Origin: an uncultured virus (IMG/VR IMGVR_UViG_3300033144_005150)
Taxonomy: Duplodnaviria; Heunggongvirae; Uroviricota; Caudoviricetes
Length of the DNA stretch: 64,000 nucleotides
IMG/VR virus record: IMGVR_UViG_3300033144_005150
Strand: one strand, 5' to 3'
The notes beneath the pieces were generated by a model. The model worked only from the letters and a program-made list of their open reading frames with translations. It did not search any database and was not told the origin of the DNA. Position numbers and translations under genes: made by a program. Shown here piece after piece: positions 1 through 64,000 of the stretch; position 1 is the first letter of the stretch; each line of letters begins with the position of its first letter.

Positions 1-426
1 GGTGGTGGTTTTCTTGGGTGCCGCCTTCTTGCGAGCGGTCGTTTTCTTCGCGGCTTTCTTCGCGGTCGTCTTCTTGGGGGCTGCCTTCTTGGGGGCTGCC
101 TTCTTGGGGGCTGCCTTCTTGCGAGACGTGGTTTTCTTGGCTGCCTTCTTCGCCGTCTTTTTCGGCGCAGCCTTCTTGCGAGCCGTCGTCTTCTTGGCGG
201 ATTTTTTCGCCTTGGGCTTCGCGGTTGCTTTCTTCTTCGGTGTGGTCTTGGCCACCTTGGTCTTGTTCACCTTCTTGCGGGCCGTGGTCTTCTTCGCCGT
301 CTTCTTGGCCTTGGGCTTGGCTTTCGCTTTTGCCTTCGTGCTCGAAGAGATCTTCTTGACGCGAGGGGTGGTGGCCTTCTTGGCCTTGGATTTCGCCTTC
401 GCTTTGGTCTTTGTAGCTGTCGTCAT
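1..426 (-). CDS. Histone H1-like Lys/Ala/Thr-rich DNA-binding protein (runs off the window edge)
   Basis: ATG at 426 with GGAG upstream; reads MTTATKTKAKAKSKAKKATTPRVKK... with KKAAPKK/KKTTARKK repeats. Absent from the ORF track because no stop is in the window; the 2..517 + ORF is its antisense shadow. Confidence 0.85.
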   Translation of the reverse strand, partial: MTTATKTKAKAKSKAKKATTPRVKKISSSTKAKAKAKPKAKKTAKKTTARKKVNKTKVAKTTPKKKATAKPKAKKSAKKTTARKKAAPKKTAKKAAKKTTSRKKAAPKKAAPKKAAPKKTTAKKAAKKTTARKKAAPKKTTT

Positions 427-557
427 GTGTTTCTCCATCTGTCCGTCTGAGAGGGAGCGGCAGTGCCGCATCGTGAAAATAGTACCCGCAGAAAATCAAA
501 TCGTCTCAACGGTATGATGAGGTCAGCCATGTGTTCCTCCTTTGCAGGAGAGGACGT

Positions 558-599
558 GCCCCCTTCGGATAAGTAGTGCCATCCGGAGGGGGCTTTTTT
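558..599 (+). terminator. Intrinsic terminator-like hairpin
   Basis: GCCCCCTTCGGAT-loop-ATCCGGAGGGGGC followed by T6. Confidence 0.7.
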
Positions 600-683
600 G
601 TAGTGCTTCCACCGCTGTCCAGATCGCGTAGTATGAGGACGCGGGTTCGTACAACACGGACCCATCACACGGAGACACAACAC

Positions 684-1217
684 ATGACCGACAGTAAAAA
701 AGCATCCCAGCTTCCGGGCGATGAGCCTGAAACCACTGAGACTCAAGAAACGGTGGCCACCCTCGTGGAACGCAAGACTCCAGCACCCACCCGAATCAAA
801 GGCAACAGCGTGGTTCGTGACTCGTTGCGCAGGGCACGACAAAAAGCAGAAGAGGACTCCGAGAGCAGCGTCCAGGAGTACACCCTCGTCCGGGACGACA
901 ACCGTCCTCTCCGGTTCAACGGCATCCTGGTCGGCTACAACGAAGTGAACATCGAAGAGGATCCTCGTGGGACCCAGGTCCAGATCTTCGTCACAGGCTC
1001 ACGGAAGATCATCACCGCGGTTTACCAGTGGCAGCGCAAAGAAGGGCTCGAGCGTGAACGGCACAAAGCCAAAGTTCACGAAAACCCGGAGGCGGCTGTG
1101 GAGTTCCTCGAAGAGGACGGTGGTGGAAAGCTCGGTCGGGCTTCACGGGAAGCCTGGGACATGGCCTGCCAGGTCGAACCCTCTCTCAAGGGTCACGACG
1201 TGGAAGTGATCGACTAG
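684..1217 (+). CDS. Hypothetical protein
   Basis: ATG at 684 after GGAGA; codon style matches neighbouring genes. Confidence 0.7.
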   Translation: MTDSKKASQLPGDEPETTETQETVATLVERKTPAPTRIKGNSVVRDSLRRARQKAEEDSESSVQEYTLVRDDNRPLRFNGILVGYNEVNIEEDPRGTQVQIFVTGSRKIITAVYQWQRKEGLERERHKAKVHENPEAAVEFLEEDGGGKLGRASREAWDMACQVEPSLKGHDVEVID

Positions 1218-1259
1218 GATCTCGGTGTCTTCTCTATCGGTCTCCGTAAGGTAAGACCG

Positions 1260-1571
1260 ATGGCGAAACCTATCCCGATCCCGCAGCTTCTTCTTTTCAC
1301 GCTGCCCGCAGTTTTGACGACTGTGATCTTGGCCCTGACCCCTCTTGGGTGGGACCTCCACACGCAGCTTGAAAATTCACGAGCCGAAGTCTTCGAGCTT
1401 CGTGAAGTTCTGCACACACAAGTGACCTGCACTCCGGTGCAAGTCACTTGTGTGTGTCCCGAGTACGACCAAGGCTGGGACGATGCCGAGTTTGCCGAAG
1501 GGATCGCCATCGAAGACCTCGAACTGATCTGCGCCGAGCTCAACGAGTTCGGGTACCTCCCTCGCTGCTGA
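1260..1571 (+). CDS. Hypothetical protein with N-terminal membrane/signal segment
   Basis: Hydrophobic LLLFTLPAVLTTVILAL segment, then an acidic Cys-containing C-terminus. Confidence 0.6.
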   Translation: MAKPIPIPQLLLFTLPAVLTTVILALTPLGWDLHTQLENSRAEVFELREVLHTQVTCTPVQVTCVCPEYDQGWDDAEFAEGIAIEDLELICAELNEFGYLPRC

Positions 1572-1576
1572 CCTCT

Positions 1577-1686
1577 GCGCTGGGCGTGTGGTACGCGCAG
1601 AGGAACTCGAAGCGGTAACGTTAGAGCGGGGATCTGCTTTGCCCCGGCCATTCTCTCTGTTCCAGGTTCGACTCCTGGCTGGTGCG
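1577..1686 (+). ncRNA. tRNA-like RNA with anticodon loop replaced by a two-hairpin junction
   Basis: Acceptor GCGCTGG/CTGGTGC, D-like GCGT/ACGC, stem CAGAG/CTCTG, T arm CCAGG-TTCGACT-CCTGG; about 50-nt structured insert; T run follows. Confidence 0.6.
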
Positions 1687-1730
1687 CTTTTTCTAAACTC
1701 AGGTCTTCGTCAGAAAAATGAAGAATTCGT

Positions 1731-1759
1731 TTGACTTCGCGTCTGAGCCCCGGTAAGCC
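1731..1759 (+). promoter_or_regulatory. Sigma70-like promoter upstream of leader peptide 1 and the tRNA array
   Basis: TTGACT-N17-TAAGCC; the TTGACTTC motif recurs at 8920 and 41074-41081(-). Confidence 0.55.
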
Positions 1760-1780
1760 TTTTGAACTGAGGTAGTCACC

Positions 1781-1927
1781 ATGACCAACGTCCAGAACAT
1801 CAACTGTCGAGTCTTCCAGTCCGTCGCCGCAGATCCTTCTGCAGCCGCCGCGGCAGGATCGTGCTCCGGTTCGTGCTCAGGATGGCGAGGTATGGAGCCC
1901 AGTAGTTACGTCTCCAGACGTGTCTAG
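1781..1927 (+). CDS. Putative leader peptide 1 (48 aa) for the tRNA array
   Basis: GAGGT SD then ATG; MTNVQNINCRVFQSVAADPSAAAAAGSCSGSCSGWRGMEPSSYVSRRV*; run of 18 Ser/Ala/Gly/Cys/Trp/Arg codons. Confidence 0.65.
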   Translation: MTNVQNINCRVFQSVAADPSAAAAAGSCSGSCSGWRGMEPSSYVSRRV

Positions 1928-1966
1928 TCCCCTTCGGGTGTACTAGACAACCCCGGAGGGCTCTAC

Positions 1967-2041
1967 GCCCCCGAGGCCGACTGGAGAGGCAAGAGACTTC
2001 TAATCTCGAGGTGGCAGGTTCGATTCCTGTCGGGGGTGCCA
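1967..2041 (+). tRNA. tRNA-Arg(TCT)
   Basis: Cloverleaf, anticodon loop CT-TCT-AA, encoded CCA. Confidence 0.9.
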
Positions 2042-2088
2042 AAGTCTACAACTACTGGGCGAGACCGAAGACAACGGCTCGCCAATTT

Positions 2089-2179
2089 GGAGTCGTGTCC
2101 GAGCGGTCTATGGTGCTCGGTTGCTAACCGAGTGTGGGTTCATAGCTCACCCAGGGTTCGAATCCCTGCGACTCCGCCA
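2089..2179 (+). tRNA. tRNA-Ser(GCT)
   Basis: Long variable arm, CTCGG-TT-GCT-AA-CCGAG, GCCA end. Confidence 0.95.
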
Positions 2180-2187
2180 AACAACAT

Positions 2188-2275
2188 GGAACCGTGTCCG
2201 AGAGGCTTATGGTGCTCGCTTGGAAAGCGAGTGTGGGTAAAACCACCGAAGGTTCGAATCCTTTCGGTTCCGCCA
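2188..2275 (+). tRNA. tRNA-Ser(GGA)
   Basis: Long variable arm, CTCGC-TT-GGA-AA-GCGAG, GCCA end. Confidence 0.95.
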
Positions 2276-2278
2276 AAT

Positions 2279-2369
2279 GGAAGGCCAAGCAGATGGCTGG
2301 CGACTGCACCTGGTTTGAACCCAGACGAAGTGAAAGCTCTTTGGGGTTCGATCCCCCAGCCTTCCGCCA
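2279..2369 (+). tRNA. tRNA-Ser(TGA), atypical D arm
   Basis: Acceptor GGAAGGC/GCCTTCC, loop TT-TGA-AC, long variable arm, GCCA end. Confidence 0.85.
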
Positions 2370-2419
2370 ACAACTTTTCACCCAGGAGACTCAACAAGAA
2401 CGACGACGAACAACAACTT

Positions 2420-2509
2420 GGAAGATTGGCCGAGTCTGGCTTAAGGCACCTGTTTCGAAAACAGACGTGGGTAAAACCACCAGGGGTTCGAATCCCTTAT
2501 CTTCCACCA
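2420..2509 (+). tRNA. tRNA-Ser(CGA)
   Basis: Loop TT-CGA-AA, long variable arm, ACCA end. Confidence 0.9.
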
Positions 2510-2510
2510 T

Positions 2511-2585
2511 GCGGATGTAGCTCAGGGGTAGAGCGCAACCTTGCCAAGGTTGAAGTCGTGAGTTCGAATCTCATTATCCGCTCCA
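2511..2585 (+). tRNA. tRNA-Gly(GCC)
   Basis: Canonical cloverleaf, TCCA end. Confidence 0.95.
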
Positions 2586-2587
2586 AT

Positions 2588-2663
2588 GCGTGTGTAGCTC
2601 AGTCGGTAGAGCGCTAGCTTCCCAAGCTCGAGGCCGCGAGTTCGATTCTCGCCACATGCTCCA
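2588..2663 (+). tRNA. tRNA-Gly(CCC)
   Basis: Loop TT-CCC-AA, TCCA end. Confidence 0.92.
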
Positions 2664-2678
2664 AAAAGGAACGAAACC

Positions 2679-2960
2679 ATGATCACCATCACCAAAATGA
2701 TCGAGACTTGCGGCGGCTGCCCCTCTCAATGGGACGGCTGGGATGAGGGTGGTGCGTACTTCTACTTCCGCTTCCGACACGGCTACCTCCGGGTAGATGC
2801 TCATGATCCCGATGGCCGGCCCTACACGATCCTCGGCAAAGAAGTCGGCGACAGCATGGACGGCATCATGGGCTACGAAGCCCTCAAGTTTCACCTCGAA
2901 GGCGTCCTGGAACTCCCAGACACCGAATCCCTTCCCGACCAGGACGAGCAAGCATCATGA
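2679..2960 (+). CDS. Hypothetical phage protein (CxxCPSQW...YFRFRHG)
   Basis: AAGGA SD; ATGA overlap with the next ORF. Confidence 0.7.
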   Translation: MITITKMIETCGGCPSQWDGWDEGGAYFYFRFRHGYLRVDAHDPDGRPYTILGKEVGDSMDGIMGYEALKFHLEGVLELPDTESLPDQDEQAS

Positions 2961-3166
2961 GCAAGAAAACCATCACCACCTGGGCCCAGTGCAAGTTTCA
3001 GCGTCTCGACACGGATGCCCACATCGAGACGGTAGCCAACATCGACGCGACACACGCCAAGGTGGGACGGCGCATGACTTTCAAGGGCGTCGAAGGGATC
3101 TGGCAAATCAAACAAGCGGGGCAACCCCGCGAACGTCCCAACTTCGGTTGGGGAGGGATGGACTAA
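2957..3166 (+). CDS. Hypothetical protein
   Basis: Start coupled to the preceding stop. Confidence 0.6.
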   Translation: MSKKTITTWAQCKFQRLDTDAHIETVANIDATHAKVGRRMTFKGVEGIWQIKQAGQPRERPNFGWGGMD

Positions 3167-3220
3167 ACCAATGGGGGCAAGAAACTAAGCAAGAACTTCG
3201 AGAAAGTCCGCTCGGTCGGG

Positions 3221-3598
3221 GTGACGCCCGAAGGCAAACAAGTCATCGGGGGAATTTTCCCCATGGTGAGCTCCGAGGGAATCCTCCTCGAAATCATCGT
3301 CCAGGAAATAGACTCCAAGAACTACGTCGTTGACTGGTTCGGGTTCTGGACAGACTCCGTGGAAAACGGTTGGAACCCGCGATCCACACGAACCAAGATT
3401 CTCAATTGCATAGGAGAGCAGTTCGGACCCGTGGTCCGAGAGCAACACGAGAAGCTGCTCGATCTCCTCTACAAAATCGAGATGACCAAGAAGGATGAAG
3501 ACGATTCCAAGATGAGAGAGCTGCTGCTCGAACACCGAAAACTGGAGCAGAAGGAACAGCGAAAACGATTTCTCAACACACTACACAAGCGTGCGTAA
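3221..3598 (+). CDS. Hypothetical protein
   Basis: ORF track; start uncertain; stop lies inside tRNA-Gly(TCC). Confidence 0.5.
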   Translation: MTPEGKQVIGGIFPMVSSEGILLEIIVQEIDSKNYVVDWFGFWTDSVENGWNPRSTRTKILNCIGEQFGPVVREQHEKLLDLLYKIEMTKKDEDDSKMRELLLEHRKLEQKEQRKRFLNTLHKRA

Positions 3599-3665
3599 CT
3601 CAGTGGTTTAGAGTGTCTGCCTTCCAAGCAGAGGGTCGAGGGTTCGAATCCCTCCGCGCGCTCCA
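3589..3665 (+). tRNA. tRNA-Gly(TCC)
   Basis: TCTGC-CT-TCC-AA-GCAGA, TCCA end. Confidence 0.93.
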
Positions 3666-3666
3666 T

Positions 3667-3819
3667 GTTTTCGTAGTTCAATGCCAGAACAGCCGGATAA
3701 CGCCTCCTTCGCGGAGGGGTGCTCGGGCGGAACAGGGCCGGTCATATCCGCGGATAAAATGACCGGTCACTACCGCTGCAAACGAGTGGCAAATGCGGGT
3801 TGGATTCCCGCCGAGAACA
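3667..3819 (+). ncRNA. tRNA-like RNA with an approximately 95-nt structured domain in place of the anticodon loop
   Basis: Acceptor GTTTTCG/CGAGAAC, D arm GTTC/GAAC, stem GCC/GGC, T arm GCGGG-TTGGATT-CCCGC; insert has nested helices. Confidence 0.65.
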
Positions 3820-3825
3820 ACTTTA

Positions 3826-3905
3826 GGGGTACGGGACTGCAAGGGGTGGTCGCTTGATTTGCACTCAGGAAATACAGCAGGGTTCGATTCCCTGGTACTC
3901 CACCA
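3826..3905 (+). tRNA. tRNA-Ala(TGC), atypical
   Basis: G3:U70 pair, loop TT-TGC-AC, ACCA end; non-standard D and variable regions. Confidence 0.8.
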
Positions 3906-3928
3906 AAACGAAACGAAACGAAACGAAC

Positions 3929-4213
3929 ATGGCCAAAGCAATCGAAATCGACGGGGTCCTCTACCGGAAGCGGAGAGGGAAACTCGTGAAGATCCCTGAC
4001 GAGTGGGTGGGCAAAACTGTGGGTCGTCATGCCAAAAGCAAACGGCACTCCAAGACGAAGGCCAAGCGCATCTACACCGGCATCAACCGAGCGAAAGAGC
4101 ACGACCAGCTCCGACACGACGAAGATCCAAACCCGGCCGAGTCCAAACAGTTCGGTCGCTGGCACTACTGCTCGGGTCGCACCGACCAGTACCGAGACAA
4201 GCACAAGTCATGA
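3929..4213 (+). CDS. Small basic hypothetical protein
   Basis: MAKAIEIDGVLYRKRRGK...; preceded by (AAACG)n spacer. Confidence 0.6.
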   Translation: MAKAIEIDGVLYRKRRGKLVKIPDEWVGKTVGRHAKSKRHSKTKAKRIYTGINRAKEHDQLRHDEDPNPAESKQFGRWHYCSGRTDQYRDKHKS

Positions 4214-4404
4214 GTCAGAAGATCAACTACCGTCGAGATGCGAAGCGCCATCAGGACAACGGACCCACCTACGAAGGTGGCCCTCCGAACTCCGGCTGCA
4301 ACTCGACACACGTCGCCCGATCTCGTCGGGGCTGGCGGAACATCCGGCGTCGAAAGGAACGGCGCCAAGAGCAACAAGAGATCAAGCAGCAAATGGGACA
4401 TTAG
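4210..4404 (+). CDS. Small Arg-rich hypothetical protein
   Basis: MSQKINYRRDAKRH...; ATGA overlap; stop inside tRNA-Ala. Confidence 0.55.
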   Translation: MSQKINYRRDAKRHQDNGPTYEGGPPNSGCNSTHVARSRRGWRNIRRRKERRQEQQEIKQQMGH

Positions 4405-4470
4405 CTCAGTTGGGAGAGCGCCTGCCTTGCAAGCAGGAAGTCGTCGGTTCGATTCCGACATGTTCCACCA
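4395..4470 (+). tRNA. tRNA-Ala(TGC)
   Basis: Canonical cloverleaf, G3:U70, ACCA end. Confidence 0.95.
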
Positions 4471-4594
4471 GCCATGTACGAGAACGAAAACGAAGTATGG
4501 CTTAGCCTCGATTGGGGGGCGCTCGGACGCCTCGGGGTCTATGTAGATCCTTGGCCGATGGGAGCCATCCCACCAAACGACGGAAGATACGAAG

Positions 4595-4969
4595 ATGGAA
4601 ATTTCACGAACACAACTAATCGATCACCTGGGCAGCATGACTGTCATGGAGATGTGCGACCTGACCCGAGACCTTGAGGAGACCTGGGGAGTCTCGGCAA
4701 CGCCGCAGATCACCCAGACCACGGGAGCTCCGACAGGGGAGCCCGCTCCTGAGCAGACCGAGTTCGACGTGATCCTCGAAAGTTTCGGGGAGAAGAAGAT
4801 CCCCGTCATCAAGACGCTCCGTGCGGAGATGCCGGGACTCGGTCTCAAGGAGGCCAAGTTCCTGGTGGAACAAGCACCTGCACCGATCAAGGAAGATGTC
4901 TCAAAGGAAGAGGCTGAAAATCTCAAGGCCGAGCTCGAGAAGGCGGGCGCGACGGTCACGATCAAGTAA
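4595..4969 (+). CDS. rplL: 50S ribosomal protein L7/L12 (bL12), full length
   Basis: N-domain ...[22 protein letters not shown]-domain EQTEFDVIL...KIPVIK...GLGLKEAK...[11 protein letters not shown]. Confidence 0.95.
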
Positions 4970-5001
4970 CGTACAAGCCCCCGATCTTCGCGGGGGCACA
5001 T

Positions 5002-5077
5002 GGGGTGGTAGCTCAGATGGGAGAGCATCGCACTGGCAGTGCGAAGGTCAAGGGTTCGATCCCCTTTCACTCCACCA
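5002..5077 (+). tRNA. tRNA-Ala(GGC)
   Basis: TCGCA-CT-GGC-AG-TGCGA, G3:U70, ACCA end. Confidence 0.95.
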
Positions 5078-5225
5078 GTTTTTTCACTCGCCACAGGAAT
5101 GGTCTTGTGGCATCATGGGTCCTGAGAGAGACCAGCAAATCACTCTCACGGGTCTGAAGCCCGGTAAGAGCCGCAGCCATTTCGGAGCGGTACGGGTAGG
5201 CGAAAGCCAAGGAGAGAGACGCAAG

Positions 5226-5291
5226 ATGGAACACATTCAAGTAAACAAGAACTTCTGGTGTAGCTGGTATCCCACGGGGGAAACCGGGTAA
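5226..5291 (+). CDS. Putative Trp/Cys attenuator leader peptide (21 aa)
   Basis: AAGGAGAG upstream; MEHIQVNKNFWCSWYPTGETG*; TGG-TGT-AGC-TGG at 5256-5267. Confidence 0.75.
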   Translation: MEHIQVNKNFWCSWYPTGETG

Positions 5292-5315
5292 GCACAGCCG
5301 CATCTTGCGCTGTAA

Positions 5316-5345
5316 GCCGCCCGGTCTCTGGACCCGGCGGCTTTT
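5316..5345 (+). terminator. Attenuator terminator upstream of tRNA-Trp/Cys/Trp and trpS
   Basis: GCCGCCCGGTC-TCTG-GACCCGGCGGC-TTTT; its 5' arm can alternatively pair with ACCGGGT at 5283-5289. Confidence 0.75.
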
Positions 5346-5353
5346 CTCGTTCT

Positions 5354-5428
5354 GGGGTATTAGCTCAGCTTGGTAGAGCGGTGGTCTCCAAAACCGCGAC
5401 AGCGGGGGTTCAAATCCCTCATGCCCTA
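5354..5428 (+). tRNA. tRNA-Trp(CCA), G1:U72/A73, no encoded CCA
   Basis: GTGGT-CT-CCA-AA-ACCGC anticodon arm. Confidence 0.85.
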
Positions 5429-5434
5429 CAACAT

Positions 5435-5510
5435 GGCTCGATGGCCGAGTGGCTTTAGGCACCGGATTGCAACCCCGGTTAGATCAGTTCGATTCTGATT
5501 CGAGCCTCCA
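5435..5510 (+). tRNA. tRNA-Cys(GCA)
   Basis: Loop TT-GCA-AC, U73, CCA end. Confidence 0.92.
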
Positions 5511-5523
5511 ATTTCAACTTCAT

Positions 5524-5594
5524 AGGTCGCGGTCTGGGACCGGGCGAGACTCCAAATTTTGCCTAGCAGGGTTCGATCCCCTGGTGGCCTGCCA
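5524..5594 (+). tRNA. tRNA-Trp(CCA), short with miniature D arm
   Basis: A1:U72, G73-CCA, GGTC-TGG-GACC D arm, loop CT-CCA-AA. Confidence 0.75.
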
Positions 5595-5615
5595 ACCAAC
5601 GAAAGGACGGACAAC

Positions 5616-6602
5616 ATGAATCGAATACTGACTGGGATCCAGCCCTCGGGAGAGCTGCATCTTGGGAACTACTTCGGGGCCGTGCAGCCCTGTCTTCGAC
5701 ACCAGGAAAATCCGTCTTCGGATCTCTTGATGTTCATCGCGGACTACCACGCTCTGACGACCGTGCATGACGGGGTCCTTCTTTCAAGGAACTCGCTCAA
5801 CTTGGCCGAGGGCCTCCTCGCTCTGGGAATCGATCCCGAGCAGACGATCCTCTTCCAGCAGTCAGATGTCGAGTACGTCGCCGAGCTGACCCTGTTGCTC
5901 ACGATGGTCACGGGGATGGGCACCCTCCAGCGGTCTCCGTCCTACAAGGACAAGGTTGCCAAGGGGATTACCCCGAGCGTCGGGTTGTTCATCTACCCGA
6001 TGATCATGGCGGCCGACATCCTGCTCTACCAGAGCGACATCGTTCCGGTCGGCAAGGACCAGACCGCGCATGTCAAGATGGCTCGACAGATAGGCACGCA
6101 CTTCAACGAGACGTTCGGCCCCGTGTTCAACCTCCCCAAAGCCGTCCTCTCCGAAGTCCCTAAAGTGCCCGGTCTCGACGGGGAGAAGATGAGCAAGAGC
6201 TACGGCAACACCATCTCCGTGTTCGATCGCGGAAACACCCTGCGGGCCAAACTCGCCGGCATCAAAACCACCTCAACCCCTTTCGGAGAACCACTTCCCA
6301 TTGACGACTGCCATCTTTTCGAGCTGATCAAGCTCATGTGCTCCACCAGCGCCGAGCTCGAGGAAGTCACCCAGTTTTTCCGGACAGGCCGACGTGGCTC
6401 CCAGAAGTTCGGATACGGCCACGCCAAGGAGCTGCTGGCCGAAAAGATCGAAACCACTTTCGCCGAAGCGAATGAGCGCCGGCAGGATTTTCTCCCCCAT
6501 CGCATCGAGGTCATAGGAGCCCTGAGTCAGGGCGCGACCAAAGCACGGAGGATCGCAAAGGAAACCCTCGACAAGTGCCGATCCCTCTGTGGCATCGGCT
6601 AA
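5616..6602 (+). CDS. trpS: Tryptophanyl-tRNA synthetase
   Basis: TGIQPSGELHLGNY, YPMIMAADILL, VPVGKDQ, KMSKS motifs. Confidence 0.95.
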   Translation: MNRILTGIQPSGELHLGNYFGAVQPCLRHQENPSSDLLMFIADYHALTTVHDGVLLSRNSLNLAEGLLALGIDPEQTILFQQSDVEYVAELTLLLTMVTGMGTLQRSPSYKDKVAKGITPSVGLFIYPMIMAADILLYQSDIVPVGKDQTAHVKMARQIGTHFNETFGPVFNLPKAVLSEVPKVPGLDGEKMSKSYGNTISVFDRGNTLRAKLAGIKTTSTPFGEPLPIDDCHLFELIKLMCSTSAELEEVTQFFRTGRRGSQKFGYGHAKELLAEKIETTFAEANERRQDFLPHRIEVIGALSQGATKARRIAKETLDKCRSLCGIG

Positions 6603-6659
6603 ACACCCACCCTCAACCAAGGAGACTGTTTCAACGAAACACCGAGTAAAAACCATACC

Positions 6660-7253
6660 GTGATACGGATTGTTGGACCCAGGGACAGCCATTACGACCG
6701 CCACAACTGCACGGTGATCAACACCACCAGCAGGGCCTCGGCCCGTGACGCATGGTCTCGAGGGCTCAGCCCCTTCCACATCGGCCCTGTGCAGCTCTAC
6801 GAGGGAGCGGCAGCCGAGACCTCCCACAACGTCGAGAATGCCTGGCAGTACGCCAAGGTGTACCCGGTCCACGTTGACAAAGAGGAGAACCCAACCCAGG
6901 CGTACTTCGACTGGGCTCGGGAAGGCTGGAGAACTCGGAGAGCGATTCGCTACCCGATGGGGAAAGGTGCCGTCCCCCTCTACTCGTGGTGGGCTGGTGA
7001 AAAGCTGAGCTACGTGGACGCCCGGAAGAAGATCTACGTGCCGCTCTACACGAAGGCCGTGATCGATACGAAGGCGTTCGCAAAACTCCGTGAACTTCAT
7101 CAAACGCTGGACGAGATCTGGCTCTGGGACTTCGACGGGTACGACCACGTCGAGCTCGGGATGACGCTCAAGGAGGTCCTCAACGATCCGGCCAGGAAGA
7201 TGGGCCACGCATTCGTGCTGGCCATGATCCTGGAAGCGATGGACAAACGGTAG
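6660..7253 (+). CDS. DUF6939-like protein
   Basis: INTTSR...LSPF...NVENAWQYAKVY...ARKKIYVPLY pattern, recognised from memory. Confidence 0.55.
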   Translation: MIRIVGPRDSHYDRHNCTVINTTSRASARDAWSRGLSPFHIGPVQLYEGAAAETSHNVENAWQYAKVYPVHVDKEENPTQAYFDWAREGWRTRRAIRYPMGKGAVPLYSWWAGEKLSYVDARKKIYVPLYTKAVIDTKAFAKLRELHQTLDEIWLWDFDGYDHVELGMTLKEVLNDPARKMGHAFVLAMILEAMDKR

Positions 7254-7350
7254 TCCCACGGTATTCGCTAACTTGGTCCTCGACGGACCAAGTCCAGCGT
7301 GTAGAATTTGGTCTGTGGCGTTGTGCCACCTAGTTGAAAGGAGAAGACAA

Positions 7351-7785
7351 ATGCAGGAAGCAATCAAAACTACCTACGACACTCTCACTACGGGCCTCCA
7401 CCGGGCCCCGGTGGAGAAGACCCCAGCCTACTACCTCCAAAAGTGGAGACGTAGGAAAGGTCTGATCCAGCGCCCCGGTGGAGGGAAGATCGAGAAGTTC
7501 AGGCGAATTTCCCGTTTTCAGAACGTCTCATTCAAGGACATCATCGAGGATCGCCTGCCTCGGGTCTTCACGAGTGAGTACCATTTCTACCGGTGGAACG
7601 TTGGCAAGCTCCTTTGCGTCTACTGCAACTGCGAGCTGACTCGCAACAACAAGACTCAGGACCACGTCGTCCCTCGTGCTCGCGGGGGATCTCTCCTTGG
7701 GTCTGACAACCTCGAGCCAGCCTGCATCGAGTGCAACTCGGCAAAAGGCGACATGAAGCTGCTGGTGTTCCTCGTTACGAGGTAA
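7351..7785 (+). CDS. HNH endonuclease
   Basis: CVYC...DHVVPRARGG...NLEPACIECN. Confidence 0.85.
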   Translation: MQEAIKTTYDTLTTGLHRAPVEKTPAYYLQKWRRRKGLIQRPGGGKIEKFRRISRFQNVSFKDIIEDRLPRVFTSEYHFYRWNVGKLLCVYCNCELTRNNKTQDHVVPRARGGSLLGSDNLEPACIECNSAKGDMKLLVFLVTR

Positions 7786-7802
7786 CTTGGCAAACACATC
7801 TT

Positions 7803-7840
7803 GAAATCCCTGACAGTCCAACTGGCAGGGATTTCTTTTT
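7803..7840. terminator. Terminator between convergent genes
   Basis: GAAATCCCTG...CAGGGATTTC followed by T run. Confidence 0.7.
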
Positions 7841-7849
7841 GCGTGTGGC

Positions 7850-8116
7850 CTAGGAGCGGTTGCCCCCACGCGGCTTGTCGTTGGCCGGCTGGATGTTGAC
7901 GTTGCGCCCGTCGAGGCTGATCGATGCAGCTTTGATCGCCGCTTCGGCACCAGCCGCTTCCTTGAACGTGACGAACCCGAAACCCTTGGATTTGTTGGTG
8001 TCGCGATCCATCACGATTTTCACTTCTTCGACCGGGCCGAAGTCGGTCATGGCCATTTGCAGGCCGAGATCATCAGTTGCCCACGCGAGGCCGCCACAGA
8101 AGACTTTGTTTGCCAT
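7850..8116 (-). CDS. RRM (RNP-1) RNA-binding protein
   Basis: RNP2 KVFCGGL; RNP1 KGFGFVTF. Confidence 0.92.
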   Translation of the reverse strand: MANKVFCGGLAWATDDLGLQMAMTDFGPVEEVKIVMDRDTNKSKGFGFVTFKEAAGAEAAIKAASISLDGRNVNIQPANDKPRGGNRS

Positions 8117-8287
8117 TTTTTCGTTCCTGTTCTCTCAAATGTGAGAGGTCTACCAAGTGTTATACGCGAAAACTTTTGGGTTTTCGTGAAACTCAGCTTT
8201 CGCCGTTCGAGAAGCCTTTGAGGCTCTGGGTGTGGGTTCCTTCGTTTGGTCCCGATGGGGCTACGACTGGTGGGTACAAGTGGAGAG

Positions 8288-8923
8288 ATGGCCGATCAAG
8301 ACGCCCCCAAGCCCGAGAAGCAGATTCCACCTTTGCGACAACGACCCTGTGTCGTCATCGACACCGAAACGACCGGTCTCGATCCCAAGATTCACGAAGT
8401 CCTCGAAATCGCCATCGTGGCCCTCGACGGCACCGTGCTCCTGAACACCAAGATCAAGCCCGTGAATATCGAGGCGGCCCATCCGAAGGCGCTCGAAGTC
8501 AACGGCTACAACGAGGCCGACTGGGCCAACGCTCCGACCTTCGATGAGACCAAAGACGAGATCATGGCGGCGCTCAAGCACAAGATCCTGGTGGGTCAGA
8601 ACCCCCACTTCGACCGCAGCTTCATCGTCGAAGCGCTGGACCGGTGTGGCGTCGAGAAGGCGTACCGCAAGCTCAGCTACCATGCGATCGACACGATCAC
8701 CCTGGCGTGGGAGCACCTGGCTCCGTGCGGGCTCGAACGCCTCAACCTCGACGCCATCTGCGAGTTCCTGGGGGTCCCCCTCGACCGTGAATCTCGGCAC
8801 GGGGCCTTGGCAGATGCCCAGGCAGCGCGTGTCGTGTACCTGATGACCTTGCGTGCGACCGAGGAGCTCCGGCTCGCATGGCGTCAACGCGCCAAAGACC
8901 TGGGTCTCCTGACCGTAGATTGA
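8288..8923 (+). CDS. DEDDh 3'-5' exonuclease (DnaQ-like)
   Basis: IDTETTG, GQNPHFD, HGALADA. Confidence 0.9.
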   Translation: MADQDAPKPEKQIPPLRQRPCVVIDTETTGLDPKIHEVLEIAIVALDGTVLLNTKIKPVNIEAAHPKALEVNGYNEADWANAPTFDETKDEIMAALKHKILVGQNPHFDRSFIVEALDRCGVEKAYRKLSYHAIDTITLAWEHLAPCGLERLNLDAICEFLGVPLDRESRHGALADAQAARVVYLMTLRATEELRLAWRQRAKDLGLLTVD

Positions 8924-8953
8924 CTTCTATCACAGCAGTGCTATAGTGGGGGT

Positions 8954-9295
8954 ATGGTTTCCAAAAAACCCCGCAAGCAGTGTGCGAAGTGCCCATGGAA
9001 GGTGAGCACGAACCCGCACGATATCCCGAACGGCTACTGCGAAACTCAGCACGCCGCGCTCTCCTCCACGGTCGCCACTCCTGGTGATCTTCGGGGTCTC
9101 GGTGCGCCGGTTCACATGATGGCGTGCCACGAAACCGAGGTCGGAAAAGAGCTGCCGTGTGTGGGGTGGTTGGATCACCAGCTTGGCGCGGGCAACAACC
9201 TGGGGCTGCGGCTGGCTGTGATCCAAGGGCGCATCGACGGCAACGTCGAAGTTGAGGGTGAACAGCACCCGACCCTGGAAGACACCCTTCCATGA
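8954..9295 (+). CDS. Cys-rich protein (DUF6283-like)
   Basis: CAKCPW...MACHE...CVGWL. Confidence 0.6.
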   Translation: MVSKKPRKQCAKCPWKVSTNPHDIPNGYCETQHAALSSTVATPGDLRGLGAPVHMMACHETEVGKELPCVGWLDHQLGAGNNLGLRLAVIQGRIDGNVEVEGEQHPTLEDTLP

Positions 9296-9316
9296 AGCTG
9301 GGGCGGTACCAATAGA

Positions 9317-9341
9317 AAAGGGGACCCGAAGGTCCCCTTTT
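9317..9341. terminator. Bidirectional terminator
   Basis: AAAAGGGGACC-CGAA-GGTCCCCTTTT between convergent genes. Confidence 0.8.
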
Positions 9342-9356
9342 CATTTTCACGAACGG

Positions 9357-12095
9357 CTATTCGGAGAGTTTTTCAGCAGCGAGCTGGGCTTCGAGGTCCA
9401 GTTCGCGAGCCACGTCCATGGCCAGGTTGCGGGCCGTAGCGCGGTTCATCTTGTACACGCGGGTACGTTCTGACTTCTCGTCGTCGTAGGTCTCGTAGGT
9501 GCCTTCGTTGAGCATGAAGATGGCCTCCAGCGCCAGTTTCATCTCGTACTCTTTGAGGAACTTCTCTTCCGTGCCGGGATGCTTTTTGATGACCTGTGCC
9601 CGGATATCCAAGAACTCTTTGAACTCCGGGTTGTAGTAGAGTTCGGCTTCTTTGCTCAGGACGGTAAGGGTAAACGCAGGTAGCGAAGCCTGAGTCGGCC
9701 ACCCGAGTTCGGCCCATTCTGCTTGGTACTGCATGAACGGGATGGGCGTCGGTGCCATCAGAGGGATATCCACCTTTTGGAGATCGTCCTTCCACACCTC
9801 GACCTGCACGACCTTTTTACCTTTGCCTTTTCCGGTGCCCTTGGACTTGGTGCCAGAAGTTTTGGGGGCCTTCTTTTTGACGACCTCGATGCGGAGTTGG
9901 ACCGACAGGGAGCCGAGCTGGTGTTCAGGCGGGTAGTCGATCTGAGCTTGGATGAACCCAGTGTCCCCCACCTTGGCGCTGGCGGGGCACTCGAAGTGAC
10001 ACCGCAAACGACCCGCTTTGAACCGGTCCGCACCCGTGAAGGAGACACCGCCACCAGCCAACACCTTGAGCGGTGATTTGGCCAGGTTTTGGGGATCCCA
10101 CCAGGACTGCGGAGCCGAAGTCTCCAACACCCAGGAGTAGGACTGTCCCGGGTACATCTTGAGGGTCTTCTTTTCCAAAGCCCATCGCAACAGGCGCGGC
10201 GGAAGCTCAGGAGGAATGGGTTTCGGGGGCGGCGCTTTGCCTTTGGTGTCCCGCTCCTGGTCCTCGATGGCCTTCACACGTACCTTCATCTGCCGTTGGA
10301 TTTCGCCGAACTTGAATTGCGCTTTGCCCAAGTACTTCTCCAACGCCGTGGCGAACTGCTGATCGTCTGGACGTTTGAGTTTTTTGCTGCGCTCCATGGC
10401 GATCTCACCATCGATGCGACGCAAATCTTGGTCGTGACGCAGCCGTTTGATGACACGCTGTTTGAGGCGTGAGTGGAGCTCCCCGCTTTTCATCTGCTCA
10501 CGGGAAGACCCGAACAACGCGTACTTGGCTTCACGGGTCAGGTTTGAGCAGTCAACCCCCACCACGCAGCGGCGTCCCACGTGGGCCAAATCGGCACCAC
10601 GACCCACCGCCCCAGAGCGTACCAAAGTCGAACGCTCCTCCGCATGTGTCTGCCCATCAAGATGAAACAGGACGCAGAAGTCGGGGTTGATCAGGTTGCG
10701 CAAAGCATCCGTGTCCGTCTGGGACTCGGTAGGTTGAACCACCCAGATTTCGGCGCGAACCGAACCTGCGGGTTTGACTCCGGTGCGACCCGTGTAGTCG
10801 TGATCTCCCAGGTCGATGTCGAAGTAGTCGTAGTGACGAACTTCCATGAGGGGCGTGCCACCCTTTTTGACCACGGTGCCCGCCAACTTGCGCTGCCAAG
10901 AATCGTGAAGTTTGCTGAATGTGCCGCGGACCAGGCGTCCGGTACGGCGGTTCCCGGGAAGGCTTTTTGCTTTCCGGTGCTCTCCGCTCGCCATGTGGAC
11001 GTACTCGCTCCAAATGGGGAGCACGGTTTGCGGAAGGAGACGGTCGAGGACCGCTCCGATGGACTTGTCTCCGGAGCCCACCGTCATGGCGGCATGGTAT
11101 TGGAAGTGCCGCACGATGGTGGAGGGGACGTACCCTTCTTCCGGCATCATCAAGTCGCTCCACCATGAAGGTTTCTTGATCTTGGGGATTTTCCCTTTGA
11201 CGGTCAGGTACCGGAAAGTCGGCACACGATCTTCGTCCCGCATGAACGCTTTCTCGATGACGGTGAACATCAGGTCATCGGTGCCGGGCAGCACAGAAGC
11301 GATAAGCGACATGTCACCGTTTTGGTAGCACCCCGCAGCTCCCCACCCCCATTTGCCGATGGCGATGAGCAACAACGCTTTGAACCCGCGGTTCAGGGAA
11401 AGAAATGAGTTCCCCCAGGCGCCATCGTCTGCTGCGACGCCACAGCCGGCATCGATCAGGTCGATGATGCCCACATCGCTTCCGTAGCCACCGAAGACAC
11501 GAGCTACACAGTGGCTCTTGGCAAACGCCCCCAGCTTGGCAAGAGCCTTCGGGTCGGAGAAGTCGTCCCGACTGAGCCCGAAGTAGTGTTCCGCAGCGGC
11601 CTTCGGGTCGCTGAGCACATCAGCCATTTCGCTTTTGACGACCCATTTGCCGTCTGCGTTCTTCTCCAGGTCCCCTGCATCCTGCGCAGCGCGGAAAATG
11701 CAGGCGTCGATCATGTTGGTGGCATTTTCACATACCGCTTTGACGGCATCGCATGCCTGCGACATCTGAGCTGCGCTCGAATCGGACCCGTTGAAGTACT
11801 GCCACTCCGCGTCAGCCCCGAGAAGCTCCTCGAACTTGGAGAGGATCTCTCGGGACTGTTCCAATCCCGTGTAGCCAGGCCACGGGAGCAGATAGTGGAG
11901 AAGTGCCTTCTTGGTCGGTTCATCAAGACGAGGTGCCTTGATGCTTTCGAACACGGGCTGCATCAGGGCCGCAAACAACTTCTCGTTGTTGCTCGGCACG
12001 ATGCTCTGGTTGTTGGTGGGGGTACGTCCACTTTTCTTGTTGGCTGCCGGGGACGTACCATTCCCGGTGGCGCTTTTACGCTGAATACGATTCAT
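9357..12095 (-). CDS. Large protein with GHKL (Hsp90/MORC-like) ATPase motifs
   Basis: ENATNMIDA, IDAGCGV, GKWGWG in the expected order. Confidence 0.6.
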   Translation of the reverse strand: MNRIQRKSATGNGTSPAANKKSGRTPTNNQSIVPSNNEKLFAALMQPVFESIKAPRLDEPTKKALLHYLLPWPGYTGLEQSREILSKFEELLGADAEWQYFNGSDSSAAQMSQACDAVKAVCENATNMIDACIFRAAQDAGDLEKNADGKWVVKSEMADVLSDPKAAAEHYFGLSRDDFSDPKALAKLGAFAKSHCVARVFGGYGSDVGIIDLIDAGCGVAADDGAWGNSFLSLNRGFKALLLIAIGKWGWGAAGCYQNGDMSLIASVLPGTDDLMFTVIEKAFMRDEDRVPTFRYLTVKGKIPKIKKPSWWSDLMMPEEGYVPSTIVRHFQYHAAMTVGSGDKSIGAVLDRLLPQTVLPIWSEYVHMASGEHRKAKSLPGNRRTGRLVRGTFSKLHDSWQRKLAGTVVKKGGTPLMEVRHYDYFDIDLGDHDYTGRTGVKPAGSVRAEIWVVQPTESQTDTDALRNLINPDFCVLFHLDGQTHAEERSTLVRSGAVGRGADLAHVGRRCVVGVDCSNLTREAKYALFGSSREQMKSGELHSRLKQRVIKRLRHDQDLRRIDGEIAMERSKKLKRPDDQQFATALEKYLGKAQFKFGEIQRQMKVRVKAIEDQERDTKGKAPPPKPIPPELPPRLLRWALEKKTLKMYPGQSYSWVLETSAPQSWWDPQNLAKSPLKVLAGGGVSFTGADRFKAGRLRCHFECPASAKVGDTGFIQAQIDYPPEHQLGSLSVQLRIEVVKKKAPKTSGTKSKGTGKGKGKKVVQVEVWKDDLQKVDIPLMAPTPIPFMQYQAEWAELGWPTQASLPAFTLTVLSKEAELYYNPEFKEFLDIRAQVIKKHPGTEEKFLKEYEMKLALEAIFMLNEGTYETYDDEKSERTRVYKMNRATARNLAMDVARELDLEAQLAAEKLSE

Positions 12096-12277
12096 ATTGT
12101 CGGTCTCTGACCGCCCCGTGACGGGAATCGGTCTTGGTCAAACCGGACTGGTTTGACCGTGAGCTTGGAACCCGGACTGGGTGCCAAACGAAAAGGGCGA
12201 TTGCCCTCACACCTCTTCTACTCCGTTGATCCCGGAAATAAACCCCCCTGAGCCAACTTTTTTTGAATTTTCTTTTC

Positions 12278-12346
12278 GAGCTCCTGGGGATCACCCTGGA
12301 TCAACCTGGATCAACCTGGATCAATCTGAGGATCTATCTGGAGCTC
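12278..12346. repeat. 10-bp-phased GATC repeat (CCTGGATCAA-like) bounded by GAGCTC
   Basis: GATC at 12289, 12299, 12309, 12319 and 12331. Confidence 0.8.
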
Positions 12347-12584
12347 GGACTTCGTCAGTTTCGGCCGCCCATGTACTTGACGCAGTAGTCCATGAACTCC
12401 GGAGGGTCCATGCGCTCGAACTCATCGCAGCGTGGTTCTTGGTGAAAACACGCACGTATCCATCGCGCTCGATCCACTTACCTTCCCATGCCTTAAGTCC
12501 GCATGGGCAACTGAACTCGGTCACATTGACGAGTTTGATGTCCCCGAGGCCCTCCACGGTGACGGTGGTTTCGGTTTCCGTCAT
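12321..12584 (-). CDS. Hypothetical protein
   Basis: GGAG-preceded ATG overlapping the ARH stop; MTETETTVTVEG... Confidence 0.55.
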   Translation of the reverse strand: MTETETTVTVEGLGDIKLVNVTEFSCPCGLKAWEGKWIERDGYVRVFTKNHAAMSSSAWTLRSSWTTASSTWAAETDEVRAPDRSSD

Positions 12585-13765
12585 GACTCCTCCGAGGTCC
12601 GGCTTGCCTCCCAAGCTGCCAGTCGTTCGGCGTACTGGCTTTCCACGATGCCGTGCATGGTCTCGGTCAGCTCGCCCAAACCTTCCCAGGTCCACTGCTC
12701 GGCCTTGATGTCGTGGACGACGGGGGCGACGTGTTCGAGCACCTCTTTCGGGAACTTCTCGACCCCGATGTTGGCCCCCACGATGGTCGCAGCCATGGCC
12801 GCGATGGTGTCGGAGTCTCCTCCCACGGCGATGGCGGTCGTGATGGCCTTCCACACGTCCGTAGGAGCCGCCATGACGCAGTAGAAAGCCCACAGCGTCG
12901 AGCTGCGCGCCCAGGGGCTCACGCCCTCCCAGGAGGCGTCGTCGCCTTCCAGGACGAAGTCACGGGCCGCTGCGAACTCGTCGTCTCCGGCCTTCCACTT
13001 GACCGTCTTGCGACCGTCCCAAACGATCTTGGTCAGATCACGGATGTCCTGGGCGAATTCCTCGTGGTTCGTCTGGACGTGGGCCGCCAGCCAGTTCCAC
13101 CAACCGGGCTCGTGCGGGCCCGTGGTGCTCTCACTGGCGGTCAGCGCCATCGCGGTCGCCACGGCCATACCCACTCCAGCCGCGACGGATATCGGAGCCT
13201 TGTGCGTGATGATGGCTTGTTCGGCTGCAGCTTTCACGCAGGTCGGAACGTCGTGGTAGTAGAACATGCCGATCGGGCCAGCTCGCATGGCGGCTCCGTT
13301 GCCGGCTCGAGGGGGCGGAGTTCCGGCCTCGTCCCAGGGCACACCGTCGAGCAGACGGATGGCCGCTTGTTGGGTGGCTCCTCCGTATCCCACGATGGCG
13401 TCCTGAGCGAAGAGTTTGGCCACGCGATCGGCGAAGTCCTGGGGCACGAACTCGTTCTCATCGATCAGGGAGATCATGAGCTCCCGGCTGAGTTGCGTGT
13501 CGTCGGTGTACTGGCCGAAGCGCATCCCGTGGTGGTGTGTCCCGATGCTGTCGAAGTCGAACTCACCGAGGGTGGCTGCGAAGTCACGGGCCTCTGAGGC
13601 AGGGCGACGTTCGGCCCAGGCGCCCACGGAGTCTCCGAGCGCACAGCCAAGGAGGGCACCTTGGTAGCGGCTCAGGGAGGCTGGAGCGACGGGAGGGATG
13701 GCGTCTGGATCGGGTCCGATGGTGCGGACTTCGTTAGCCGGGGTGTGGATGCTTCGTACGTTCAT
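12581..13765 (-). CDS. ADP-ribosylglycohydrolase (DraG/ARH family)
   Basis: GALLGCALGD, YTDDTQ, GNGAAMR, GDSDT. Confidence 0.92.
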   Translation of the reverse strand: MNVRSIHTPANEVRTIGPDPDAIPPVAPASLSRYQGALLGCALGDSVGAWAERRPASEARDFAATLGEFDFDSIGTHHHGMRFGQYTDDTQLSRELMISLIDENEFVPQDFADRVAKLFAQDAIVGYGGATQQAAIRLLDGVPWDEAGTPPPRAGNGAAMRAGPIGMFYYHDVPTCVKAAAEQAIITHKAPISVAAGVGMAVATAMALTASESTTGPHEPGWWNWLAAHVQTNHEEFAQDIRDLTKIVWDGRKTVKWKAGDDEFAAARDFVLEGDDASWEGVSPWARSSTLWAFYCVMAAPTDVWKAITTAIAVGGDSDTIAAMAATIVGANIGVEKFPKEVLEHVAPVVHDIKAEQWTWEGLGELTETMHGIVESQYAERLAAWEASRTSEES

Positions 13766-14024
13766 GTCTGTTTCGTTTCGTGGCTTCGTCAATGCAATGT
13801 TGACGAAACTCGGGGTCACTGTGGTAGCGGTCGTGCTTGCGGTTTCGTTCGGTTTCCCGAATTTGATCGCCGTTCTTTTCCTTGTACTTGGCCTGCCGCA
13901 CCGAAGCCTCGAACCGGTTGCATTCGAGACAGATGTTGCGAGGGCGACGGGTGCCCTTCGCGTCCTTGTAGAACGCGAAGGTTTCGTCGGGTCCTTCGTG
14001 GGGGCAGTGCAAGCATTTTCTCAT
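13734..14024 (-). CDS. Small zinc-finger protein
   Basis: CLHC...CLEC followed by a basic helix; ATGA overlap with the nrtR stop. Confidence 0.6.
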   Translation of the reverse strand: MRKCLHCPHEGPDETFAFYKDAKGTRRPRNICLECNRFEASVRQAKYKEKNGDQIRETERNRKHDRYHSDPEFRQHCIDEATKRNRHERTKHPHPG

Positions 14025-14731
14025 TCGGGAAACTTGTGGAGTCGGGCGGGGCGGCCGGCTCCGGTCGTCTCTTCGAGATCCTCAGTTTCCAGGATCCGGC
14101 CATCTTCCACCATACGCTTGAAGCGCTTGTTGAAGTTGGACGAATCGTACGTCGTGCCCTTGCAGATTTCGTGGACCCGGCGGAACTGGGTGATCGTGAA
14201 TTCACTCGGCAGCAGGGCTCGGGCGAGGCGTGGGTCGTAGTCCACTTTGCCCCGAACGCGCTCGATTGCCGTCTTCATGATCAGGTCGTGGTCGAACGCC
14301 ATCTCAGGCAAATCTTCCACGTCGTACCACGCAGCTTCGACGGCATCGTCGCCGGCCTCGACACGGTGATACGCCTCGGGGGAGATCAGCGCGTAGTAGG
14401 CGACGGTGAAGACGCGGCCACGGGGGTCGCGCCCAGGGTTGCCGAAAGTGTAGAGCTGCTCGAGGAACACCTGATCGCGTTCGCGCTGGAGGTTGGTCTC
14501 CTCCAACAGTTCACGCTCAGCAGCCTCTTCCAGGGTTTCACCTTGGTTGCCACGGGGCTTGTGGCCGACGCCGACTTCGACGAAACCGCCGGGGATGGCC
14601 CAGCTTCCCTTGTGGGGATCGTCGCGTCGTTGGATCAGGAGAACCTTGAGGGCTCCTTTGCGGATCGTGAAGATCGCCATGTCCACGGTGACAGCAGGCA
14701 GGGGGTAATCGTACTCGTGCTTCTTGCTCAT
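14021..14731 (-). CDS. nrtR: NrtR-type regulator (Nudix domain plus winged helix)
   Basis: PAVTVD, PGGFV...RELLEET, EQLYTFGNPGRDPR, FDH, C-terminal NFNK...GRPA. Confidence 0.88.
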   Translation of the reverse strand: MSKKHEYDYPLPAVTVDMAIFTIRKGALKVLLIQRRDDPHKGSWAIPGGFVEVGVGHKPRGNQGETLEEAAERELLEETNLQRERDQVFLEQLYTFGNPGRDPRGRVFTVAYYALISPEAYHRVEAGDDAVEAAWYDVEDLPEMAFDHDLIMKTAIERVRGKVDYDPRLARALLPSEFTITQFRRVHEICKGTTYDSSNFNKRFKRMVEDGRILETEDLEETTGAGRPARLHKFPE

Positions 14732-15297
14732 GATGCTTTCTCGGTCTTCTGGTAGAGGTCGTGGATCTCGATGTAGCGGGCAACCTTGGGGCACACCAGA
14801 TCTTTCCAGGTAGCGTCCCCGGTTCGGACCTTCTCTCGAATCTGCGTGGAGTGGGTGCCCATGTTCGGAGCCTCGAAGAATCCGAACTCATCGCGGATCT
14901 CCTGCACGCCTTCCCACTGATCGAGTTCTTCGATGATGTCGGGGCCGATGACGAAACGGAACTCGCCTTCGCCTTCGTCCATCGCCTCGCACACTTTCGC
15001 CAGGAAGCGCAAAACCTTGATGGTGAAAAGAGGTGCCTTGATTCCCTCTTGGAGCATCTGACGTTCGATCGGGAGCACCTCGACAGGGATGGCCCATTCG
15101 CCGCTCCAGACCGCGAGTTCGGCCATGTTGAGCCGATGCTCGAAAGGGAACTGCTCCTTCTTGAGAGGGTGCGCCACCGAAGGGATGACGAAGATTTCGT
15201 CGAACTCGCCGGAGGCCCCGATGTGCCGAAGCACGTCACGGTGTTGATTGCCGAAGGGGCTGAAACTGCCCCCGTAAACTGCGATGCGTCGGTTCAT
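14728..15297 (-). CDS. nadD: Nicotinate-nucleotide adenylyltransferase (NadD-like)
   Basis: IAVYGGSFSP...H, HPLKK, R.NM..LA, FVIGPD...LDQW, HSTQIR. Confidence 0.85.
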   Translation of the reverse strand: MNRRIAVYGGSFSPFGNQHRDVLRHIGASGEFDEIFVIPSVAHPLKKEQFPFEHRLNMAELAVWSGEWAIPVEVLPIERQMLQEGIKAPLFTIKVLRFLAKVCEAMDEGEGEFRFVIGPDIIEELDQWEGVQEIRDEFGFFEAPNMGTHSTQIREKVRTGDATWKDLVCPKVARYIEIHDLYQKTEKAS

Positions 15298-15299
15298 GG

Positions 15300-15515
15300 T
15301 CAGTACCCCGGTTCTTTGTAGTTGTCCCAGTTGGTGCTCAGCGTCGCACCTTCGGGGAGCAGGAGTTGAACGGCCTTGTGGGTCTTGGCCTCGAGTTCGC
15401 TGTTCCGTTTGGTGAGCTCTTCGCATCGCTGCTCCGAGGCGGCCAACTTCCGTCTGGTGTCGGCCAGCTCCATTTCAGTGGTGCGCAGCTTTCGGCGTGT
15501 CTCGTCGATGTTCAT
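15300..15515 (-). CDS. Small coiled-coil protein
   Basis: Coupled ORF within the operon. Confidence 0.55.
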   Translation of the reverse strand: MNIDETRRKLRTTEMELADTRRKLAASEQRCEELTKRNSELEAKTHKAVQLLLPEGATLSTNWDNYKEPGY

Positions 15516-17203
15516 TTCATCTTCATCCTGTAGAGCTTGTTGCCCCGGAAGAACTGGAGCTGGCCCTGGTTTTTCACGAGCCGCATGTCACCACCGAGCA
15601 CCGGGTCCTCGATGGTCTTGACCGAGGTTGAGCCCTTGCGGGACGAGAAGAGCTCGATCTGCTCGTCTTCGTTGAGGCAGACGCACACGCCCGAGTCGAG
15701 CGTCACGAAGTTCAGGCCGGTCGCGGTCACGTCCTCGACCTTGCGCACGTCGTAGCTGGCGTAGTCCTTGTCGAAGCGAAACACGAAGCGGTGGTACTTG
15801 CCCTTCTCGGCCGCGACCACCATGAGCACACCGCTGTCGAACTTGGCTTCGACGATCTTGTACCCCTTGAGTTCGGACACGTTGAACTGGTAGCAGGCGC
15901 CGGGACGCGGGAACAGACTGACGTGGGGCTCTCCCAGAAGGCTCTGGATGGCGACCCCTTCGTAGAGCCGGCAGGCGTTCTCCAACACGTTGGCTGCGAG
16001 CCGAGCGCCCGCGACCGTCTTGTTTCCCGCCTGGGTGAACGTGAGTTCGAGAATCTGATCTCCGTTGCGGATGTAGATCGTCTCGCCCGTGGACATCATC
16101 TCGTCTGCGTTGAGCGTCAGATCGAGAGGCTGCTGCGTGGTGACGTTGACGGGTGTCACCGTGTTCGAGTTGGGTGCCGGGAACACCACGATGGGATGCC
16201 CGTGTTGCGGCGTGAACCCGATGGTCGGTGCGCCTTTCCAGACGCCGACCTTGCGTTTGTCCAGGTAGAGATCGGTGCCCGCGTGGACGACCATGTGGCC
16301 CCCACCGACGAACACGGCTCGGATCTCGTTCTGGAACTCGTGGAGTTCGGTGATGTCGAAATTGTTGGTGCCGCTGATTTGACGAAACACCGGACGGATC
16401 GTGATGACACCGTGGAGCCCGGTAGGTGGCTCGACGCGTTTGCCGTCCACGAACATGGCTTGAAACCAATCGCGGTAGATGTCTGGAATCACGTCGAACG
16501 GGTAAGCCACTTTGGGCACCCTGACACTCGAATCGAACACGGAGACGTTGGCTCCCATGCGCGCCTCGAATCCCTTGAGGGTCGGGTGCTTGCCCTTGAA
16601 CGGGTGGATGCCGACGAGCAGTTGGAAGCTGACGATGCCGAACGAGTACCAGTCCGACAGGGACGTGAAATCGACGCCCTGGACGAGTGGGTCCTGAACG
16701 GAAGGCATGATAGCCGTCGCGGGGTAGCGGGCCGTCTGGTAGCTGTCCACGTCGATGAAGTACGGGGTCGAGAAATCCTTGCTCACCAGGAAGTTCATCT
16801 CGTTGAGATCCACAATGAGGACCCCGGCCTTGTGGACGGCCTCGACGCCTTCCTGGAGCTTCCGTACGAGCTTGATGGCCATGTCGTGGGTGAAACCCTC
16901 CCGCTCACGGAACGCCCGTGGGAAGAGCTGACAGAGTGTCCAGGCGTCCTTCACGAAGCGGAAGGTGTGGCCGACGTGCTGTCCCTTCTGGCCCTTGTAG
17001 AGCGCGTCCTGGGGCCTGATGACGTTGGGGTCGGAGATGCCCGACAACTCCTGGATCTTGCCCACGGGGATGGCCCGTTTGGGATCGTGAAAAATCTTGT
17101 AGCCGGTCTGACCACGAGCGTAGACCTTCCCCTCACCACCTTCGGCGACGAAGTGGGTCTTGGTCAGGTTGACCTCTGGCTGCCCTTTGATGAAGACCTT
17201 CAT
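15512..17203 (-). CDS. Ser/Thr protein kinase (TerY-P/YegI-like)
   Basis: EGGEGKVY, KIF, IVDLNEMNFLV, IDVDSYQ, GIHPFKG. Confidence 0.88.
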   Translation of the reverse strand: MKVFIKGQPEVNLTKTHFVAEGGEGKVYARGQTGYKIFHDPKRAIPVGKIQELSGISDPNVIRPQDALYKGQKGQHVGHTFRFVKDAWTLCQLFPRAFREREGFTHDMAIKLVRKLQEGVEAVHKAGVLIVDLNEMNFLVSKDFSTPYFIDVDSYQTARYPATAIMPSVQDPLVQGVDFTSLSDWYSFGIVSFQLLVGIHPFKGKHPTLKGFEARMGANVSVFDSSVRVPKVAYPFDVIPDIYRDWFQAMFVDGKRVEPPTGLHGVITIRPVFRQISGTNNFDITELHEFQNEIRAVFVGGGHMVVHAGTDLYLDKRKVGVWKGAPTIGFTPQHGHPIVVFPAPNSNTVTPVNVTTQQPLDLTLNADEMMSTGETIYIRNGDQILELTFTQAGNKTVAGARLAANVLENACRLYEGVAIQSLLGEPHVSLFPRPGACYQFNVSELKGYKIVEAKFDSGVLMVVAAEKGKYHRFVFRFDKDYASYDVRKVEDVTATGLNFVTLDSGVCVCLNEDEQIELFSSRKGSTSVKTIEDPVLGGDMRLVKNQGQLQFFRGNKLYRMKMK

Positions 17204-17439
17204 GGGGTCACCTGGGTGCAGGTTGCGGGTTCGTGGGGTGCGTACCAGTCTCCACTAGGGGTTCGTTCCGGAGCCGGCTCGGGGGTGCCAGCGCCCGGAG
17301 AAACCTGCCGAACTTTGCAGACAGAACATACGGCGAAGGGTTGGCCTGCCGTATGTTGGACCCACTGATGCGGACCCGTGTAAGGGTTTGGATCCGGGTT
17401 CCCCGAAGTGAAAACCTGGATATTTCCTCCGCTAGACAT
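17200..17439 (-). CDS. Small hypothetical protein (CxxC)
   Basis: Fills the gap between phosphatase and kinase with overlapping ends. Confidence 0.5.
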   Translation of the reverse strand: MSSGGNIQVFTSGNPDPNPYTGPHQWVQHTAGQPFAVCSVCKVRQVSPGAGTPEPAPERTPSGDWYAPHEPATCTQVTP

Positions 17440-18307
17440 TGGGGTCCTCCATCCAGATGGCGGCGGCTGAGAAATCGTCGTAGTGCTGCCAGTTGTGGGT
17501 GACGCAGTGACGGGTGAGGAACTTGTGGCACCGGCGCTTGAGGAACTCGCCTTTGGTGCCTTTGATCTTGAGAAGATGACGGACTACCTCTTCCATTGGG
17601 ATGTCCACAAGGTTACGGCTCGTGCCGTCCTCGACCATCTGTTGGAACGTCTGGACACCGTCGGACAGCACCATTACGAGATCGTAAGTCTCGGCGTCGA
17701 AGAACCAGTCATCGGGGTGACCGTTAAATTCGGCGTAAAGGCTCGGCTCCCATCCGTCCTTGGGGCGGTCGTGACCGAACTTGGAGGCGTACGTTCGGAC
17801 AGCGCTCTTGTCCCCGAACTTTTTCATGTAGCCTTCGAGACGTTTTGAATCCAGATCGTAATTCAAATACTGGGGGGCGTTGTGTTCGTGGTCGATGGTG
17901 AAAATGAAAAAATCACCGTCTCGCATCCGAGCAACAACAACGCCGTCGCCACGCATCGAAACCTGGACGCCTTCCTTGCCGTCCTTCTCGACTCGGTACG
18001 CAGCAACGACGGTGGCATCCAGAGCCCGATTACCGACCTTGGCAGCGGACAAGGCCATGTAGGCGTAGTTCGCTGCGGTATTCATCACGCGGTCCGCGGA
18101 GTACCTCCCAGTGCAGAGATCCTCGATTTGGAATGCCAGGGAGGTCGCCAAGGCACGAGCCCCGATGTCGGTGTCTGGAGACGAGGAGCAACCGTCACAG
18201 ACGATCGCGTACGGGTGACGGTCGTCGGTGAACCCCGCACGAGCGTAGTCCTCACAGACCATGTGGCTCTTCCCAATGGAGAAGAAAGCATCGGCGTTCC
18301 ACCCCAT
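17432..18307 (-). CDS. PP2C-like phosphatase (YegK-like)
   Basis: GKSH..CEDY, VCDGCSS, LSDG, DDFS. Confidence 0.88.
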   Translation of the reverse strand: MGWNADAFFSIGKSHMVCEDYARAGFTDDRHPYAIVCDGCSSSPDTDIGARALATSLAFQIEDLCTGRYSADRVMNTAANYAYMALSAAKVGNRALDATVVAAYRVEKDGKEGVQVSMRGDGVVVARMRDGDFFIFTIDHEHNAPQYLNYDLDSKRLEGYMKKFGDKSAVRTYASKFGHDRPKDGWEPSLYAEFNGHPDDWFFDAETYDLVMVLSDGVQTFQQMVEDGTSRNLVDIPMEEVVRHLLKIKGTKGEFLKRRCHKFLTRHCVTHNWQHYDDFSAAAIWMEDPNV

Positions 18308-18759
18308 TAGAGCACCCCCAGTTTCTGGAGACGCTCGGCGTTCTCCCGTCCGTAGGGACCTTCGAGGAGTTTGTAGATCGGCCCCCATTCGACGGGTGCC
18401 TCGTGCTCTGCGACCTTGAACGTCTCTGGGAGATCCATGCCGGTCGTATCGAGCAGGTAGAACGTGGTGAAGTAGCCACCCGAATCGAACAGTGTGCCCT
18501 GGGTGATGAGCCGTGTTGTGGGCACCGGGTAAAGCCCGTCGCGACGTGTTGACTGCTTGAGATCGATACCTGTCTCTTCAAGGAGCTCCCGGCAAGCTGC
18601 GAGGGGACTGCTCTCTCCAGGATCGACCTTTCCTCCGGGGAGGCTCCACTTGGTGTTGTCGTCCTTGCGGGCGACGAGCACGGCTTCCCACTTCCCCTCC
18701 ACGTCGGAGTTTTGACGAAGGACGATGATGGCGACGGCGAATCTGGCTGGAGTGATCAT
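18307..18759 (-). CDS. Nudix hydrolase
   Basis: Nudix box PGGKVDPGE...ACRELLEETG. Confidence 0.9.
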   Translation of the reverse strand: MITPARFAVAIIVLRQNSDVEGKWEAVLVARKDDNTKWSLPGGKVDPGESSPLAACRELLEETGIDLKQSTRRDGLYPVPTTRLITQGTLFDSGGYFTTFYLLDTTGMDLPETFKVAEHEAPVEWGPIYKLLEGPYGRENAERLQKLGVL

Positions 18760-19010
18760 GGTTTAGGTGGGTCGGTGAATTGGTCGAAGAGTTTCTGCGC
18801 CAGGGCCTTGAGCCCCTTGGCAGCGTCGATGGCGTGCTGTGCGGTTTTCGTTCCCCGCCACCATGCCGCGATCTTGTTGGTGTCTCGATCTTGGTAGACG
18901 ACGCAGAGGTACTCGATTTTGCCGCTCGTCGCCTTGTCCAGAAGGCCCACCAAAAGAGCAACGGTCTGCTCCTTGGAGGTGTCCTTCACGTCGGTGGGGA
19001 TTCCAGCCAC
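18756..19010 (-). CDS. Hypothetical protein
   Basis: Coupled ORF with GGAG SD. Confidence 0.55.
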   Translation of the reverse strand: MAGIPTDVKDTSKEQTVALLVGLLDKATSGKIEYLCVVYQDRDTNKIAAWWRGTKTAQHAIDAAKGLKALAQKLFDQFTDPPKP

Positions 19011-19017
19011 AAGGCTC

Positions 19018-19758
19018 CTAGAACGACAGGCTCTTGCTCGGGCCTCCGGTGCCGAGCGCCTGTGACTGGGACGAGATGGACCGGCTCACGAAGTCCGCCA
19101 GCTTGGCCAGGGTGCTCGCCTTGGCGTCCCCGAGTTCGATGTACTGGGTGAACCCTGCGTTGGTGTGGAGGTCCTTGAGGTACTGGCTGATCGTCGGGTC
19201 CTGGACATTGACGCCGACCAGGATCGAGACGATGGATTCGAGCGCCTCGGACTTCACGGCTTCGGCGAGGACACGCTTGACCTCGCTCGGGGTCATGGTG
19301 GAACGGTTGTCCAGCCCATCCGTGACGACGATGACGATGCCGTTCACGTCGAAGTCGTTGTCGGACAGGTCCTTCCCGTAGGCCGTGATCGACTCGGCCG
19401 CATTGCAGGCGGCGTCGTACAACGCCGTCATGCCACCGACCTGGATGCAGTCGGTGTAACCGTCCACGTCACACTCGGTGAGGGGCCGATACCCGTGGAT
19501 CTCCTCGAGATTCGAGTCGAACGCGGTGAGGCGCATCATCAGGTTGTCGGCCCGTGGCGAGTGCTGACACGCTTTGACGACTTCCTTGACGCAGTCTTCG
19601 ATTGCGAGTCGGAAGGAGTCGATGCTCCCGCTCTTGTCGCTGGCCAGAGCGACCAGGGTGTACTCGGTGGCTCCGAGGTCTTCGACACGCTTGGCCGAAA
19701 ATCCGTAGTGTGAGCCCTTGAGCTTCTTGGCTTCCATTCCATCTGTGAAAATAGGCAT
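19018..19758 (-). CDS. vWA domain protein (TerY/YegL-like)
   Basis: MIDAS DKSGS, TALYDA, VTDG. Confidence 0.85.
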   Translation of the reverse strand: MPIFTDGMEAKKLKGSHYGFSAKRVEDLGATEYTLVALASDKSGSIDSFRLAIEDCVKEVVKACQHSPRADNLMMRLTAFDSNLEEIHGYRPLTECDVDGYTDCIQVGGMTALYDAACNAAESITAYGKDLSDNDFDVNGIVIVVTDGLDNRSTMTPSEVKRVLAEAVKSEALESIVSILVGVNVQDPTISQYLKDLHTNAGFTQYIELGDAKASTLAKLADFVSRSISSQSQALGTGGPSKSLSF

Positions 19759-19814
19759 GATTTTCTCGTTTCTGTATTCGTGTTTCTGTGTTCGTGTGAA
19801 TGAGGATGTCCAGC

Positions 19815-20633
19815 CTACGCGGCCAGGAAATCCGCCGTGGTGCTGAGGCGCATACCCCTGGACTGCATGTCCTTGAGGAACGCTGCCACCTTGCTGGAGA
19901 ACATCGTGGTGTTCGGAGGATCGGGGATCACCGAGCAGGCGTCCGTGAGGAGCACCATCTTGGCGATGTACTTGGGGTCGGTGAAGTGTGTGGCAATGTC
20001 CTCGACCGTCGAGAGCAGGCAGTGGCTCAGGGCCTCACCGCTCAGGAGGATGACATCGGCTTCCTCCAGTGTCCCGATGAACTTGGTGTTGACCTGGGTG
20101 GTCGGGTCCTCGGGGTCCGGCACCTCGGCCTTGACGCCGGAGAAGTGTTCGGTCCACATGTTGGAGCCCTTGGTGATGTAGTCGGCCTGGGCGAACCGCT
20201 CCTCCCACTCGTGGACCGCACCGAGGAGGTCCGGCACGACGTTGTGGCCTGCGTCGCTGATGAGGCAGTGCTCGGGCCACACGACGTGGGGGTAACGACC
20301 ACTGGCTTCCAGGGCCTCCAGGTACGCTTTGGTGCGGGGGAAGAAGCTCGGGAGGTGGGTAGTCCACTTGCCGTCTTTCAGGTCCTGGGCGGTGATGATG
20401 GTGAGGGGGGCCGGGCGCTTGCCGCTCGAGTCCTTCCACCACAGCGGGTGGCTGATATCGACCTTGCGGTGCGAGTCCAGCGTGATGTGGATGTCGGCGA
20501 TCTTGGGACCCAGGCGTTGGATCATGCCGCCGAGGCGCTTCATGTCCTCCTCTGCGCCGGGGACGTACAGGCTGCCGTTGGGGTTGCAGAAGTCTTCTTG
20601 GGGGTCAATTACGACTAGATGTATGCGGTTCAT
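19815..20633 (-). CDS. pncA: Nicotinamidase (isochorismatase fold)
   Basis: IDPQEDFC, LDSH, WPEHC, KG, GEALSHC. Confidence 0.85.
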   Translation of the reverse strand: MNRIHLVVIDPQEDFCNPNGSLYVPGAEEDMKRLGGMIQRLGPKIADIHITLDSHRKVDISHPLWWKDSSGKRPAPLTIITAQDLKDGKWTTHLPSFFPRTKAYLEALEASGRYPHVVWPEHCLISDAGHNVVPDLLGAVHEWEERFAQADYITKGSNMWTEHFSGVKAEVPDPEDPTTQVNTKFIGTLEEADVILLSGEALSHCLLSTVEDIATHFTDPKYIAKMVLLTDACSVIPDPPNTTMFSSKVAAFLKDMQSRGMRLSTTADFLAA

Positions 20634-20644
20634 GGGGTCTTCTC

Positions 20645-21496
20645 CTACTTGGTTGAGGGAAACTGGACATGTTTCCAGGTTTTACGTTTGACGACGAATA
20701 CGATGGTGCCGTCCGAAACACCAAAGCGTTTGGCGAGACTACGGATCGTTTCGCCGTTGTGGTGGGCCAGAAGGATCTCTTGAACCTTCTCTTCGTTCAG
20801 TTTTGCCCGGTAGTGTTCGGAGCCTTTCTTTCGCTTGGTCTCGTGGCCTTTGAGGTAGGGGATGGATTTACCTTTCTCCCGAGACACCGCAATTTCGACG
20901 GGCCATTTCTCAAGCCGGTATTCCAGAGCTTGAGGGGTGATGCCGATTTCTTCGGCCCACTGCACCAAGGGTTTGGTCGTCTCTCCAACAGTCAACATGC
21001 GCGTACGCGACGTGTTGCGAGCTTGCTCTTTTGGTGTTGCCCACCGCACGTTGCCGGGTTCGTAGTCACCGTCATTGTCGATGCGGTCGAGCGAATGACG
21101 AGCAGAGGGGCGCGGCCCCATGTCAGCGTAGAAGTCTTTGAAACTCGCCTTCCACCGATCACACACATGAACCCGTCCGGCGTAGTTGTGGAACTCCTGA
21201 TGCCGGGGGTTGGAGCACCGACCTTTCATGTTGGTCCAGATGCGGTACTCAGGCCGGTAACTGGGAGCGACTTCCAGGTCTTGTGTCGGCCCACCACCCT
21301 CTACTTCTTCCAGTTCATCGAGGTTGTAGACCCGAGCCCACGCCCCATGTTTGTGCGAGAAAAATCCAACGGGGCACAGCCAGACGTGGTCCTTCTTGAA
21401 CGGATCACTCAAAGCAACCCCCGAGGAGACCGCTCTGGCACGGGATCTTCGGCCGGTTTGTTGGGTCAGGTGCACAGTAGTTCCTTTTTTGATCAT
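20645..21496 (-). mobile_element. Free-standing HNH homing endonuclease with C-terminal HTH
   Basis: W.NMK.RC.NP, HSLDRIDNDGDYEPGNVRWAT; lower GC than flanks; sits between nadE and pncA. Confidence 0.85.
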
Positions 21497-21522
21497 GGTG
21501 TATTCTCCCCGTAGGAAGAATA

Positions 21523-22593
21523 CTACAACTTCGGAAGCTCGTTGGTCAGGATGCCGGCCTCGACGAGTTCCTTGCGGGAGCCGAGCGACGGGCAGTTGGG
21601 GTTCATCTTGTGGCGGGTGCTTCGTTCCCATTTGTTGGCAGAGACGACGTGCTCAGGTGTGAGGCCGGCTTCTTTTGCCAGATCGAGGAACTTTTGTCGG
21701 CCTTTCATGACGTTGGGCTTCTCGGACTGCATGACCCCTTCCCATGAGTACGAGAAGAGCGCCTTTTCCATGGTGATTTCCTCTTTCACGAACCCGAACA
21801 GTGTGCCCAGATCTCGTGTGTACTCGAAAGACTCATCCAAGCACCGGCTCATGGCCTCGATGGTGCCGACGCGGACGTACTCGTTGGTGTCCACGTTGAT
21901 GCGGCTGTAGGTCCACGCGACGCCCGAGAGCTTGAGCAACTCGGCCTCGTCGTTGTGCTGTTCACCGACGCCCCACAGATCAGGGGTGGGAAGTGCTTCG
22001 ACGATCTCGCGAGGCACGTTCAGTGCGACGGCCAGCTGGTCGACCTCACCCTTGCTGAGCATGGCCAGCGGGTTCGTGTCCACTTCGCCGTCCCCACCCT
22101 TCTGGTAGAAACGGAGCCAGCGGTCCTCACACTCGTTGCCGGTGCCGTGACGGATGCCACCACCGCTCATGCGGTTCACGTAGCGCCCAACGGGAGCACG
22201 CAAAGTGGAGCGGAGTGAGCCGTCTACGGAGGCGTCACCCTCCATGAACTTCACGATGATGTCGGTGTCGTAACCGGCCTCCCCGAATGCACGCATGGCT
22301 TCCAGGCCGATGGCCTCGAAAATGTCCCCGAGCTCCAGTTCAAGGAGCTTGACGCCGGCCGCTTTCGCGACGAGACGCGCTCGATCTCTGGATTCGGTGG
22401 ACGAGTTGATGCTCGAGTAGGCCGCGGTCACGTTGTCAGGGCCGAGGGCCTTGACCAGAAGCATGAGCATGACTGCGGAGTCGATGCCGCCAGACACATC
22501 CAGTTCGGCGCGAGGTATTCCCGCGTTCGAGTGGTAGCTACGGATGGCTTCGACACGGTTGGTGATCAGGGCGTCATTGTTGAGTACGGGCAT
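21523..22593 (-). CDS. nadE: NH3-dependent NAD+ synthetase
   Basis: SGGIDSA, GTGNECE, FYQKGGDG, PTPDL. Confidence 0.9.
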   Translation of the reverse strand: MPVLNNDALITNRVEAIRSYHSNAGIPRAELDVSGGIDSAVMLMLLVKALGPDNVTAAYSSINSSTESRDRARLVAKAAGVKLLELELGDIFEAIGLEAMRAFGEAGYDTDIIVKFMEGDASVDGSLRSTLRAPVGRYVNRMSGGGIRHGTGNECEDRWLRFYQKGGDGEVDTNPLAMLSKGEVDQLAVALNVPREIVEALPTPDLWGVGEQHNDEAELLKLSGVAWTYSRINVDTNEYVRVGTIEAMSRCLDESFEYTRDLGTLFGFVKEEITMEKALFSYSWEGVMQSEKPNVMKGRQKFLDLAKEAGLTPEHVVSANKWERSTRHKMNPNCPSLGSRKELVEAGILTNELPKL

Positions 22594-22596
22594 CGT

Positions 22597-24081
22597 TCAG
22601 GCTCCTGTGAGTTGGTCCACCAGGGTTTGCGTGGCGGGTGAAAGGGTGAGTTCCGGGACGGGCACATCGGCCGCTTTCCCATCGTTGAGCATGCCGTCCG
22701 CGTTCGTGATGCGGATCCTTTCCCCGGCACCTTCCTCGAAAAGATCCATGTAGTCCTCGATCTCCTCCCCACGCTGGCCAACGATGCTCAATGGGCCGTT
22801 GCCACGGAGGCGCCGGAAGGTGGTGGGTTTCCCTGGGACCGAGCGTTTGCCGATACCCACGTCGTCCCCCATCTTCATGGTGGGTTCACCACCGCTCTCA
22901 CAGAGCTTGTAGACCGCAGCCACCTTCCCACGACGCAAGTCCGTAGGAAGCGTGGCTGCGGTGAGCTGTCCACCGATCATGTAACTGAGGCGGTTCGGCT
23001 CCCAGTCAGAGAGTTTCCGGAGTTGCTCGAACTTCCGAATCATCTCCGCGTTTACGTCGCCTGCGACGTTGATGATGACGTTGTCTACGCCAGCCTCTTT
23101 GAACCGGTTCGCGCAGTACATGAAGTAGGAAGCGCGGTCTCCTGAATCGAGGCGGAACAGGAACTGGCGCTCAGGCCGGCTCTTGGCGATGCGGATGGTC
23201 TCGGGAAGGCCCGAGTCCAACGTGCTCCAGGTATCTGCGAGACACGACACGAGGCCGCACACGCGGTCAGCGTAGTTGGTGTAGGCCACGCGGTCCGAGC
23301 CACATCGTTGCGAGTGCTCGTGTCCTGCGGTGCCCGAAGGGATGAGGCCGCGTCCAACTTCACGGGCGCCTTCCACGTTGGAAGTCCGAACAATGCCGTA
23401 CTCGGCACAGACTTCGAGCACCATGCGGTGATGCTCGGAACAGATCGCTGAGCGTAGACCACCCTCAACGATGCGCAGTCCAACGTCCCCGCCGTCGAGT
23501 GCAGAGACAATGTCTCGAGCGGTCTCGTGGAGCGTCTCCCGGTACTCGTCGTCGATGCGCTCGATAGGGTGGCTCTCTTCGCCGAAACCAACCGCCTCGA
23601 AGACCGAACGAATGACTGCCTCGTGTTCGGCGTTGATGGCCTTGATGGGCTCTTTGCCTGCCTTGTTCCATTGGTAAAGCCACGTTGCCAACTGGATCTG
23701 GTAGTTGAGCATCGTGATGTTTCCTTCGGGCTGCGATGCCACGAACGAAGGAGCCTCGACCGCGAGGATGGGTTCCTGGTTGCAGACCCAGGTGCCTTTG
23801 GAAACGGACTCGACAAGGGCCTCTCCACGCAGGGCCTCTCGCATGGCTTCGGTCAGCCGGTAGTTGTTGCCCGCGAGGTAGTCCGCTTCCTGCTCGAACT
23901 CTGTGCGAGTGAGATCGGTAGGGGCCGTGGGGAGGAGATTCTTGACCAGTGTCTTGAGGTCTAGATCGACGTACTGCCAACCGCCCCGACGGAAAGAGAA
24001 GTAGAACCGCTCGCGTCGGAGCGGGTAGCCGGCCTGAGCCATGCTGAACTTGTAGCCATCGGTACGGAGAAGGTTGGTCAT
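22597..24081 (-). CDS. pncB: Nicotinate phosphoribosyltransferase
   Basis: TDGYKFSM, GLR, TSNV, GTAGHE, RLDSGD, VYKL; resembles NAPRT more than NAMPT. Confidence 0.8.
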   Translation of the reverse strand: MTNLLRTDGYKFSMAQAGYPLRRERFYFSFRRGGWQYVDLDLKTLVKNLLPTAPTDLTRTEFEQEADYLAGNNYRLTEAMREALRGEALVESVSKGTWVCNQEPILAVEAPSFVASQPEGNITMLNYQIQLATWLYQWNKAGKEPIKAINAEHEAVIRSVFEAVGFGEESHPIERIDDEYRETLHETARDIVSALDGGDVGLRIVEGGLRSAICSEHHRMVLEVCAEYGIVRTSNVEGAREVGRGLIPSGTAGHEHSQRCGSDRVAYTNYADRVCGLVSCLADTWSTLDSGLPETIRIAKSRPERQFLFRLDSGDRASYFMYCANRFKEAGVDNVIINVAGDVNAEMIRKFEQLRKLSDWEPNRLSYMIGGQLTAATLPTDLRRGKVAAVYKLCESGGEPTMKMGDDVGIGKRSVPGKPTTFRRLRGNGPLSIVGQRGEEIEDYMDLFEEGAGERIRITNADGMLNDGKAADVPVPELTLSPATQTLVDQLTGA

Positions 24082-24118
24082 GAGGGGGTCGAAGCTCCTA
24101 GTCAGTATTTATACCCGG

Positions 24119-24142
24119 ATTTAGGTCAGCACAACCCTAAAT
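24119..24142. promoter_or_regulatory. Candidate NrtR operator
   Basis: ATTTAGG-N10-CCTAAAT inverted repeat containing GT-N7-AC, next to a minus-strand GGGTATAAAT -10-like element upstream of pncB. Confidence 0.45.
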
Positions 24143-24223
24143 ATGGTAGAGAGTACCGGATTTATCTCACACGTTTCCCCACAAGGGTCCAGGAGGGCCC
24201 ACAGGGGCTCTGACCCAGGAACG

Positions 24224-24261
24224 CGAAAAGCCCGCTCCGGTGTCTCGGAGCGGGCTTTTCG
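24224..24261. terminator. Intrinsic terminator
   Basis: Perfect inverted repeat CGAAAAGCCCGCTCCG/CGGAGCGGGCTTTTCG. Confidence 0.8.
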
Positions 24262-24280
24262 GCCGAACGGTGATCCCCGT

Positions 24281-24595
24281 CTACGGGGAGAGGGGGAATT
24301 CGAGGGGGCAGTTGTCGTTCAGGTCGCTGATCGATCGGCCGAAACCGGCCTTCGTGAAGAAGGCGCGGCCGAGATCGGGACGGACATCGGGGGCGACATT
24401 GACCTGGGTGGCGTGTCGAGAACGGAGCTCGTCCACAAGTTGGCGTACAGCGTCGAGGGCCTTATCGCCTTCGGCATCGAGTGACACGAGCCACCAGTGA
24501 TCGACCACGATCCAACAACGGTACGCCTGGGCTACCAGGAGCGGCCCCAAGGTGATGGCTACGGAGTCTGACTTTTCATGTACGGACAGTTCCAT
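24281..24595 (-). CDS. Hypothetical protein, weak GNAT-like C-terminus
   Basis: MELSVHEK...AFFTKAGF. Confidence 0.4.
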   Translation of the reverse strand: MELSVHEKSDSVAITLGPLLVAQAYRCWIVVDHWWLVSLDAEGDKALDAVRQLVDELRSRHATQVNVAPDVRPDLGRAFFTKAGFGRSISDLNDNCPLEFPLSP

Positions 24596-24720
24596 TGATC
24601 TCGACCTCGTGTTTGCGGAGGACCACGCGGGCCTCTTGGTAGGCGGACACCAAGTAGGGGTCCGCGGAGAGCGGGAGCACCTCCACCAGATCACGTAACG
24701 CGAGGAGAGCCTGCGTCAAG

Positions 24721-25341
24721 TCAGAATTGGAGGATGGGCGGGACGTAGCCCTCGAATCCTTCGGGCTGGTCTTCGGGCTCTTCCTCGGGTGGTTTGAGGT
24801 CGGGGGCTGGAGATCCTCCGGAGAGCTTCCGTGGGTTTTTGCCGTGTCCGAAGGGCTGTTCCCGTTCAGGCTGGAGTGGCGCAGGAGCAGCTTCTCGAGG
24901 AAGTTCGGGCTCGGAGACTGGCTCGGGACCCCCTGGGCCGGCAGGTTGGAAGGCGTCCTGGGGGATGTTGAGGGCCTCAACGGCTTTGTTGATGAGATCC
25001 TGCTCGGGCTCTGGCTCGGCAACGGGGGCTGCCTCAACAGGGCCTTCTCCAGGCTCGTCAGGGGGCGGGGGCGGGGGTGGGGGGTCAGGGAGGGGTTTGG
25101 CTTCTTGGAGTTCATCGGAGTCCTTCTGGACCGCTTGTGCGGCCTCTGACTCCTTCTCTCGTTGTTTTACGAGTTCTCCAAATTTTCTACGATCTTCGTC
25201 GGTCGGTTCCCCGAGGTGCTCCGCGATCACAGCTTCGATGAAGCTGGCGACCGACTTTTTTTGGGGATCGACGTAGTCCTTGATACGTTGGTGCGTAATG
25301 GCTCTGACGCTGATGCTGCGACGGGTTTGTTTTGCGGGCAT
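24721..25341 (-). CDS. Ribbon-helix-helix-like N-terminus with Pro/Glu-rich tail
   Basis: RRSISVR...SVASFIEAVIAEHL; GAGG SD. Confidence 0.6.
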   Translation of the reverse strand: MPAKQTRRSISVRAITHQRIKDYVDPQKKSVASFIEAVIAEHLGEPTDEDRRKFGELVKQREKESEAAQAVQKDSDELQEAKPLPDPPPPPPPPDEPGEGPVEAAPVAEPEPEQDLINKAVEALNIPQDAFQPAGPGGPEPVSEPELPREAAPAPLQPEREQPFGHGKNPRKLSGGSPAPDLKPPEEEPEDQPEGFEGYVPPILQF

Positions 25342-25397
25342 GTTCCTCAGTAATTAGTTAAGAAGGGGCGCCGGGCGAAGGGCGCCCCTTTGTTGCA

Positions 25398-25946
25398 TCA
25401 ATCGTTTCCATCCTCCCGTCGAGACAGACGGTCCCGGCGAAAGCTGACCCTTGGGGTCATCTCCTGGCGCTCCACCGCATCGAGCAGAATCTTCTGCTCA
25501 AGGGCATCGTTCACCTGTTCCACACGTTTCTCGAACTCTTTGTGGGGCTTGTGGGTGACGGTCTCCTCGAAGAAGAGGGAGAACTTGGACCCGAGGGCCT
25601 GCTTGATGCCCTCGATGTCCTTCCCTTTCGGAATCTTCAACGACGCCGGCAGAATTGTCACCGTCGCTGAGCCCATGTCGTCGCCGTCGAGTTTGGTGTG
25701 GCCAACCATGCCGCCGAGTTCTTTGACCGCTGCCTGGCGAACATCTTCCTTGATGCTGTCCAGGACCTTCTTCACGCGGTCGCCGAGCTCCCACAGCACG
25801 CTACCGACTTCGATCTTGCGATCGAGGTCGGCGCCTTCCATGGATGATTGAATGGTGTCGAGGCCCTCCAGGAGGACCTTGTGTGCTACTCGTGTATCAA
25901 ATGACTGAGTCTTGTCGTTTGCGTCTGCTTGGGACATTGACTTCAT
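25398..25946 (-). CDS. Hypothetical protein
   Basis: ORF track; GAGG SD. Confidence 0.65.
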   Translation of the reverse strand: MKSMSQADANDKTQSFDTRVAHKVLLEGLDTIQSSMEGADLDRKIEVGSVLWELGDRVKKVLDSIKEDVRQAAVKELGGMVGHTKLDGDDMGSATVTILPASLKIPKGKDIEGIKQALGSKFSLFFEETVTHKPHKEFEKRVEQVNDALEQKILLDAVERQEMTPRVSFRRDRLSRREDGND

Positions 25947-26022
25947 CTCCTCTCTCTTCTCTGGTTGTGCCCTTTCGGGCGCTTTCCCTCACGGGAAAAG
26001 AATCTATAGATTAACGAAAATC

Positions 26023-26934
26023 TCACTGATCGCTATCGTCGAAACATTCGACGTGAAAAATCCCCTCATCGGCGCACCATTGGACAGGGTCGTCCTTTTC
26101 AATGGTCTCCGCACACTGGAGACACAGGCTTTCCCGGGACGCGTTCGCCCTGGCAAAGTCCTGACCCTGGGTCGGCTTGAACTTGCCCTTCTTTGGATCC
26201 CGAGGTGTGGTGCCCTCGTCCGCCATCTTCTCGATCAACTCTTCTACGGATACTCCTTTTTTGGCCGCTTCCTCTTCTTGAGCTAGTGTCTTTGCCAGAG
26301 CCGCGGCTTCCGTCGTTTCCATTTCTGCGGCCATTTCTGCCTTACGTGCTCCTATTTGGAGCATGCAGTCGGTGGCGAGCGGACAGCCTTTGCACACATC
26401 GCTGCGTGAGGACCACGCGCCGTAGCAGGAGACGGCTTCGATGGCGAGCGACCGGATGTAAGGGTCGTCGCTGTAAGGGTGTGTCGGGCTCGCGGTCGCG
26501 ACCGGGAAATGCAACACCTCGGCTCCAGCTTCGTCCTCGTCCCCCTCCAGCACTTCGGCCGTTGCGTCAGCCCGAGCCGCGACCACTTCTGGCGCGGCGA
26601 TGATTTCAGGTGCCTCGGGGGCAGCATCGCCTGCGTCTTCGCGGGCCTGATCTACGCCAACCTGGGTCAGCATCCACTGGCCTTTCTTGACCTGCTCGCC
26701 GAGCCCCTTCCCACGGATGTGCTGGCGAAACGCGAGCCCGATCTGCCGGTGAGTAAACTTGTGGCCTCCTTTAGTTTCGCCCCCATGGTCCTCCGCGATC
26801 CCCAGGATTTTGCACACAGGTTCGTACGTCTCCTCCATGTTGACGGAGATGTTCGCCTCGAACTCGGTGAGAGTGGCGAGGACTGCCAACAGGGGCTTTG
26901 CGAAATCCTTGGGAGTCATGTGGGTGGTGGTCAT
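26023..26934 (-). CDS. Hypothetical protein with Mrr-N-like winged helix and Cys motifs
   Basis: PLLAVL...KKGQWMLTQVG; CKGCP...C; CLQC...HVEC. Confidence 0.55.
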   Translation of the reverse strand: MTTTHMTPKDFAKPLLAVLATLTEFEANISVNMEETYEPVCKILGIAEDHGGETKGGHKFTHRQIGLAFRQHIRGKGLGEQVKKGQWMLTQVGVDQAREDAGDAAPEAPEIIAAPEVVAARADATAEVLEGDEDEAGAEVLHFPVATASPTHPYSDDPYIRSLAIEAVSCYGAWSSRSDVCKGCPLATDCMLQIGARKAEMAAEMETTEAAALAKTLAQEEEAAKKGVSVEELIEKMADEGTTPRDPKKGKFKPTQGQDFARANASRESLCLQCAETIEKDDPVQWCADEGIFHVECFDDSDQ

Positions 26935-26985
26935 CGTGGGTCCTTCCTTGAGTCTCTGCTTGCGCTTGGACTTCCGGTTGGTGGT

Positions 26986-28206
26986 TTACAGATCAAGGTC
27001 ATCATCCTCTACGTTGCTGGTGTCGCCTTGGTCCAGTGCGCCTCCTTTGAGGTAGGCATCGATCAGCGTCAGCGCGAGAGTCCTGTTCTCTTCGTCGGGC
27101 AACCCGTCTGCGAAGGACAGGAACCCTTGCTTGAGGAGATCCTTGGGCGGCCTGTCCATCAAACGCAGCATGTCTTCGCAGTCGCCCACCCAAGTTTCCA
27201 GGCCACGGTGGGAGAACTCGCCGTAGAGGTTCTCCTCCAACACGGCCTGACGAAGAACCTTGGTCGCGTCTCCGATCTTGGGCAGGAGGTGACCGCACTT
27301 CTCCGCGAACAGAGGGTACTTGTCACGAATGATGATCTCCTCGTCGCGCCAGTCGATCGAGTGGAACTTCACCTTGCGTTGGAGGCGATCGAGGATCGAG
27401 GTGTCGAGCACGTTGGCGCTGACATATTTGCCGCTCGCATCGCCGCCGCCCATCGTGTTGGCGGTGATGATGAGACGGGTGCCTGCAAGCACCGGGTACG
27501 TTTCACCCAGCGGCCCTTTCACTCGACCCTGGATGGAGTCGGCAACGAGACGGATCGCCTCGGCCTGTGAACGACCGGCTCGGTCGAAGTCAGACAGGAC
27601 GATGGTCATGGGGATGCGGTTCCCACTGATGGGGCTCACGTATCCGTAGACCAGATTTTTGAACAGCTCGCCGAAGACCCACTTGGTCTCGCCGTTCTCG
27701 AAGTTCTTGTCGAAGAACCACGCCATGATATCCACGTCCGCGTTGACGGGGTAGATCGACGAAGGGGTTCGGGTCAATGCACAGAGTGCAGACGGGAACG
27801 CATCCTTGCCGGAGCCCGATGGACCCCATGCCCAGAAGGAACGGAGGGCCATGAAATAGCGAGCGGCTCGCTTGATGTCTTGGGCAAGTTTGCCCTTGGT
27901 CGGAAATCGGTAAGACGGTGGCAGAGGCAGGCACGCACTTGCCGGAACATCCCAATTGACGGGCATCCGAAAGCCGGCCACATTGATGAACAACTGGTCG
28001 GGTGCGGGCGGTCGTTTTCGGTCCGTGTTTTTGACGGCCGCTGCGAACTTGGTACGAAGCGCAGGAGACTCAAGCGGAGCATTGGGAAACTGTTCGTGAT
28101 ACTGCTCCACGGTCATGTTGTGCTTTTCAGCGAGGTAAGCTGGGAGGTAATGCCTCTCAGCTCCATCGAGTTCACACTTGATTCTGGCTGTTGCGGGGTC
28201 GCTCAT
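26986..28206 (-). CDS. CobS/MoxR-like AAA+ ATPase
   Basis: WGPSGSGKD, ITANT.G.GD, LDR, SHR. Confidence 0.8.
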   Translation of the reverse strand: MSDPATARIKCELDGAERHYLPAYLAEKHNMTVEQYHEQFPNAPLESPALRTKFAAAVKNTDRKRPPAPDQLFINVAGFRMPVNWDVPASACLPLPPSYRFPTKGKLAQDIKRAARYFMALRSFWAWGPSGSGKDAFPSALCALTRTPSSIYPVNADVDIMAWFFDKNFENGETKWVFGELFKNLVYGYVSPISGNRIPMTIVLSDFDRAGRSQAEAIRLVADSIQGRVKGPLGETYPVLAGTRLIITANTMGGGDASGKYVSANVLDTSILDRLQRKVKFHSIDWRDEEIIIRDKYPLFAEKCGHLLPKIGDATKVLRQAVLEENLYGEFSHRGLETWVGDCEDMLRLMDRPPKDLLKQGFLSFADGLPDEENRTLALTLIDAYLKGGALDQGDTSNVEDDDLDL

Positions 28207-28425
28207 GGTGTTTGCCTGTTGCCTCGGGCTCGGCCCTGGGGGCCTTCTTGCCGTGGGTCTGTCTTAGGCACGGAGGTGAGGAAGAATTTACACCGGATCA
28301 TGATCTGCGCTGCTGGCGCTACTACTTCCTCTTCTCTTATACCCCTCTCAGGAGTCCTTTGAAGCGGATTCGACAAATTGCGTCTTGTAGGGAAGTGTAA
28401 AAAGGTCGAGAGGTCCGTGCATACG

Positions 28426-31419
28426 ATGATGGGGAACAAGGAAACGAAGCTGGAGACCTTTCCGGGAGCGCACTACTGGCGCGCTATGCAGGGATCAGTA
28501 GATGCCATCCTGACGCCCATTGGGGAGAAACGACGCGTCCTGTCCATGGGTACGCAGTTCGTGAACTTCGATGCGTGGACCGGCGAGAAATTCGCCCATG
28601 TCTTGTGTGAGTTCCTGGGGAAAAACCCCACCCGGATGCCCACCCCAAAAGAACTCAGGGATCTCATTGGAGCAGCCAATTCTGCTCGGTGCCATGATCC
28701 CCACATCCGTGTGGCGCGGATGCCGGAACGTGTGACCCTCCGTGTAGCGCGCGCGATCATCGGCGGCGGTTATCACGAAGCCTTCCACACCAAGTACTCC
28801 AAGCGGGATCGCGTTCGGCAATCCGAGGTGCAGCCCATCATCGACATCGCCGAGCAGGTCGTTCTGGCTGGCGGTAAATTCGACGCCAAAATGCGCGGCC
28901 TCGTGATGACGCTCCACCATTTGGTGGAGGACATTCGGATCGAGCGCCGAGGCAACGAAGACTTCGATGGTGCCAAGCAGGCCATGGTCGATCTCCAGGA
29001 TTTCATCTTGGACCTTGAGACCGGTGGCCGAAAGAAAGGTGCCAAGGTTAAGAACGTGACCGTCTCGATGAACGCTCGCTCCATCATGTTGTGCGCGTTC
29101 CGAGATTTGGGCCTTGGCTACAACAGCCACAAGGCTCGAGAGATGATCCAGTTTTACAAGACCCACGCACCGGGAGCCATCGGACTCTTGGCTACCGGTG
29201 GGATCCTTGCGCCGATGGTGCATGAGTCGAAGACCTTGGAGCGCAACGACAAGATGGGATCGCTTCGGGTTGCCATGAAAATCGTGGTCGAGCTTTGGCG
29301 CATCACACAGCAAGAACCCGAGGACGATGAGCAGCCCGCGATGGAGTGTCCGCAGTGTGGCGCCAGCGCGAAGAACCTCATCATTCGTTCGGTCAAGAAC
29401 GAGGACGGCATCAAGATCAAGGGCCGCGCCGAGATGGAGTGCAAGCTCTGCGGTTTCAAAACTGAGTTCGATCTCCCCGACAACAGTCTCAACCTGAACC
29501 AGCAGCAGAAGGAAAAGGAAGACGACGAAGAGCAGGAGCAGCCCGAGGTCGAGGACCTCGATCAAGACGACGTGGGTGAGGGCTCGGACGGGTTCGGTGA
29601 CGACACCCGTGAGAAGATGCGCGACCAGAAACCCGAGGAGCAGAAACCCGAGGAGCAGAAACCCGAGGAGCAGAAACCCGAGGAGGGTGATGACTCGAAA
29701 GAGCAAGAGGGTGGCGGAGACGCGAACCCCGTACCCGTCCCCGGCGACGAGCCAGAGGAGAGCGAGGGTGACGACGAGGGTGAAGGCGAAGACGAGGGCG
29801 AAGACGAAGAGTCCAAGAGCGGCAGCTCGGGCGACGGCGACGAAGAAGAGGACGGTGACGAGACCGAAGGGGGATCCGCATCTTCTGAGAAGGGTGACAA
29901 AGAGGACGGCGACGATGAGGGTGATGACACCGAAGGCGCCGGTGGTGAAGACTCCGACGATGGGAACGACGACCCCGAGTTTGAAGACCTGAACGGCCTG
30001 ACCGATGACGGTGAGGACGCCGAAGATGGTGAGGACGCCGAAGATGGTGAGGACGCCGAAGATGGTGAGGACGCCGAAGATGGTGAGGACGCCGAGGGCT
30101 CCGAAGCCGGTGACGACTCAGAAGGCGACGACTCAGAAGGCGACGACTCAGAAGGTGGGGACGCCGAGGGTGAGGACGCCGAGGGTGAGGACGCCGAGGG
30201 TGAGGACGCCGAGGGTGAGGACGCCGGCTCGGAGGGGAGCCCCACCGACCCGTCACAAAAAGGTGAAGAGAACGACGACTGGGAGATGGACGGCGAGACC
30301 TTTGAAGGGGCTGGCGGCCACATGGACCTGGGACGTGACTTCGACTCGGACCAGGATCAAGCCGAGAAGATCCTCGACGGCAATGAGAAGGACGGTGTCA
30401 TGACGAACCAGACGGCTTTGGATGAAGCCCTGGCCGAAGCGCACCACAAGTTCCTGAAAGACATCAAGCACGGGGAACGGGTTTGGAACCCCTACAACCC
30501 CATGCTCGACGAAGCGCACATCGTTCGATGCGAGAACACCCCCGAAGACTTGAAAATCGCCAACAAGATGCTCAAGGAAGTCCGAGGTTCCGTGACGTAC
30601 CTACGGACTCGCATGCGCACCATCGTCAGGGCTCAGGAGATGACTGACACGACTCATGGCGTTCGCCGGGGTCGCAAGATGAGTTCACGGATGATGGTGG
30701 ACACGGCTGTGGACTTGCGGTCTGGCCGGATGCCGAGTCGTGCGTACCAAACCACTGACGCGCAGATCGACACGAGCATCGACATGGCCATCTGCCTCGA
30801 TGAGTCGAGCTCGATGAACAAGATGAAGCGCAAGGTTGCTCAGTGCATGATGATCCTGGTGGACTCGGTGGAGTCCATCAAAGGGGGCACGTTCGCGTTC
30901 GGATTCCGCAACGGACCGTACACGGACGAGTATCCCGAGAACTGGCAGCAGACGTACCACCGTATTCACGGGATTCGCTACGACATTTTCAAGACCTGGG
31001 AAGAGAATTTCACGAACACGAAAGCCCGATTTGCCCACACCGTGGCTTACGGTTCGACGCCAATGTCCGACGGTGTTGAGTTTGGTCTCCATGCGCTCAA
31101 AGACCGTCAAGCCGCGCACCGCATCCTGGCGGTCATCACGGACGGTTCTCCCGACTCCCCACACGCACAGGTGATTCGGCGCCAGATCCGTCTGGCCAAC
31201 GAAGCGGGCATCCGCATCATCGGTATCGGCATCGGTGAGAAGGCGCTCTACGTCAAGAGTCTTTTCGGGGAGGCTAACTCGGTGTGGGCTGCGACGGTCC
31301 GGGAGATGCCGAACGAACTGCTCAAGAAGCTCAACGAGTTGTGCGACTTCGGCGGGCGCTTCCGGGGACGACGGCCGAAACTCGACGGTAAGGGTAGGAT
31401 CACACGGAAAGTGTCGTGA
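28426..31419 (+). CDS. CobT-like protein (HExxH region, Zn ribbon, acidic linker, C-terminal vWA)
   Basis: YHEAFH, EDIRIER, CPQC...CKLC, DESSSM, ITDG. Confidence 0.8.
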   Translation: MMGNKETKLETFPGAHYWRAMQGSVDAILTPIGEKRRVLSMGTQFVNFDAWTGEKFAHVLCEFLGKNPTRMPTPKELRDLIGAANSARCHDPHIRVARMPERVTLRVARAIIGGGYHEAFHTKYSKRDRVRQSEVQPIIDIAEQVVLAGGKFDAKMRGLVMTLHHLVEDIRIERRGNEDFDGAKQAMVDLQDFILDLETGGRKKGAKVKNVTVSMNARSIMLCAFRDLGLGYNSHKAREMIQFYKTHAPGAIGLLATGGILAPMVHESKTLERNDKMGSLRVAMKIVVELWRITQQEPEDDEQPAMECPQCGASAKNLIIRSVKNEDGIKIKGRAEMECKLCGFKTEFDLPDNSLNLNQQQKEKEDDEEQEQPEVEDLDQDDVGEGSDGFGDDTREKMRDQKPEEQKPEEQKPEEQKPEEGDDSKEQEGGGDANPVPVPGDEPEESEGDDEGEGEDEGEDEESKSGSSGDGDEEEDGDETEGGSASSEKGDKEDGDDEGDDTEGAGGEDSDDGNDDPEFEDLNGLTDDGEDAEDGEDAEDGEDAEDGEDAEDGEDAEGSEAGDDSEGDDSEGDDSEGGDAEGEDAEGEDAEGEDAEGEDAGSEGSPTDPSQKGEENDDWEMDGETFEGAGGHMDLGRDFDSDQDQAEKILDGNEKDGVMTNQTALDEALAEAHHKFLKDIKHGERVWNPYNPMLDEAHIVRCENTPEDLKIANKMLKEVRGSVTYLRTRMRTIVRAQEMTDTTHGVRRGRKMSSRMMVDTAVDLRSGRMPSRAYQTTDAQIDTSIDMAICLDESSSMNKMKRKVAQCMMILVDSVESIKGGTFAFGFRNGPYTDEYPENWQQTYHRIHGIRYDIFKTWEENFTNTKARFAHTVAYGSTPMSDGVEFGLHALKDRQAAHRILAVITDGSPDSPHAQVIRRQIRLANEAGIRIIGIGIGEKALYVKSLFGEANSVWAATVREMPNELLKKLNELCDFGGRFRGRRPKLDGKGRITRKVS
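29626..29685 (+). repeat. 15-bp tandem repeat x4 (QKPEE)
   Basis: CAGAAACCCGAGGAG x4. Confidence 0.9.
30007..30225 (+). repeat. Coding tandem repeats (DGEDAE x5, EGDDS, EGEDA)
   Basis: 18-bp and 15-bp units visible. Confidence 0.9.
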
Positions 31420-31464
31420 CCGATCCTCTGGTAGAGCAACATCCGGCCGAACCAACTGAGGTAA

Positions 31465-31815
31465 ATGAAACCACCCAAGAAGCCACCGCCTGACAACGTC
31501 GGAAACGTCCGAGGCCGCATTCGTGCTCTCAAAACGATGGCCCGAACTCATGCCAGGATGGCGGCCAAAGAAGGGGGCGACTACGAGCGCGCCCTGGCGA
31601 AAGAGATGCGGGCTCGAGAGTCCCAGTTCAAAAAACTGCGTGTCCGGCTGGCAAAAGTCCAGAAAACGGTCCAGGGTGCCCCGGTGTCGGAGACGAAGAC
31701 CAAGAAGGGTGCCCCCAAGGCCGCTGTGAAGCCCGAGGAGGCTCCCCAGAAGCGCAGCGCCGCCAGGGTGCCCGCAGACTACGACGACCTCCTGGACGCC
31801 CTGGGGGGCCTCTGA
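31465..31815 (+). CDS. Basic hypothetical protein
   Basis: GAGGT SD; coupled to the next gene. Confidence 0.6.
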   Translation: MKPPKKPPPDNVGNVRGRIRALKTMARTHARMAAKEGGDYERALAKEMRARESQFKKLRVRLAKVQKTVQGAPVSETKTKKGAPKAAVKPEEAPQKRSAARVPADYDDLLDALGGL

Positions 31816-32438
31816 TGGAGCCCCATCCCGTCACCATCACGAGCCTCAATGGGGCTCGTGACGTGCTCACGTCTGACAAAGCCCAGGAGCTCCAGGCCGT
31901 CATCTCGATCGGGAACCAAGTGCCGGGTAACGAGGCCGAGGGGGAGGAGTTCCCGCTCGGCTACAAGAAGTTCGGCGAAGACGGTCGTCAGGTGAAGTAC
32001 CGGATGAACATCAGCGACATCCGTTTCCTCGAAAAGGGTTGGGAGAAATGGCTCCCCCATCGCGTCACCCCGCAGCCGAAAGACCTCGAAGACCTGATCG
32101 CGTTTTTCCCGAAGATCGAGGGGCCCGTGCTGGTCCACTGCTATGCCGGCATGTCTCGTTCACCGGCTGCGGCCATGGCCTACTTGGCTTGGTGCCTGGG
32201 TCCTGGCCACGAGGCTGAGATTGTGGCCCGGCTTTTCGAGATCAAACGACTTACGACGCCCAACCATTTGATGGTCGCGTACACCGATATCCTCCTGGGA
32301 CACGGAGGGAAGCTCTACGATGCGATGCTGATCGCGCGAGGCTCCCACCTCTACCCTGAGCTGAAAATCGTCTACAAACAGGCGAGGGTCCTCATCCGGG
32401 GCGGCGATATTCCGTACATAGGCAAACCCTCTGTGTGA
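31815..32438 (+). CDS. Tyrosine/dual-specificity phosphatase-like protein
   Basis: VHCYAGMSRS (HCxxGxxR) and PN motif. Confidence 0.85.
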   Translation: MEPHPVTITSLNGARDVLTSDKAQELQAVISIGNQVPGNEAEGEEFPLGYKKFGEDGRQVKYRMNISDIRFLEKGWEKWLPHRVTPQPKDLEDLIAFFPKIEGPVLVHCYAGMSRSPAAAMAYLAWCLGPGHEAEIVARLFEIKRLTTPNHLMVAYTDILLGHGGKLYDAMLIARGSHLYPELKIVYKQARVLIRGGDIPYIGKPSV

Positions 32439-32812
32439 TCGACCCGAAGCGACTCGCCGATCGGTGGCGGCGCCAGAAGCTCAAGGAAGCGGCCGGGTTC
32501 GACCCCCTGTACCCTCGAGCCGGTCGTAACGCCCAGCCAGAGGTCCGTGAGGCTCTCGAACGATGGAAGGGCCTGTCCGACGAGGAGAAGCTCAGTGGGC
32601 CCCTATGGCACTGGCTCCTGGGAGATCCGACCCCGGTCTACAAACTCCCCGGTGACTCTGTCGGGTACGTCAGCAAGTCCAAGTTCGAGGGGCGCAAGTG
32701 CTCCAACTGCCGATACGCCTACCAACAGGTCGCCACGGGGGACCTGATCTGCTCGGTCATCCGTGGGGAGATTCACGCTGACGGCTGGTGCGAACTGTGG
32801 GACAGCGTATAG
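32435..32812 (+). CDS. HiPIP-like (4Fe-4S) domain protein
   Basis: Y...KCSNC...CSVIRGEIHADGWCELW. Confidence 0.65.
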   Translation: MIDPKRLADRWRRQKLKEAAGFDPLYPRAGRNAQPEVREALERWKGLSDEEKLSGPLWHWLLGDPTPVYKLPGDSVGYVSKSKFEGRKCSNCRYAYQQVATGDLICSVIRGEIHADGWCELWDSV

Positions 32813-32842
32813 CGTTCGTGAAAAGACGGGTACAGTCCGCGC

Positions 32843-32998
32843 ATGGGGATGCCCCGCAAAGGCTCACGAAAAGTCGAAATTGAAGGTGAGAAGTACCTTT
32901 GGCGAGTTCGTGGCGACGTGTTTGGGCGCCCATCAGCGTACACACCGCTGTGGGAGACCCGGATGAAGGGGGTGAAGGTCACCATCCAAGAATGGTGA
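32843..32998 (+). CDS. Small hypothetical protein (possibly truncated)
   Basis: MGMPRKGSRKVEIEGEKYLWRVRG...; below the ORF-track size cutoff. Confidence 0.45.
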   Translation: MGMPRKGSRKVEIEGEKYLWRVRGDVFGRPSAYTPLWETRMKGVKVTIQEW

Positions 32999-33076
32999 CC
33001 TATAGCCTTGCTACCGAAATCGGCCCTCCGTTTTCGTTATCGAGGCTATGGGGTCCCCTTACGTGAGAACTGCACG

Positions 33077-34654
33077 ATGCGCAAAACTGGAACCGAGCAG
33101 CACTTTTTCACGGTTCGTGGACGGGGCTTTGACCACAAGCAGTGGAAAGCCATAACCGAACTGTCTGAGGGCATCGTTGCGCGTGCGAAGGAAGCTGGGA
33201 TCCCAGCTATTTTCGAGGCCGACGCTCGCCGGATCATGGTCACCTCTTCGGAGGAGGGCGTGTCTCCGCTGGTGATTTGGCGAAAGGGGGAGCCGGGTAT
33301 CCCCAAGGAAGTCTCTACCCGAGGGGGATACGACAAATTGGTTCAAAGCATCCTGACGGCCACCAAGAAAGTTGCTCCCGACATTTTCGTGATGACGGCT
33401 CCAGACGGTCGGGACTACCGCCGTCTTTTGGCGAAAGCCAACGGTGGCGATCTCCCCGAGATCAAAGAGCTCGTGAAGAAGAACCGGGACGACAAAGACC
33501 GTTCTTTCATGCAGTCGGTCAAGCGTCAGCACTGGGTCCACCCCGAGACCAAGAACCAGGTCGAGTTCGTGTCTCTCCCCAAGAAGGAGCAGACGCAAAT
33601 CCGACATCGCTGGGAGTCCGAGTACGGCAAACGTTTTGACGAGCGTGCCGAGCAGACGATGAAGAAGGTCCGCGAACAGGCAAAAGCCAAGACCGAAGCC
33701 ACGCGTGGACAAGAGCAGGCTCAGGAATCTTCCAGCAAGCTCAAGAAACCCAAAATCAAGACCCAACCGAAGCAGGCAGACATCATGACCGAGGACTCCA
33801 TCCGAAAAGCCGCGATCCGTGTCGCTGCTACCACCGAAGACAAGAACCTCAAACTCGCGCTCCTCGAGATTCTGCGCGACAGTGCCGAGCCTGCTGCGGC
33901 CCCCAAGGAGGCCACGAGCCACAAGGAGGCCACGAGCCACAAAGAGGACGAGAAGAAGAGTCGTCACGAAGAGGGCAAGTCCGTCGATATCGGTGACTAC
34001 CTCAAGAGCAAGGGTCACGATGAGGACGCAGCCAAATGGGAGGAGCACGAGGGTGACATGGGCAAGAAGTCCAACGTCGCTGTGGTGTTCCCCGAGGTTC
34101 ACGAGCTCGCATGGCGTCACGTCATCAAGTTCTCGAAGTCCAACCCGTCCTCGAAAACAGCCTCGGGATCGACCGCCGATCGCGTAGTTGCAGCCGACAG
34201 CCTGGCCCGCAAGTGGGTCCAAGAGGCTCTGGGACGTGTGGCCACCATCAACGCTACGGTGCCTGCTGCCAAGTTCGAGGCGTTCCTCGCCAAGGTGCAA
34301 GCCAAAGGCGATCAGAACTTGCTCGTGGCTTGTCTGGTGGCCAAGAGCCTCCAGCCGGCGGTCAAGACCTCTGCGGATGACTCCTGGCTCAACGAAGAGA
34401 GTTTCACGAAGGCGGCCACCGAGATTTTCGGTGCCGACAAAATGGCCAAGAAGTGGATCCAGGACGCCATCAAACATCCTGGTCGGGTTCGTGAGTACCT
34501 GAATGTTCCCGAGGGTCAGGACATCCCTGGTGGCAAACTCGATGCAGCCATTGCGAAGGTGAAGAAGTCGGGCAACAAGAGCCTGCTCTCCGCTCTTCTC
34601 CTGGCCAAGCGTCTCAAGAAGATGGCCAAGGGCGCGACGCAAGCCGCCGCGTAA
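33077..34654 (+). CDS. Multi-motif hypothetical protein (possible virion/head protein)
   Basis: Shares HPETKNQVEFVSLP and IRVAA motifs with 41-46 kb proteins; ends KWIQDAIKHPG... Confidence 0.7.
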   Translation: MRKTGTEQHFFTVRGRGFDHKQWKAITELSEGIVARAKEAGIPAIFEADARRIMVTSSEEGVSPLVIWRKGEPGIPKEVSTRGGYDKLVQSILTATKKVAPDIFVMTAPDGRDYRRLLAKANGGDLPEIKELVKKNRDDKDRSFMQSVKRQHWVHPETKNQVEFVSLPKKEQTQIRHRWESEYGKRFDERAEQTMKKVREQAKAKTEATRGQEQAQESSSKLKKPKIKTQPKQADIMTEDSIRKAAIRVAATTEDKNLKLALLEILRDSAEPAAAPKEATSHKEATSHKEDEKKSRHEEGKSVDIGDYLKSKGHDEDAAKWEEHEGDMGKKSNVAVVFPEVHELAWRHVIKFSKSNPSSKTASGSTADRVVAADSLARKWVQEALGRVATINATVPAAKFEAFLAKVQAKGDQNLLVACLVAKSLQPAVKTSADDSWLNEESFTKAATEIFGADKMAKKWIQDAIKHPGRVREYLNVPEGQDIPGGKLDAAIAKVKKSGNKSLLSALLLAKRLKKMAKGATQAAA

Positions 34655-34661
34655 TCCTCTG

Positions 34662-35417
34662 ATGGACGCGGTCGCCAAAAGGGTACGGCACGAGCTGTAT
34701 CGTCGCGCGGTTCGTACCGCAGCCGACAAATGGAAAGGTCCGCTCCCCAAGGGGTGGACGGACGCGTCTCGGAAGAAATTCTGGAACACGCTTACTTCTG
34801 CTGCTCCGAAGCACAAGGTCACTGAGTGCATCAAGAAGATGGACGGGAAGGTCAGCAACCCCGGTGCCTTCTGTGCGTCGCTCGCTGACCGTTCGATCCC
34901 CGGCTGGCGTCAGGAAGCGGCCAAAGAGCGCCGCAAGAAAAAGAAGGCGTCCATCGCCAAGGTGCTGACGGATCTCGAGAAGGAGTACGGCTATGAGCCT
35001 GGGCCCGACGGTCAGGGTCTCTTGCAGGGCCGCTACGACTACAACCAGATCCCCAAGGCGCCGACCAAGAAGCGTCCCCGCTCCATGCTCCCTGGTAAGG
35101 ACCAGCTCGCGTTGAGCTCCAGGGATCTCTCCGAAGAGAAGTTCGGGAGCGGTCGCGACCCGCTTGCGTTCACCGAAGAGCAAAAAGAGAAAAGACGCAA
35201 AGAGGTCGAGGACTACGAGGAGAAGGAGCACTCCCAGGTGCCGGGGACGGACAACATGCTGATGGAAGAAGACCATCGTGTGGGATCGTCCCAGTGGATC
35301 TCACGGGACGAGATGGCGACCCTCTGTCCTCCCTGTGCGGTTCGAATGAAGAAGGCGGGTTTCACCAAGGTGCACGTCAAAGTGGTGCGTCGGATGCTCC
35401 TGGCGCAGCAGCGGTAA
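34662..35417 (+). CDS. Hypothetical protein
   Basis: ORF track; CIKKM...NPGAFCA; C-terminal CPPC. Confidence 0.65.
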   Translation: MDAVAKRVRHELYRRAVRTAADKWKGPLPKGWTDASRKKFWNTLTSAAPKHKVTECIKKMDGKVSNPGAFCASLADRSIPGWRQEAAKERRKKKKASIAKVLTDLEKEYGYEPGPDGQGLLQGRYDYNQIPKAPTKKRPRSMLPGKDQLALSSRDLSEEKFGSGRDPLAFTEEQKEKRRKEVEDYEEKEHSQVPGTDNMLMEEDHRVGSSQWISRDEMATLCPPCAVRMKKAGFTKVHVKVVRRMLLAQQR

Positions 35418-35425
35418 CATGTCTC

Positions 35426-35833
35426 ATGCAGCCCGAACCCCTGTGGCCTAAAGGGAAGAACTCCTCCTACGATGCGTTCGTGATCGAGGTCGGAGTCCGC
35501 AAGGATCATGATGGGGGCTGGCGCAGCTACCGGCGCCTACAAGCTGAGGAGGACGCCACAGTGGCAGAAACGCTCGGTCCCTCGCGCGGAATGGAGGAGG
35601 GTTCGTGGGCTTTGCTCACCGAAACGGTCCGTGCCGAGGCCATGCTCCAACTCCTCGTGAAGCTCTCTAATGAGCCGGAATTACAGGCGAAAATGAGTTC
35701 GGCGGAGAAGGCGCCCGAAGAGTTGATCGAAAAACTCAGTGAAGCTACGCTAAAACAGCTCAAGCTAAGTCTCGACAAGATGGTTGCGGGCCTTGTACGT
35801 GAAACCATCGAACAAGTGCATGATGGAATCTGA
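35426..35833 (+). CDS. Hypothetical protein
   Basis: ORF track, trimmed to ATG. Confidence 0.55.
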   Translation: MQPEPLWPKGKNSSYDAFVIEVGVRKDHDGGWRSYRRLQAEEDATVAETLGPSRGMEEGSWALLTETVRAEAMLQLLVKLSNEPELQAKMSSAEKAPEELIEKLSEATLKQLKLSLDKMVAGLVRETIEQVHDGI

Positions 35834-36107
35834 CGCGAAACCAACGGGTAGAACCGATGAAGAGGAGCTTCCGTCAGTGCTCAGTGTCATCAAAGAAAAG
35901 CTGCGTCCGCTGTTGTTACGAAAGTGGCGACGCTCTCGTGCTTCTCTAGTCGCGGAAGCGATGGAGGCCGGCCTCGACGATGAGCAACTCGAGCTTGTCC
36001 TGCGTGGGTTCCGTCGTGGGTACTGGACCGGCGCGGTGGATGTGTCCAGCGTCAAGTCTACGGATCTTCTTCCAGATCGCGCGCCGACAAAATCGAAAAT
36101 CCACTAG
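35820..36107 (+). CDS. Hypothetical protein
   Basis: ORF track, trimmed to ATG. Confidence 0.5.
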   Translation: MMESDAKPTGRTDEEELPSVLSVIKEKLRPLLLRKWRRSRASLVAEAMEAGLDDEQLELVLRGFRRGYWTGAVDVSSVKSTDLLPDRAPTKSKIH

Positions 36108-36612
36108 GAACGTTCTCAACGTCACGCTGGAGCCGTTTCCCAGGGCGAATGCGAGCGAAGATCCGCTCCTCTGAGTAGGTCCAGCGCCCTTGTGGATCCC
36201 TCACGCGCTTGCGTTTGCGCCGGGTCACCCGGAAGGTCCCCAGGTAGGTGCGGAGCTGCTCGCCCTCTTCGCATTCCATGATCACTTCGGGGAACATCCG
36301 AAGAACTTTGCGCACATCTTTCTCGGGAACGCCGGGCTCGTAGATCACCCAACCAACCCCACTTTCACGAGTCGAGAACTCCCCACCCTCCAACGTCAGG
36401 TGGCCGGCTTCGAAGTTGCTTTCGTCGATCAGGTAGTGGCCGGCGGCGCTCCCTTCCAGGATTTCGAGGAAAAGGCCACTTTTCACGGTGGGCCGGAGAG
36501 CCGATCCCGTACGAAACTTGGTGGAGTCCGGTTCAAACTCCCCCTCCGTTCCGTGGTCCACCAAGGTCCGTGTGACCTCGGCGATTCGGGCAACAAGCTC
36601 GCGGTACCGCAT
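36058..36612 (-). CDS. HU/IHF-like DNA-binding protein with an inserted domain
   Basis: MRYRELVARIAE...GVPEKDVRKVL...LGTFRVTRRKRKRVRDP...RIRPGKRL. Confidence 0.7.
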   Translation of the reverse strand: MRYRELVARIAEVTRTLVDHGTEGEFEPDSTKFRTGSALRPTVKSGLFLEILEGSAAGHYLIDESNFEAGHLTLEGGEFSTRESGVGWVIYEPGVPEKDVRKVLRMFPEVIMECEEGEQLRTYLGTFRVTRRKRKRVRDPQGRWTYSEERIFARIRPGKRLQRDVENVPSGFSILSARDLEEDP

Positions 36613-36706
36613 TACAGAGCACTCATTTGGGGTCATGGATAGGGCCGTTACCGGGCGGTAGTCAGCCTATGGGGTGCCCCCAAGTAGGAACCGCGCGGTC
36701 CTCATC

Positions 36707-37018
36707 ATGAACGATACCCGATTCAAGCAGGAGCTGATGCGCCTGTGTGAGAAGCGCCCTGAGCTTCGTAAAAAGCTGGCGGTCGAACTCGCGCGGCCTC
36801 GTAAGCCGTTGCGCAAGCACGCCAACTCCGATCGCAACTACATGGTCCTGCAGTCGTTGCTCAAACTCAGCGAACGAGCCCCCGACATCCTGGACATGAT
36901 CGGGTCCCAAGCCGACGAGCTCGAAGACTGGCAAGAATTCAAGATCACCATGGCCGCTGCGTACATCGACGCGGTCTATGATTCGATCCGTTTCCGGATG
37001 CAGGAAGAGGACCTGTAG
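36707..37018 (+). CDS. Hypothetical phage protein
   Basis: LMRLCEKRPELR; LEDWQEFKITMAAAY. Confidence 0.6.
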   Translation: MNDTRFKQELMRLCEKRPELRKKLAVELARPRKPLRKHANSDRNYMVLQSLLKLSERAPDILDMIGSQADELEDWQEFKITMAAAYIDAVYDSIRFRMQEEDL

Positions 37019-37869
37019 TGGATTGGGCCCAACAACCCATCAACCAAAGTGGTCACAAAAGGGTGCTTTGGGATCGGCAACCTCTTGGCGAAATGTCCGA
37101 CGTGGCTCTTGCGCGACAACTGGGACTCACCTCGGCGGCTGTTCGGAAAGCGCGGCTGAAACGGGGTATCCGGACGTACCACAAAAACCGGTGGCGCCAT
37201 GTTGGCTTGGGCACTTTTTCGGACAAGGACTTGGCACAGAAATTGGGCGTCTCACGACGAACGATTTCGCGAACGCGCCGTCAACACGGGTTGCATGGAC
37301 CTCAAACTATCGATTGGGATAAGCAGCCTTTGGGGCAGCTCCCTGACACCGAACTTGGACGGCGTCTTGGCGTTAGTCAAACGGCTGTTAGCTCAGCACG
37401 TAGGATTCGGGAAATCCCAACTGCACACCATCAATGGCTCACTCTCGAAGGTGAGTCGGCAACTTGGCCCGAGGCCCTGATCGATCTGTACTGGCACGAG
37501 AACCAGGTCGATCACGAATTTCAATTTAAGGTAGGTCCCTATGTGTGCGACTGGAAAATTGACAACGATTTTTTGGTCGAATACGCAGGCTTTGGTAGCC
37601 ACCGCAAACACGGTGAAAAATACCTGGACCGTCTTCAAAAGAAAATTGGTTTCTACCAAAATCAAGGCTGGAGCACCCTCGTCATCTGGCCCAAAAATCT
37701 GGGTCAATATGACCTGGGCCTTTCTCCGCAGCCACGGCACTTGATTTCGTGTGGTCAGTGTCAAAGCACCTTTGGCGTAGATCGGACCCTTTCCGGGAAA
37801 CCCCTCAAACACAAAGCCAAAGGCCTCTGTCGATCCTGTTACCGAAAAGGAAAACCATGCGCAGCGTAA
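37018..37869 (+). mobile_element. Putative free-standing endonuclease (HTH repeats, PD-(D/E)xK-like core, Zn finger)
   Basis: Three LG..SD..LA..LG repeats, YVCDW...LVEYAG, CGQC...CRSC; lower GC. Confidence 0.6.
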
Positions 37870-38642
37870 CTGCACGAGCGAAAGTGCCGGGACTTCGTCA
37901 AGAAACGCAGTTTACGTGTATGAGCGCAAGCCTCTGTGGCGCGCTGCGAGCATGGGGGAAACCTGTCACCGAAGCGGATGTGAATAAAGTTCTGCGCTGT
38001 CAGGCGATGCGGGGAGCTACATGGGAGGAAGCACTTGCAACCGCGCAGTATTTTGGGATGCGTGGGACCCTTGTTGTCCCGGCCACCTTGGAGATGCTTC
38101 GTGACTGGACAAGTCGTGGCATCCCTGTGATGATCGCCTGGAATCCTGAAGGGCGTCCTTGGTCCCATGCCTCCACTGTCTACGACGTGGATGAGGACGA
38201 CAACGTTTACGTCATGGACCCCAACATTCCGGATCCCAGTCGGACAACCCGCGTCGTCCCCAAGGATCAGTTCTACAAATTGTGGAGTGAGAAAGTCAAC
38301 GATTCCTTGATCGTGCGACGCCCCGCTTTGGCAATCGAGCGAGAGATCACTCCCGAAGGTCGGCAAGTGATGGCCTCGACCCAGGGTCCGGAGATCTACC
38401 AGGACTACCGCGACGCCCTCTACCAACTGGAGGCCAGTGCGGATGTCGTCGCACACGTCACCAACAAGCTGAGGTCCATGGGGCTCGAACCCCAGGACGC
38501 TGACTACCCCTTTCTTGAGGACATCGACGTGGTGGCCTCTGACATCTACCGTTGGCGGGGTGAGGTGGATCAGAAATACGCCCCCGACGACAACCTTCGA
38601 GTAGCCCATCGGGTTGCCCGCCGATTCCTGGAGAAGAAGTGA
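37857..38642 (+). CDS. C39-like cysteine peptidase
   Basis: QETQFTC, H, V.DP catalytic pattern. Confidence 0.75.
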   Translation: MRSVTARAKVPGLRQETQFTCMSASLCGALRAWGKPVTEADVNKVLRCQAMRGATWEEALATAQYFGMRGTLVVPATLEMLRDWTSRGIPVMIAWNPEGRPWSHASTVYDVDEDDNVYVMDPNIPDPSRTTRVVPKDQFYKLWSEKVNDSLIVRRPALAIEREITPEGRQVMASTQGPEIYQDYRDALYQLEASADVVAHVTNKLRSMGLEPQDADYPFLEDIDVVASDIYRWRGEVDQKYAPDDNLRVAHRVARRFLEKK

Positions 38643-39628
38643 TGCCTGCTCAATACGTTCAACTCGATGGTCGCCATTGGTGCAACGAAGACTTTGTGAA
38701 CAAGGTCCGACAGCTATACCCGGCCACCACCAAGAAAATCCCTCTCGGTTACAGCACGTACACGGGATGGACCGGCAAGGACGAGATTCTGTTCGTATCC
38801 CATGAGCATCTCGATGACGAGGCGAAGTTCGAGGGCAACCTCTACGAAGCCAGTTTCGATGACGTGGGGGCGACCAACTTCCGAGACAAGATCCTCGAGC
38901 AGGTCGAGTACCAGGCGCCTCGCAAAGAGCCTCGGGATCCGTCGGGACGGCAGCGCAAGCAGGCCGACCTGGACCAGCGCTGGGGGCAGACCGTGGACGA
39001 CCGCATGAAGGTCGCCACGCTCGAGAAGGACGCCCGTCGGGGCCTCGGCCTGTACGGCTACCCCAAGCCCATCCAGGCTTCGTGTGAGACCGCGGTGAAG
39101 CGCATCAATCGTCGGGCCGCAGCGCTGATGCACAAGGCGATCAAGAAAGACCGTGGCCTCGTCGCGTTCTTGCAGACGCACGCCACCCGTGGGCAGAGCA
39201 GCTCCGCTCGGGTGCTGCTTGCGGCCTACAAGGCGTCGATGCCCCAGACCGACTGGGAAGACGAGAAGGAAAACGAGAGCGCCGAGTTCGACTTCGGCAT
39301 CCAACTCACGGCTACCGAGAAGGAAGCGGCACCGAAGTGGGGCATGTACGGCTACCCCCGCAAGACTGCCAGCCTCGGCCTGAGCGCCTGTACGGCCGTC
39401 AGGGAGGCCGCAGGGTATGCGGCCTCAGACCTGCACCGTCGCAAGGCAGCCCTGTACGCTCGCGTCACAGGCTTCCTGGGGGAGCACAGCAAGATGGGCA
39501 AGAGCCACGCTGCTGGGCTCATCCTCGCCTGCTATCCCGTGGAGGGATTCATCTTCCGTCGCAGGGCCTCCGAGGAGGCTCCCACGACGGTTGGGGCTTG
39601 GCTCGACTGGGACGTTGAGCAGGGCTAG
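38639..39628 (+). CDS. Hypothetical protein with internal duplication
   Basis: Two G(L/M)YGYP...FL..H...A..L.A.Y units. Confidence 0.7.
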   Translation: MMPAQYVQLDGRHWCNEDFVNKVRQLYPATTKKIPLGYSTYTGWTGKDEILFVSHEHLDDEAKFEGNLYEASFDDVGATNFRDKILEQVEYQAPRKEPRDPSGRQRKQADLDQRWGQTVDDRMKVATLEKDARRGLGLYGYPKPIQASCETAVKRINRRAAALMHKAIKKDRGLVAFLQTHATRGQSSSARVLLAAYKASMPQTDWEDEKENESAEFDFGIQLTATEKEAAPKWGMYGYPRKTASLGLSACTAVREAAGYAASDLHRRKAALYARVTGFLGEHSKMGKSHAAGLILACYPVEGFIFRRRASEEAPTTVGAWLDWDVEQG

Positions 39629-40938
39629 AGCGCCAAGCTCTCGTCGGAGGGCATCTCCTCGCCGTGCTGGCGAGTCAGGAACTCGTTGAAGGCGCCGCCT
39701 TTGCGGGCTTCGAGCACCACATCACGGACGCGGCTGAGTGCGATTTTGATGCGGTTTTCTTCCTGCTCACAGTTGAGCCCGTTCTTTCGGGCGCTCTGGC
39801 GCAGGGCGTCGCTGACTTCCATCTCTTCGTCCCGCGTCCTTTTCTCGGCCCGCAGCTCCAGGATCTCCTGATGAGCCGTAGGATCTCGCTGCGACAACTT
39901 TTCCATGAAAAGAGTGTCGGCGATTTCACGCACGGTCATCTCTTTCACGAACTTGTCGTGCACAAGCTGGCAATGGAAGGCGGGATCGTGCTCTGGGGCG
40001 ATCTCACCCATGATGATCTTGCTGACCCGATCCAAGCAGAACTCGAAGGCGTCTGGATCGGCCACGGACTCGTAGACTTGGGCCGTAGCGTGCTCATCCT
40101 GGATGGCCTCGGTGGGGTCACTGACCCAGTCCGACTCGGAGTGTGCCGCGTACTGGTTGTGGCACAGGATGTCGGACTCGTTGATGGTCCGGGGGATGAC
40201 CTCTTCGGTCCAGTTCGCCTCTTTGAGCGCCTTGATCTCCTTGGGGGTCAGGGCGCCGTGGAAGACTCGACAGACAGGCTCGCGGCCTTCGTTGCGGATC
40301 TGGGTGTACGCGGCTTTGCGAGCCCACCCGGAGATCTGGGAGGGGGCGATGGAGCGACCCTTCTCGAGCATGCCGCGAAGGCCATCACGCTGCATGACCT
40401 TCTCGACCCAATTCATGACGTGATCGTCAACCTTGTGGAGTTGTTCGGAGCGCGGCATCTTGCGGCGCAGGGCGAGTTGGGCGCGTCCGTAGAAACGGCC
40501 CCAGTTGTCGCCCAGGTAGCGGGCGGTCTGGTTGGGTCCAGACGAGAGGACGATCTTGCCTTCATACAGGGCGCGAAGGGCCTTGGCTTTTTTGACGCCG
40601 AGGTCGGTCAGGGCCCAGTAGCCACGCTTGCCCCGAGTGGCGGGATCCATGGGACGGCAGCACAGCGCTTCGGTCTCGGAACGGTACTGCCGGGTCTGGT
40701 GGTACCAGCCGAAATGAACGATGCGGTAGAGCCCGTCACGCTGTTTGCTGGAGGTGCTTTTCAGCGGCCATGGGCAATCCTCGGGATCGAAGCCAGCGAG
40801 TCGGATCGCATCGTCTTGGAGTAGGGTGTGGTCCACCCCGACGTAGGCTTTGAAGCCGGCGTGTTTGGCAATCAGGTAGATGACAGGGGCGTAGAATAGA
40901 GATTCTTTGGGCCTTGGGCCCACTGATGCGGTGGTCAT
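39625..40938 (-). CDS. Sigma-factor-like protein with N-terminal winged helix
   Basis: RGYWALTDLG; region-2-like WARKAAYTQIR; EMTVREIAD and KIALSRVR HTH halves. Confidence 0.5.
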   Translation of the reverse strand: MTTASVGPRPKESLFYAPVIYLIAKHAGFKAYVGVDHTLLQDDAIRLAGFDPEDCPWPLKSTSSKQRDGLYRIVHFGWYHQTRQYRSETEALCCRPMDPATRGKRGYWALTDLGVKKAKALRALYEGKIVLSSGPNQTARYLGDNWGRFYGRAQLALRRKMPRSEQLHKVDDHVMNWVEKVMQRDGLRGMLEKGRSIAPSQISGWARKAAYTQIRNEGREPVCRVFHGALTPKEIKALKEANWTEEVIPRTINESDILCHNQYAAHSESDWVSDPTEAIQDEHATAQVYESVADPDAFEFCLDRVSKIIMGEIAPEHDPAFHCQLVHDKFVKEMTVREIADTLFMEKLSQRDPTAHQEILELRAEKRTRDEEMEVSDALRQSARKNGLNCEQEENRIKIALSRVRDVVLEARKGGAFNEFLTRQHGEEMPSDESLAL

Positions 40939-41052
40939 GTTTTCGGTCCTTTGCTTGGGCTCTGTGAGCCTCAGCTAAGTGGGTTAGTGGTTGCAGTTGC
41001 TCGGGTCGGGACTTGCCAGGGTTGGGCCGGTCAGAGTGACAGGAGCCTCTAT

Positions 41053-41098
41053 CTTTTAGGCGTAGGGGTGCGCGAAGTCAACCTTTTTGCGAAGTCAA
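41053..41098 (-). promoter_or_regulatory. Promoter with tandem TTGACTTCGC motifs
   Basis: TTGACT-N17-TAAAAG on the minus strand; second copy 17 bp upstream. Confidence 0.5.
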
Positions 41099-41284
41099 CC
41101 TCGGGCTGCTGTTTGTGCTGTGAAGACGCCGGGTTGCCTCCCTATAGCTCAACTATTGGAGTTCGACCGGCCCTTGAGAATCTGCCTGTGGACAACTTGG
41201 GGAGATCTCTCAATCCCGCGATCTCGCCATTTTCCTTCTATGGCTTTCCTAGAAGTGAACGTGCGGCGCGCGAGAGCTTCTCCG

Positions 41285-44200
41285 ATGTCCCCTGTAGATC
41301 AAGAAAACACGGCCCAGCAAGTGGCCTCGCGCTATTTGCTCGGCACCGTGAGCCGGCTTGCGGCCTTTACGATGGACATGTTTGCCCGCCTCTCCATCTT
41401 GGAAGGGGCCGCAGGCGTAACTCCGGGGACGTGGTTGCGTAGGAGCGCGGCCGGTTTTGGGGACGCTCTGGAGCATTTCGGCCCCAATCTGGCACCGGAG
41501 TGGACGACCACGACGAACCAGAAGGTCTACGACAAGGCGATTGCGGCGGCGAGCCGGGTCCTGTCCTCGAACTCGTCGCTCGATCCTGCCGATCTGGTGC
41601 AGGACATGGTCGTGAACAGCACGAGGTCGAGCGGCCCAGAGCGCACCCGAATTTTCTACACGGTGGGCAAGAAGCTGGGGAGTTTCAAGAACAACCTCGG
41701 GGACGGCACCATCCAACCCCGCGACTCCAAGATTCTCGGCACCCTCGAGCGCTGGATTCGTCAGGCTGCCATCACCGAGCTCAAGAGCAAACACCACCAA
41801 GTGGTGCAGCCTTTGGGCGAATATCGCCAAAATCAGACCCCCGGTGCCGGCACGCTCGACGAGGACAAACGACAGCTCCTCATGCTGTTGGCCCTCCAGA
41901 GCCCGGGAGGACCCGGTGCCGAAGTGCGCCGCGTCATCGATCGGCTCATCGACCAGCACTGGCCGCGCAAAAGGGAGCGCGCCGTGGTGAAGGGGTTCTT
42001 GCAGAAAATCTCCCAGCCCAAGTACCGGTCGCCGGCTCAGATGCGGCAGATGGTCAAGAAGTTCAACCCGGCTCGATGGTTCACCCAGACGGTCAACCTC
42101 GTGCGTGGTGAGTTGAAATCGGAGATGAGGGTCTCTTCCCAGTACCTCACCAACGTCCTCGGGTCGAAGGGGCGCAACATTTTCAAGTTCCTACGTGAAA
42201 AGGTGGGGAAAAACAGTTCCGTGAAAAAAATCATCGACGATCTTGCTGAGGAGATCGAGCTCCTCGAGCCCGGTGCCTCTCGCGTGGGCACCGAGCGCCG
42301 GTACGAACTCACCGAAGATCAGATGCCCCTCGACCCCCACGAAGCGATGATCGAATGGCTCCGTCAGATGCAGAACCGTCGTGATGATGGCGATGGCGAC
42401 GGTGAGAAGGAAGGCGGTCGTCACCCCAACCCCGATCTGTTGCACGACATCTTCGAGCCGGGCGAAGACATGGACTGGGATGCCGTGACGGGTCCCTTCC
42501 AGCAGTACAACCGTGGGCCGGTCGAGTTGCGTGTAGCTCAGCGGTTCTTGTTTGCTGGTGAGGAAGAGGAAGGCGGGGAAGACCCGTCTGAAGAGGCCCG
42601 CGAAAACCTGTCATGGGAAGAGCGTCTCAAAATGTTGGTCAAACAAGGAGACGAGAGGAACAAACGCATGTTGTATGAACTGACGAAGGCTGCTTTCGTC
42701 CACGCTGAGTTGCGTGAGGACCTCGCACCCCTGGTGCGCTTGGGACACTCCGCTCGTGTGGCTTCTCGTGATCTCGATCTACGTGGTCTGGTGATCCGTA
42801 CCGCCTACGTCTCCACGAACTTGAAGCTCAAGCGTGCGCTCCTGGACGCAGTTGTGTCCTCTGACCAGGGTCACGCCAAAACGGCCGAGCGTGGAGGATC
42901 TGGCAATTACCGAGGGGCCTTTATGCGATGGATCGCGGGTCGCAAATTTCGGAACCCGGACACGGACAACGATAACGTCTTCGTCTCATTGCCGGATGCA
43001 GAGAGGGCGCGCATCTACAAAGAGTGGCAACAGGGTCGTCTGGACTGGGCGCAGCGCCACCGACCCCAAGGACTCGGTCCCGAAACTCGGATCACCCCGC
43101 AGAACCTCAGTCAGGTTCGAGTGGGAGATGTGATCTGGCGTTCAGACAGCCCGGTGAAACTGCACCGGGTCACGAAAGTGGACAAAGAAGGTTGGCGGGC
43201 AAATGCCCCCACGTTCACGATGGTCCAGTTCGATCGGGACAACCCGGATCAAACTGGAGAGGAGCGCCATCTGCCTGCGGCTGCGGTTCGCAATGAGATG
43301 CTCGAATATCACACGGTCCCGAACATGGGTGCCCGTGCTGATCGAGAACAGGCTCGTGCAGGTCTGCCCCAGAAGCCTCGTGGTGGCTGGCCCAAGTTCC
43401 AAGACGTGGGGCTGAGCGATAGCAAACGGGAGAAGATCCAGGAAGCCTTTAAGGGGATGAAGGATGTTCGAGATCCGGCGGAAGTCTCCTTGAAACGCAT
43501 CCAGGTGCGTCTCAACGATGCCCTGGGAGCGCATGCCCCACGCAAGGCGGTCAAGGAGTTCATGCACGAGCTCCGAGATTGGGCCAAACAGCTCACCCAA
43601 GCTGCGGCACAGGGAGGCCCGGCCCTTCGTCCCCAGGCGAAGCTGTGGCGTGCGATGCAGCTCAAACTCGACCAGGGCGTCAGTCGTCTCGATGACCATG
43701 ACCGACGGGTGCGCAACACTCGTGGAGAGTCCAAGCGGCGTATGACTCCTGACATGGACTGGATGACGGACTTCATGAAAGCGAAGTTTGACGCCGGAGC
43801 TCGGGGAACGATGAAGCCCATCTATGCGCGTGCTCTCCTGGAGATGTCTGTTGGCGCAAGTCAAATGAATGCGGAGGGCGCCAAGAACCTCGTCAAGGAG
43901 TTCAAAGACGCAGGTGTGGATATGGAAGGAACTCGGGCAACGATTGCCGTGGGAGCCCTGTCGGGCTTTGCCCGGCATATCGGTGAGCGGGAAGGTATGA
44001 GCCCCAGCGAAAAGCGCAATTTGGCACGGGGTCAAGCGGATGCGGGGCGCCAAGCTAAGCGAATGATGCGTGAACGACGTGAACGCGATCGAGAGCAGGA
44101 GCAGGAGACCCAGCGTCGCCAAGAGGGACCGCGCCGTCACCAGGATCGTGCCCAACTTCGTGGTGGTGGTCGCAAGCAGATGAGCGCCAAAGCGAAACTC

Positions 44201-44722
44201 CCTTCCTACTTCATTGCCAAAGTGTTGCCGGTCGGAGCTTCGGACGAAGCCAAAGCAACGGCCAAGGCGCAGCTCAAGAAGGCCACCTACGCAGACCTTG
44301 AGACCTTGCGTGCAGCGGCTGCCTGGATCGACAACAACTGGGACGATGAGCGTGCTCGGACGCATCCGCTGGTTGAACACCTGGGTTACGACCGGGAGGG
44401 GCTCAAGAAGCTCAAGAAGTTGCTTAAGCGCAAGCTGGGCGATGTGAACGGTCGCCAGTACCACGACGATGTGAAGAACATGGCGAACAAGTACGATCTC
44501 GAAAGCGAAGATGCTGACGCGCTGTACGATTTCCGCATCGACAAACCCGCTCGGGGCCGTGCTCTGAGCGATCAAGAAAAGATGAGCAAATTCTTGGCGA
44601 AAGCCAAACCAGAGACCAGGGAGCGCATGCAGGGGATGTCCCTCGCCGACTTCATGGTCATGTACAAGGCCATCCTGAAAGAGGTCTTGGAAGACGAAGA
44701 GGAAGTCGCGGAAGCGGCCTGA
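41285..44722 (+). CDS. Large multi-domain hypothetical protein
   Basis: Long ORF; C-terminal domain paralogous to the next gene. Confidence 0.75.
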   Translation: MSPVDQENTAQQVASRYLLGTVSRLAAFTMDMFARLSILEGAAGVTPGTWLRRSAAGFGDALEHFGPNLAPEWTTTTNQKVYDKAIAAASRVLSSNSSLDPADLVQDMVVNSTRSSGPERTRIFYTVGKKLGSFKNNLGDGTIQPRDSKILGTLERWIRQAAITELKSKHHQVVQPLGEYRQNQTPGAGTLDEDKRQLLMLLALQSPGGPGAEVRRVIDRLIDQHWPRKRERAVVKGFLQKISQPKYRSPAQMRQMVKKFNPARWFTQTVNLVRGELKSEMRVSSQYLTNVLGSKGRNIFKFLREKVGKNSSVKKIIDDLAEEIELLEPGASRVGTERRYELTEDQMPLDPHEAMIEWLRQMQNRRDDGDGDGEKEGGRHPNPDLLHDIFEPGEDMDWDAVTGPFQQYNRGPVELRVAQRFLFAGEEEEGGEDPSEEARENLSWEERLKMLVKQGDERNKRMLYELTKAAFVHAELREDLAPLVRLGHSARVASRDLDLRGLVIRTAYVSTNLKLKRALLDAVVSSDQGHAKTAERGGSGNYRGAFMRWIAGRKFRNPDTDNDNVFVSLPDAERARIYKEWQQGRLDWAQRHRPQGLGPETRITPQNLSQVRVGDVIWRSDSPVKLHRVTKVDKEGWRANAPTFTMVQFDRDNPDQTGEERHLPAAAVRNEMLEYHTVPNMGARADREQARAGLPQKPRGGWPKFQDVGLSDSKREKIQEAFKGMKDVRDPAEVSLKRIQVRLNDALGAHAPRKAVKEFMHELRDWAKQLTQAAAQGGPALRPQAKLWRAMQLKLDQGVSRLDDHDRRVRNTRGESKRRMTPDMDWMTDFMKAKFDAGARGTMKPIYARALLEMSVGASQMNAEGAKNLVKEFKDAGVDMEGTRATIAVGALSGFARHIGEREGMSPSEKRNLARGQADAGRQAKRMMRERRERDREQEQETQRRQEGPRRHQDRAQLRGGGRKQMSAKAKLPSYFIAKVLPVGASDEAKATAKAQLKKATYADLETLRAAAAWIDNNWDDERARTHPLVEHLGYDREGLKKLKKLLKRKLGDVNGRQYHDDVKNMANKYDLESEDADALYDFRIDKPARGRALSDQEKMSKFLAKAKPETRERMQGMSLADFMVMYKAILKEVLEDEEEVAEAA

Positions 44723-44749
44723 ATTTCACGAACCACGGGAGAGAAAACA

Positions 44750-45868
44750 ATGGACCAACTCAACGACAAACAGCGCCAGATCATCCGTCTGGCTTTCACC
44801 AGCAAGGACCCTGAGCTCCGCCGTCGCGCGGTGGATCGGGTCATGACTGCCCGCTATACGGAGGAGTTCAAGGAGTGGGCAAACGGCCAGGGGGACGCAT
44901 TCACGCGCCAGGACACGGGCAATAAGGTGAAGTTCAACTCCCTGAGTTCTCAGGAGCAGAAGGAAGTTTACCGGCGCTACGAAGCTGGCGAGTACGAAGA
45001 CAAGGGCGGTCGCGCTGCTCCTGGTGGCGGTGAGGATAGCGGTGGAGACCGTGACCAAGGCGCTGACGATAGCGGCGGTGGCCAACATGCGAACCGCAAA
45101 GAGCTTCGTGGAAAAGGGAAGAAGAGCATGGAGGACGACGCCGGGATGAATGCGGAGGCGTTGGGCAAGATGTTCCCGGTGGAGAAACTCGAAGCAGTTG
45201 AGGATGAGGAGTGGAAGACGCTCATCCAAGACACTCTCCTTAACGGAGACTTGTCCTACGGCAAGCTCGAGGCGCTCCAGATGACTCTGCAATACATGGC
45301 CGAGAATCCGGATAAGGACTACACGAAAAACCACTGGCTCACCAAACACGCCAAACTCGATCAGGGTGAGTTGAAGAAACTCAACAAGGCCCTGGGCAAG
45401 AAACTCCAGGACGCGAAGGGACGCAAGTACAGCAGCACCGTGTTGGGGATCGCCAACAGCAACAACCTTGAAGGGGTGGACGCGGATGCCATCCACGCTT
45501 TCCGCGTGGCCAAGCCGGCTCGTGGCAAGAAACTCACCCCCGAACAGCTCAAGCAGAAGTTCCTCCAGGGTCCCTGGGGTGATGCCGAGACCAAAAAGCG
45601 GGTTCGTGAAATGGATGCCAACGAGTTCATGGCGATGCGTAACGCGATCTTCGATGAGGATGACGAAGAGGGTTTGTCATTCGACGTGGCGGCCAGCACC
45701 AAAAGCACCCTTTCCTTGTTCGATCTCCCGCCAGGTTCGGAAGACACCGACAAGGAAGCGAGCCTCACCAAAATCGGTCGCAAGATCGTTCGCATGGCTT
45801 TCAACTCCAAAGATCCAGAGGTACGACGCAAGCTGGTCCGTCGTGCCAGGGCAGAGACCACCTCCTGA
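44750..45868 (+). CDS. Hypothetical protein, paralog of the preceding C-terminal domain
   Basis: DADA...FR..KPARG...FM.M..AI shared. Confidence 0.75.
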   Translation: MDQLNDKQRQIIRLAFTSKDPELRRRAVDRVMTARYTEEFKEWANGQGDAFTRQDTGNKVKFNSLSSQEQKEVYRRYEAGEYEDKGGRAAPGGGEDSGGDRDQGADDSGGGQHANRKELRGKGKKSMEDDAGMNAEALGKMFPVEKLEAVEDEEWKTLIQDTLLNGDLSYGKLEALQMTLQYMAENPDKDYTKNHWLTKHAKLDQGELKKLNKALGKKLQDAKGRKYSSTVLGIANSNNLEGVDADAIHAFRVAKPARGKKLTPEQLKQKFLQGPWGDAETKKRVREMDANEFMAMRNAIFDEDDEEGLSFDVAASTKSTLSLFDLPPGSEDTDKEASLTKIGRKIVRMAFNSKDPEVRRKLVRRARAETTS

Positions 45869-45893
45869 CCCGAGGTTCATTGCCCTCCCGTGT

Positions 45894-45930
45894 GGCGCCT
45901 TCACCCAGGTCCGGGTGGAGGCGCCTTTTT
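45894..45930 (+). terminator. Intrinsic terminator
   Basis: GGCGCCTTCACCC/GGGTGGAGGCGCC followed by T5. Confidence 0.75.
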
Positions 45931-46026
45931 ACGTGAAATCCCCATAGCACGTCGAAATCGGGATCGCAGACCCCTCTGGGCCCTCTACGTGAAAACACGA
46001 CTCACCTGGGGTATAACACACGAGTA

Positions 46027-46605
46027 ATGGCGATCCCCGAACGCGAAACTCTGCACGATCGATACGATCGTGTTGCCGCACGACAGCGTGATTTGCTGAT
46101 CGTGAGTGCGGATGATTTTCGCGTAGACGAGTTTGGGATCTACAGCCACGAAGGCAACATGGGCATCATCGCGTGGGGCATGGCCGAGCGGAGTTTCACC
46201 GAACTCCTTCCCCTGGCGGATCGCGTGGTCGCTTTGGCCGGAGCTCCTGGCGCCGGCAAGACCACTTGGGTGAACACTTCCGGGCTCGAATCGGGCGTCC
46301 TTTACCTGGACGCGACCTTAGCGCGTCGGCTGACTCGACGGAGGGTCTGCGCGATGGCGAGCGACGCCGGCAAGGAGATCTCTTGCGTGCTCATCCACCC
46401 GAAAGTCGAGGTGTGCCTTGCGCGCAACTCGTCTCGGGGTCGTCAGGTCCCCGACGATCAGCTCCGTCGAGCGCACCACAGGTTGACGGTGTGCCCTCCT
46501 GCGACTGACGAGGGATGGTCGGAGGTCACGGTCGTCGGCGACGGTCTCGAGGCCGACAGCGGCCTCGTCGATGACAGCCTTGACAGCTCGGGCTCGGCTC
46601 TCTAG
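46027..46605 (+). CDS. P-loop kinase (polynucleotide kinase/AAA_33-like)
   Basis: GAPGAGKTT, DAT, CLARN..R.RQVP. Confidence 0.75.
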   Translation: MAIPERETLHDRYDRVAARQRDLLIVSADDFRVDEFGIYSHEGNMGIIAWGMAERSFTELLPLADRVVALAGAPGAGKTTWVNTSGLESGVLYLDATLARRLTRRRVCAMASDAGKEISCVLIHPKVEVCLARNSSRGRQVPDDQLRRAHHRLTVCPPATDEGWSEVTVVGDGLEADSGLVDDSLDSSGSAL

Positions 46606-47319
46606 TTTCGATCGGCTGTCTTCCCTCCGCGTGAATCGCGGGGGAGTACCCCATGGCAGGATGGTTCACCACCATCCGGGGGTCGAGCGGAACGTCTGCG
46701 GGCGCTGCTTACGCCGGGCATCCAGGTTCTTGGAGGAAGACCTCCGACAAGAACTCCCGGTATTGCGGCTCGCAGGTGGGGAAGCTGGGGAAACCCAGGA
46801 GGGACTACGAAGCCTCCAAGACAGTCCTGTAGATCGTCTACAGGCTAAGGTTGCACGGCAAACAAGCTGGCCCTCGAACTATCAGGGCTCTCAAGATGAC
46901 TATCTGCGCAAACCGCACCAACAAGTTCCTCGGCTCACAGGCCGAGGAGGTGTCATGCGTGGGTGGACACTCTCCTTCACCCTCTCGCTCGAACGAGAAA
47001 GCGTGCCTCGATCTCACCCCACTGGATGGCGGTGGATCGGGGCTTTCTCGTTCAGTTCTTTCAAAGAACTAAGAGTTAAGAGAGAGGGTTTAGTTGTTTG
47101 AAATAATCACACGAATACCACTGCTAATCCTGATCCCAATCCTAATCTTCATTATCCTGATACTCATCCTAGTCATACACACACCACTACTACCGAACGA
47201 AAATTGAATACCTAAGCTAGAGGACAAGGGCCATCGAAACCCTTGGGAAGACCCCCTACATGTCCAAATTCGCGGGAATCTGATCGAAAGGAATTCCGGG
47301 AACCACGGGAAAGCTGTAC

Positions 47320-47778
47320 GTGGATCGCAAGATCTTCGGTGCTGCGCCTATGGGGAACCCTTGGTTGGAGATGCCAGACAAACGCAGAGCACGGTACGGC
47401 GCTGTTGGTGGAAATCTGACTCCCCAGCAGGCCAAGAAACAATTGACGCTCCCGCTGTACGCAATGATCACCGGTCAGGCGCATGCGGAGTTTCAAGGAA
47501 GCAACCTGGCGAGCCCAGGGAGGATGGTTGCGATCGTTCCGAATAACGGAAACTGTGCGTCGCTGCCAGGGGCTCGTGGTTTCGGCTCGTCTATTCGAGT
47601 GAATGGTCGTCAGTGGCAACGAGCCGTACTCCCCGTCCTCCAGAGCCAGCAGTACACGCCAGGGACGCCGACGATCGCTGCGGTGTCGAGCGCAAACTGG
47701 ACGTACTTCCTGACCACGCTGGGTGACGCGATCGCCCAGAGTTTTTCTGATGCGGGCTACGGCCCCGTCGATAAGTAG
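47320..47778 (+). CDS. Hypothetical protein
   Basis: ORF track; start uncertain. Confidence 0.5.
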   Translation: MDRKIFGAAPMGNPWLEMPDKRRARYGAVGGNLTPQQAKKQLTLPLYAMITGQAHAEFQGSNLASPGRMVAIVPNNGNCASLPGARGFGSSIRVNGRQWQRAVLPVLQSQQYTPGTPTIAAVSSANWTYFLTTLGDAIAQSFSDAGYGPVDK

Positions 47779-47786
47779 AGTGCTGT

Positions 47787-48002
47787 ATGCCGTCGAACGT
47801 AGAACCCCCGAAGAAGAACCCTGGTGTGGAAGACGCCATCGAGCGCCCCACTGACGAAGTTGTTTGGGTGAAATGTCGAGCCCGAGCGAGTTGTGAGGGG
47901 AACATGGCGAAGGTACTTTTGAAGAAGAACATGGGGATGCAGGGGACGTGGATCCAGTACGTTTGCCAGACCTGCAAGGTCCCCTTCGGCATTAACCTGT
48001 AG
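47787..48002 (+). CDS. Small zinc-ribbon protein
   Basis: CRARASC...YVCQTC. Confidence 0.6.
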   Translation: MPSNVEPPKKNPGVEDAIERPTDEVVWVKCRARASCEGNMAKVLLKKNMGMQGTWIQYVCQTCKVPFGINL

Positions 48003-48019
48003 CGTCGGGTAAAAGGGAC

Positions 48020-48637
48020 GTGGACTCGTACCCGTCCCCCATCCTGTTTCACGGCCCTGCGGCCGAAGGAGCAGCGAAGGCAAAAGCCTCCATCATCGGA
48101 AGGCTGCTGCATGCACCGTTCGGTGCGACGGGTCTCAAGATCGCTGAGAGTCGAGAGATCGTCGAGTTGATGAACAGCGCCCCTGTTGGTGACGAGCCCG
48201 GGGTCCTCCTGATCGGTCCCATGGATCGCGCGACTCGTTCGTCACAAGACGTACTGCTCAAGAACCTCGAGGAGTTCAACGATGCGATCATTCGACCGGT
48301 CCTGTGGGCCATCGATCAAGCCGACGTGGTTTCCACGATTCGCTCCCGCTGTTTGCAGCAGTGGTGCCCTGGCCCCGATTTGTACGATGAAGACACGCTC
48401 TACCAAGCCCGTGGGGTGGTGGACTGTTCGCTGGTAGGCGACACCGCCGGCCTCGTGGAAGCCGTCAAAGACCGAGAGCCCCGACCTCTCCTGGAAGCTG
48501 CGGCTCGAGTTCTGGCCGAACGCGGCATCGACGACGACACTGCTGCCCTGTGGGGACGTGTTCGTGAGGCTCTCAGGTTCAAGCTCCCTTCTGCCAACGA
48601 ACTGCTGGCGGCCTTCCTGGAAGAGGCTGCGCCATGA
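48020..48637 (+). CDS. holB: Clamp loader delta-prime-like subunit (short)
   Basis: LFHGP, QDVLLKNLEE, TIRSRC. Confidence 0.7.
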   Translation: MDSYPSPILFHGPAAEGAAKAKASIIGRLLHAPFGATGLKIAESREIVELMNSAPVGDEPGVLLIGPMDRATRSSQDVLLKNLEEFNDAIIRPVLWAIDQADVVSTIRSRCLQQWCPGPDLYDEDTLYQARGVVDCSLVGDTAGLVEAVKDREPRPLLEAAARVLAERGIDDDTAALWGRVREALRFKLPSANELLAAFLEEAAP

Positions 48638-49638
48638 GCCAGTGGAAGCGCCCACCGCCAGTGGTCGTGCTGTCGGGATCTCACGATTACCTTCTCCAGC
48701 GCGAAGTTCGTGAAGCTGTGTCCGTAGCTGACCTCGAAGGTCGCTCCGTCGAATACGTGAAAGGGACGGATCGCGACGAGATTTCACGCATCCTCTCGAG
48801 CACGGGCGTCTTCTTTCAAGAAGAGATCCTTGTGGTCGTAGACGAGCCCGAGAACATCGACGCCGACATGGTGCTTCGTCACCACGAAAGCGGGGATACC
48901 TCGTCTGTGCTCCTGCTGCACCACAAGGGCGCCATCAAGGCCAAGACGAACCTGCACAAAGTGACGAAGGGTTTGCCCGAACGGTTCGTTGCGAAGTTCG
49001 AGAAACCCAAGCCATGGGAAGAAGCAGAACACGCTGCACGGTTTTGCGTAAACGAAGCACGCAAGTTGAAGGTGAAGATCGGCGAGCCTTTGGCGATGGC
49101 CATCGTGCAGAACACGAGCAGCGACCTGGGCATCCTCACCTTCGAGATCAAGAAGCTCGCCTATCTATTGGAATCGAGGGGGGAAACCGAGATCACTGGG
49201 CCGCACGTCAGGCAGACGATCGCGTCTTTCTCCGAACTTGGTCCAAAGCCGGTGGTCGAAGCCATCGAAAAGAGGGATCTCTCCGCGACGAGTCGGGCGC
49301 TGGCCAACATGCGACGAACTCACGCCGGTCACCTCGGGGGCGCCACTCTTTTGGCATGCGCCTGGATCGGCCGTTCAGCCGCATCTTGGATGCACGTCGC
49401 CGCACTCCACGAAGAGGGTTACAAGGTGGGTGAAATCTCCCTTAGAACTGGCCTTCACGAGTTTATGGTCCGCAAAACCTTCCTTCCGGTTGCCAGAAGG
49501 TGGGGAAAGGGGAGGTTAACCTCCCTTGTAAAATCGATTGCTGGAGTTGAGCGCTCAGTTAAATCCGGTCATCTCAGCCCTTGGGTTGAACTGGAGTGCG
49601 CCCTTTTTCGATCTCTTGAGGGAGGACTCGGTGGGTAA
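48634..49638 (+). CDS. holA: Clamp loader delta-like subunit
   Basis: VVVLSGS..YL, DL..L..EI.KL, VKSG pattern; typical length. Confidence 0.75.
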   Translation: MSQWKRPPPVVVLSGSHDYLLQREVREAVSVADLEGRSVEYVKGTDRDEISRILSSTGVFFQEEILVVVDEPENIDADMVLRHHESGDTSSVLLLHHKGAIKAKTNLHKVTKGLPERFVAKFEKPKPWEEAEHAARFCVNEARKLKVKIGEPLAMAIVQNTSSDLGILTFEIKKLAYLLESRGETEITGPHVRQTIASFSELGPKPVVEAIEKRDLSATSRALANMRRTHAGHLGGATLLACAWIGRSAASWMHVAALHEEGYKVGEISLRTGLHEFMVRKTFLPVARRWGKGRLTSLVKSIAGVERSVKSGHLSPWVELECALFRSLEGGLGG

Positions 49639-49767
49639 AGTTTTTCTCGCCGTCTGCGCTGTCGGTAGGCCGCCTATATCGTTCCCTATGTTGCGCGTGC
49701 GTCTTCAAGACCAACGCGAAGCGTACAACTTGTGAAACCCCTGCCACCGGATCGGTCGAGGCTACGG

Positions 49768-52371
49768 ATGCTCCAACCCACCGCTCAAGAAATCTCTGTC
49801 CCCAAAGACTCCCCTTCACTCTCTGCCATCACTGTGGATGCAGGAAAGAAACCGTTGGGGCCGACCGAAACGTATAGCTACGACCAGGTAGTGGCCACGA
49901 GCTTGGAGTATTTCAAGGGGGACGAGCTTGCAGCGAAGACGTGGGTTTCAAAATACGCACTCAAAAACCAGGCAGGGGATTACCTGGAAAAGACGCCGAC
50001 GGACATGCACCGGCGTTTGGCGAAAGAGTTCGCGAGGATCGAAGCGAAGTATCCGAACCCAATGAGTGAAGAGGAGATTTTTGGACTTCTCGATCGGTTC
50101 AAATACATCGTGCCGCAGGGATCGCCGATGAGTGGGATCGGCAATCATCACAAGCTCCAGAGCATCAGCAATTGTTTCGTGATCGATAGTCCCGCCGACT
50201 CGTATGGCGGGATTCTTACGACAGACCAGGAGCAGGTCCAGATCATGAAGCGTCGTGGCGGCGTGGGTTTCGACCTTTCCACGATCCGTCCCAAGGGACT
50301 GCCTACAGCCAACGCTGCACACACCACAGACGGCATCGAGATTTTCATGGATCGTTTCTCGAACTCGTGTCGCGAGGTTGCGCAGGGCGGTCGTCGAGGA
50401 GCTCTCATGCTCACCTTGGACGTTCACCATCCGCAGGTTCGGGACTTCGTGAAGATCAAACGGGATCTCAAGCGCGTCACCGGAGCCAACATCTCCCTGC
50501 GTCTTTCCGACGAATTCATGGAGGCCGTGCAGGAGCGCAAAGAAGTTCAACTTCGATGGCCCTGTGACAGCGACAAGCCCACCATCGAGGAGTACGTGGA
50601 CGCTAAAGAGCTTTGGGACGAGATCATCGAATCCGCCCACTCCTGTGCCGAGCCCGGTCTCCTGTTCTGGGGGAACGCCAAGAAGTACACGCCCTCGGAC
50701 ATTTACGAGGAAGAAGGGTTCGGCTCCATTTGCACGAACCCTTGTGGCGAGATCATCCTTTCGCCGAACGACTCATGCCGCCTGATGGTGGTGAACCTGG
50801 CCAATTTCGTCATCGACCCATTCACGGAGAACGCGGATTTCAATTGGGTGGCTTACAACGAAGTTGTCGTTAAGGCCCAGCGCCTCATGGACGACATGAT
50901 CGATCTCGAGATCGAGCAGGTGGACAAGATCCTCGCCAAGATCGAGGCCGATCCAGAGCCCGACGCGGTCAAGGCCGTGGAACTCAACCTGTGGCAGAAG
51001 ATTCGCACGGCTGCCGTCAACGGACGCCGTACGGGCCTGGGTGTCACTGCGGTCGGCGACACCGTTGCCATGATGGGGATGCGGTACGGCTCCGAAGACA
51101 GCATCACGTTCGTCGAAAACATGTACCGCGGACTGGCCGTCGGAAGTTACCGGTCATCCGTCGAGCTGGCTGGCGAGCGCGGCTGTTTCCCGGTCTACAA
51201 CTACCGCAAGGAAATTGGCCATCCCTTCATCGAGCGAATCCTTGACGCTGGTGGCCAAGAGCTTCGTGACGCTTACGAGACCCATGGTCGTCGCAACATC
51301 GCCAACACCACGACAGCCCCTTGTGGCTCGGTGTCGATCCTGACGCAAACCACCAGCGGGATCGAGCCCGTCTACACGGTCCTGTACACCCGTCGCAAGA
51401 AGATCAACCCGAACGACGAAGGCGCCTCGGTCGATTTCGTCGATGACATGGGCGACAAGTGGACAGAATTCCCTGTCCGTCACCATGGGTTCGCTCAGTG
51501 GCAAGCCATCACTGGCAAGACGGACGTGGATATCGAGGAGAGCCCCTACCACGGTGGCACCTCCAACGACGTGGATTGGGTTCAGAAGGTGAAGATGCAG
51601 GGCGCGGCCCAGAAGTACATCTGTCACGCGATCAGCAACACGACGAATCTGCCCAAAGACACCACCATCCCGACCGTCGAGGACGTGTACATGACGGCCT
51701 ACAAAGCCGGCTGCAAGGGCGTCACCATCTATGTGGATGAGTCGCGTGCCAACGTGCTCATGCAGAACAAAGAGACCAGGGAGACCGAGGAGACCTTCAA
51801 GCAGCACGATGCTCCGAAGCGTCCTGATCGTCTTCCCTGTGAGGTTCACCGGAGCCGCATCAAGGTCGGCGAGAACAAGGACGGTCCCATCATGGAGGAC
51901 TGGATTTTCTTCGTGGGGCTTTTCGAGGGCAAGCCTTTCGAGATTTTCGGTGGCACGACCGAGAACATCGAACTCCCTCGGAAGATCACCGACGGCCACA
52001 TCGTCAAGCGCACTTTCAAGGCTGGCGGCAAGTACGATTTCCACTACGGGGATCTCGACGACCCGTTCAAGATCAAGAACATCGTCCGGCAGTTCGACAA
52101 TCCGGACCAGGGGTACGTGACCCGCATGATCTCCCTGACGTTGCGTCACGGATCTCCGATTCAGTACGTCGTCGAGCAGCTCCAACGCGACAAGGACGCC
52201 GACATGTTCGCGTTCAGTCGTTGTATCGCTCGGGTGCTCAAGAAGTACATCCCCGATGGTGTGGAGTCTCGTTCGGAGAAAGTCTGCGACGACTGCGGTG
52301 CCGAAGGATCGCTGCGTTACCAGGAGGGTTGCGTGCTGTGCTCCTCCTGTGGCGCGTCCAAATGCGGGTAA
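49768..52371 (+). CDS. nrdJ: Adenosylcobalamin-dependent (class II) ribonucleotide reductase
   Basis: SNCFV, RRGA.M, TNPCGE, APCGS, C-terminal CxxC...CxxC; no beta subunit nearby. Confidence 0.9.
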   Translation: MLQPTAQEISVPKDSPSLSAITVDAGKKPLGPTETYSYDQVVATSLEYFKGDELAAKTWVSKYALKNQAGDYLEKTPTDMHRRLAKEFARIEAKYPNPMSEEEIFGLLDRFKYIVPQGSPMSGIGNHHKLQSISNCFVIDSPADSYGGILTTDQEQVQIMKRRGGVGFDLSTIRPKGLPTANAAHTTDGIEIFMDRFSNSCREVAQGGRRGALMLTLDVHHPQVRDFVKIKRDLKRVTGANISLRLSDEFMEAVQERKEVQLRWPCDSDKPTIEEYVDAKELWDEIIESAHSCAEPGLLFWGNAKKYTPSDIYEEEGFGSICTNPCGEIILSPNDSCRLMVVNLANFVIDPFTENADFNWVAYNEVVVKAQRLMDDMIDLEIEQVDKILAKIEADPEPDAVKAVELNLWQKIRTAAVNGRRTGLGVTAVGDTVAMMGMRYGSEDSITFVENMYRGLAVGSYRSSVELAGERGCFPVYNYRKEIGHPFIERILDAGGQELRDAYETHGRRNIANTTTAPCGSVSILTQTTSGIEPVYTVLYTRRKKINPNDEGASVDFVDDMGDKWTEFPVRHHGFAQWQAITGKTDVDIEESPYHGGTSNDVDWVQKVKMQGAAQKYICHAISNTTNLPKDTTIPTVEDVYMTAYKAGCKGVTIYVDESRANVLMQNKETRETEETFKQHDAPKRPDRLPCEVHRSRIKVGENKDGPIMEDWIFFVGLFEGKPFEIFGGTTENIELPRKITDGHIVKRTFKAGGKYDFHYGDLDDPFKIKNIVRQFDNPDQGYVTRMISLTLRHGSPIQYVVEQLQRDKDADMFAFSRCIARVLKKYIPDGVESRSEKVCDDCGAEGSLRYQEGCVLCSSCGASKCG

Positions 52372-52495
52372 GAGTTCCGCTCCCGTCCTGAGCGGGGGCG
52401 GTAACAGTCGGCTGGCTGTTGCTGGAGGGCGTCTCGAATGGTCGAGGCGCCCTTCTTTTTGCGTAGTCGGAGAATCTCGCGGGTAGAATCCGTAG

Positions 52496-53044
52496 ATGGC
52501 GGAAGTGGCCTACCAAGGACTCCAGATCACAGATCTGATTGGCGTTTTCTACGAAGAGAACGGCCGCATCATGGTGGCTGACGAGTTCGACGGCGCACGG
52601 GACGTGATCGAGGTCGTGCAGGCCATCGAAGCCGACGACCTGCGTCTCCTGGCCCACCACCGTCCTGTGGAGCCCATGAACAAGGAGCGGTGGGGAGGCG
52701 GCTGCTGCTTCCTCGAAAACATCGGGCACTGTCACTTCGGCCATCACGAAAAACCGTTGGACCTCTACACGTTCAACGCCGTGGGGGCCGTTCGAGTAGA
52801 AGGGATGAAGATGTTCATCGACACTCGGGAGGGCGAATCCGAAGAGTGCCTCCTGCATTTCTTGGCCGGCCACCGGTCACAGATCGTTGTTACGTCTATT
52901 CCCAACCTTGATGAGTTGGACGAGAAGGTGAAGTCGTTCGACCCTTCCAACATCGACAATCCCAACCTCGAAAACTTGACCGACCGCCTTTCTGAACTAC
53001 GCGACTTCATGTCGAAGATGAACGACCTTAAGAACAATTTGTGA
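52496..53044 (+). CDS. Hypothetical protein
   Basis: ORF track; WGGGCC...CHFGH. Confidence 0.65.
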   Translation: MAEVAYQGLQITDLIGVFYEENGRIMVADEFDGARDVIEVVQAIEADDLRLLAHHRPVEPMNKERWGGGCCFLENIGHCHFGHHEKPLDLYTFNAVGAVRVEGMKMFIDTREGESEECLLHFLAGHRSQIVVTSIPNLDELDEKVKSFDPSNIDNPNLENLTDRLSELRDFMSKMNDLKNNL

Positions 53045-56000
53045 TGCCCGACTATTACGCAGGACGTGTCCAAGCAGTCGTCTGGGCGAACGATGCCCAG
53101 TCGTTCTATGTCATGAAGATGGCGTTGGACGGGGATGGGGATCTCGATGAGGTTGCAGCTTCGGTCACCGTGCGCGGGAACGTGCCGGGGCTCGCGGTCC
53201 AAAAAGGGACGTGGTTTGGATTCGAGGCCAAGTGGGAGAACCACGACAAGTACGGGCGTCAGCTCGCCATCCAAAAGGCCCCCGTGCTCAAGGACGGTTG
53301 GGACACCGAGACCGCGCTCAAAATGCTCGAAAGCCATGGGGTGGGTATCCGTACCTGCAACGCCCTGTACGATCACTTCGGGGACGGGTTGATGGACGCC
53401 CTCAAGGACGCCGACGAGCTCCAGAAGGTGTCGTCGATCAGCAAGTTCAGCGCGCTCCACATCGTGAGCCGCTGGCAAACCGTTCGAGCCATGTTCCAGT
53501 CGCTTGAGTTCTTGGGCGATTTGCGTCTCCCGAAGAACAAGGTCGAGCAGATCTACAGCCACTTCGGAGACGACACCGAGAAGGCCCTGTCCGAAGACCC
53601 TTGGAGTCTCGTGCAGATCGATGGGATCTCTTTCGACCAAGCAGACGAGGTGGCCAGACGCCTTGGCCTGAACCTGGCGGCGGAGACACGGCTACGAGGA
53701 GCGGCTCTGTACACCTGCAAGTCGAAGCGTGGGATGGGGCACCTGTACCTCACCTCGGGCGAACTCGTGCAGGGCATCACGTCTGCGGCTCCAGAGGTCA
53801 ATAAGAGTCAGATCGCTCATGTGCTCAAGCAGCTCCATGACGAGAACCTGATGGTGCTCGATAACAAGACGCGCCCAGGGACCATGGCGATCTACGAGCC
53901 CTGGTTCCATTCGCTTGAGGTCGAGTCGGCAGTTCTCTTGGCCGAACGCCAGGAGCAGGCCCAGTTCGATGACGAAGGCCGAGCCGAGTACCTCGAACTC
54001 CTGGGCACTGTGGGTCCCAAGAGTGAGGCAGCGGCTGAGGCTGATGGTGCGAGCCTTGCCGATGTGGCCAGGACCGCGATTTTGGAGTGGTCGGAGCACG
54101 GCAACCTCAAGCTGGCCGAGAACCAACTCAACGGAGCGGTCAACGCTCTGGTCGAGCCCGTGTCCGTTTTGACGGGGCTTCCTGGTACCGGCAAGTGCGT
54201 TGTTCCGGGCACTCTTGTTGGGAGCAGAGGACTACGTCCGATCGGCGAGTTTTTACCCGAGGATCTACCTGTGGACGACCAGAGGGACCTGGAGGTTCCT
54301 ATTGATACTAGCAAAGGAGTTCGACAGACGGGATACGTCTACAATGGAGGGGTTCAACCTACGGTTCGGTTGACGACATCCTCGGGGTACACCCTCGAAG
54401 GCACTTTTGAACATCCTATTCGGGTGGTAGAGGACGGTGCGGTTGTTTGGAAAAAGCTCGGAGACTTGGACCTGAAATCGATCCCTGTTTTGGTTCGAGG
54501 AGGTTACAGTTTTGGGGTTTCTCCTAAATTGCCTCTTTTGCGTGAAGGAGACTCAAGAGAGAAACGTTATCGGGCGCCTTCCAGGATGGGCGATAGCTTG
54601 GCACAGCTTCTGGGGTACTTGGTGTCGGAGGGTACCACCACAGATCCTAAAACGCTGACGGTGACCAACCACGACCCCCGGGTGCAACGGATCCTCAAAG
54701 ATACGATCCAACATTTGTTTGGGTACAGGGGCCGGGAGCAATATGACAGCCGCACTGATCAGGTAGTCGGTATTCGGGTGCATAGCGTTCAGCTTCGCAA
54801 GTGGTTCGGGGAAACGGGTCTCGGTTACGGAGACGCCTACGACAAAGAAGTGCCTTGGTCGATTCTTCAGGCCACCAAAGGGGAAATTCGAGCATTCCTG
54901 CGGGCACTGTTTGAAGGAGACGGATCAGTAAGCGCCGACCGTTTTTCGGTCGAGTATGGGACTCGAAGTACGCGTTTGGCAACGCAAGTACACATTCTGT
55001 TGTTGGCGTTGGGCATTGTTTCTTCTTTACGGGTGGAGCAACGCGAAAGTCATCCTTCAAAGTCGAAGGAACAGCAGGAGAAGAAACCGTGGTTTCGCAT
55101 TTCGTTATACGGGGAGGACTACGATCGTTTTCGAGATCAGATTGGTTGTGATTTCAAAGAATTTCCACCTAGAACGTCGGAGTCTAATACGAACCGACAT
55201 CTCATCTACGCCAGGGATCTCATCAATACCCTGATGGAGGAAGTCAAGCCTGCGAAGGGTCACGCTTACAACTTGTTTTACCGTTATGCCAAGGGAAAAG
55301 GGCCCCATGCGCGTCGTCCTTCCCGGACCCATTTGGAAAAACTGTTGGCAATGGCCAAGCCTTCCGAAACCACGGAGGCACTACGTTCTTTGATGCGCCC
55401 TGAGTTTTTTTACGACACGGTCCGTAGTTTGGAACACGGTGAATCGCAGGTGGTGGATTTTGGGGTCCCGGAGGGCCACGAGTTCCTTTCAAACGGTTTT
55501 ATCAGTCACAACACGACCACGCTCAAGGTCGTCGTGAAGGTCCTCCAGGACGCCAACGTGCCGTTCCTGCTCGTGGCCCCCACGGGTATTGCTGCCAAGC
55601 GTCTGACCTCTGTGACGGGCGCTGAGGCGTCCACGATCCACCGTGCGTTCGGGGCCAAGGGCATGGACACCGATAACGACCGCGAGGCGACTTACGCTGG
55701 CATCGTCGGGGCCAGTGGGGGCGCCATGACGGAGGATGGATCGAAGGAGTTCTGGAGTTACTCGTCCAAGAACCCGCACCCGGCGAAGGTCGTGATCGTG
55801 GACGAGAGCTCGATGGTGGACCAGCACCTCCTGTTCCGGTTGCTCACTTGTACGGCACGGGATTGTCGCGTGGTGTTCGTGGGGGATGCGGCCCAGCTTC
55901 CCAGCGTCGGGCCCGGAAACGTCCTGCGAGACATCATCATGTCGAAGTTTTTCCCGGTGGTCGATCTCCAGGAGATTTTCCGTCAGCACGAGGCGAGCGA

Positions 56001-56715
56001 CATCGTGATCGCGGCCCATGCCATCAACAGGGGTGACGTGCCCAAATTCGAGCATCGGTCCAAGGATTTCATCGTTGTCGAAGTCAGGAACGAGGACCGG
56101 ATTCTTGAGACGCTGACTTCGACGGTTCAGAAACTGTACGACCGTGAGACCAACTTCCAGGTCCTGAGCCCTCGACACAGCGGAACTTTGGGAGTGACGA
56201 ACTTGAATCTTCGGATTCGTGAATTGCTCAATCCCAAGGCTGCGGCGCTCAAAGAGATGAGGCTCGGTCCGGAGACTATTCGCGAGGGGGATCGCGTGAT
56301 GGTTTCCAAGAACAACTACCGGTACGAGATTTTCAATGGTGACGTAGGCAAGGTTGTTCGTCTTGATCAGAAGGCAAAGATCGTGACGTTCAAGATTCAC
56401 GGTCCTCCTACGATGCACGTCCAGATGTCGTTCAAGGATGCGCCGAAGTACCTGCGCATGGCCTACTGCGTCACGGTGCACAAGAGCCAGGGGCAGGAAT
56501 ACGACGTAATTCTGATGCCTTGGTCGAGTTCGTTCCGGCACCAGCTTCAACGGAACTTGCTGTACACGGCCATCACTCGGGCTCGTAAAAAGGTCATTTT
56601 GATCGGGCATCCCGAGGCGGTTGCAAGGGCTATCGGGAATAACAAGGTGGGTGCTCGCAACACGCTTTTTCCCGAACGGCTTGGTGAAGTTCTTGGTGAA
56701 TTAAAGGGCCCCTGA
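53041..56715 (+). CDS. recD2: RecD2-like helicase with intein
   Basis: GLPGTGK, APTG.AA, IVDESSM, GD..QL, TVHKSQG. Confidence 0.92.
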   Translation: MMPDYYAGRVQAVVWANDAQSFYVMKMALDGDGDLDEVAASVTVRGNVPGLAVQKGTWFGFEAKWENHDKYGRQLAIQKAPVLKDGWDTETALKMLESHGVGIRTCNALYDHFGDGLMDALKDADELQKVSSISKFSALHIVSRWQTVRAMFQSLEFLGDLRLPKNKVEQIYSHFGDDTEKALSEDPWSLVQIDGISFDQADEVARRLGLNLAAETRLRGAALYTCKSKRGMGHLYLTSGELVQGITSAAPEVNKSQIAHVLKQLHDENLMVLDNKTRPGTMAIYEPWFHSLEVESAVLLAERQEQAQFDDEGRAEYLELLGTVGPKSEAAAEADGASLADVARTAILEWSEHGNLKLAENQLNGAVNALVEPVSVLTGLPGTGKCVVPGTLVGSRGLRPIGEFLPEDLPVDDQRDLEVPIDTSKGVRQTGYVYNGGVQPTVRLTTSSGYTLEGTFEHPIRVVEDGAVVWKKLGDLDLKSIPVLVRGGYSFGVSPKLPLLREGDSREKRYRAPSRMGDSLAQLLGYLVSEGTTTDPKTLTVTNHDPRVQRILKDTIQHLFGYRGREQYDSRTDQVVGIRVHSVQLRKWFGETGLGYGDAYDKEVPWSILQATKGEIRAFLRALFEGDGSVSADRFSVEYGTRSTRLATQVHILLLALGIVSSLRVEQRESHPSKSKEQQEKKPWFRISLYGEDYDRFRDQIGCDFKEFPPRTSESNTNRHLIYARDLINTLMEEVKPAKGHAYNLFYRYAKGKGPHARRPSRTHLEKLLAMAKPSETTEALRSLMRPEFFYDTVRSLEHGESQVVDFGVPEGHEFLSNGFISHNTTTLKVVVKVLQDANVPFLLVAPTGIAAKRLTSVTGAEASTIHRAFGAKGMDTDNDREATYAGIVGASGGAMTEDGSKEFWSYSSKNPHPAKVVIVDESSMVDQHLLFRLLTCTARDCRVVFVGDAAQLPSVGPGNVLRDIIMSKFFPVVDLQEIFRQHEASDIVIAAHAINRGDVPKFEHRSKDFIVVEVRNEDRILETLTSTVQKLYDRETNFQVLSPRHSGTLGVTNLNLRIRELLNPKAAALKEMRLGPETIREGDRVMVSKNNYRYEIFNGDVGKVVRLDQKAKIVTFKIHGPPTMHVQMSFKDAPKYLRMAYCVTVHKSQGQEYDVILMPWSSSFRHQLQRNLLYTAITRARKKVILIGHPEAVARAIGNNKVGARNTLFPERLGEVLGELKGP
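54196..55512 (+). mobile_element. Intein with LAGLIDADG endonuclease in the RecD2 P-loop
   Basis: GTGK|CVVP...FISHN|T; LGYLVSEG and LFEGDG blocks. Confidence 0.92.
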
Positions 56716-56758
56716 AAAGGGGGTATCACTCTTGAGAGCTCACCACCGGGGCGCACCT

Positions 56759-57202
56759 ATGGCAGAAGATAAAAAGTCCAAGACCCCTCCCTCCCCTGAC
56801 GAGATCAAGGAGAAACTTCGAGCGATCCGAAAGGGGATTCGCATCACGAAGATCACCTGCACCCGTTCGGTGAAAGGTCGCAACGGCGATTCGTTCGTCG
56901 GTTTCTCGGCAGCGTGGCAGTCCGTCCAGGATGACCACAGCGGCCCTGGGGCTGACGTGATGGCCAACACCGAAGACGATGCCGTCTACGCCTCCCAGGG
57001 GCTCAGCCTCAAGGACGCCAAGCTGGCTCGATACATGCTTGCCGTGGAGTGCGACCTGGCTGCCTTGGAGTCGGCTTTGGCGAACGGATCGATAAGCCCG
57101 AACTTTTTCAAGGACTCAGTGCGAGGGGTCAGGAGCAACTACGACATGCTCGTCCTGCGCGAGATGGGAGTGGACCCGAATGAAAGCAAGCCCAGCTCCT
57201 GA
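56759..57202 (+). CDS. Hypothetical protein
   Basis: ORF track, trimmed to ATG. Confidence 0.6.
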   Translation: MAEDKKSKTPPSPDEIKEKLRAIRKGIRITKITCTRSVKGRNGDSFVGFSAAWQSVQDDHSGPGADVMANTEDDAVYASQGLSLKDAKLARYMLAVECDLAALESALANGSISPNFFKDSVRGVRSNYDMLVLREMGVDPNESKPSS

Positions 57203-58208
57203 CGCGAAGGTGATTCCCAACACCCCGCTGGTGGATCTTGAGCGTATCGCGCGTACCTACGCCGAGCTCAAGAAGATGGAGATCCGTTTGGATCCCAACC
57301 CCATCGAGTACGGGCCCAAGCGTTTCAACCATCGGATCGCCCAGGTCCGAGCCATGCTCACGCGGTTGGAGCAGATCTTCCTCCAAACCAGCGAGGACCT
57401 TCACTACTTCAAACGCATCATCTCCAAGCGCACCGCTCTGTACGAGCTTGAAAAGCGAGACCTGCTGATCAACGACCCCCAGTGTCGGAGAGGGCGCAAC
57501 CGGAAAGAGTGCGAGGACCTCGCTGACATCCAACTTCAAGAGCAGCTCGAAGTTCTCTCCAAGCTCGGGATCGCTGCCCAGGACCTCGAGGCCATGATGG
57601 TGGTCATCAAGTCCAAGCGCACGGACCTCAAGGACATCCAAGGGCGTATGCGCGACCAGATGAAGCTGATCGAGCACGACATCAGCATGGGTGCCCGTTG
57701 GGGAACCAGTACGGCGCCTCCGCTTTCGACGGCCCCAGTCACGAGCGTCAGCGAGATCGACGACATCCTGGCCAACGTGGACGCGAGCATGGGCATCATC
57801 TCTGACGGCACCGGTGCCATTCTCAACGAGGTTGGGGAAGACGAGGAGGAAGAGGAAGAGGACGGCGAAGTCGTGGAGGCCGAAGATGCGGAAGACCCCG
57901 CACCTCAAGCCGAACCCGCCCCGGAACCCGAGCCTGAGCTGGTGTTCCCCGAGCCAGAACCCGAACCGGAACTCGAACCCGTGTTGGTGTTCGGTGAGGA
58001 CGATTCAGAGCCCGAACCTGAACCTGAAATTGTGATTCCCGATGAAGAAGGGGACGCAGCTCTTCCTGAAAAGACGGCAGACCAAGGTGACGCCGACGAT
58101 TTTCTCGAATCACTTGGTGCCGCTATCGATAGTGAAACTGTGGACGCTTCGGAAGAAGGATCTGAGCAAGGTATCGATGACCTCATCGCAAGCCTATCTG
58201 AGGACTGA
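57180..58208 (+). CDS. Coiled-coil protein with acidic tail
   Basis: Helical N-terminal half; E/P-rich C-terminal half. Confidence 0.65.
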   Translation: MKASPAPDAKVIPNTPLVDLERIARTYAELKKMEIRLDPNPIEYGPKRFNHRIAQVRAMLTRLEQIFLQTSEDLHYFKRIISKRTALYELEKRDLLINDPQCRRGRNRKECEDLADIQLQEQLEVLSKLGIAAQDLEAMMVVIKSKRTDLKDIQGRMRDQMKLIEHDISMGARWGTSTAPPLSTAPVTSVSEIDDILANVDASMGIISDGTGAILNEVGEDEEEEEEDGEVVEAEDAEDPAPQAEPAPEPEPELVFPEPEPEPELEPVLVFGEDDSEPEPEPEIVIPDEEGDAALPEKTADQGDADDFLESLGAAIDSETVDASEEGSEQGIDDLIASLSED

Positions 58209-58317
58209 TTCACGGGCCCCTTCAAATGGGTAGAAGACTTGAACCTGGCATGTCTAATAGACCGGCCCTTTTCACAACACCACACCAACACCACACCAAC
58301 CGAAAACGAGAGAGAAA

Positions 58318-59073
58318 ATGAGTAACGGATTTCAAGAGTTTGGTTTTAACCAAAACGACACAGGTATCGGAGAACGCGCAAAGAAGTTCAAGGGCGAAAA
58401 GGGCAAGACCTATCGCGTTGGCTTCGCATGGTGGAACGGGATGGAGTCGGATGATTTCGACATTTCCAGCCTGATTCCTGCCGAAGGAACAGACGAGTCG
58501 GTGCTCACCCCGAAGTTCATCGGGGCGCCGCGCAACTACCACAAGGAGGCGGGGTACTTCATCAACAAGGGTCCCGAGTACACCGCGCTCGCGGGCGAGA
58601 ACCCTCGCATGATGGTGGCCACTTTGATCATTTCGTGGCCTCTGGCTCGCAATGGTCAGCCCGACAAGGAGTCGCTGTTTAGCGGGATGCCGGACGTGAT
58701 GCCCTGGATCTTTTCCCAGGACAAGTACGAGAAGCTGAAGAAGATGCACGCGAGTGGCTACTGGATGCACGATCACGACGTGCAGATCGATTGCGCAGAC
58801 ACGCAGTTCCAGAAGTTCGACTTCCTTCCGGCGAAGCAGAACATCTTCAAGGAGATGCTCAAGTCGAACAACGAAAAGGGCAAGGAGATCGCCCAGTTCA
58901 TCATCGACCGTGTTCGCCAGATGGCTCCGAACCTTCCCCGTGAGATCGGTCAGGACCTGACCCTCGATCAACTCAGGGAGAAGCTCGGCGTCAGCACCGG
59001 TGGCCCGGTCGGCAACGTCGTCTCGAGTGACGCCGACGTGGACGGTCTTCTCGGCTCCATGTTGGACGACTAG
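58318..59073 (+). CDS. Putative single-stranded DNA-binding protein
   Basis: Aromatic-rich with acidic C-terminus, in replication/recombination context. Confidence 0.45.
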   Translation: MSNGFQEFGFNQNDTGIGERAKKFKGEKGKTYRVGFAWWNGMESDDFDISSLIPAEGTDESVLTPKFIGAPRNYHKEAGYFINKGPEYTALAGENPRMMVATLIISWPLARNGQPDKESLFSGMPDVMPWIFSQDKYEKLKKMHASGYWMHDHDVQIDCADTQFQKFDFLPAKQNIFKEMLKSNNEKGKEIAQFIIDRVRQMAPNLPREIGQDLTLDQLREKLGVSTGGPVGNVVSSDADVDGLLGSMLDD

Positions 59074-59099
59074 CCATGAGGCTTTGAAGGAGGGGTGGG

Positions 59100-59795
59100 G
59101 TGATCGTTTTAGGACTCGACCCCTCCTTCACGAATTTCGGCTGGGCTATCCACGATACCGAGGCCGAAGGGAAAGCCCGGTGTACCGCACGGGGCCGTTT
59201 CCAGACGACGAAGAAGGGCTTCGTGGACGAAGTGTCGCGCTACATCTTTTTGCGGCAGTCGCTCGAAGAGCTTCTCGACACCCATCCCGAAATCGACGTG
59301 ATGGGGATCGAGCACCCCGTGATGAACGAGAACTACTCCGAGGGGATGTACGCGCTGTTCATCCAAAGCCTCATCGCCATCAAAGGCGAGTCGAAAGACC
59401 TGGTGCTCGTAGGTCCTCCGCAGCTCAAGAAGTTTGCGCGGGACAAATCGGATCTTCCTTCCGACTGGAAGATGGGCAAACAGGACATGTCCGACACTGC
59501 CCGAGATGACACCGGTGGTGGTCGCTGGGACCACAACGAAGCCGACGCGTACCACGTCGCATGTTTTGCAGGCCGCTGGTGGAAATACTACGTGGGCGAT
59601 CTCGACGACGAAGAGCTCACTCCTTACGAGCTAAAAACTTTCACCCTCATACGAACCGTCACCAAAGGCAAACGAGCCGGCCAGCTCGAAATCAAAGGAT
59701 TCCTTCATCGTGAAGGGGACCGTTTTTTCCTCTGGTCAATGACAAGCAGAAACCGCCATGCCGCCAAAAAAACCCACCGAAAAACCCGCCGCTAA
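59100..59795 (+). CDS. ruvC: RuvC-like Holliday junction resolvase
   Basis: IVLGLDPS...GW, IE, HNEADA. Confidence 0.8.
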   Translation: MIVLGLDPSFTNFGWAIHDTEAEGKARCTARGRFQTTKKGFVDEVSRYIFLRQSLEELLDTHPEIDVMGIEHPVMNENYSEGMYALFIQSLIAIKGESKDLVLVGPPQLKKFARDKSDLPSDWKMGKQDMSDTARDDTGGGRWDHNEADAYHVACFAGRWWKYYVGDLDDEELTPYELKTFTLIRTVTKGKRAGQLEIKGFLHREGDRFFLWSMTSRNRHAAKKTHRKTRR

Positions 59796-62439
59796 AAAGA
59801 CCGCCAAGAAGAAGGCTGTCGCCAAGAAGTCGGCTGTCGCCAAGAAACCGGCGGTGGCGAAGAAGAAGTCTTCCAAGAAAGCGGCCAAGAAGGGCGGCAA
59901 GAAGAAGTCCTCCAACCCGTTGGCGCAGGGACGAGCTCTCCTCAAGACGGCGTTGCAGGGAGACGATTACGTCGTCGAGCTCGACCCCAAGATGGCGAGG
60001 AAGTCGATGGAGGTGTTGTCCACAGGATCGATGGTCCTGAACCACCTCATCGGCGGCAAGCTCAACGCCCATGGTGTCGCCCCGTGCCCTGGTGTGCCTC
60101 GCGGCAAGATCCTGAATCTGTACGGTCCAGAAGGCTCCGGCAAGTGTTTGCCCGCAGACGCTTTAGTTTCGACCGATGAAGGGCTCAAAACGGTTGAGGA
60201 GATTTTTGCGGAGCATCAGTTTGGCTGCACTACAGCAAACTGGACCAAAGAGGCTGAGACCGTACTTATCAACGGGCACGGTGAACCGGAACGGACCACT
60301 CATTTCACGTCGAACGGAAAACGACCTCTTTACGGTCTGAGGACTTTCAGCGGTAAACAATTGCGGGCCACTGCAAACCACCCACATCTGGTTCTTACTT
60401 CGCGTGGGTTCTGGATCTGGAAGAAGGCGAAGGAGATCCGTGAGGGTGACGTTCTCGTATCTCAACGTAAAATCCCCGCAGGGAACTCGGGCCGCGACAA
60501 GGACTACGCGTATTTCTTGGGTCTCCTCCTTGCGGATGGTTATTTGGGAGAGCAGAGGATCTCTATCTCCAACGACGATCCTTCTGTCAAAGAGTTCCTG
60601 GAGACTAAGGTGTCGGGGTTTGGGATTGGGTTTTCAGAACCGAAGCAGTACCCGAACAACGATCCTGATCCGGGCCAAGAACCCTCAATTTCGTACCATT
60701 TCAACGCCACGGAACCTCTGGCCCGTTTTTATGAAGCGTGTGGCTGGTCCCCTGGTGTGGCCAAGGACAAACACACGGGCCCTGCCGTGCGCTGCATGGA
60801 CGCGGACAGTCTCAGGGCGGTCTTACAGGGATACTTCGACTGTGAGTGCTACATCGACGATGAGAAGGGAGAGATCGAGGTCACTTCTGCCAGCCATCGC
60901 CTCCTGCGTGAGGTGTCCCAGCTTTTGCGGGTCTTTGGGATCGTCGGGCTGATCCGGGAAAAAGAGGTTCCTAAATATCCGGACAATGATTACTGGAAGT
61001 TGGTTATCGGTGGTTCCGAGGCACGGAGTTTTGCTGAACAGATCGGTACCCGGTCGGCACGTCGTGCAGGGAAACTTGAACGCTTGCGGATTCGTGTACA
61101 TGAGATGGGCCGTAGTGGGGGCACCAATTTTGACGTGGTTCCCAACTGTGGGGGTCTCTTGCGGGACCTTTACGACGCGTCGGAGACCAGTCGTGAACTC
61201 CATGATCTGTGTGCCGACTACATGGGGGAGCGTCCGCGGGCTCGTCTTACCTATGACCGTTTGGGCCAGATCCTTCGAGCTTTCCAGGAACTGAAGTCTG
61301 ATTTCAGTCAAGGTGCCTACGACCGTCTTCATGCTATCTACACGCGTGAGTATTTTTACGACGAGGTCGTAGAAGTGGAGGAAGCGAGCGAGCCGGTCCC
61401 GACTTTCGATTTCGCCATGGCGGAAACTCATTCGTTTATCGCGGAGGGTTTTGTCACCCACAATACCACCATCGCACTCCAGACCGCAGTCGAGACGATC
61501 AGGGGTGGCGGCACCGTCTGCTACGTTGACTGGGAGCACGAGATCGTTCCCGACTACGCGATGGCGCTGGGTGTGCCGATCGGTGACGACGAGAAGTTCC
61601 TGCTCATGCAGCCTGACACGCTCGACGAAGGCATCGCTATCGTGTGGACCATGGCGACTCACGGGGTCGATCTCATCGTCCTCGACTCTGTTGGCGCTGG
61701 TGTGCCCAAGGCGTTCTTCGAGAAGAGCATCAAGGACACCGCGACCCAGGGACGCGTCGGCATGAACGCGGCTGTGTGGTCGGCGTTCCTTCCCAAGCTC
61801 AAGGGTCGCATCAACAAAACCAGGTCTGCCGTCATCGGCATCTCCCAGATGCGCGACTCCATCAACACGATGGGCTACGGGGACCAGTTCACGGTCCAGG
61901 GCGGCAAGGCGTGGAAGTATTACAGCGCCCTTCGAGTTCGTCTCAAGAAGGTCGGCACCGAGAAGGCGTCCGAGTACAGCTCTTTGTCCAACAAGACGGA
62001 CAACCGTGTCGTCGGTGCGAAGGTCCGTGCCAAACTCGACAAGTGCAAGGTCTCGGCCCAGCAGGGCAACGAGGAGGATTTCTACATCCGCTGGGGCCTC
62101 GGGGTGGACGACCTTCGTTCGCTCATCGAGATCGGGCTCGCGCACAACGTCATTCGGAAGAAGGGCGCCTGGTATCGCTGGGTGGACCTCGAGGGTGAGG
62201 AGATCGGAAAGAACGGCATGGAGAAACTCCGTGGGTTTTTCGATACCAACGCCCAGGCCCGCAAGTTGTTGGAGCGACAGGTGATGCCGTTCATGGCTGC
62301 TGGTGGGTCGGACGATGCCAACAACGAAGAGGATGAACTGGACCTGTTCGGTGCGGAGCCTTTCCAGGACGACTCCGAGCTCAAGGACATCCTTTCGTCG
62401 ATCAGCACTGTCCCCGATGACGACCCGACTGACGGGTAG
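59758..62439 (+). CDS. recA: RecA with Lys-rich N-terminal extension and intein
   Basis: GVPRGKI..LYGPEGSGK, LDSV, Q.R, GG.A.KYY...R, GAWY. Confidence 0.93.
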   Translation: MPPKKPTEKPAAKKTAKKKAVAKKSAVAKKPAVAKKKSSKKAAKKGGKKKSSNPLAQGRALLKTALQGDDYVVELDPKMARKSMEVLSTGSMVLNHLIGGKLNAHGVAPCPGVPRGKILNLYGPEGSGKCLPADALVSTDEGLKTVEEIFAEHQFGCTTANWTKEAETVLINGHGEPERTTHFTSNGKRPLYGLRTFSGKQLRATANHPHLVLTSRGFWIWKKAKEIREGDVLVSQRKIPAGNSGRDKDYAYFLGLLLADGYLGEQRISISNDDPSVKEFLETKVSGFGIGFSEPKQYPNNDPDPGQEPSISYHFNATEPLARFYEACGWSPGVAKDKHTGPAVRCMDADSLRAVLQGYFDCECYIDDEKGEIEVTSASHRLLREVSQLLRVFGIVGLIREKEVPKYPDNDYWKLVIGGSEARSFAEQIGTRSARRAGKLERLRIRVHEMGRSGGTNFDVVPNCGGLLRDLYDASETSRELHDLCADYMGERPRARLTYDRLGQILRAFQELKSDFSQGAYDRLHAIYTREYFYDEVVEVEEASEPVPTFDFAMAETHSFIAEGFVTHNTTIALQTAVETIRGGGTVCYVDWEHEIVPDYAMALGVPIGDDEKFLLMQPDTLDEGIAIVWTMATHGVDLIVLDSVGAGVPKAFFEKSIKDTATQGRVGMNAAVWSAFLPKLKGRINKTRSAVIGISQMRDSINTMGYGDQFTVQGGKAWKYYSALRVRLKKVGTEKASEYSSLSNKTDNRVVGAKVRAKLDKCKVSAQQGNEEDFYIRWGLGVDDLRSLIEIGLAHNVIRKKGAWYRWVDLEGEEIGKNGMEKLRGFFDTNAQARKLLERQVMPFMAAGGSDDANNEEDELDLFGAEPFQDDSELKDILSSISTVPDDDPTDG
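60145..61464 (+). mobile_element. Intein with LAGLIDADG endonuclease in the RecA P-loop
   Basis: GSGK|CLPA...FVTHN|T; LGLLLADG block. Confidence 0.92.
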
Positions 62440-62448
62440 AGTGCCTTC

Positions 62449-63825
62449 GTGTCGATTAAAGTTCGAGTCAGGAACTTCCAGTCCGTCGAAGACGCTGAGA
62501 TCGTCATCGACGGGCTGACCGTCCTGACGGGTACGAACAACACCGGCAAATCGGCGTTCTTTCGTGCTCTTCGGGGCGCCTTCACCAACACCCGTGGCCA
62601 CGCGTTCGTGCGCTACGGGAAAGGCCACAGCACCGTCGATGTCACCTTCGACGACGACAAGGTGCTGACCTGGAAGAAGGGGAAGGGCGTCAACACGTAC
62701 ATCGTCAACGGCGACGAACTCCCCAAGGTGGGCCACGGTGTGCCTCCCGAGGCTCGTGTGTTCGGCATCGACTCGGTGGTTGCTGGCAAGACGGAGCTCT
62801 GGCCGCAGATCGCCCCGCAGATCACCGGTGTCAGTTTCCTGCTCCACGAGACTGGGTCCGTGATCGCCGAGGCCGTGGCCGACGTGAAGCGCGTCAACCA
62901 ACTCTCCCGAGCCCTGTCTGCGTGTGACAAGGACAAGCGGTCGGCGCGGTCGCAGCTCAAGATTCGCAAGGCTGACGCAAAGACCCTGGCCGAGAGGGCC
63001 GAGGGGTTCACCGGTCTCGATGCGGTGGCCGAGGGCATCTTTGCGTTGGAGGGTCGCCGCAAGAAGGCCGACAAGGTCACGAAGGCCCTCATCAACGTGG
63101 GCAAGCTCCAACAACGCCACAAGACCGCTCGAGAAGCCGTGGAAGCCTTGGAGGGGCTGGAGAAGGCCGAGAAGGCCCTGCCAGCCCAGGAGGCGATCAA
63201 GGCGAGTCAGGCCCTCTCACGGGACCTGGAGGCGGCTACCAAAGTTCGGAGCCGGCACACGGATGCCCAGGCTGAGGTGACGGCGCTGGACGGTCTCGAC
63301 GAGGCCGAGAAGGCGGTCCCAGATCCCAAGCGGACCAAGAAGGCCCAGAGCGTCGGTAGCGGCCTCCGTGGGGCTCGCAAGCTCCACGGGAGGTACACGA
63401 GCGCCAAGGCCGAGGTCGTCGCCCTGGAGGGCCTGGAGGACGCTCAGGAAGCGCTACCGAGTGAGGCTCGGGTCCAGTATGCCCAGCAGTTCCGCAAGGG
63501 TGTCCAGGTCACGGTCGAACTCGCCATGAGGTACGAAGGAGCCCTCAAAGAGCTTGAGGTCGCGGAGACGGCGCACGAGACGTTGGCTGGGATCGATCTC
63601 GATGAGAAGCTCATCGTGCGTGCAGGCAAATTCAAAAAGGCCCGTGGGAACGCAGTGAGTCTCAAAGAGCGCTACGTGAAAAACCGGGATGCCGTCTCGG
63701 ACCTGGATCGCAAGATCAAGGATCAGCAGGCAGAACTGGCTACTTTGAACGAAAGTCTCACCAGCGTGCTCGGAGACGTAGATGAGTGCCCGACCTGCGG
63801 TGGTGGCCTAGATCACGTTCACTAG
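62449..63825 (+). CDS. SbcC/Rad50-like ATPase, N-terminal half only
   Basis: RNFQS, GTNNTGKS, Q-loop, coiled coil, ends at the CPTC hook. Confidence 0.8.
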   Translation: MSIKVRVRNFQSVEDAEIVIDGLTVLTGTNNTGKSAFFRALRGAFTNTRGHAFVRYGKGHSTVDVTFDDDKVLTWKKGKGVNTYIVNGDELPKVGHGVPPEARVFGIDSVVAGKTELWPQIAPQITGVSFLLHETGSVIAEAVADVKRVNQLSRALSACDKDKRSARSQLKIRKADAKTLAERAEGFTGLDAVAEGIFALEGRRKKADKVTKALINVGKLQQRHKTAREAVEALEGLEKAEKALPAQEAIKASQALSRDLEAATKVRSRHTDAQAEVTALDGLDEAEKAVPDPKRTKKAQSVGSGLRGARKLHGRYTSAKAEVVALEGLEDAQEALPSEARVQYAQQFRKGVQVTVELAMRYEGALKELEVAETAHETLAGIDLDEKLIVRAGKFKKARGNAVSLKERYVKNRDAVSDLDRKIKDQQAELATLNESLTSVLGDVDECPTCGGGLDHVH

Positions 63826-63845
63826 GTTGCGTACAAAGGGCGACC

Positions 63846-64000
63846 ATGCCCTCTCTCAACCTGCGCAAGTTCAATCAGGCGATCGTCGATGCTGAGCTGG
63901 CTGGCCTGTCGGACTACGCGGGTCCTCCGTGCAAAGCGAAACTCCAGCACGTTGAGGAAGACGGCACAACGACGCGCGACACCATTCGTCGAACTTGCAA
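63846..64000 (+). CDS. Partial hypothetical protein
   Basis: ATG at 63846, open to the window end. Confidence 0.4.
   Translation, partial: MPSLNLRKFNQAIVDAELAGLSDYAGPPCKAKLQHVEEDGTTTRDTIRRTC

Follow-up and report, generated by a model that had tools for sequence, protein, structure and literature searches.

The tRNA-Trp, tRNA-Cys and tryptophanyl-tRNA synthetase (TrpRS) genes of an uncultured Caudoviricetes virus, together with a tRNA-like element, are likely gated by a ribosome-mediated (leader-peptide) transcription attenuator situated directly upstream. The phage probably makes tRNA-Trp, tRNA-Cys and TrpRS only when charged Trp or Cys tRNA is short at its ribosomes. The locus lies within a 64,000-nucleotide stretch of DNA (IMG/VR record IMGVR_UViG_3300033144_005150; hereafter the window), for which the original prediction had proposed trp-type attenuation from the letters alone; this reading is supported by conservation of the regulatory codons, by ribosome-dependent RNA folds and by the same layout in a 618-kb phage.

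Leader ORF and the genes downstream

The genes gated here, namely tRNA-Trp, tRNA-Cys, the tRNA-like element and trpS, constitute a small huge-phage module for translation. A Shine-Dalgarno (SD) sequence and 21-codon ORF are followed by a hairpin with a U tract, and then by tRNA-Trp, tRNA-Cys and trpS (Table 1). The 618-kb relative (L081) has the same leader/tRNA/trpS layout and a TrpRS that is 69% identical. The phage TrpRS contains the KMSKS sequence and has 31 close homologues (P0002–P0032) with 58–85% identity. The tRNA-Trp and tRNA-Cys genes originally predicted are identified by both ARAGORN and Rfam, and TrpRS by Pfam, but the second tRNA-Trp gene is doubtful as a real tRNA from its sequence: at a cutoff as loose as E≤10 the element still has no match to the Rfam tRNA model, its cloverleaf has a 3-nt D loop and an 8-pair anticodon stem (z −0.36), and it is missing from L081. 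An Rfam cmscan of positions 4900–5700 (E≤10) gives three tRNAs above the gathering score and eight weak unrelated matches, with no match to a leader family (e.g. Trp_leader), a T-box or another cis-regulatory element; a promoter consensus scan finds none near the leader.

Table 1. Features of the leader region and gated genes, in window coordinates.
Feature	Position	Strand	Basis or remark
Hairpin directly 3′ of tRNA-Ala(ggc)	5090–5111	+	Minimum free energy (MFE) fold
Conserved 5′ leader domain	5117–5215	+	Spacer alignment to L081
Shine-Dalgarno AAGGAG for leader ORF	5209–5214	+	Read in sequence; retained in L081
Start-codon helix, 5′ strand	5221–5228	+	Covers AUG, 8 pairs with 5301–5308; MFE and no-ribosome nascent fold
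Leader ORF, 21 codons, MEHIQVNKNFWCSWYPTGETG	5226–5291	+	Seven variants keep frame, start, stop and W-C-x-W
Regulatory codons UGG UGU AGC UGG UAU	5256–5270	+	Codon 15 is Cys in 6/7 variants
Hairpin 1:2	5264–5287	+	5264–5273 with 5278–5287; MFE and ribosome-state folds
Antiterminator 2:3	5280–5328	+	5280–5289 with 5319–5328; inner 5292–5298/5309–5317 and 5300–5302/5306–5308
Predicted intrinsic terminator	5314–5353	+	12-pair GC-rich stem, one mismatch, 6-nt loop, U-rich tail; folds
tRNA-Trp (cca)	5354–5429	+	ARAGORN; Rfam tRNA, 55.4 bits
tRNA-Cys (gca)	5435–5510	+	ARAGORN; Rfam tRNA, 51.4 bits
tRNA-Trp-like element (cca), atypical, doubtful as tRNA	5524–5594	+	ARAGORN alone
trpS, tryptophanyl-tRNA synthetase, 328 aa	5616–6602	+	Pfam PF00579 (tRNA-synt_1b), E 1.5e-49

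The predicted 21-aa ORF with Trp-Cys-Ser-Trp codons is confirmed and is SD-preceded, with the motif at Trp11-Cys12-Ser13-Trp14. Seven leader variants are available (the window, run X3, L081, P0121, P0123, P0128 and P0129), all from fairly close lineages with TrpRS proteins 66–100% identical. Conservation of the leader Trp and Cys codons, which had been proposed as a check, is seen in all seven: W11, C12 and W14 are retained throughout, and six have Cys (UGY) at codon 15. Codons 3–6, 9–10, 13 and 17–20 are variable, and there is one 3-nt in-frame indel that leaves the stop position unchanged. Upstream of the ATG, P0123 is in another frame than the window and P0121, which places the onset of coding constraint at the ATG. 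Differences between the window and L081 leaders show no third-position bias; and since UGG has no synonym, conservation of the Trp codons is indistinguishable from conservation of the RNA sequence. Comparable W/C clusters occur in 4 of 594 ATG-initiated small ORFs (sORFs) in the window and 28 of 6434 in the relative's genome, and the amino acids of the motif match the tRNAs and synthetase encoded directly downstream in both.

Some features of the leader count against the attenuator model. The spacing from SD to AUG is long (10–11 nt), and 7/7 variants share M1, E2, N7, K8, P16 and the last Gly, of which the last four exceed the needs of a pure codon sensor.

Alternative RNA folds and ribosome position

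The analysis shows which sequence elements are present, that they are conserved and that the helices exclude one another thermodynamically. The MFE fold of the spacer (−106.5 kcal/mol, z −2.95, with 1/200 shuffles equally stable) contains both hairpin 1:2, as originally drawn, and the predicted terminator 3:4 with its U tract, whose stem is at 5314–5343 (previously given as 5316–5345). The stem is followed by UUCUCGUUCU and ends 10 nt before tRNA-Trp, and the U tract (to 5353) ends 1 nt before it. The terminator hairpin alone has a stability of −21.1 kcal/mol in the window and −21 to −22 kcal/mol over the sequences folded, and all 12 pairs are unchanged in the three sequences compared (window, X3 variant and L081). 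A simple consensus terminator scan missed this hairpin, and two further hairpin scans detected it; comparable hairpins lie 3′ of gene-length ORFs whose ends are at 45868 and 52371. Predicted termination here presupposes that the RNA polymerase used by the phage responds to intrinsic terminators. Terminator-like hairpins number 19 in the window and 150 in the 618-kb phage, and in both genomes the leader terminator is the sole one that follows an SD-preceded sORF and also has tRNA genes no more than 600 nt downstream; the same sORF/hairpin/tRNA filter finds no other attenuator before the remaining tRNA blocks of either.

Hairpin 1:2 retains its outer 5 pairs in all three sequences, with weaker inner pairs in the X3 variant and L081, and is predicted from the folds to sequester the 5′ strand of the antiterminator when no ribosome is stalled. 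An antiterminator 2:3 does exist as originally proposed, although the pairing given for it (5283–5289 with 5319–5325) was too short; it extends over 5280–5289 and 5319–5328 and includes two inner helices. Its 5′ strand consists of the last three leader codons and the U of the stop codon, consistent with the earlier placement of the stop codon on segment 2, and it uses the 5′ strand of the terminator. The antiterminator is stable at −23.8 kcal/mol in the window as compared with −13.5±2.8 kcal/mol for shuffled 5′ parts (3/1000 equally stable), and at −28.1 kcal/mol in L081 as compared with −14.2±2.9 kcal/mol (0/1000).

Terminator and antiterminator are mutually exclusive, as had been claimed for the helices, with the choice set by the position at which a ribosome is placed. 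The ribosome footprint was assumed to extend 15 nt upstream and 14 nt downstream of the first A-site base. On this assumption, nascent-RNA folds form the antiterminator in 3/3 sequences when the A site is on codon 11, 12 or 14, whereas it is impossible when the stop codon occupies the A site, where −2.4 to −4.2 kcal/mol remains; a ribosome decoding codon 15 already blocks it under the assumed footprint. The proposed check by constrained folding gives the switch in nascent folds but not at equilibrium in the window sequence, where the terminator is favoured in every ribosome state (P≥0.97). In the modeled folds the window switch thus appears in nascent transcripts only, as is usual for classical attenuators. 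At equilibrium, stalls at codons 11, 12 and 14 give L081 terminator probabilities of 0.009, 0.000 and 0.082, as compared with 0.944 when the ribosome is at the stop codon; the corresponding values for the X3 variant are 0.45, 0.10 and 0.23, as compared with 0.999. When the RNA is untranslated, nascent folds of both L081 and the X3 variant prefer the antiterminator, so the default-off state is not uniform; the equilibrium terminator probabilities are 0.06 in L081 (antiterminator preferred) and 0.86 in the X3 variant. Among the three nucleotide sequences compared there are no two-sided compensatory changes in any helix, and the substitutions seen in the antiterminator are one-sided or register-shifting.

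The conserved 5′ domain (5117–5215) and the start-codon helix (5221–5228/5301–5308) were overlooked in the earlier reading. The spacer alignment of the window and L081 has a mean column identity of 85%. The domain contains GAGAGAGAC at 5123–5131 with a second copy at the SD (5212–5220) and CUCUC (5142–5146) in between, and no Rfam family matches it. The start-codon helix encloses the ORF, and each of its 8 pairs can still form in L081, where two have become G-U; from the modeled folds it is a candidate anti-antiterminator when the leader is untranslated.

Proposed mechanism and alternative explanations

From these features we infer termination, stalling and read-through in vivo as well as the biological trigger, which would be starvation or a host nuclease. 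As RNA polymerase transcribes the leader, a ribosome would load at the SD and AUG (5209–5228). With ample charged tRNA-Trp and tRNA-Cys it would reach the stop codon (5289–5291) and cover the antiterminator 5′ strand (5280–5298), such that the terminator (5314–5343 and the U tract) forms and the transcript ends ~1–10 nt before tRNA-Trp. Under a shortage of either charged tRNA, it would stall on UGG-UGU-x-UGG(-UGY) at 5256–5270, masking segment 1 of hairpin 1:2 and freeing 5280–5298; the antiterminator (5280–5328) could then form before the terminator 3′ strand is synthesized, giving read-through into the tRNAs and trpS. In an untranslated leader, hairpin 1:2 and the 5221–5228/5301–5308 helix would trap parts of the antiterminator, with termination as the default.

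The leader stretch is present in a metatranscriptome, which is consistent with its transcription: an RNA-library contig (run X9, 227 nt, no differences) spans 5130–5356. Sequencing runs are represented as contigs, which carry no information on transcript ends, strand or abundance; where the X9 contig starts and stops comes from one study and is not taken as evidence for a 3′ end, and the lack of a window-identical X9 contig over 5427–5800 carries no weight. The contig also fits the proposal that these ~230 nt make up a small self-terminating non-coding RNA, or simply the terminator of the rplL/tRNA-Ala unit upstream, with an incidental ORF. This proposal, which we regard as unlikely, would account for a 5′ domain conserved at least as strongly as the ORF and for Trp codons that are inseparable from RNA-sequence conservation, and attenuator-derived sRNAs do exist (rnTrpL of Sinorhizobium, as described in the available part of PMC6614838). 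However, frame, start, stop and SD are retained in 7/7 variants despite the in-frame indel and many non-synonymous changes, the W/C motif agrees with the downstream tRNAs, the overlap of the antiterminator with the end of the ORF exactly fits a ribosome switch, and the stretch has no Rfam family match. Because a terminated leader could act in trans, a non-coding RNA would also be compatible with attenuation.

The invariance of M1, E2, N7, K8, P16 and the last Gly, which is more than the regulatory codons require, is what a functional micropeptide or arrest peptide would predict, acting through the nascent chain by its conserved N7-K8, W-C-x-W-C-P and terminal Gly, as TnaC does, rather than through decoding speed at the Trp and Cys codons. 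We consider this quite improbable: the seven variants are from fairly close lineages, positions 3–6 and 17–20 vary freely, and the terminator/antiterminator design needs no peptide function. Moreover, the CCC of Pro16 and GGG pair within hairpin 1:2, so RNA structure accounts for part of the conservation. The structured and conserved 5′ domain is also reminiscent of a T-box-type riboswitch that binds uncharged tRNA-Trp directly, and T-boxes regulate trpS and other synthetase genes in Firmicutes (available text of PMC1262725); but with no T-box or other cis-regulatory match in 4900–5700 (E≤10), and with the SD, AUG and conserved ORF left unexplained, a T-box has hardly any likelihood.

If leader-peptide attenuation is correct, the phage would measure shortage on the codons of the very tRNAs that are gated rather than expressing them blindly, and the case is a small and clean one with two amino acids, two tRNAs and one synthetase. 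The reasons why phages carry tRNAs and synthetases are debated, with codon supply and escape from tRNA-targeting defence as the contenders (available part of PMC10264068), and mycobacterial toxins are described in the accessible portions of PMC13096801 and PMC13657306 that cleave only tRNA-Cys or deplete tRNA-Trp. A tentative and somewhat unlikely extension is that the attenuator serves as a phage sensor of host decoding capacity, which turns on substitute tRNA-Trp, tRNA-Cys and TrpRS once a host defence or toxin has depleted these very tRNAs, and that the ~230-nt terminated leader may in addition be a trans-acting sRNA. In this respect the element resembles rnTrpL of Sinorhizobium meliloti (PMC6614838, in the part available), as a terminated trp leader could persist as a discrete RNA.

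Relation to known attenuators and to other genomes

Leader-peptide attenuation is a textbook mechanism in the control of amino-acid biosynthesis; among synthetase genes, a few cases are known or predicted. The phage leader is similar to E. coli trpL and the classical amino-acid attenuators in having an SD-preceded short ORF with clustered regulatory codons, and to trpL in its mutually exclusive hairpin 1:2, antiterminator 2:3 and terminator 3:4, with the stop codon at segment 2. The distance from the first Trp codon to the U tract (~90 nt) is also close to that from regulatory codons to U tract in trpL (~90 nt). Unlike trpL, it has no Rfam leader-family match, its cargo is tRNA genes and a synthetase rather than biosynthetic enzymes, it would sense two amino acids (Trp and Cys) that match two tRNAs, and it lies inside a huge-phage tRNA array, where a conserved 5′ domain and the start-codon helix come in addition. 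Full-text literature searches returned no paper on leader-peptide attenuation of tRNA genes or in a phage.

For synthetase genes, Seliverstov et al. (2005; PMC1262725, in its available portions) describe predicted classical attenuators before Streptomyces trpS and leuS, as well as the case of E. coli pheST, and the Streptomyces trpS leaders similarly encode peptides with UGG codons before the synthetase gene. As presented in those portions, the Streptomyces and pheST cases differ from that of the phage in being cellular, in having Trp codons only and in lacking tRNA genes between terminator and synthetase. One cellular locus (L006) contains MKRTNISGWWWSGSGRR, after which a hairpin with a U tract lies ~35 nt upstream of a trpS whose product is 45% identical to that of the phage. 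Upstream sORFs with a W..W pattern are present in 7/81 of the cellular relatives listed as compared with 7/81 in the antisense control, and thus show no enrichment.

A search of IMG/VR with the single TrpRS gives no match, and a metagenome scan with a TrpRS alignment gives at least 80 loci, of which the matches listed are all ≤48% identical and presumably cellular. Pattern scans of IMG/VR give 119 and 37 matching stretches and one of genome contigs gives none; blastn over 219 and 256 loci leaves the L081 contig as the only true relative. In an isolate-phage database, 17 records match in tRNA genes only, and none covers 80% of the query. Protein searches with the leader ORF have P0121 as the sole match, and a representative search has seven, including P0123; five other proteins (P0122 and P0124–P0127; 455–1732 aa), whose matches are confined to the part of the profile that is upstream and non-coding, are outside the variant count.

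The 618-kb relative lacks matches to Pfam Terminase_6N, Terminase_6C and Phage_capsid and to CysRS, but PHROGs identify a terminase, portal and other virion proteins; it also encodes two RtcB tRNA ligases and a CCA-adding enzyme. Upstream of the leader, the hairpin directly 3′ of tRNA-Ala (5090–5111) has two pair-preserving stem changes in the X3 variant (A-U to G-U and G-U to G-C) and two further changes in the loop, and its counterpart in L081 is shorter.

Organization of the Trp/Cys leader locus

The window is GC-rich, with 14 co-directional tRNA genes called by ARAGORN at 1967-5594, and a 276 nt spacer separates tRNA-Ala(ggc) (end 5077) from tRNA-Trp (start 5354). Shuffled versions of the spacer were less stable in 199 of 200 cases (z -2.95), and the minimum free energy fold of the spacer itself includes both the 1:2 hairpin and the terminator. 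The coordinates and helices of the original prediction, a trp-type ribosome-stalling attenuator preceding tRNA-Trp, tRNA-Cys, a further tRNA-Trp and trpS, are thus correct, and the ORF and downstream genes were likewise recovered apart from the second tRNA-Trp. An Rfam search of the spacer (E<=10) gave no match, either to a T-box or to a leader family.

Features of the window, with strand where assigned
Feature	Coordinates	Strand	Remarks
bL12 ribosomal protein gene	4595-4969		Inside tRNA array; Pfam Ribosomal_L12, 4.7e-28; both Pfam domains
Shine-Dalgarno (SD) AAGGAG	5209-5214		In spacer
Leader ORF	ATG 5226, TAA 5289-5291		21 codons, MEHIQVNKNFWCSWYPTGETG
1:2 hairpin	5264-5287
Antiterminator (2:3)	5280-5328
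Terminator hairpin (3:4)	5314-5343		12 pairs, one mismatch, 6-nt loop, then UUCUCGUUCU
trpS	5616-6602		PF00579, 1.5e-49
88-aa RRM-domain protein	7850-8116	(-)
ADP-ribosylglycohydrolase	12581-13819	(-)
Protein kinase-like ORF	15512-17203	(-)
PP2C phosphatase-like ORF	17432-18388	(-)
NAD synthetase and nicotinamide phosphoribosyltransferase matches	21523-24081
RecD2-like helicase	53041-56715		Intein with LAGLIDADG domain (Pfam)
RecA	59758-62439		Intein with LAGLIDADG domain (Pfam)

The second tRNA-Trp (5524-5594) is doubtful: it is called by ARAGORN only, has a 3-nt D loop, goes undetected by the Rfam tRNA model and is absent from the related IMG/VR locus L081. It lies immediately ahead of the trpS ribosome-binding site, and its acceptor stem of 7-8 bp is accompanied by a long anticodon stem, a good T arm and a G-CCA end; it may represent a tRNA in decay or an operator for TrpRS that resembles a tRNA. 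The tRNA-Trp at 5354-5429 has G1-U72 and discriminator A, and that of L081 (2810-2885) has A1-U72 and discriminator G; G73 is the bacterial TrpRS identity element. A GC hairpin (4977-4997) lies directly 3' of the bL12 stop codon, and L081 has an unrelated ORF at the position of the bL12 gene. Ahead of the array, at 1600-1690, a T-arm-like stretch (ccaggttcgactcctgg) precedes a T run; no tRNA is called there, and it may be a tRNA remnant.

Conservation of the leader

Comparison of seven variants indicates that the leader has been kept as a coding sequence. The L081 spacer shares 85% mean column identity with that of the window and contains an SD, an ATG, the leader MERNDNNKNFWCNWCPQGEEIG (a 3-nt insertion in frame brings it to 22 codons) and the same terminator 8 nt before tRNA-Trp; tRNA-Cys and trpS come next. 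A 2590-nt contig from sequencing run X3, with 20 differences from the window within 5001-5800 and no listed one past 5282, encodes MEHIQVNKNFWCSWCPLEETG. The remaining leaders form the C-terminal ends of longer in-frame called ORFs, ending in MEHIQANKNLWCNWCPLEETG (P0121) or MERNLNNK(K/N)LWCNWCP(I/N)REVIG (P0123, P0128, P0129). Their contigs (2851; 16043, 16057 and 16063) have the same sizes as those of TrpRS clusters P0008 (80% identity) and P0015 (66%), which is circumstantial evidence for linkage to trpS. The Trp/Cys codons are kept in relatives: W11, C12 and W14 are unchanged in 7/7 variants and codon 15 is Cys in 6/7, while codons 3-6, 9-10, 13 and 17-20 vary freely and third-position bias is absent between the window and L081. 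Upstream of its ATG, P0123 is in another reading frame than the window and P0121, so the constraint starts at the ATG. Clusters of Trp and Cys this strong occur in 0.4-0.7% of random ATG-initiated small ORFs (4/594 in the window; 28/6434 in the 618-kb relative).

All listed X3 differences fall at 5035-5282, with zero in the following 518 nt, and five cluster in 5269-5282, within the 1:2 hairpin and the antiterminator 5' strand; the pattern resembles the edge of a recombined segment or a hot spot of change located at the switch.

Ribosome position and helix choice

The proposed antiterminator is present and is larger than originally drawn. Codons 19-21 together with the U of UAA (5280-5289) pair with 5319-5328, a stretch made up of the terminator 5' strand and part of its loop, and the structure is extended by 5292-5298 with 5309-5317 and a small apical helix. 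Its energy is -23.8 kcal/mol (window), -30.2 (X3 variant) and -28.1 (L081), compared with -21 to -22 for the terminator alone; when the 5' part is shuffled, 3/1000 (window) and 0/1000 (L081) are as stable.

In nascent-RNA folds of these three sequences (transcript up to the terminator loop, with an assumed ribosome footprint), helix choice follows ribosome position in 3/3. With the A site on codon 11, 12 or 14 the antiterminator is predicted to form, and with the A site on the stop codon it is blocked (-2.4 to -4.2 kcal/mol left) and the terminator strand is predicted to be free. At equilibrium with the full leader, the terminator probabilities for codons 11, 12, 14 and stop are 0.009, 0.000, 0.082 and 0.944 in L081 and 0.45, 0.10, 0.23 and 0.999 in the X3 variant. 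In the window all are at least 0.97, because A5282, which is G in the X3 variant and L081, faces C5326. As in classical attenuators, a kinetic decision would be expected. No two-sided compensatory change was found at any pair, a comparison of three sequences with an invariant terminator and hence of little power.

Untranslated folds of the window contain an 8-pair helix between GCAAGAUG (5221-5228) and CAUCUUGC (5301-5308), retained in L081 through two G-U pairs; with no ribosome loaded, this helix would take away part of the antiterminator. A conserved 5' domain (5117-5220) contains GAGAGAGAC twice (5123-5131 and 5212-5220, the second overlapping the SD), and the intervening CUCUC (5142-5146) could pair with either copy, a possible SD-masking switch.

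Specificity, relatives and known attenuators

Hairpins of the same build lie 3' of other gene-length ORFs in the window (e.g. those ending at 45868 and 52371) and one (9317-9340) between two converging ORFs, so intrinsic terminators seem to be in use. Such hairpins number 19 in the window and 150 in the 618-kb relative; only the Trp/Cys one has both a small ORF with an SD ahead of it and tRNA genes no more than 600 nt downstream, which points, from its genomic context, to a dedicated switch rather than something shared by these tRNA arrays at large. No CysRS gene was found in the relative, so the Cys codons match the tRNA-Cys gene only. A 227-nt RNA-library contig (run X9) identical to 5130-5356 shows presence in a metatranscriptome, nothing beyond.

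The TrpRS has 31 close metagenomic homologues (58-85% identity); a metagenome scan with it gave only distant, presumably cellular, enzymes among the matches listed, and the isolate-phage database yielded nothing except tRNA matches. The one true relative in IMG/VR is L081, with a TrpRS 69% identical, in a record of 618,736 bp (CheckV completeness 92%). A PHROGs scan of 92 long ORFs in this record matched a terminase large subunit (5e-22), portal (1.9e-32), virion structural protein, tail fibre and endolysin, as well as a UvsX-like recombinase, two RtcB tRNA ligases, a CCA-adding enzyme and GroEL; the Pfams Terminase_6N, Terminase_6C and Phage_capsid had no match. Its 54 tRNA genes are grouped by amino acid, and the block Arg-Ser x4-Gly-Ala-Trp-Cys matches the window's order. 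The relative is thus a huge phage. Synteny and common gene content are the grounds for calling the window, which has no virion genes itself, phage-like. An elongation-factor-like ORF and one ARAGORN tRNA call with undetermined anticodon (388039-388113) are also present in the relative.

Codon conservation and ribosome-position-dependent nascent folds support, in silico, the reading of the element as a leader-peptide transcription attenuator, which is probably correct. It would work like trpL-type attenuators, whose structural criteria it shares, and is a sequence member of no Rfam leader family. Among synthetase genes, trpS and leuS of Streptomyces and pheST of E. coli are known or predicted to be under attenuation (PMC1262725). 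Here, in contrast, tRNA genes come first in the cargo and the cognate synthetase second, a two-amino-acid leader matches two tRNAs, and the setting is a huge phage. In the limited literature collection searched, nothing describes tRNA genes under the control of a leader peptide, nor an element of this kind in a phage. Candidate triggers are amino-acid starvation, heavy Trp/Cys codon demand and host toxins destroying tRNA-Trp or tRNA-Cys; such toxins are reported from mycobacteria (PMC13096801, PMC13657306).

Trp leaders are not general among TrpRS relatives on other, presumably cellular, contigs (7/81, against 7/81 in the antisense control). One of them, on a cellular-type metagenome contig (L006, 2372-2500), has a WWW leader (MKRTNISGWWWSGSGRR) and a terminator, a GC hairpin with UUUUGUUUUU, with trpS ~35 nt on, by its sequence a classic Trp attenuator ahead of a synthetase.
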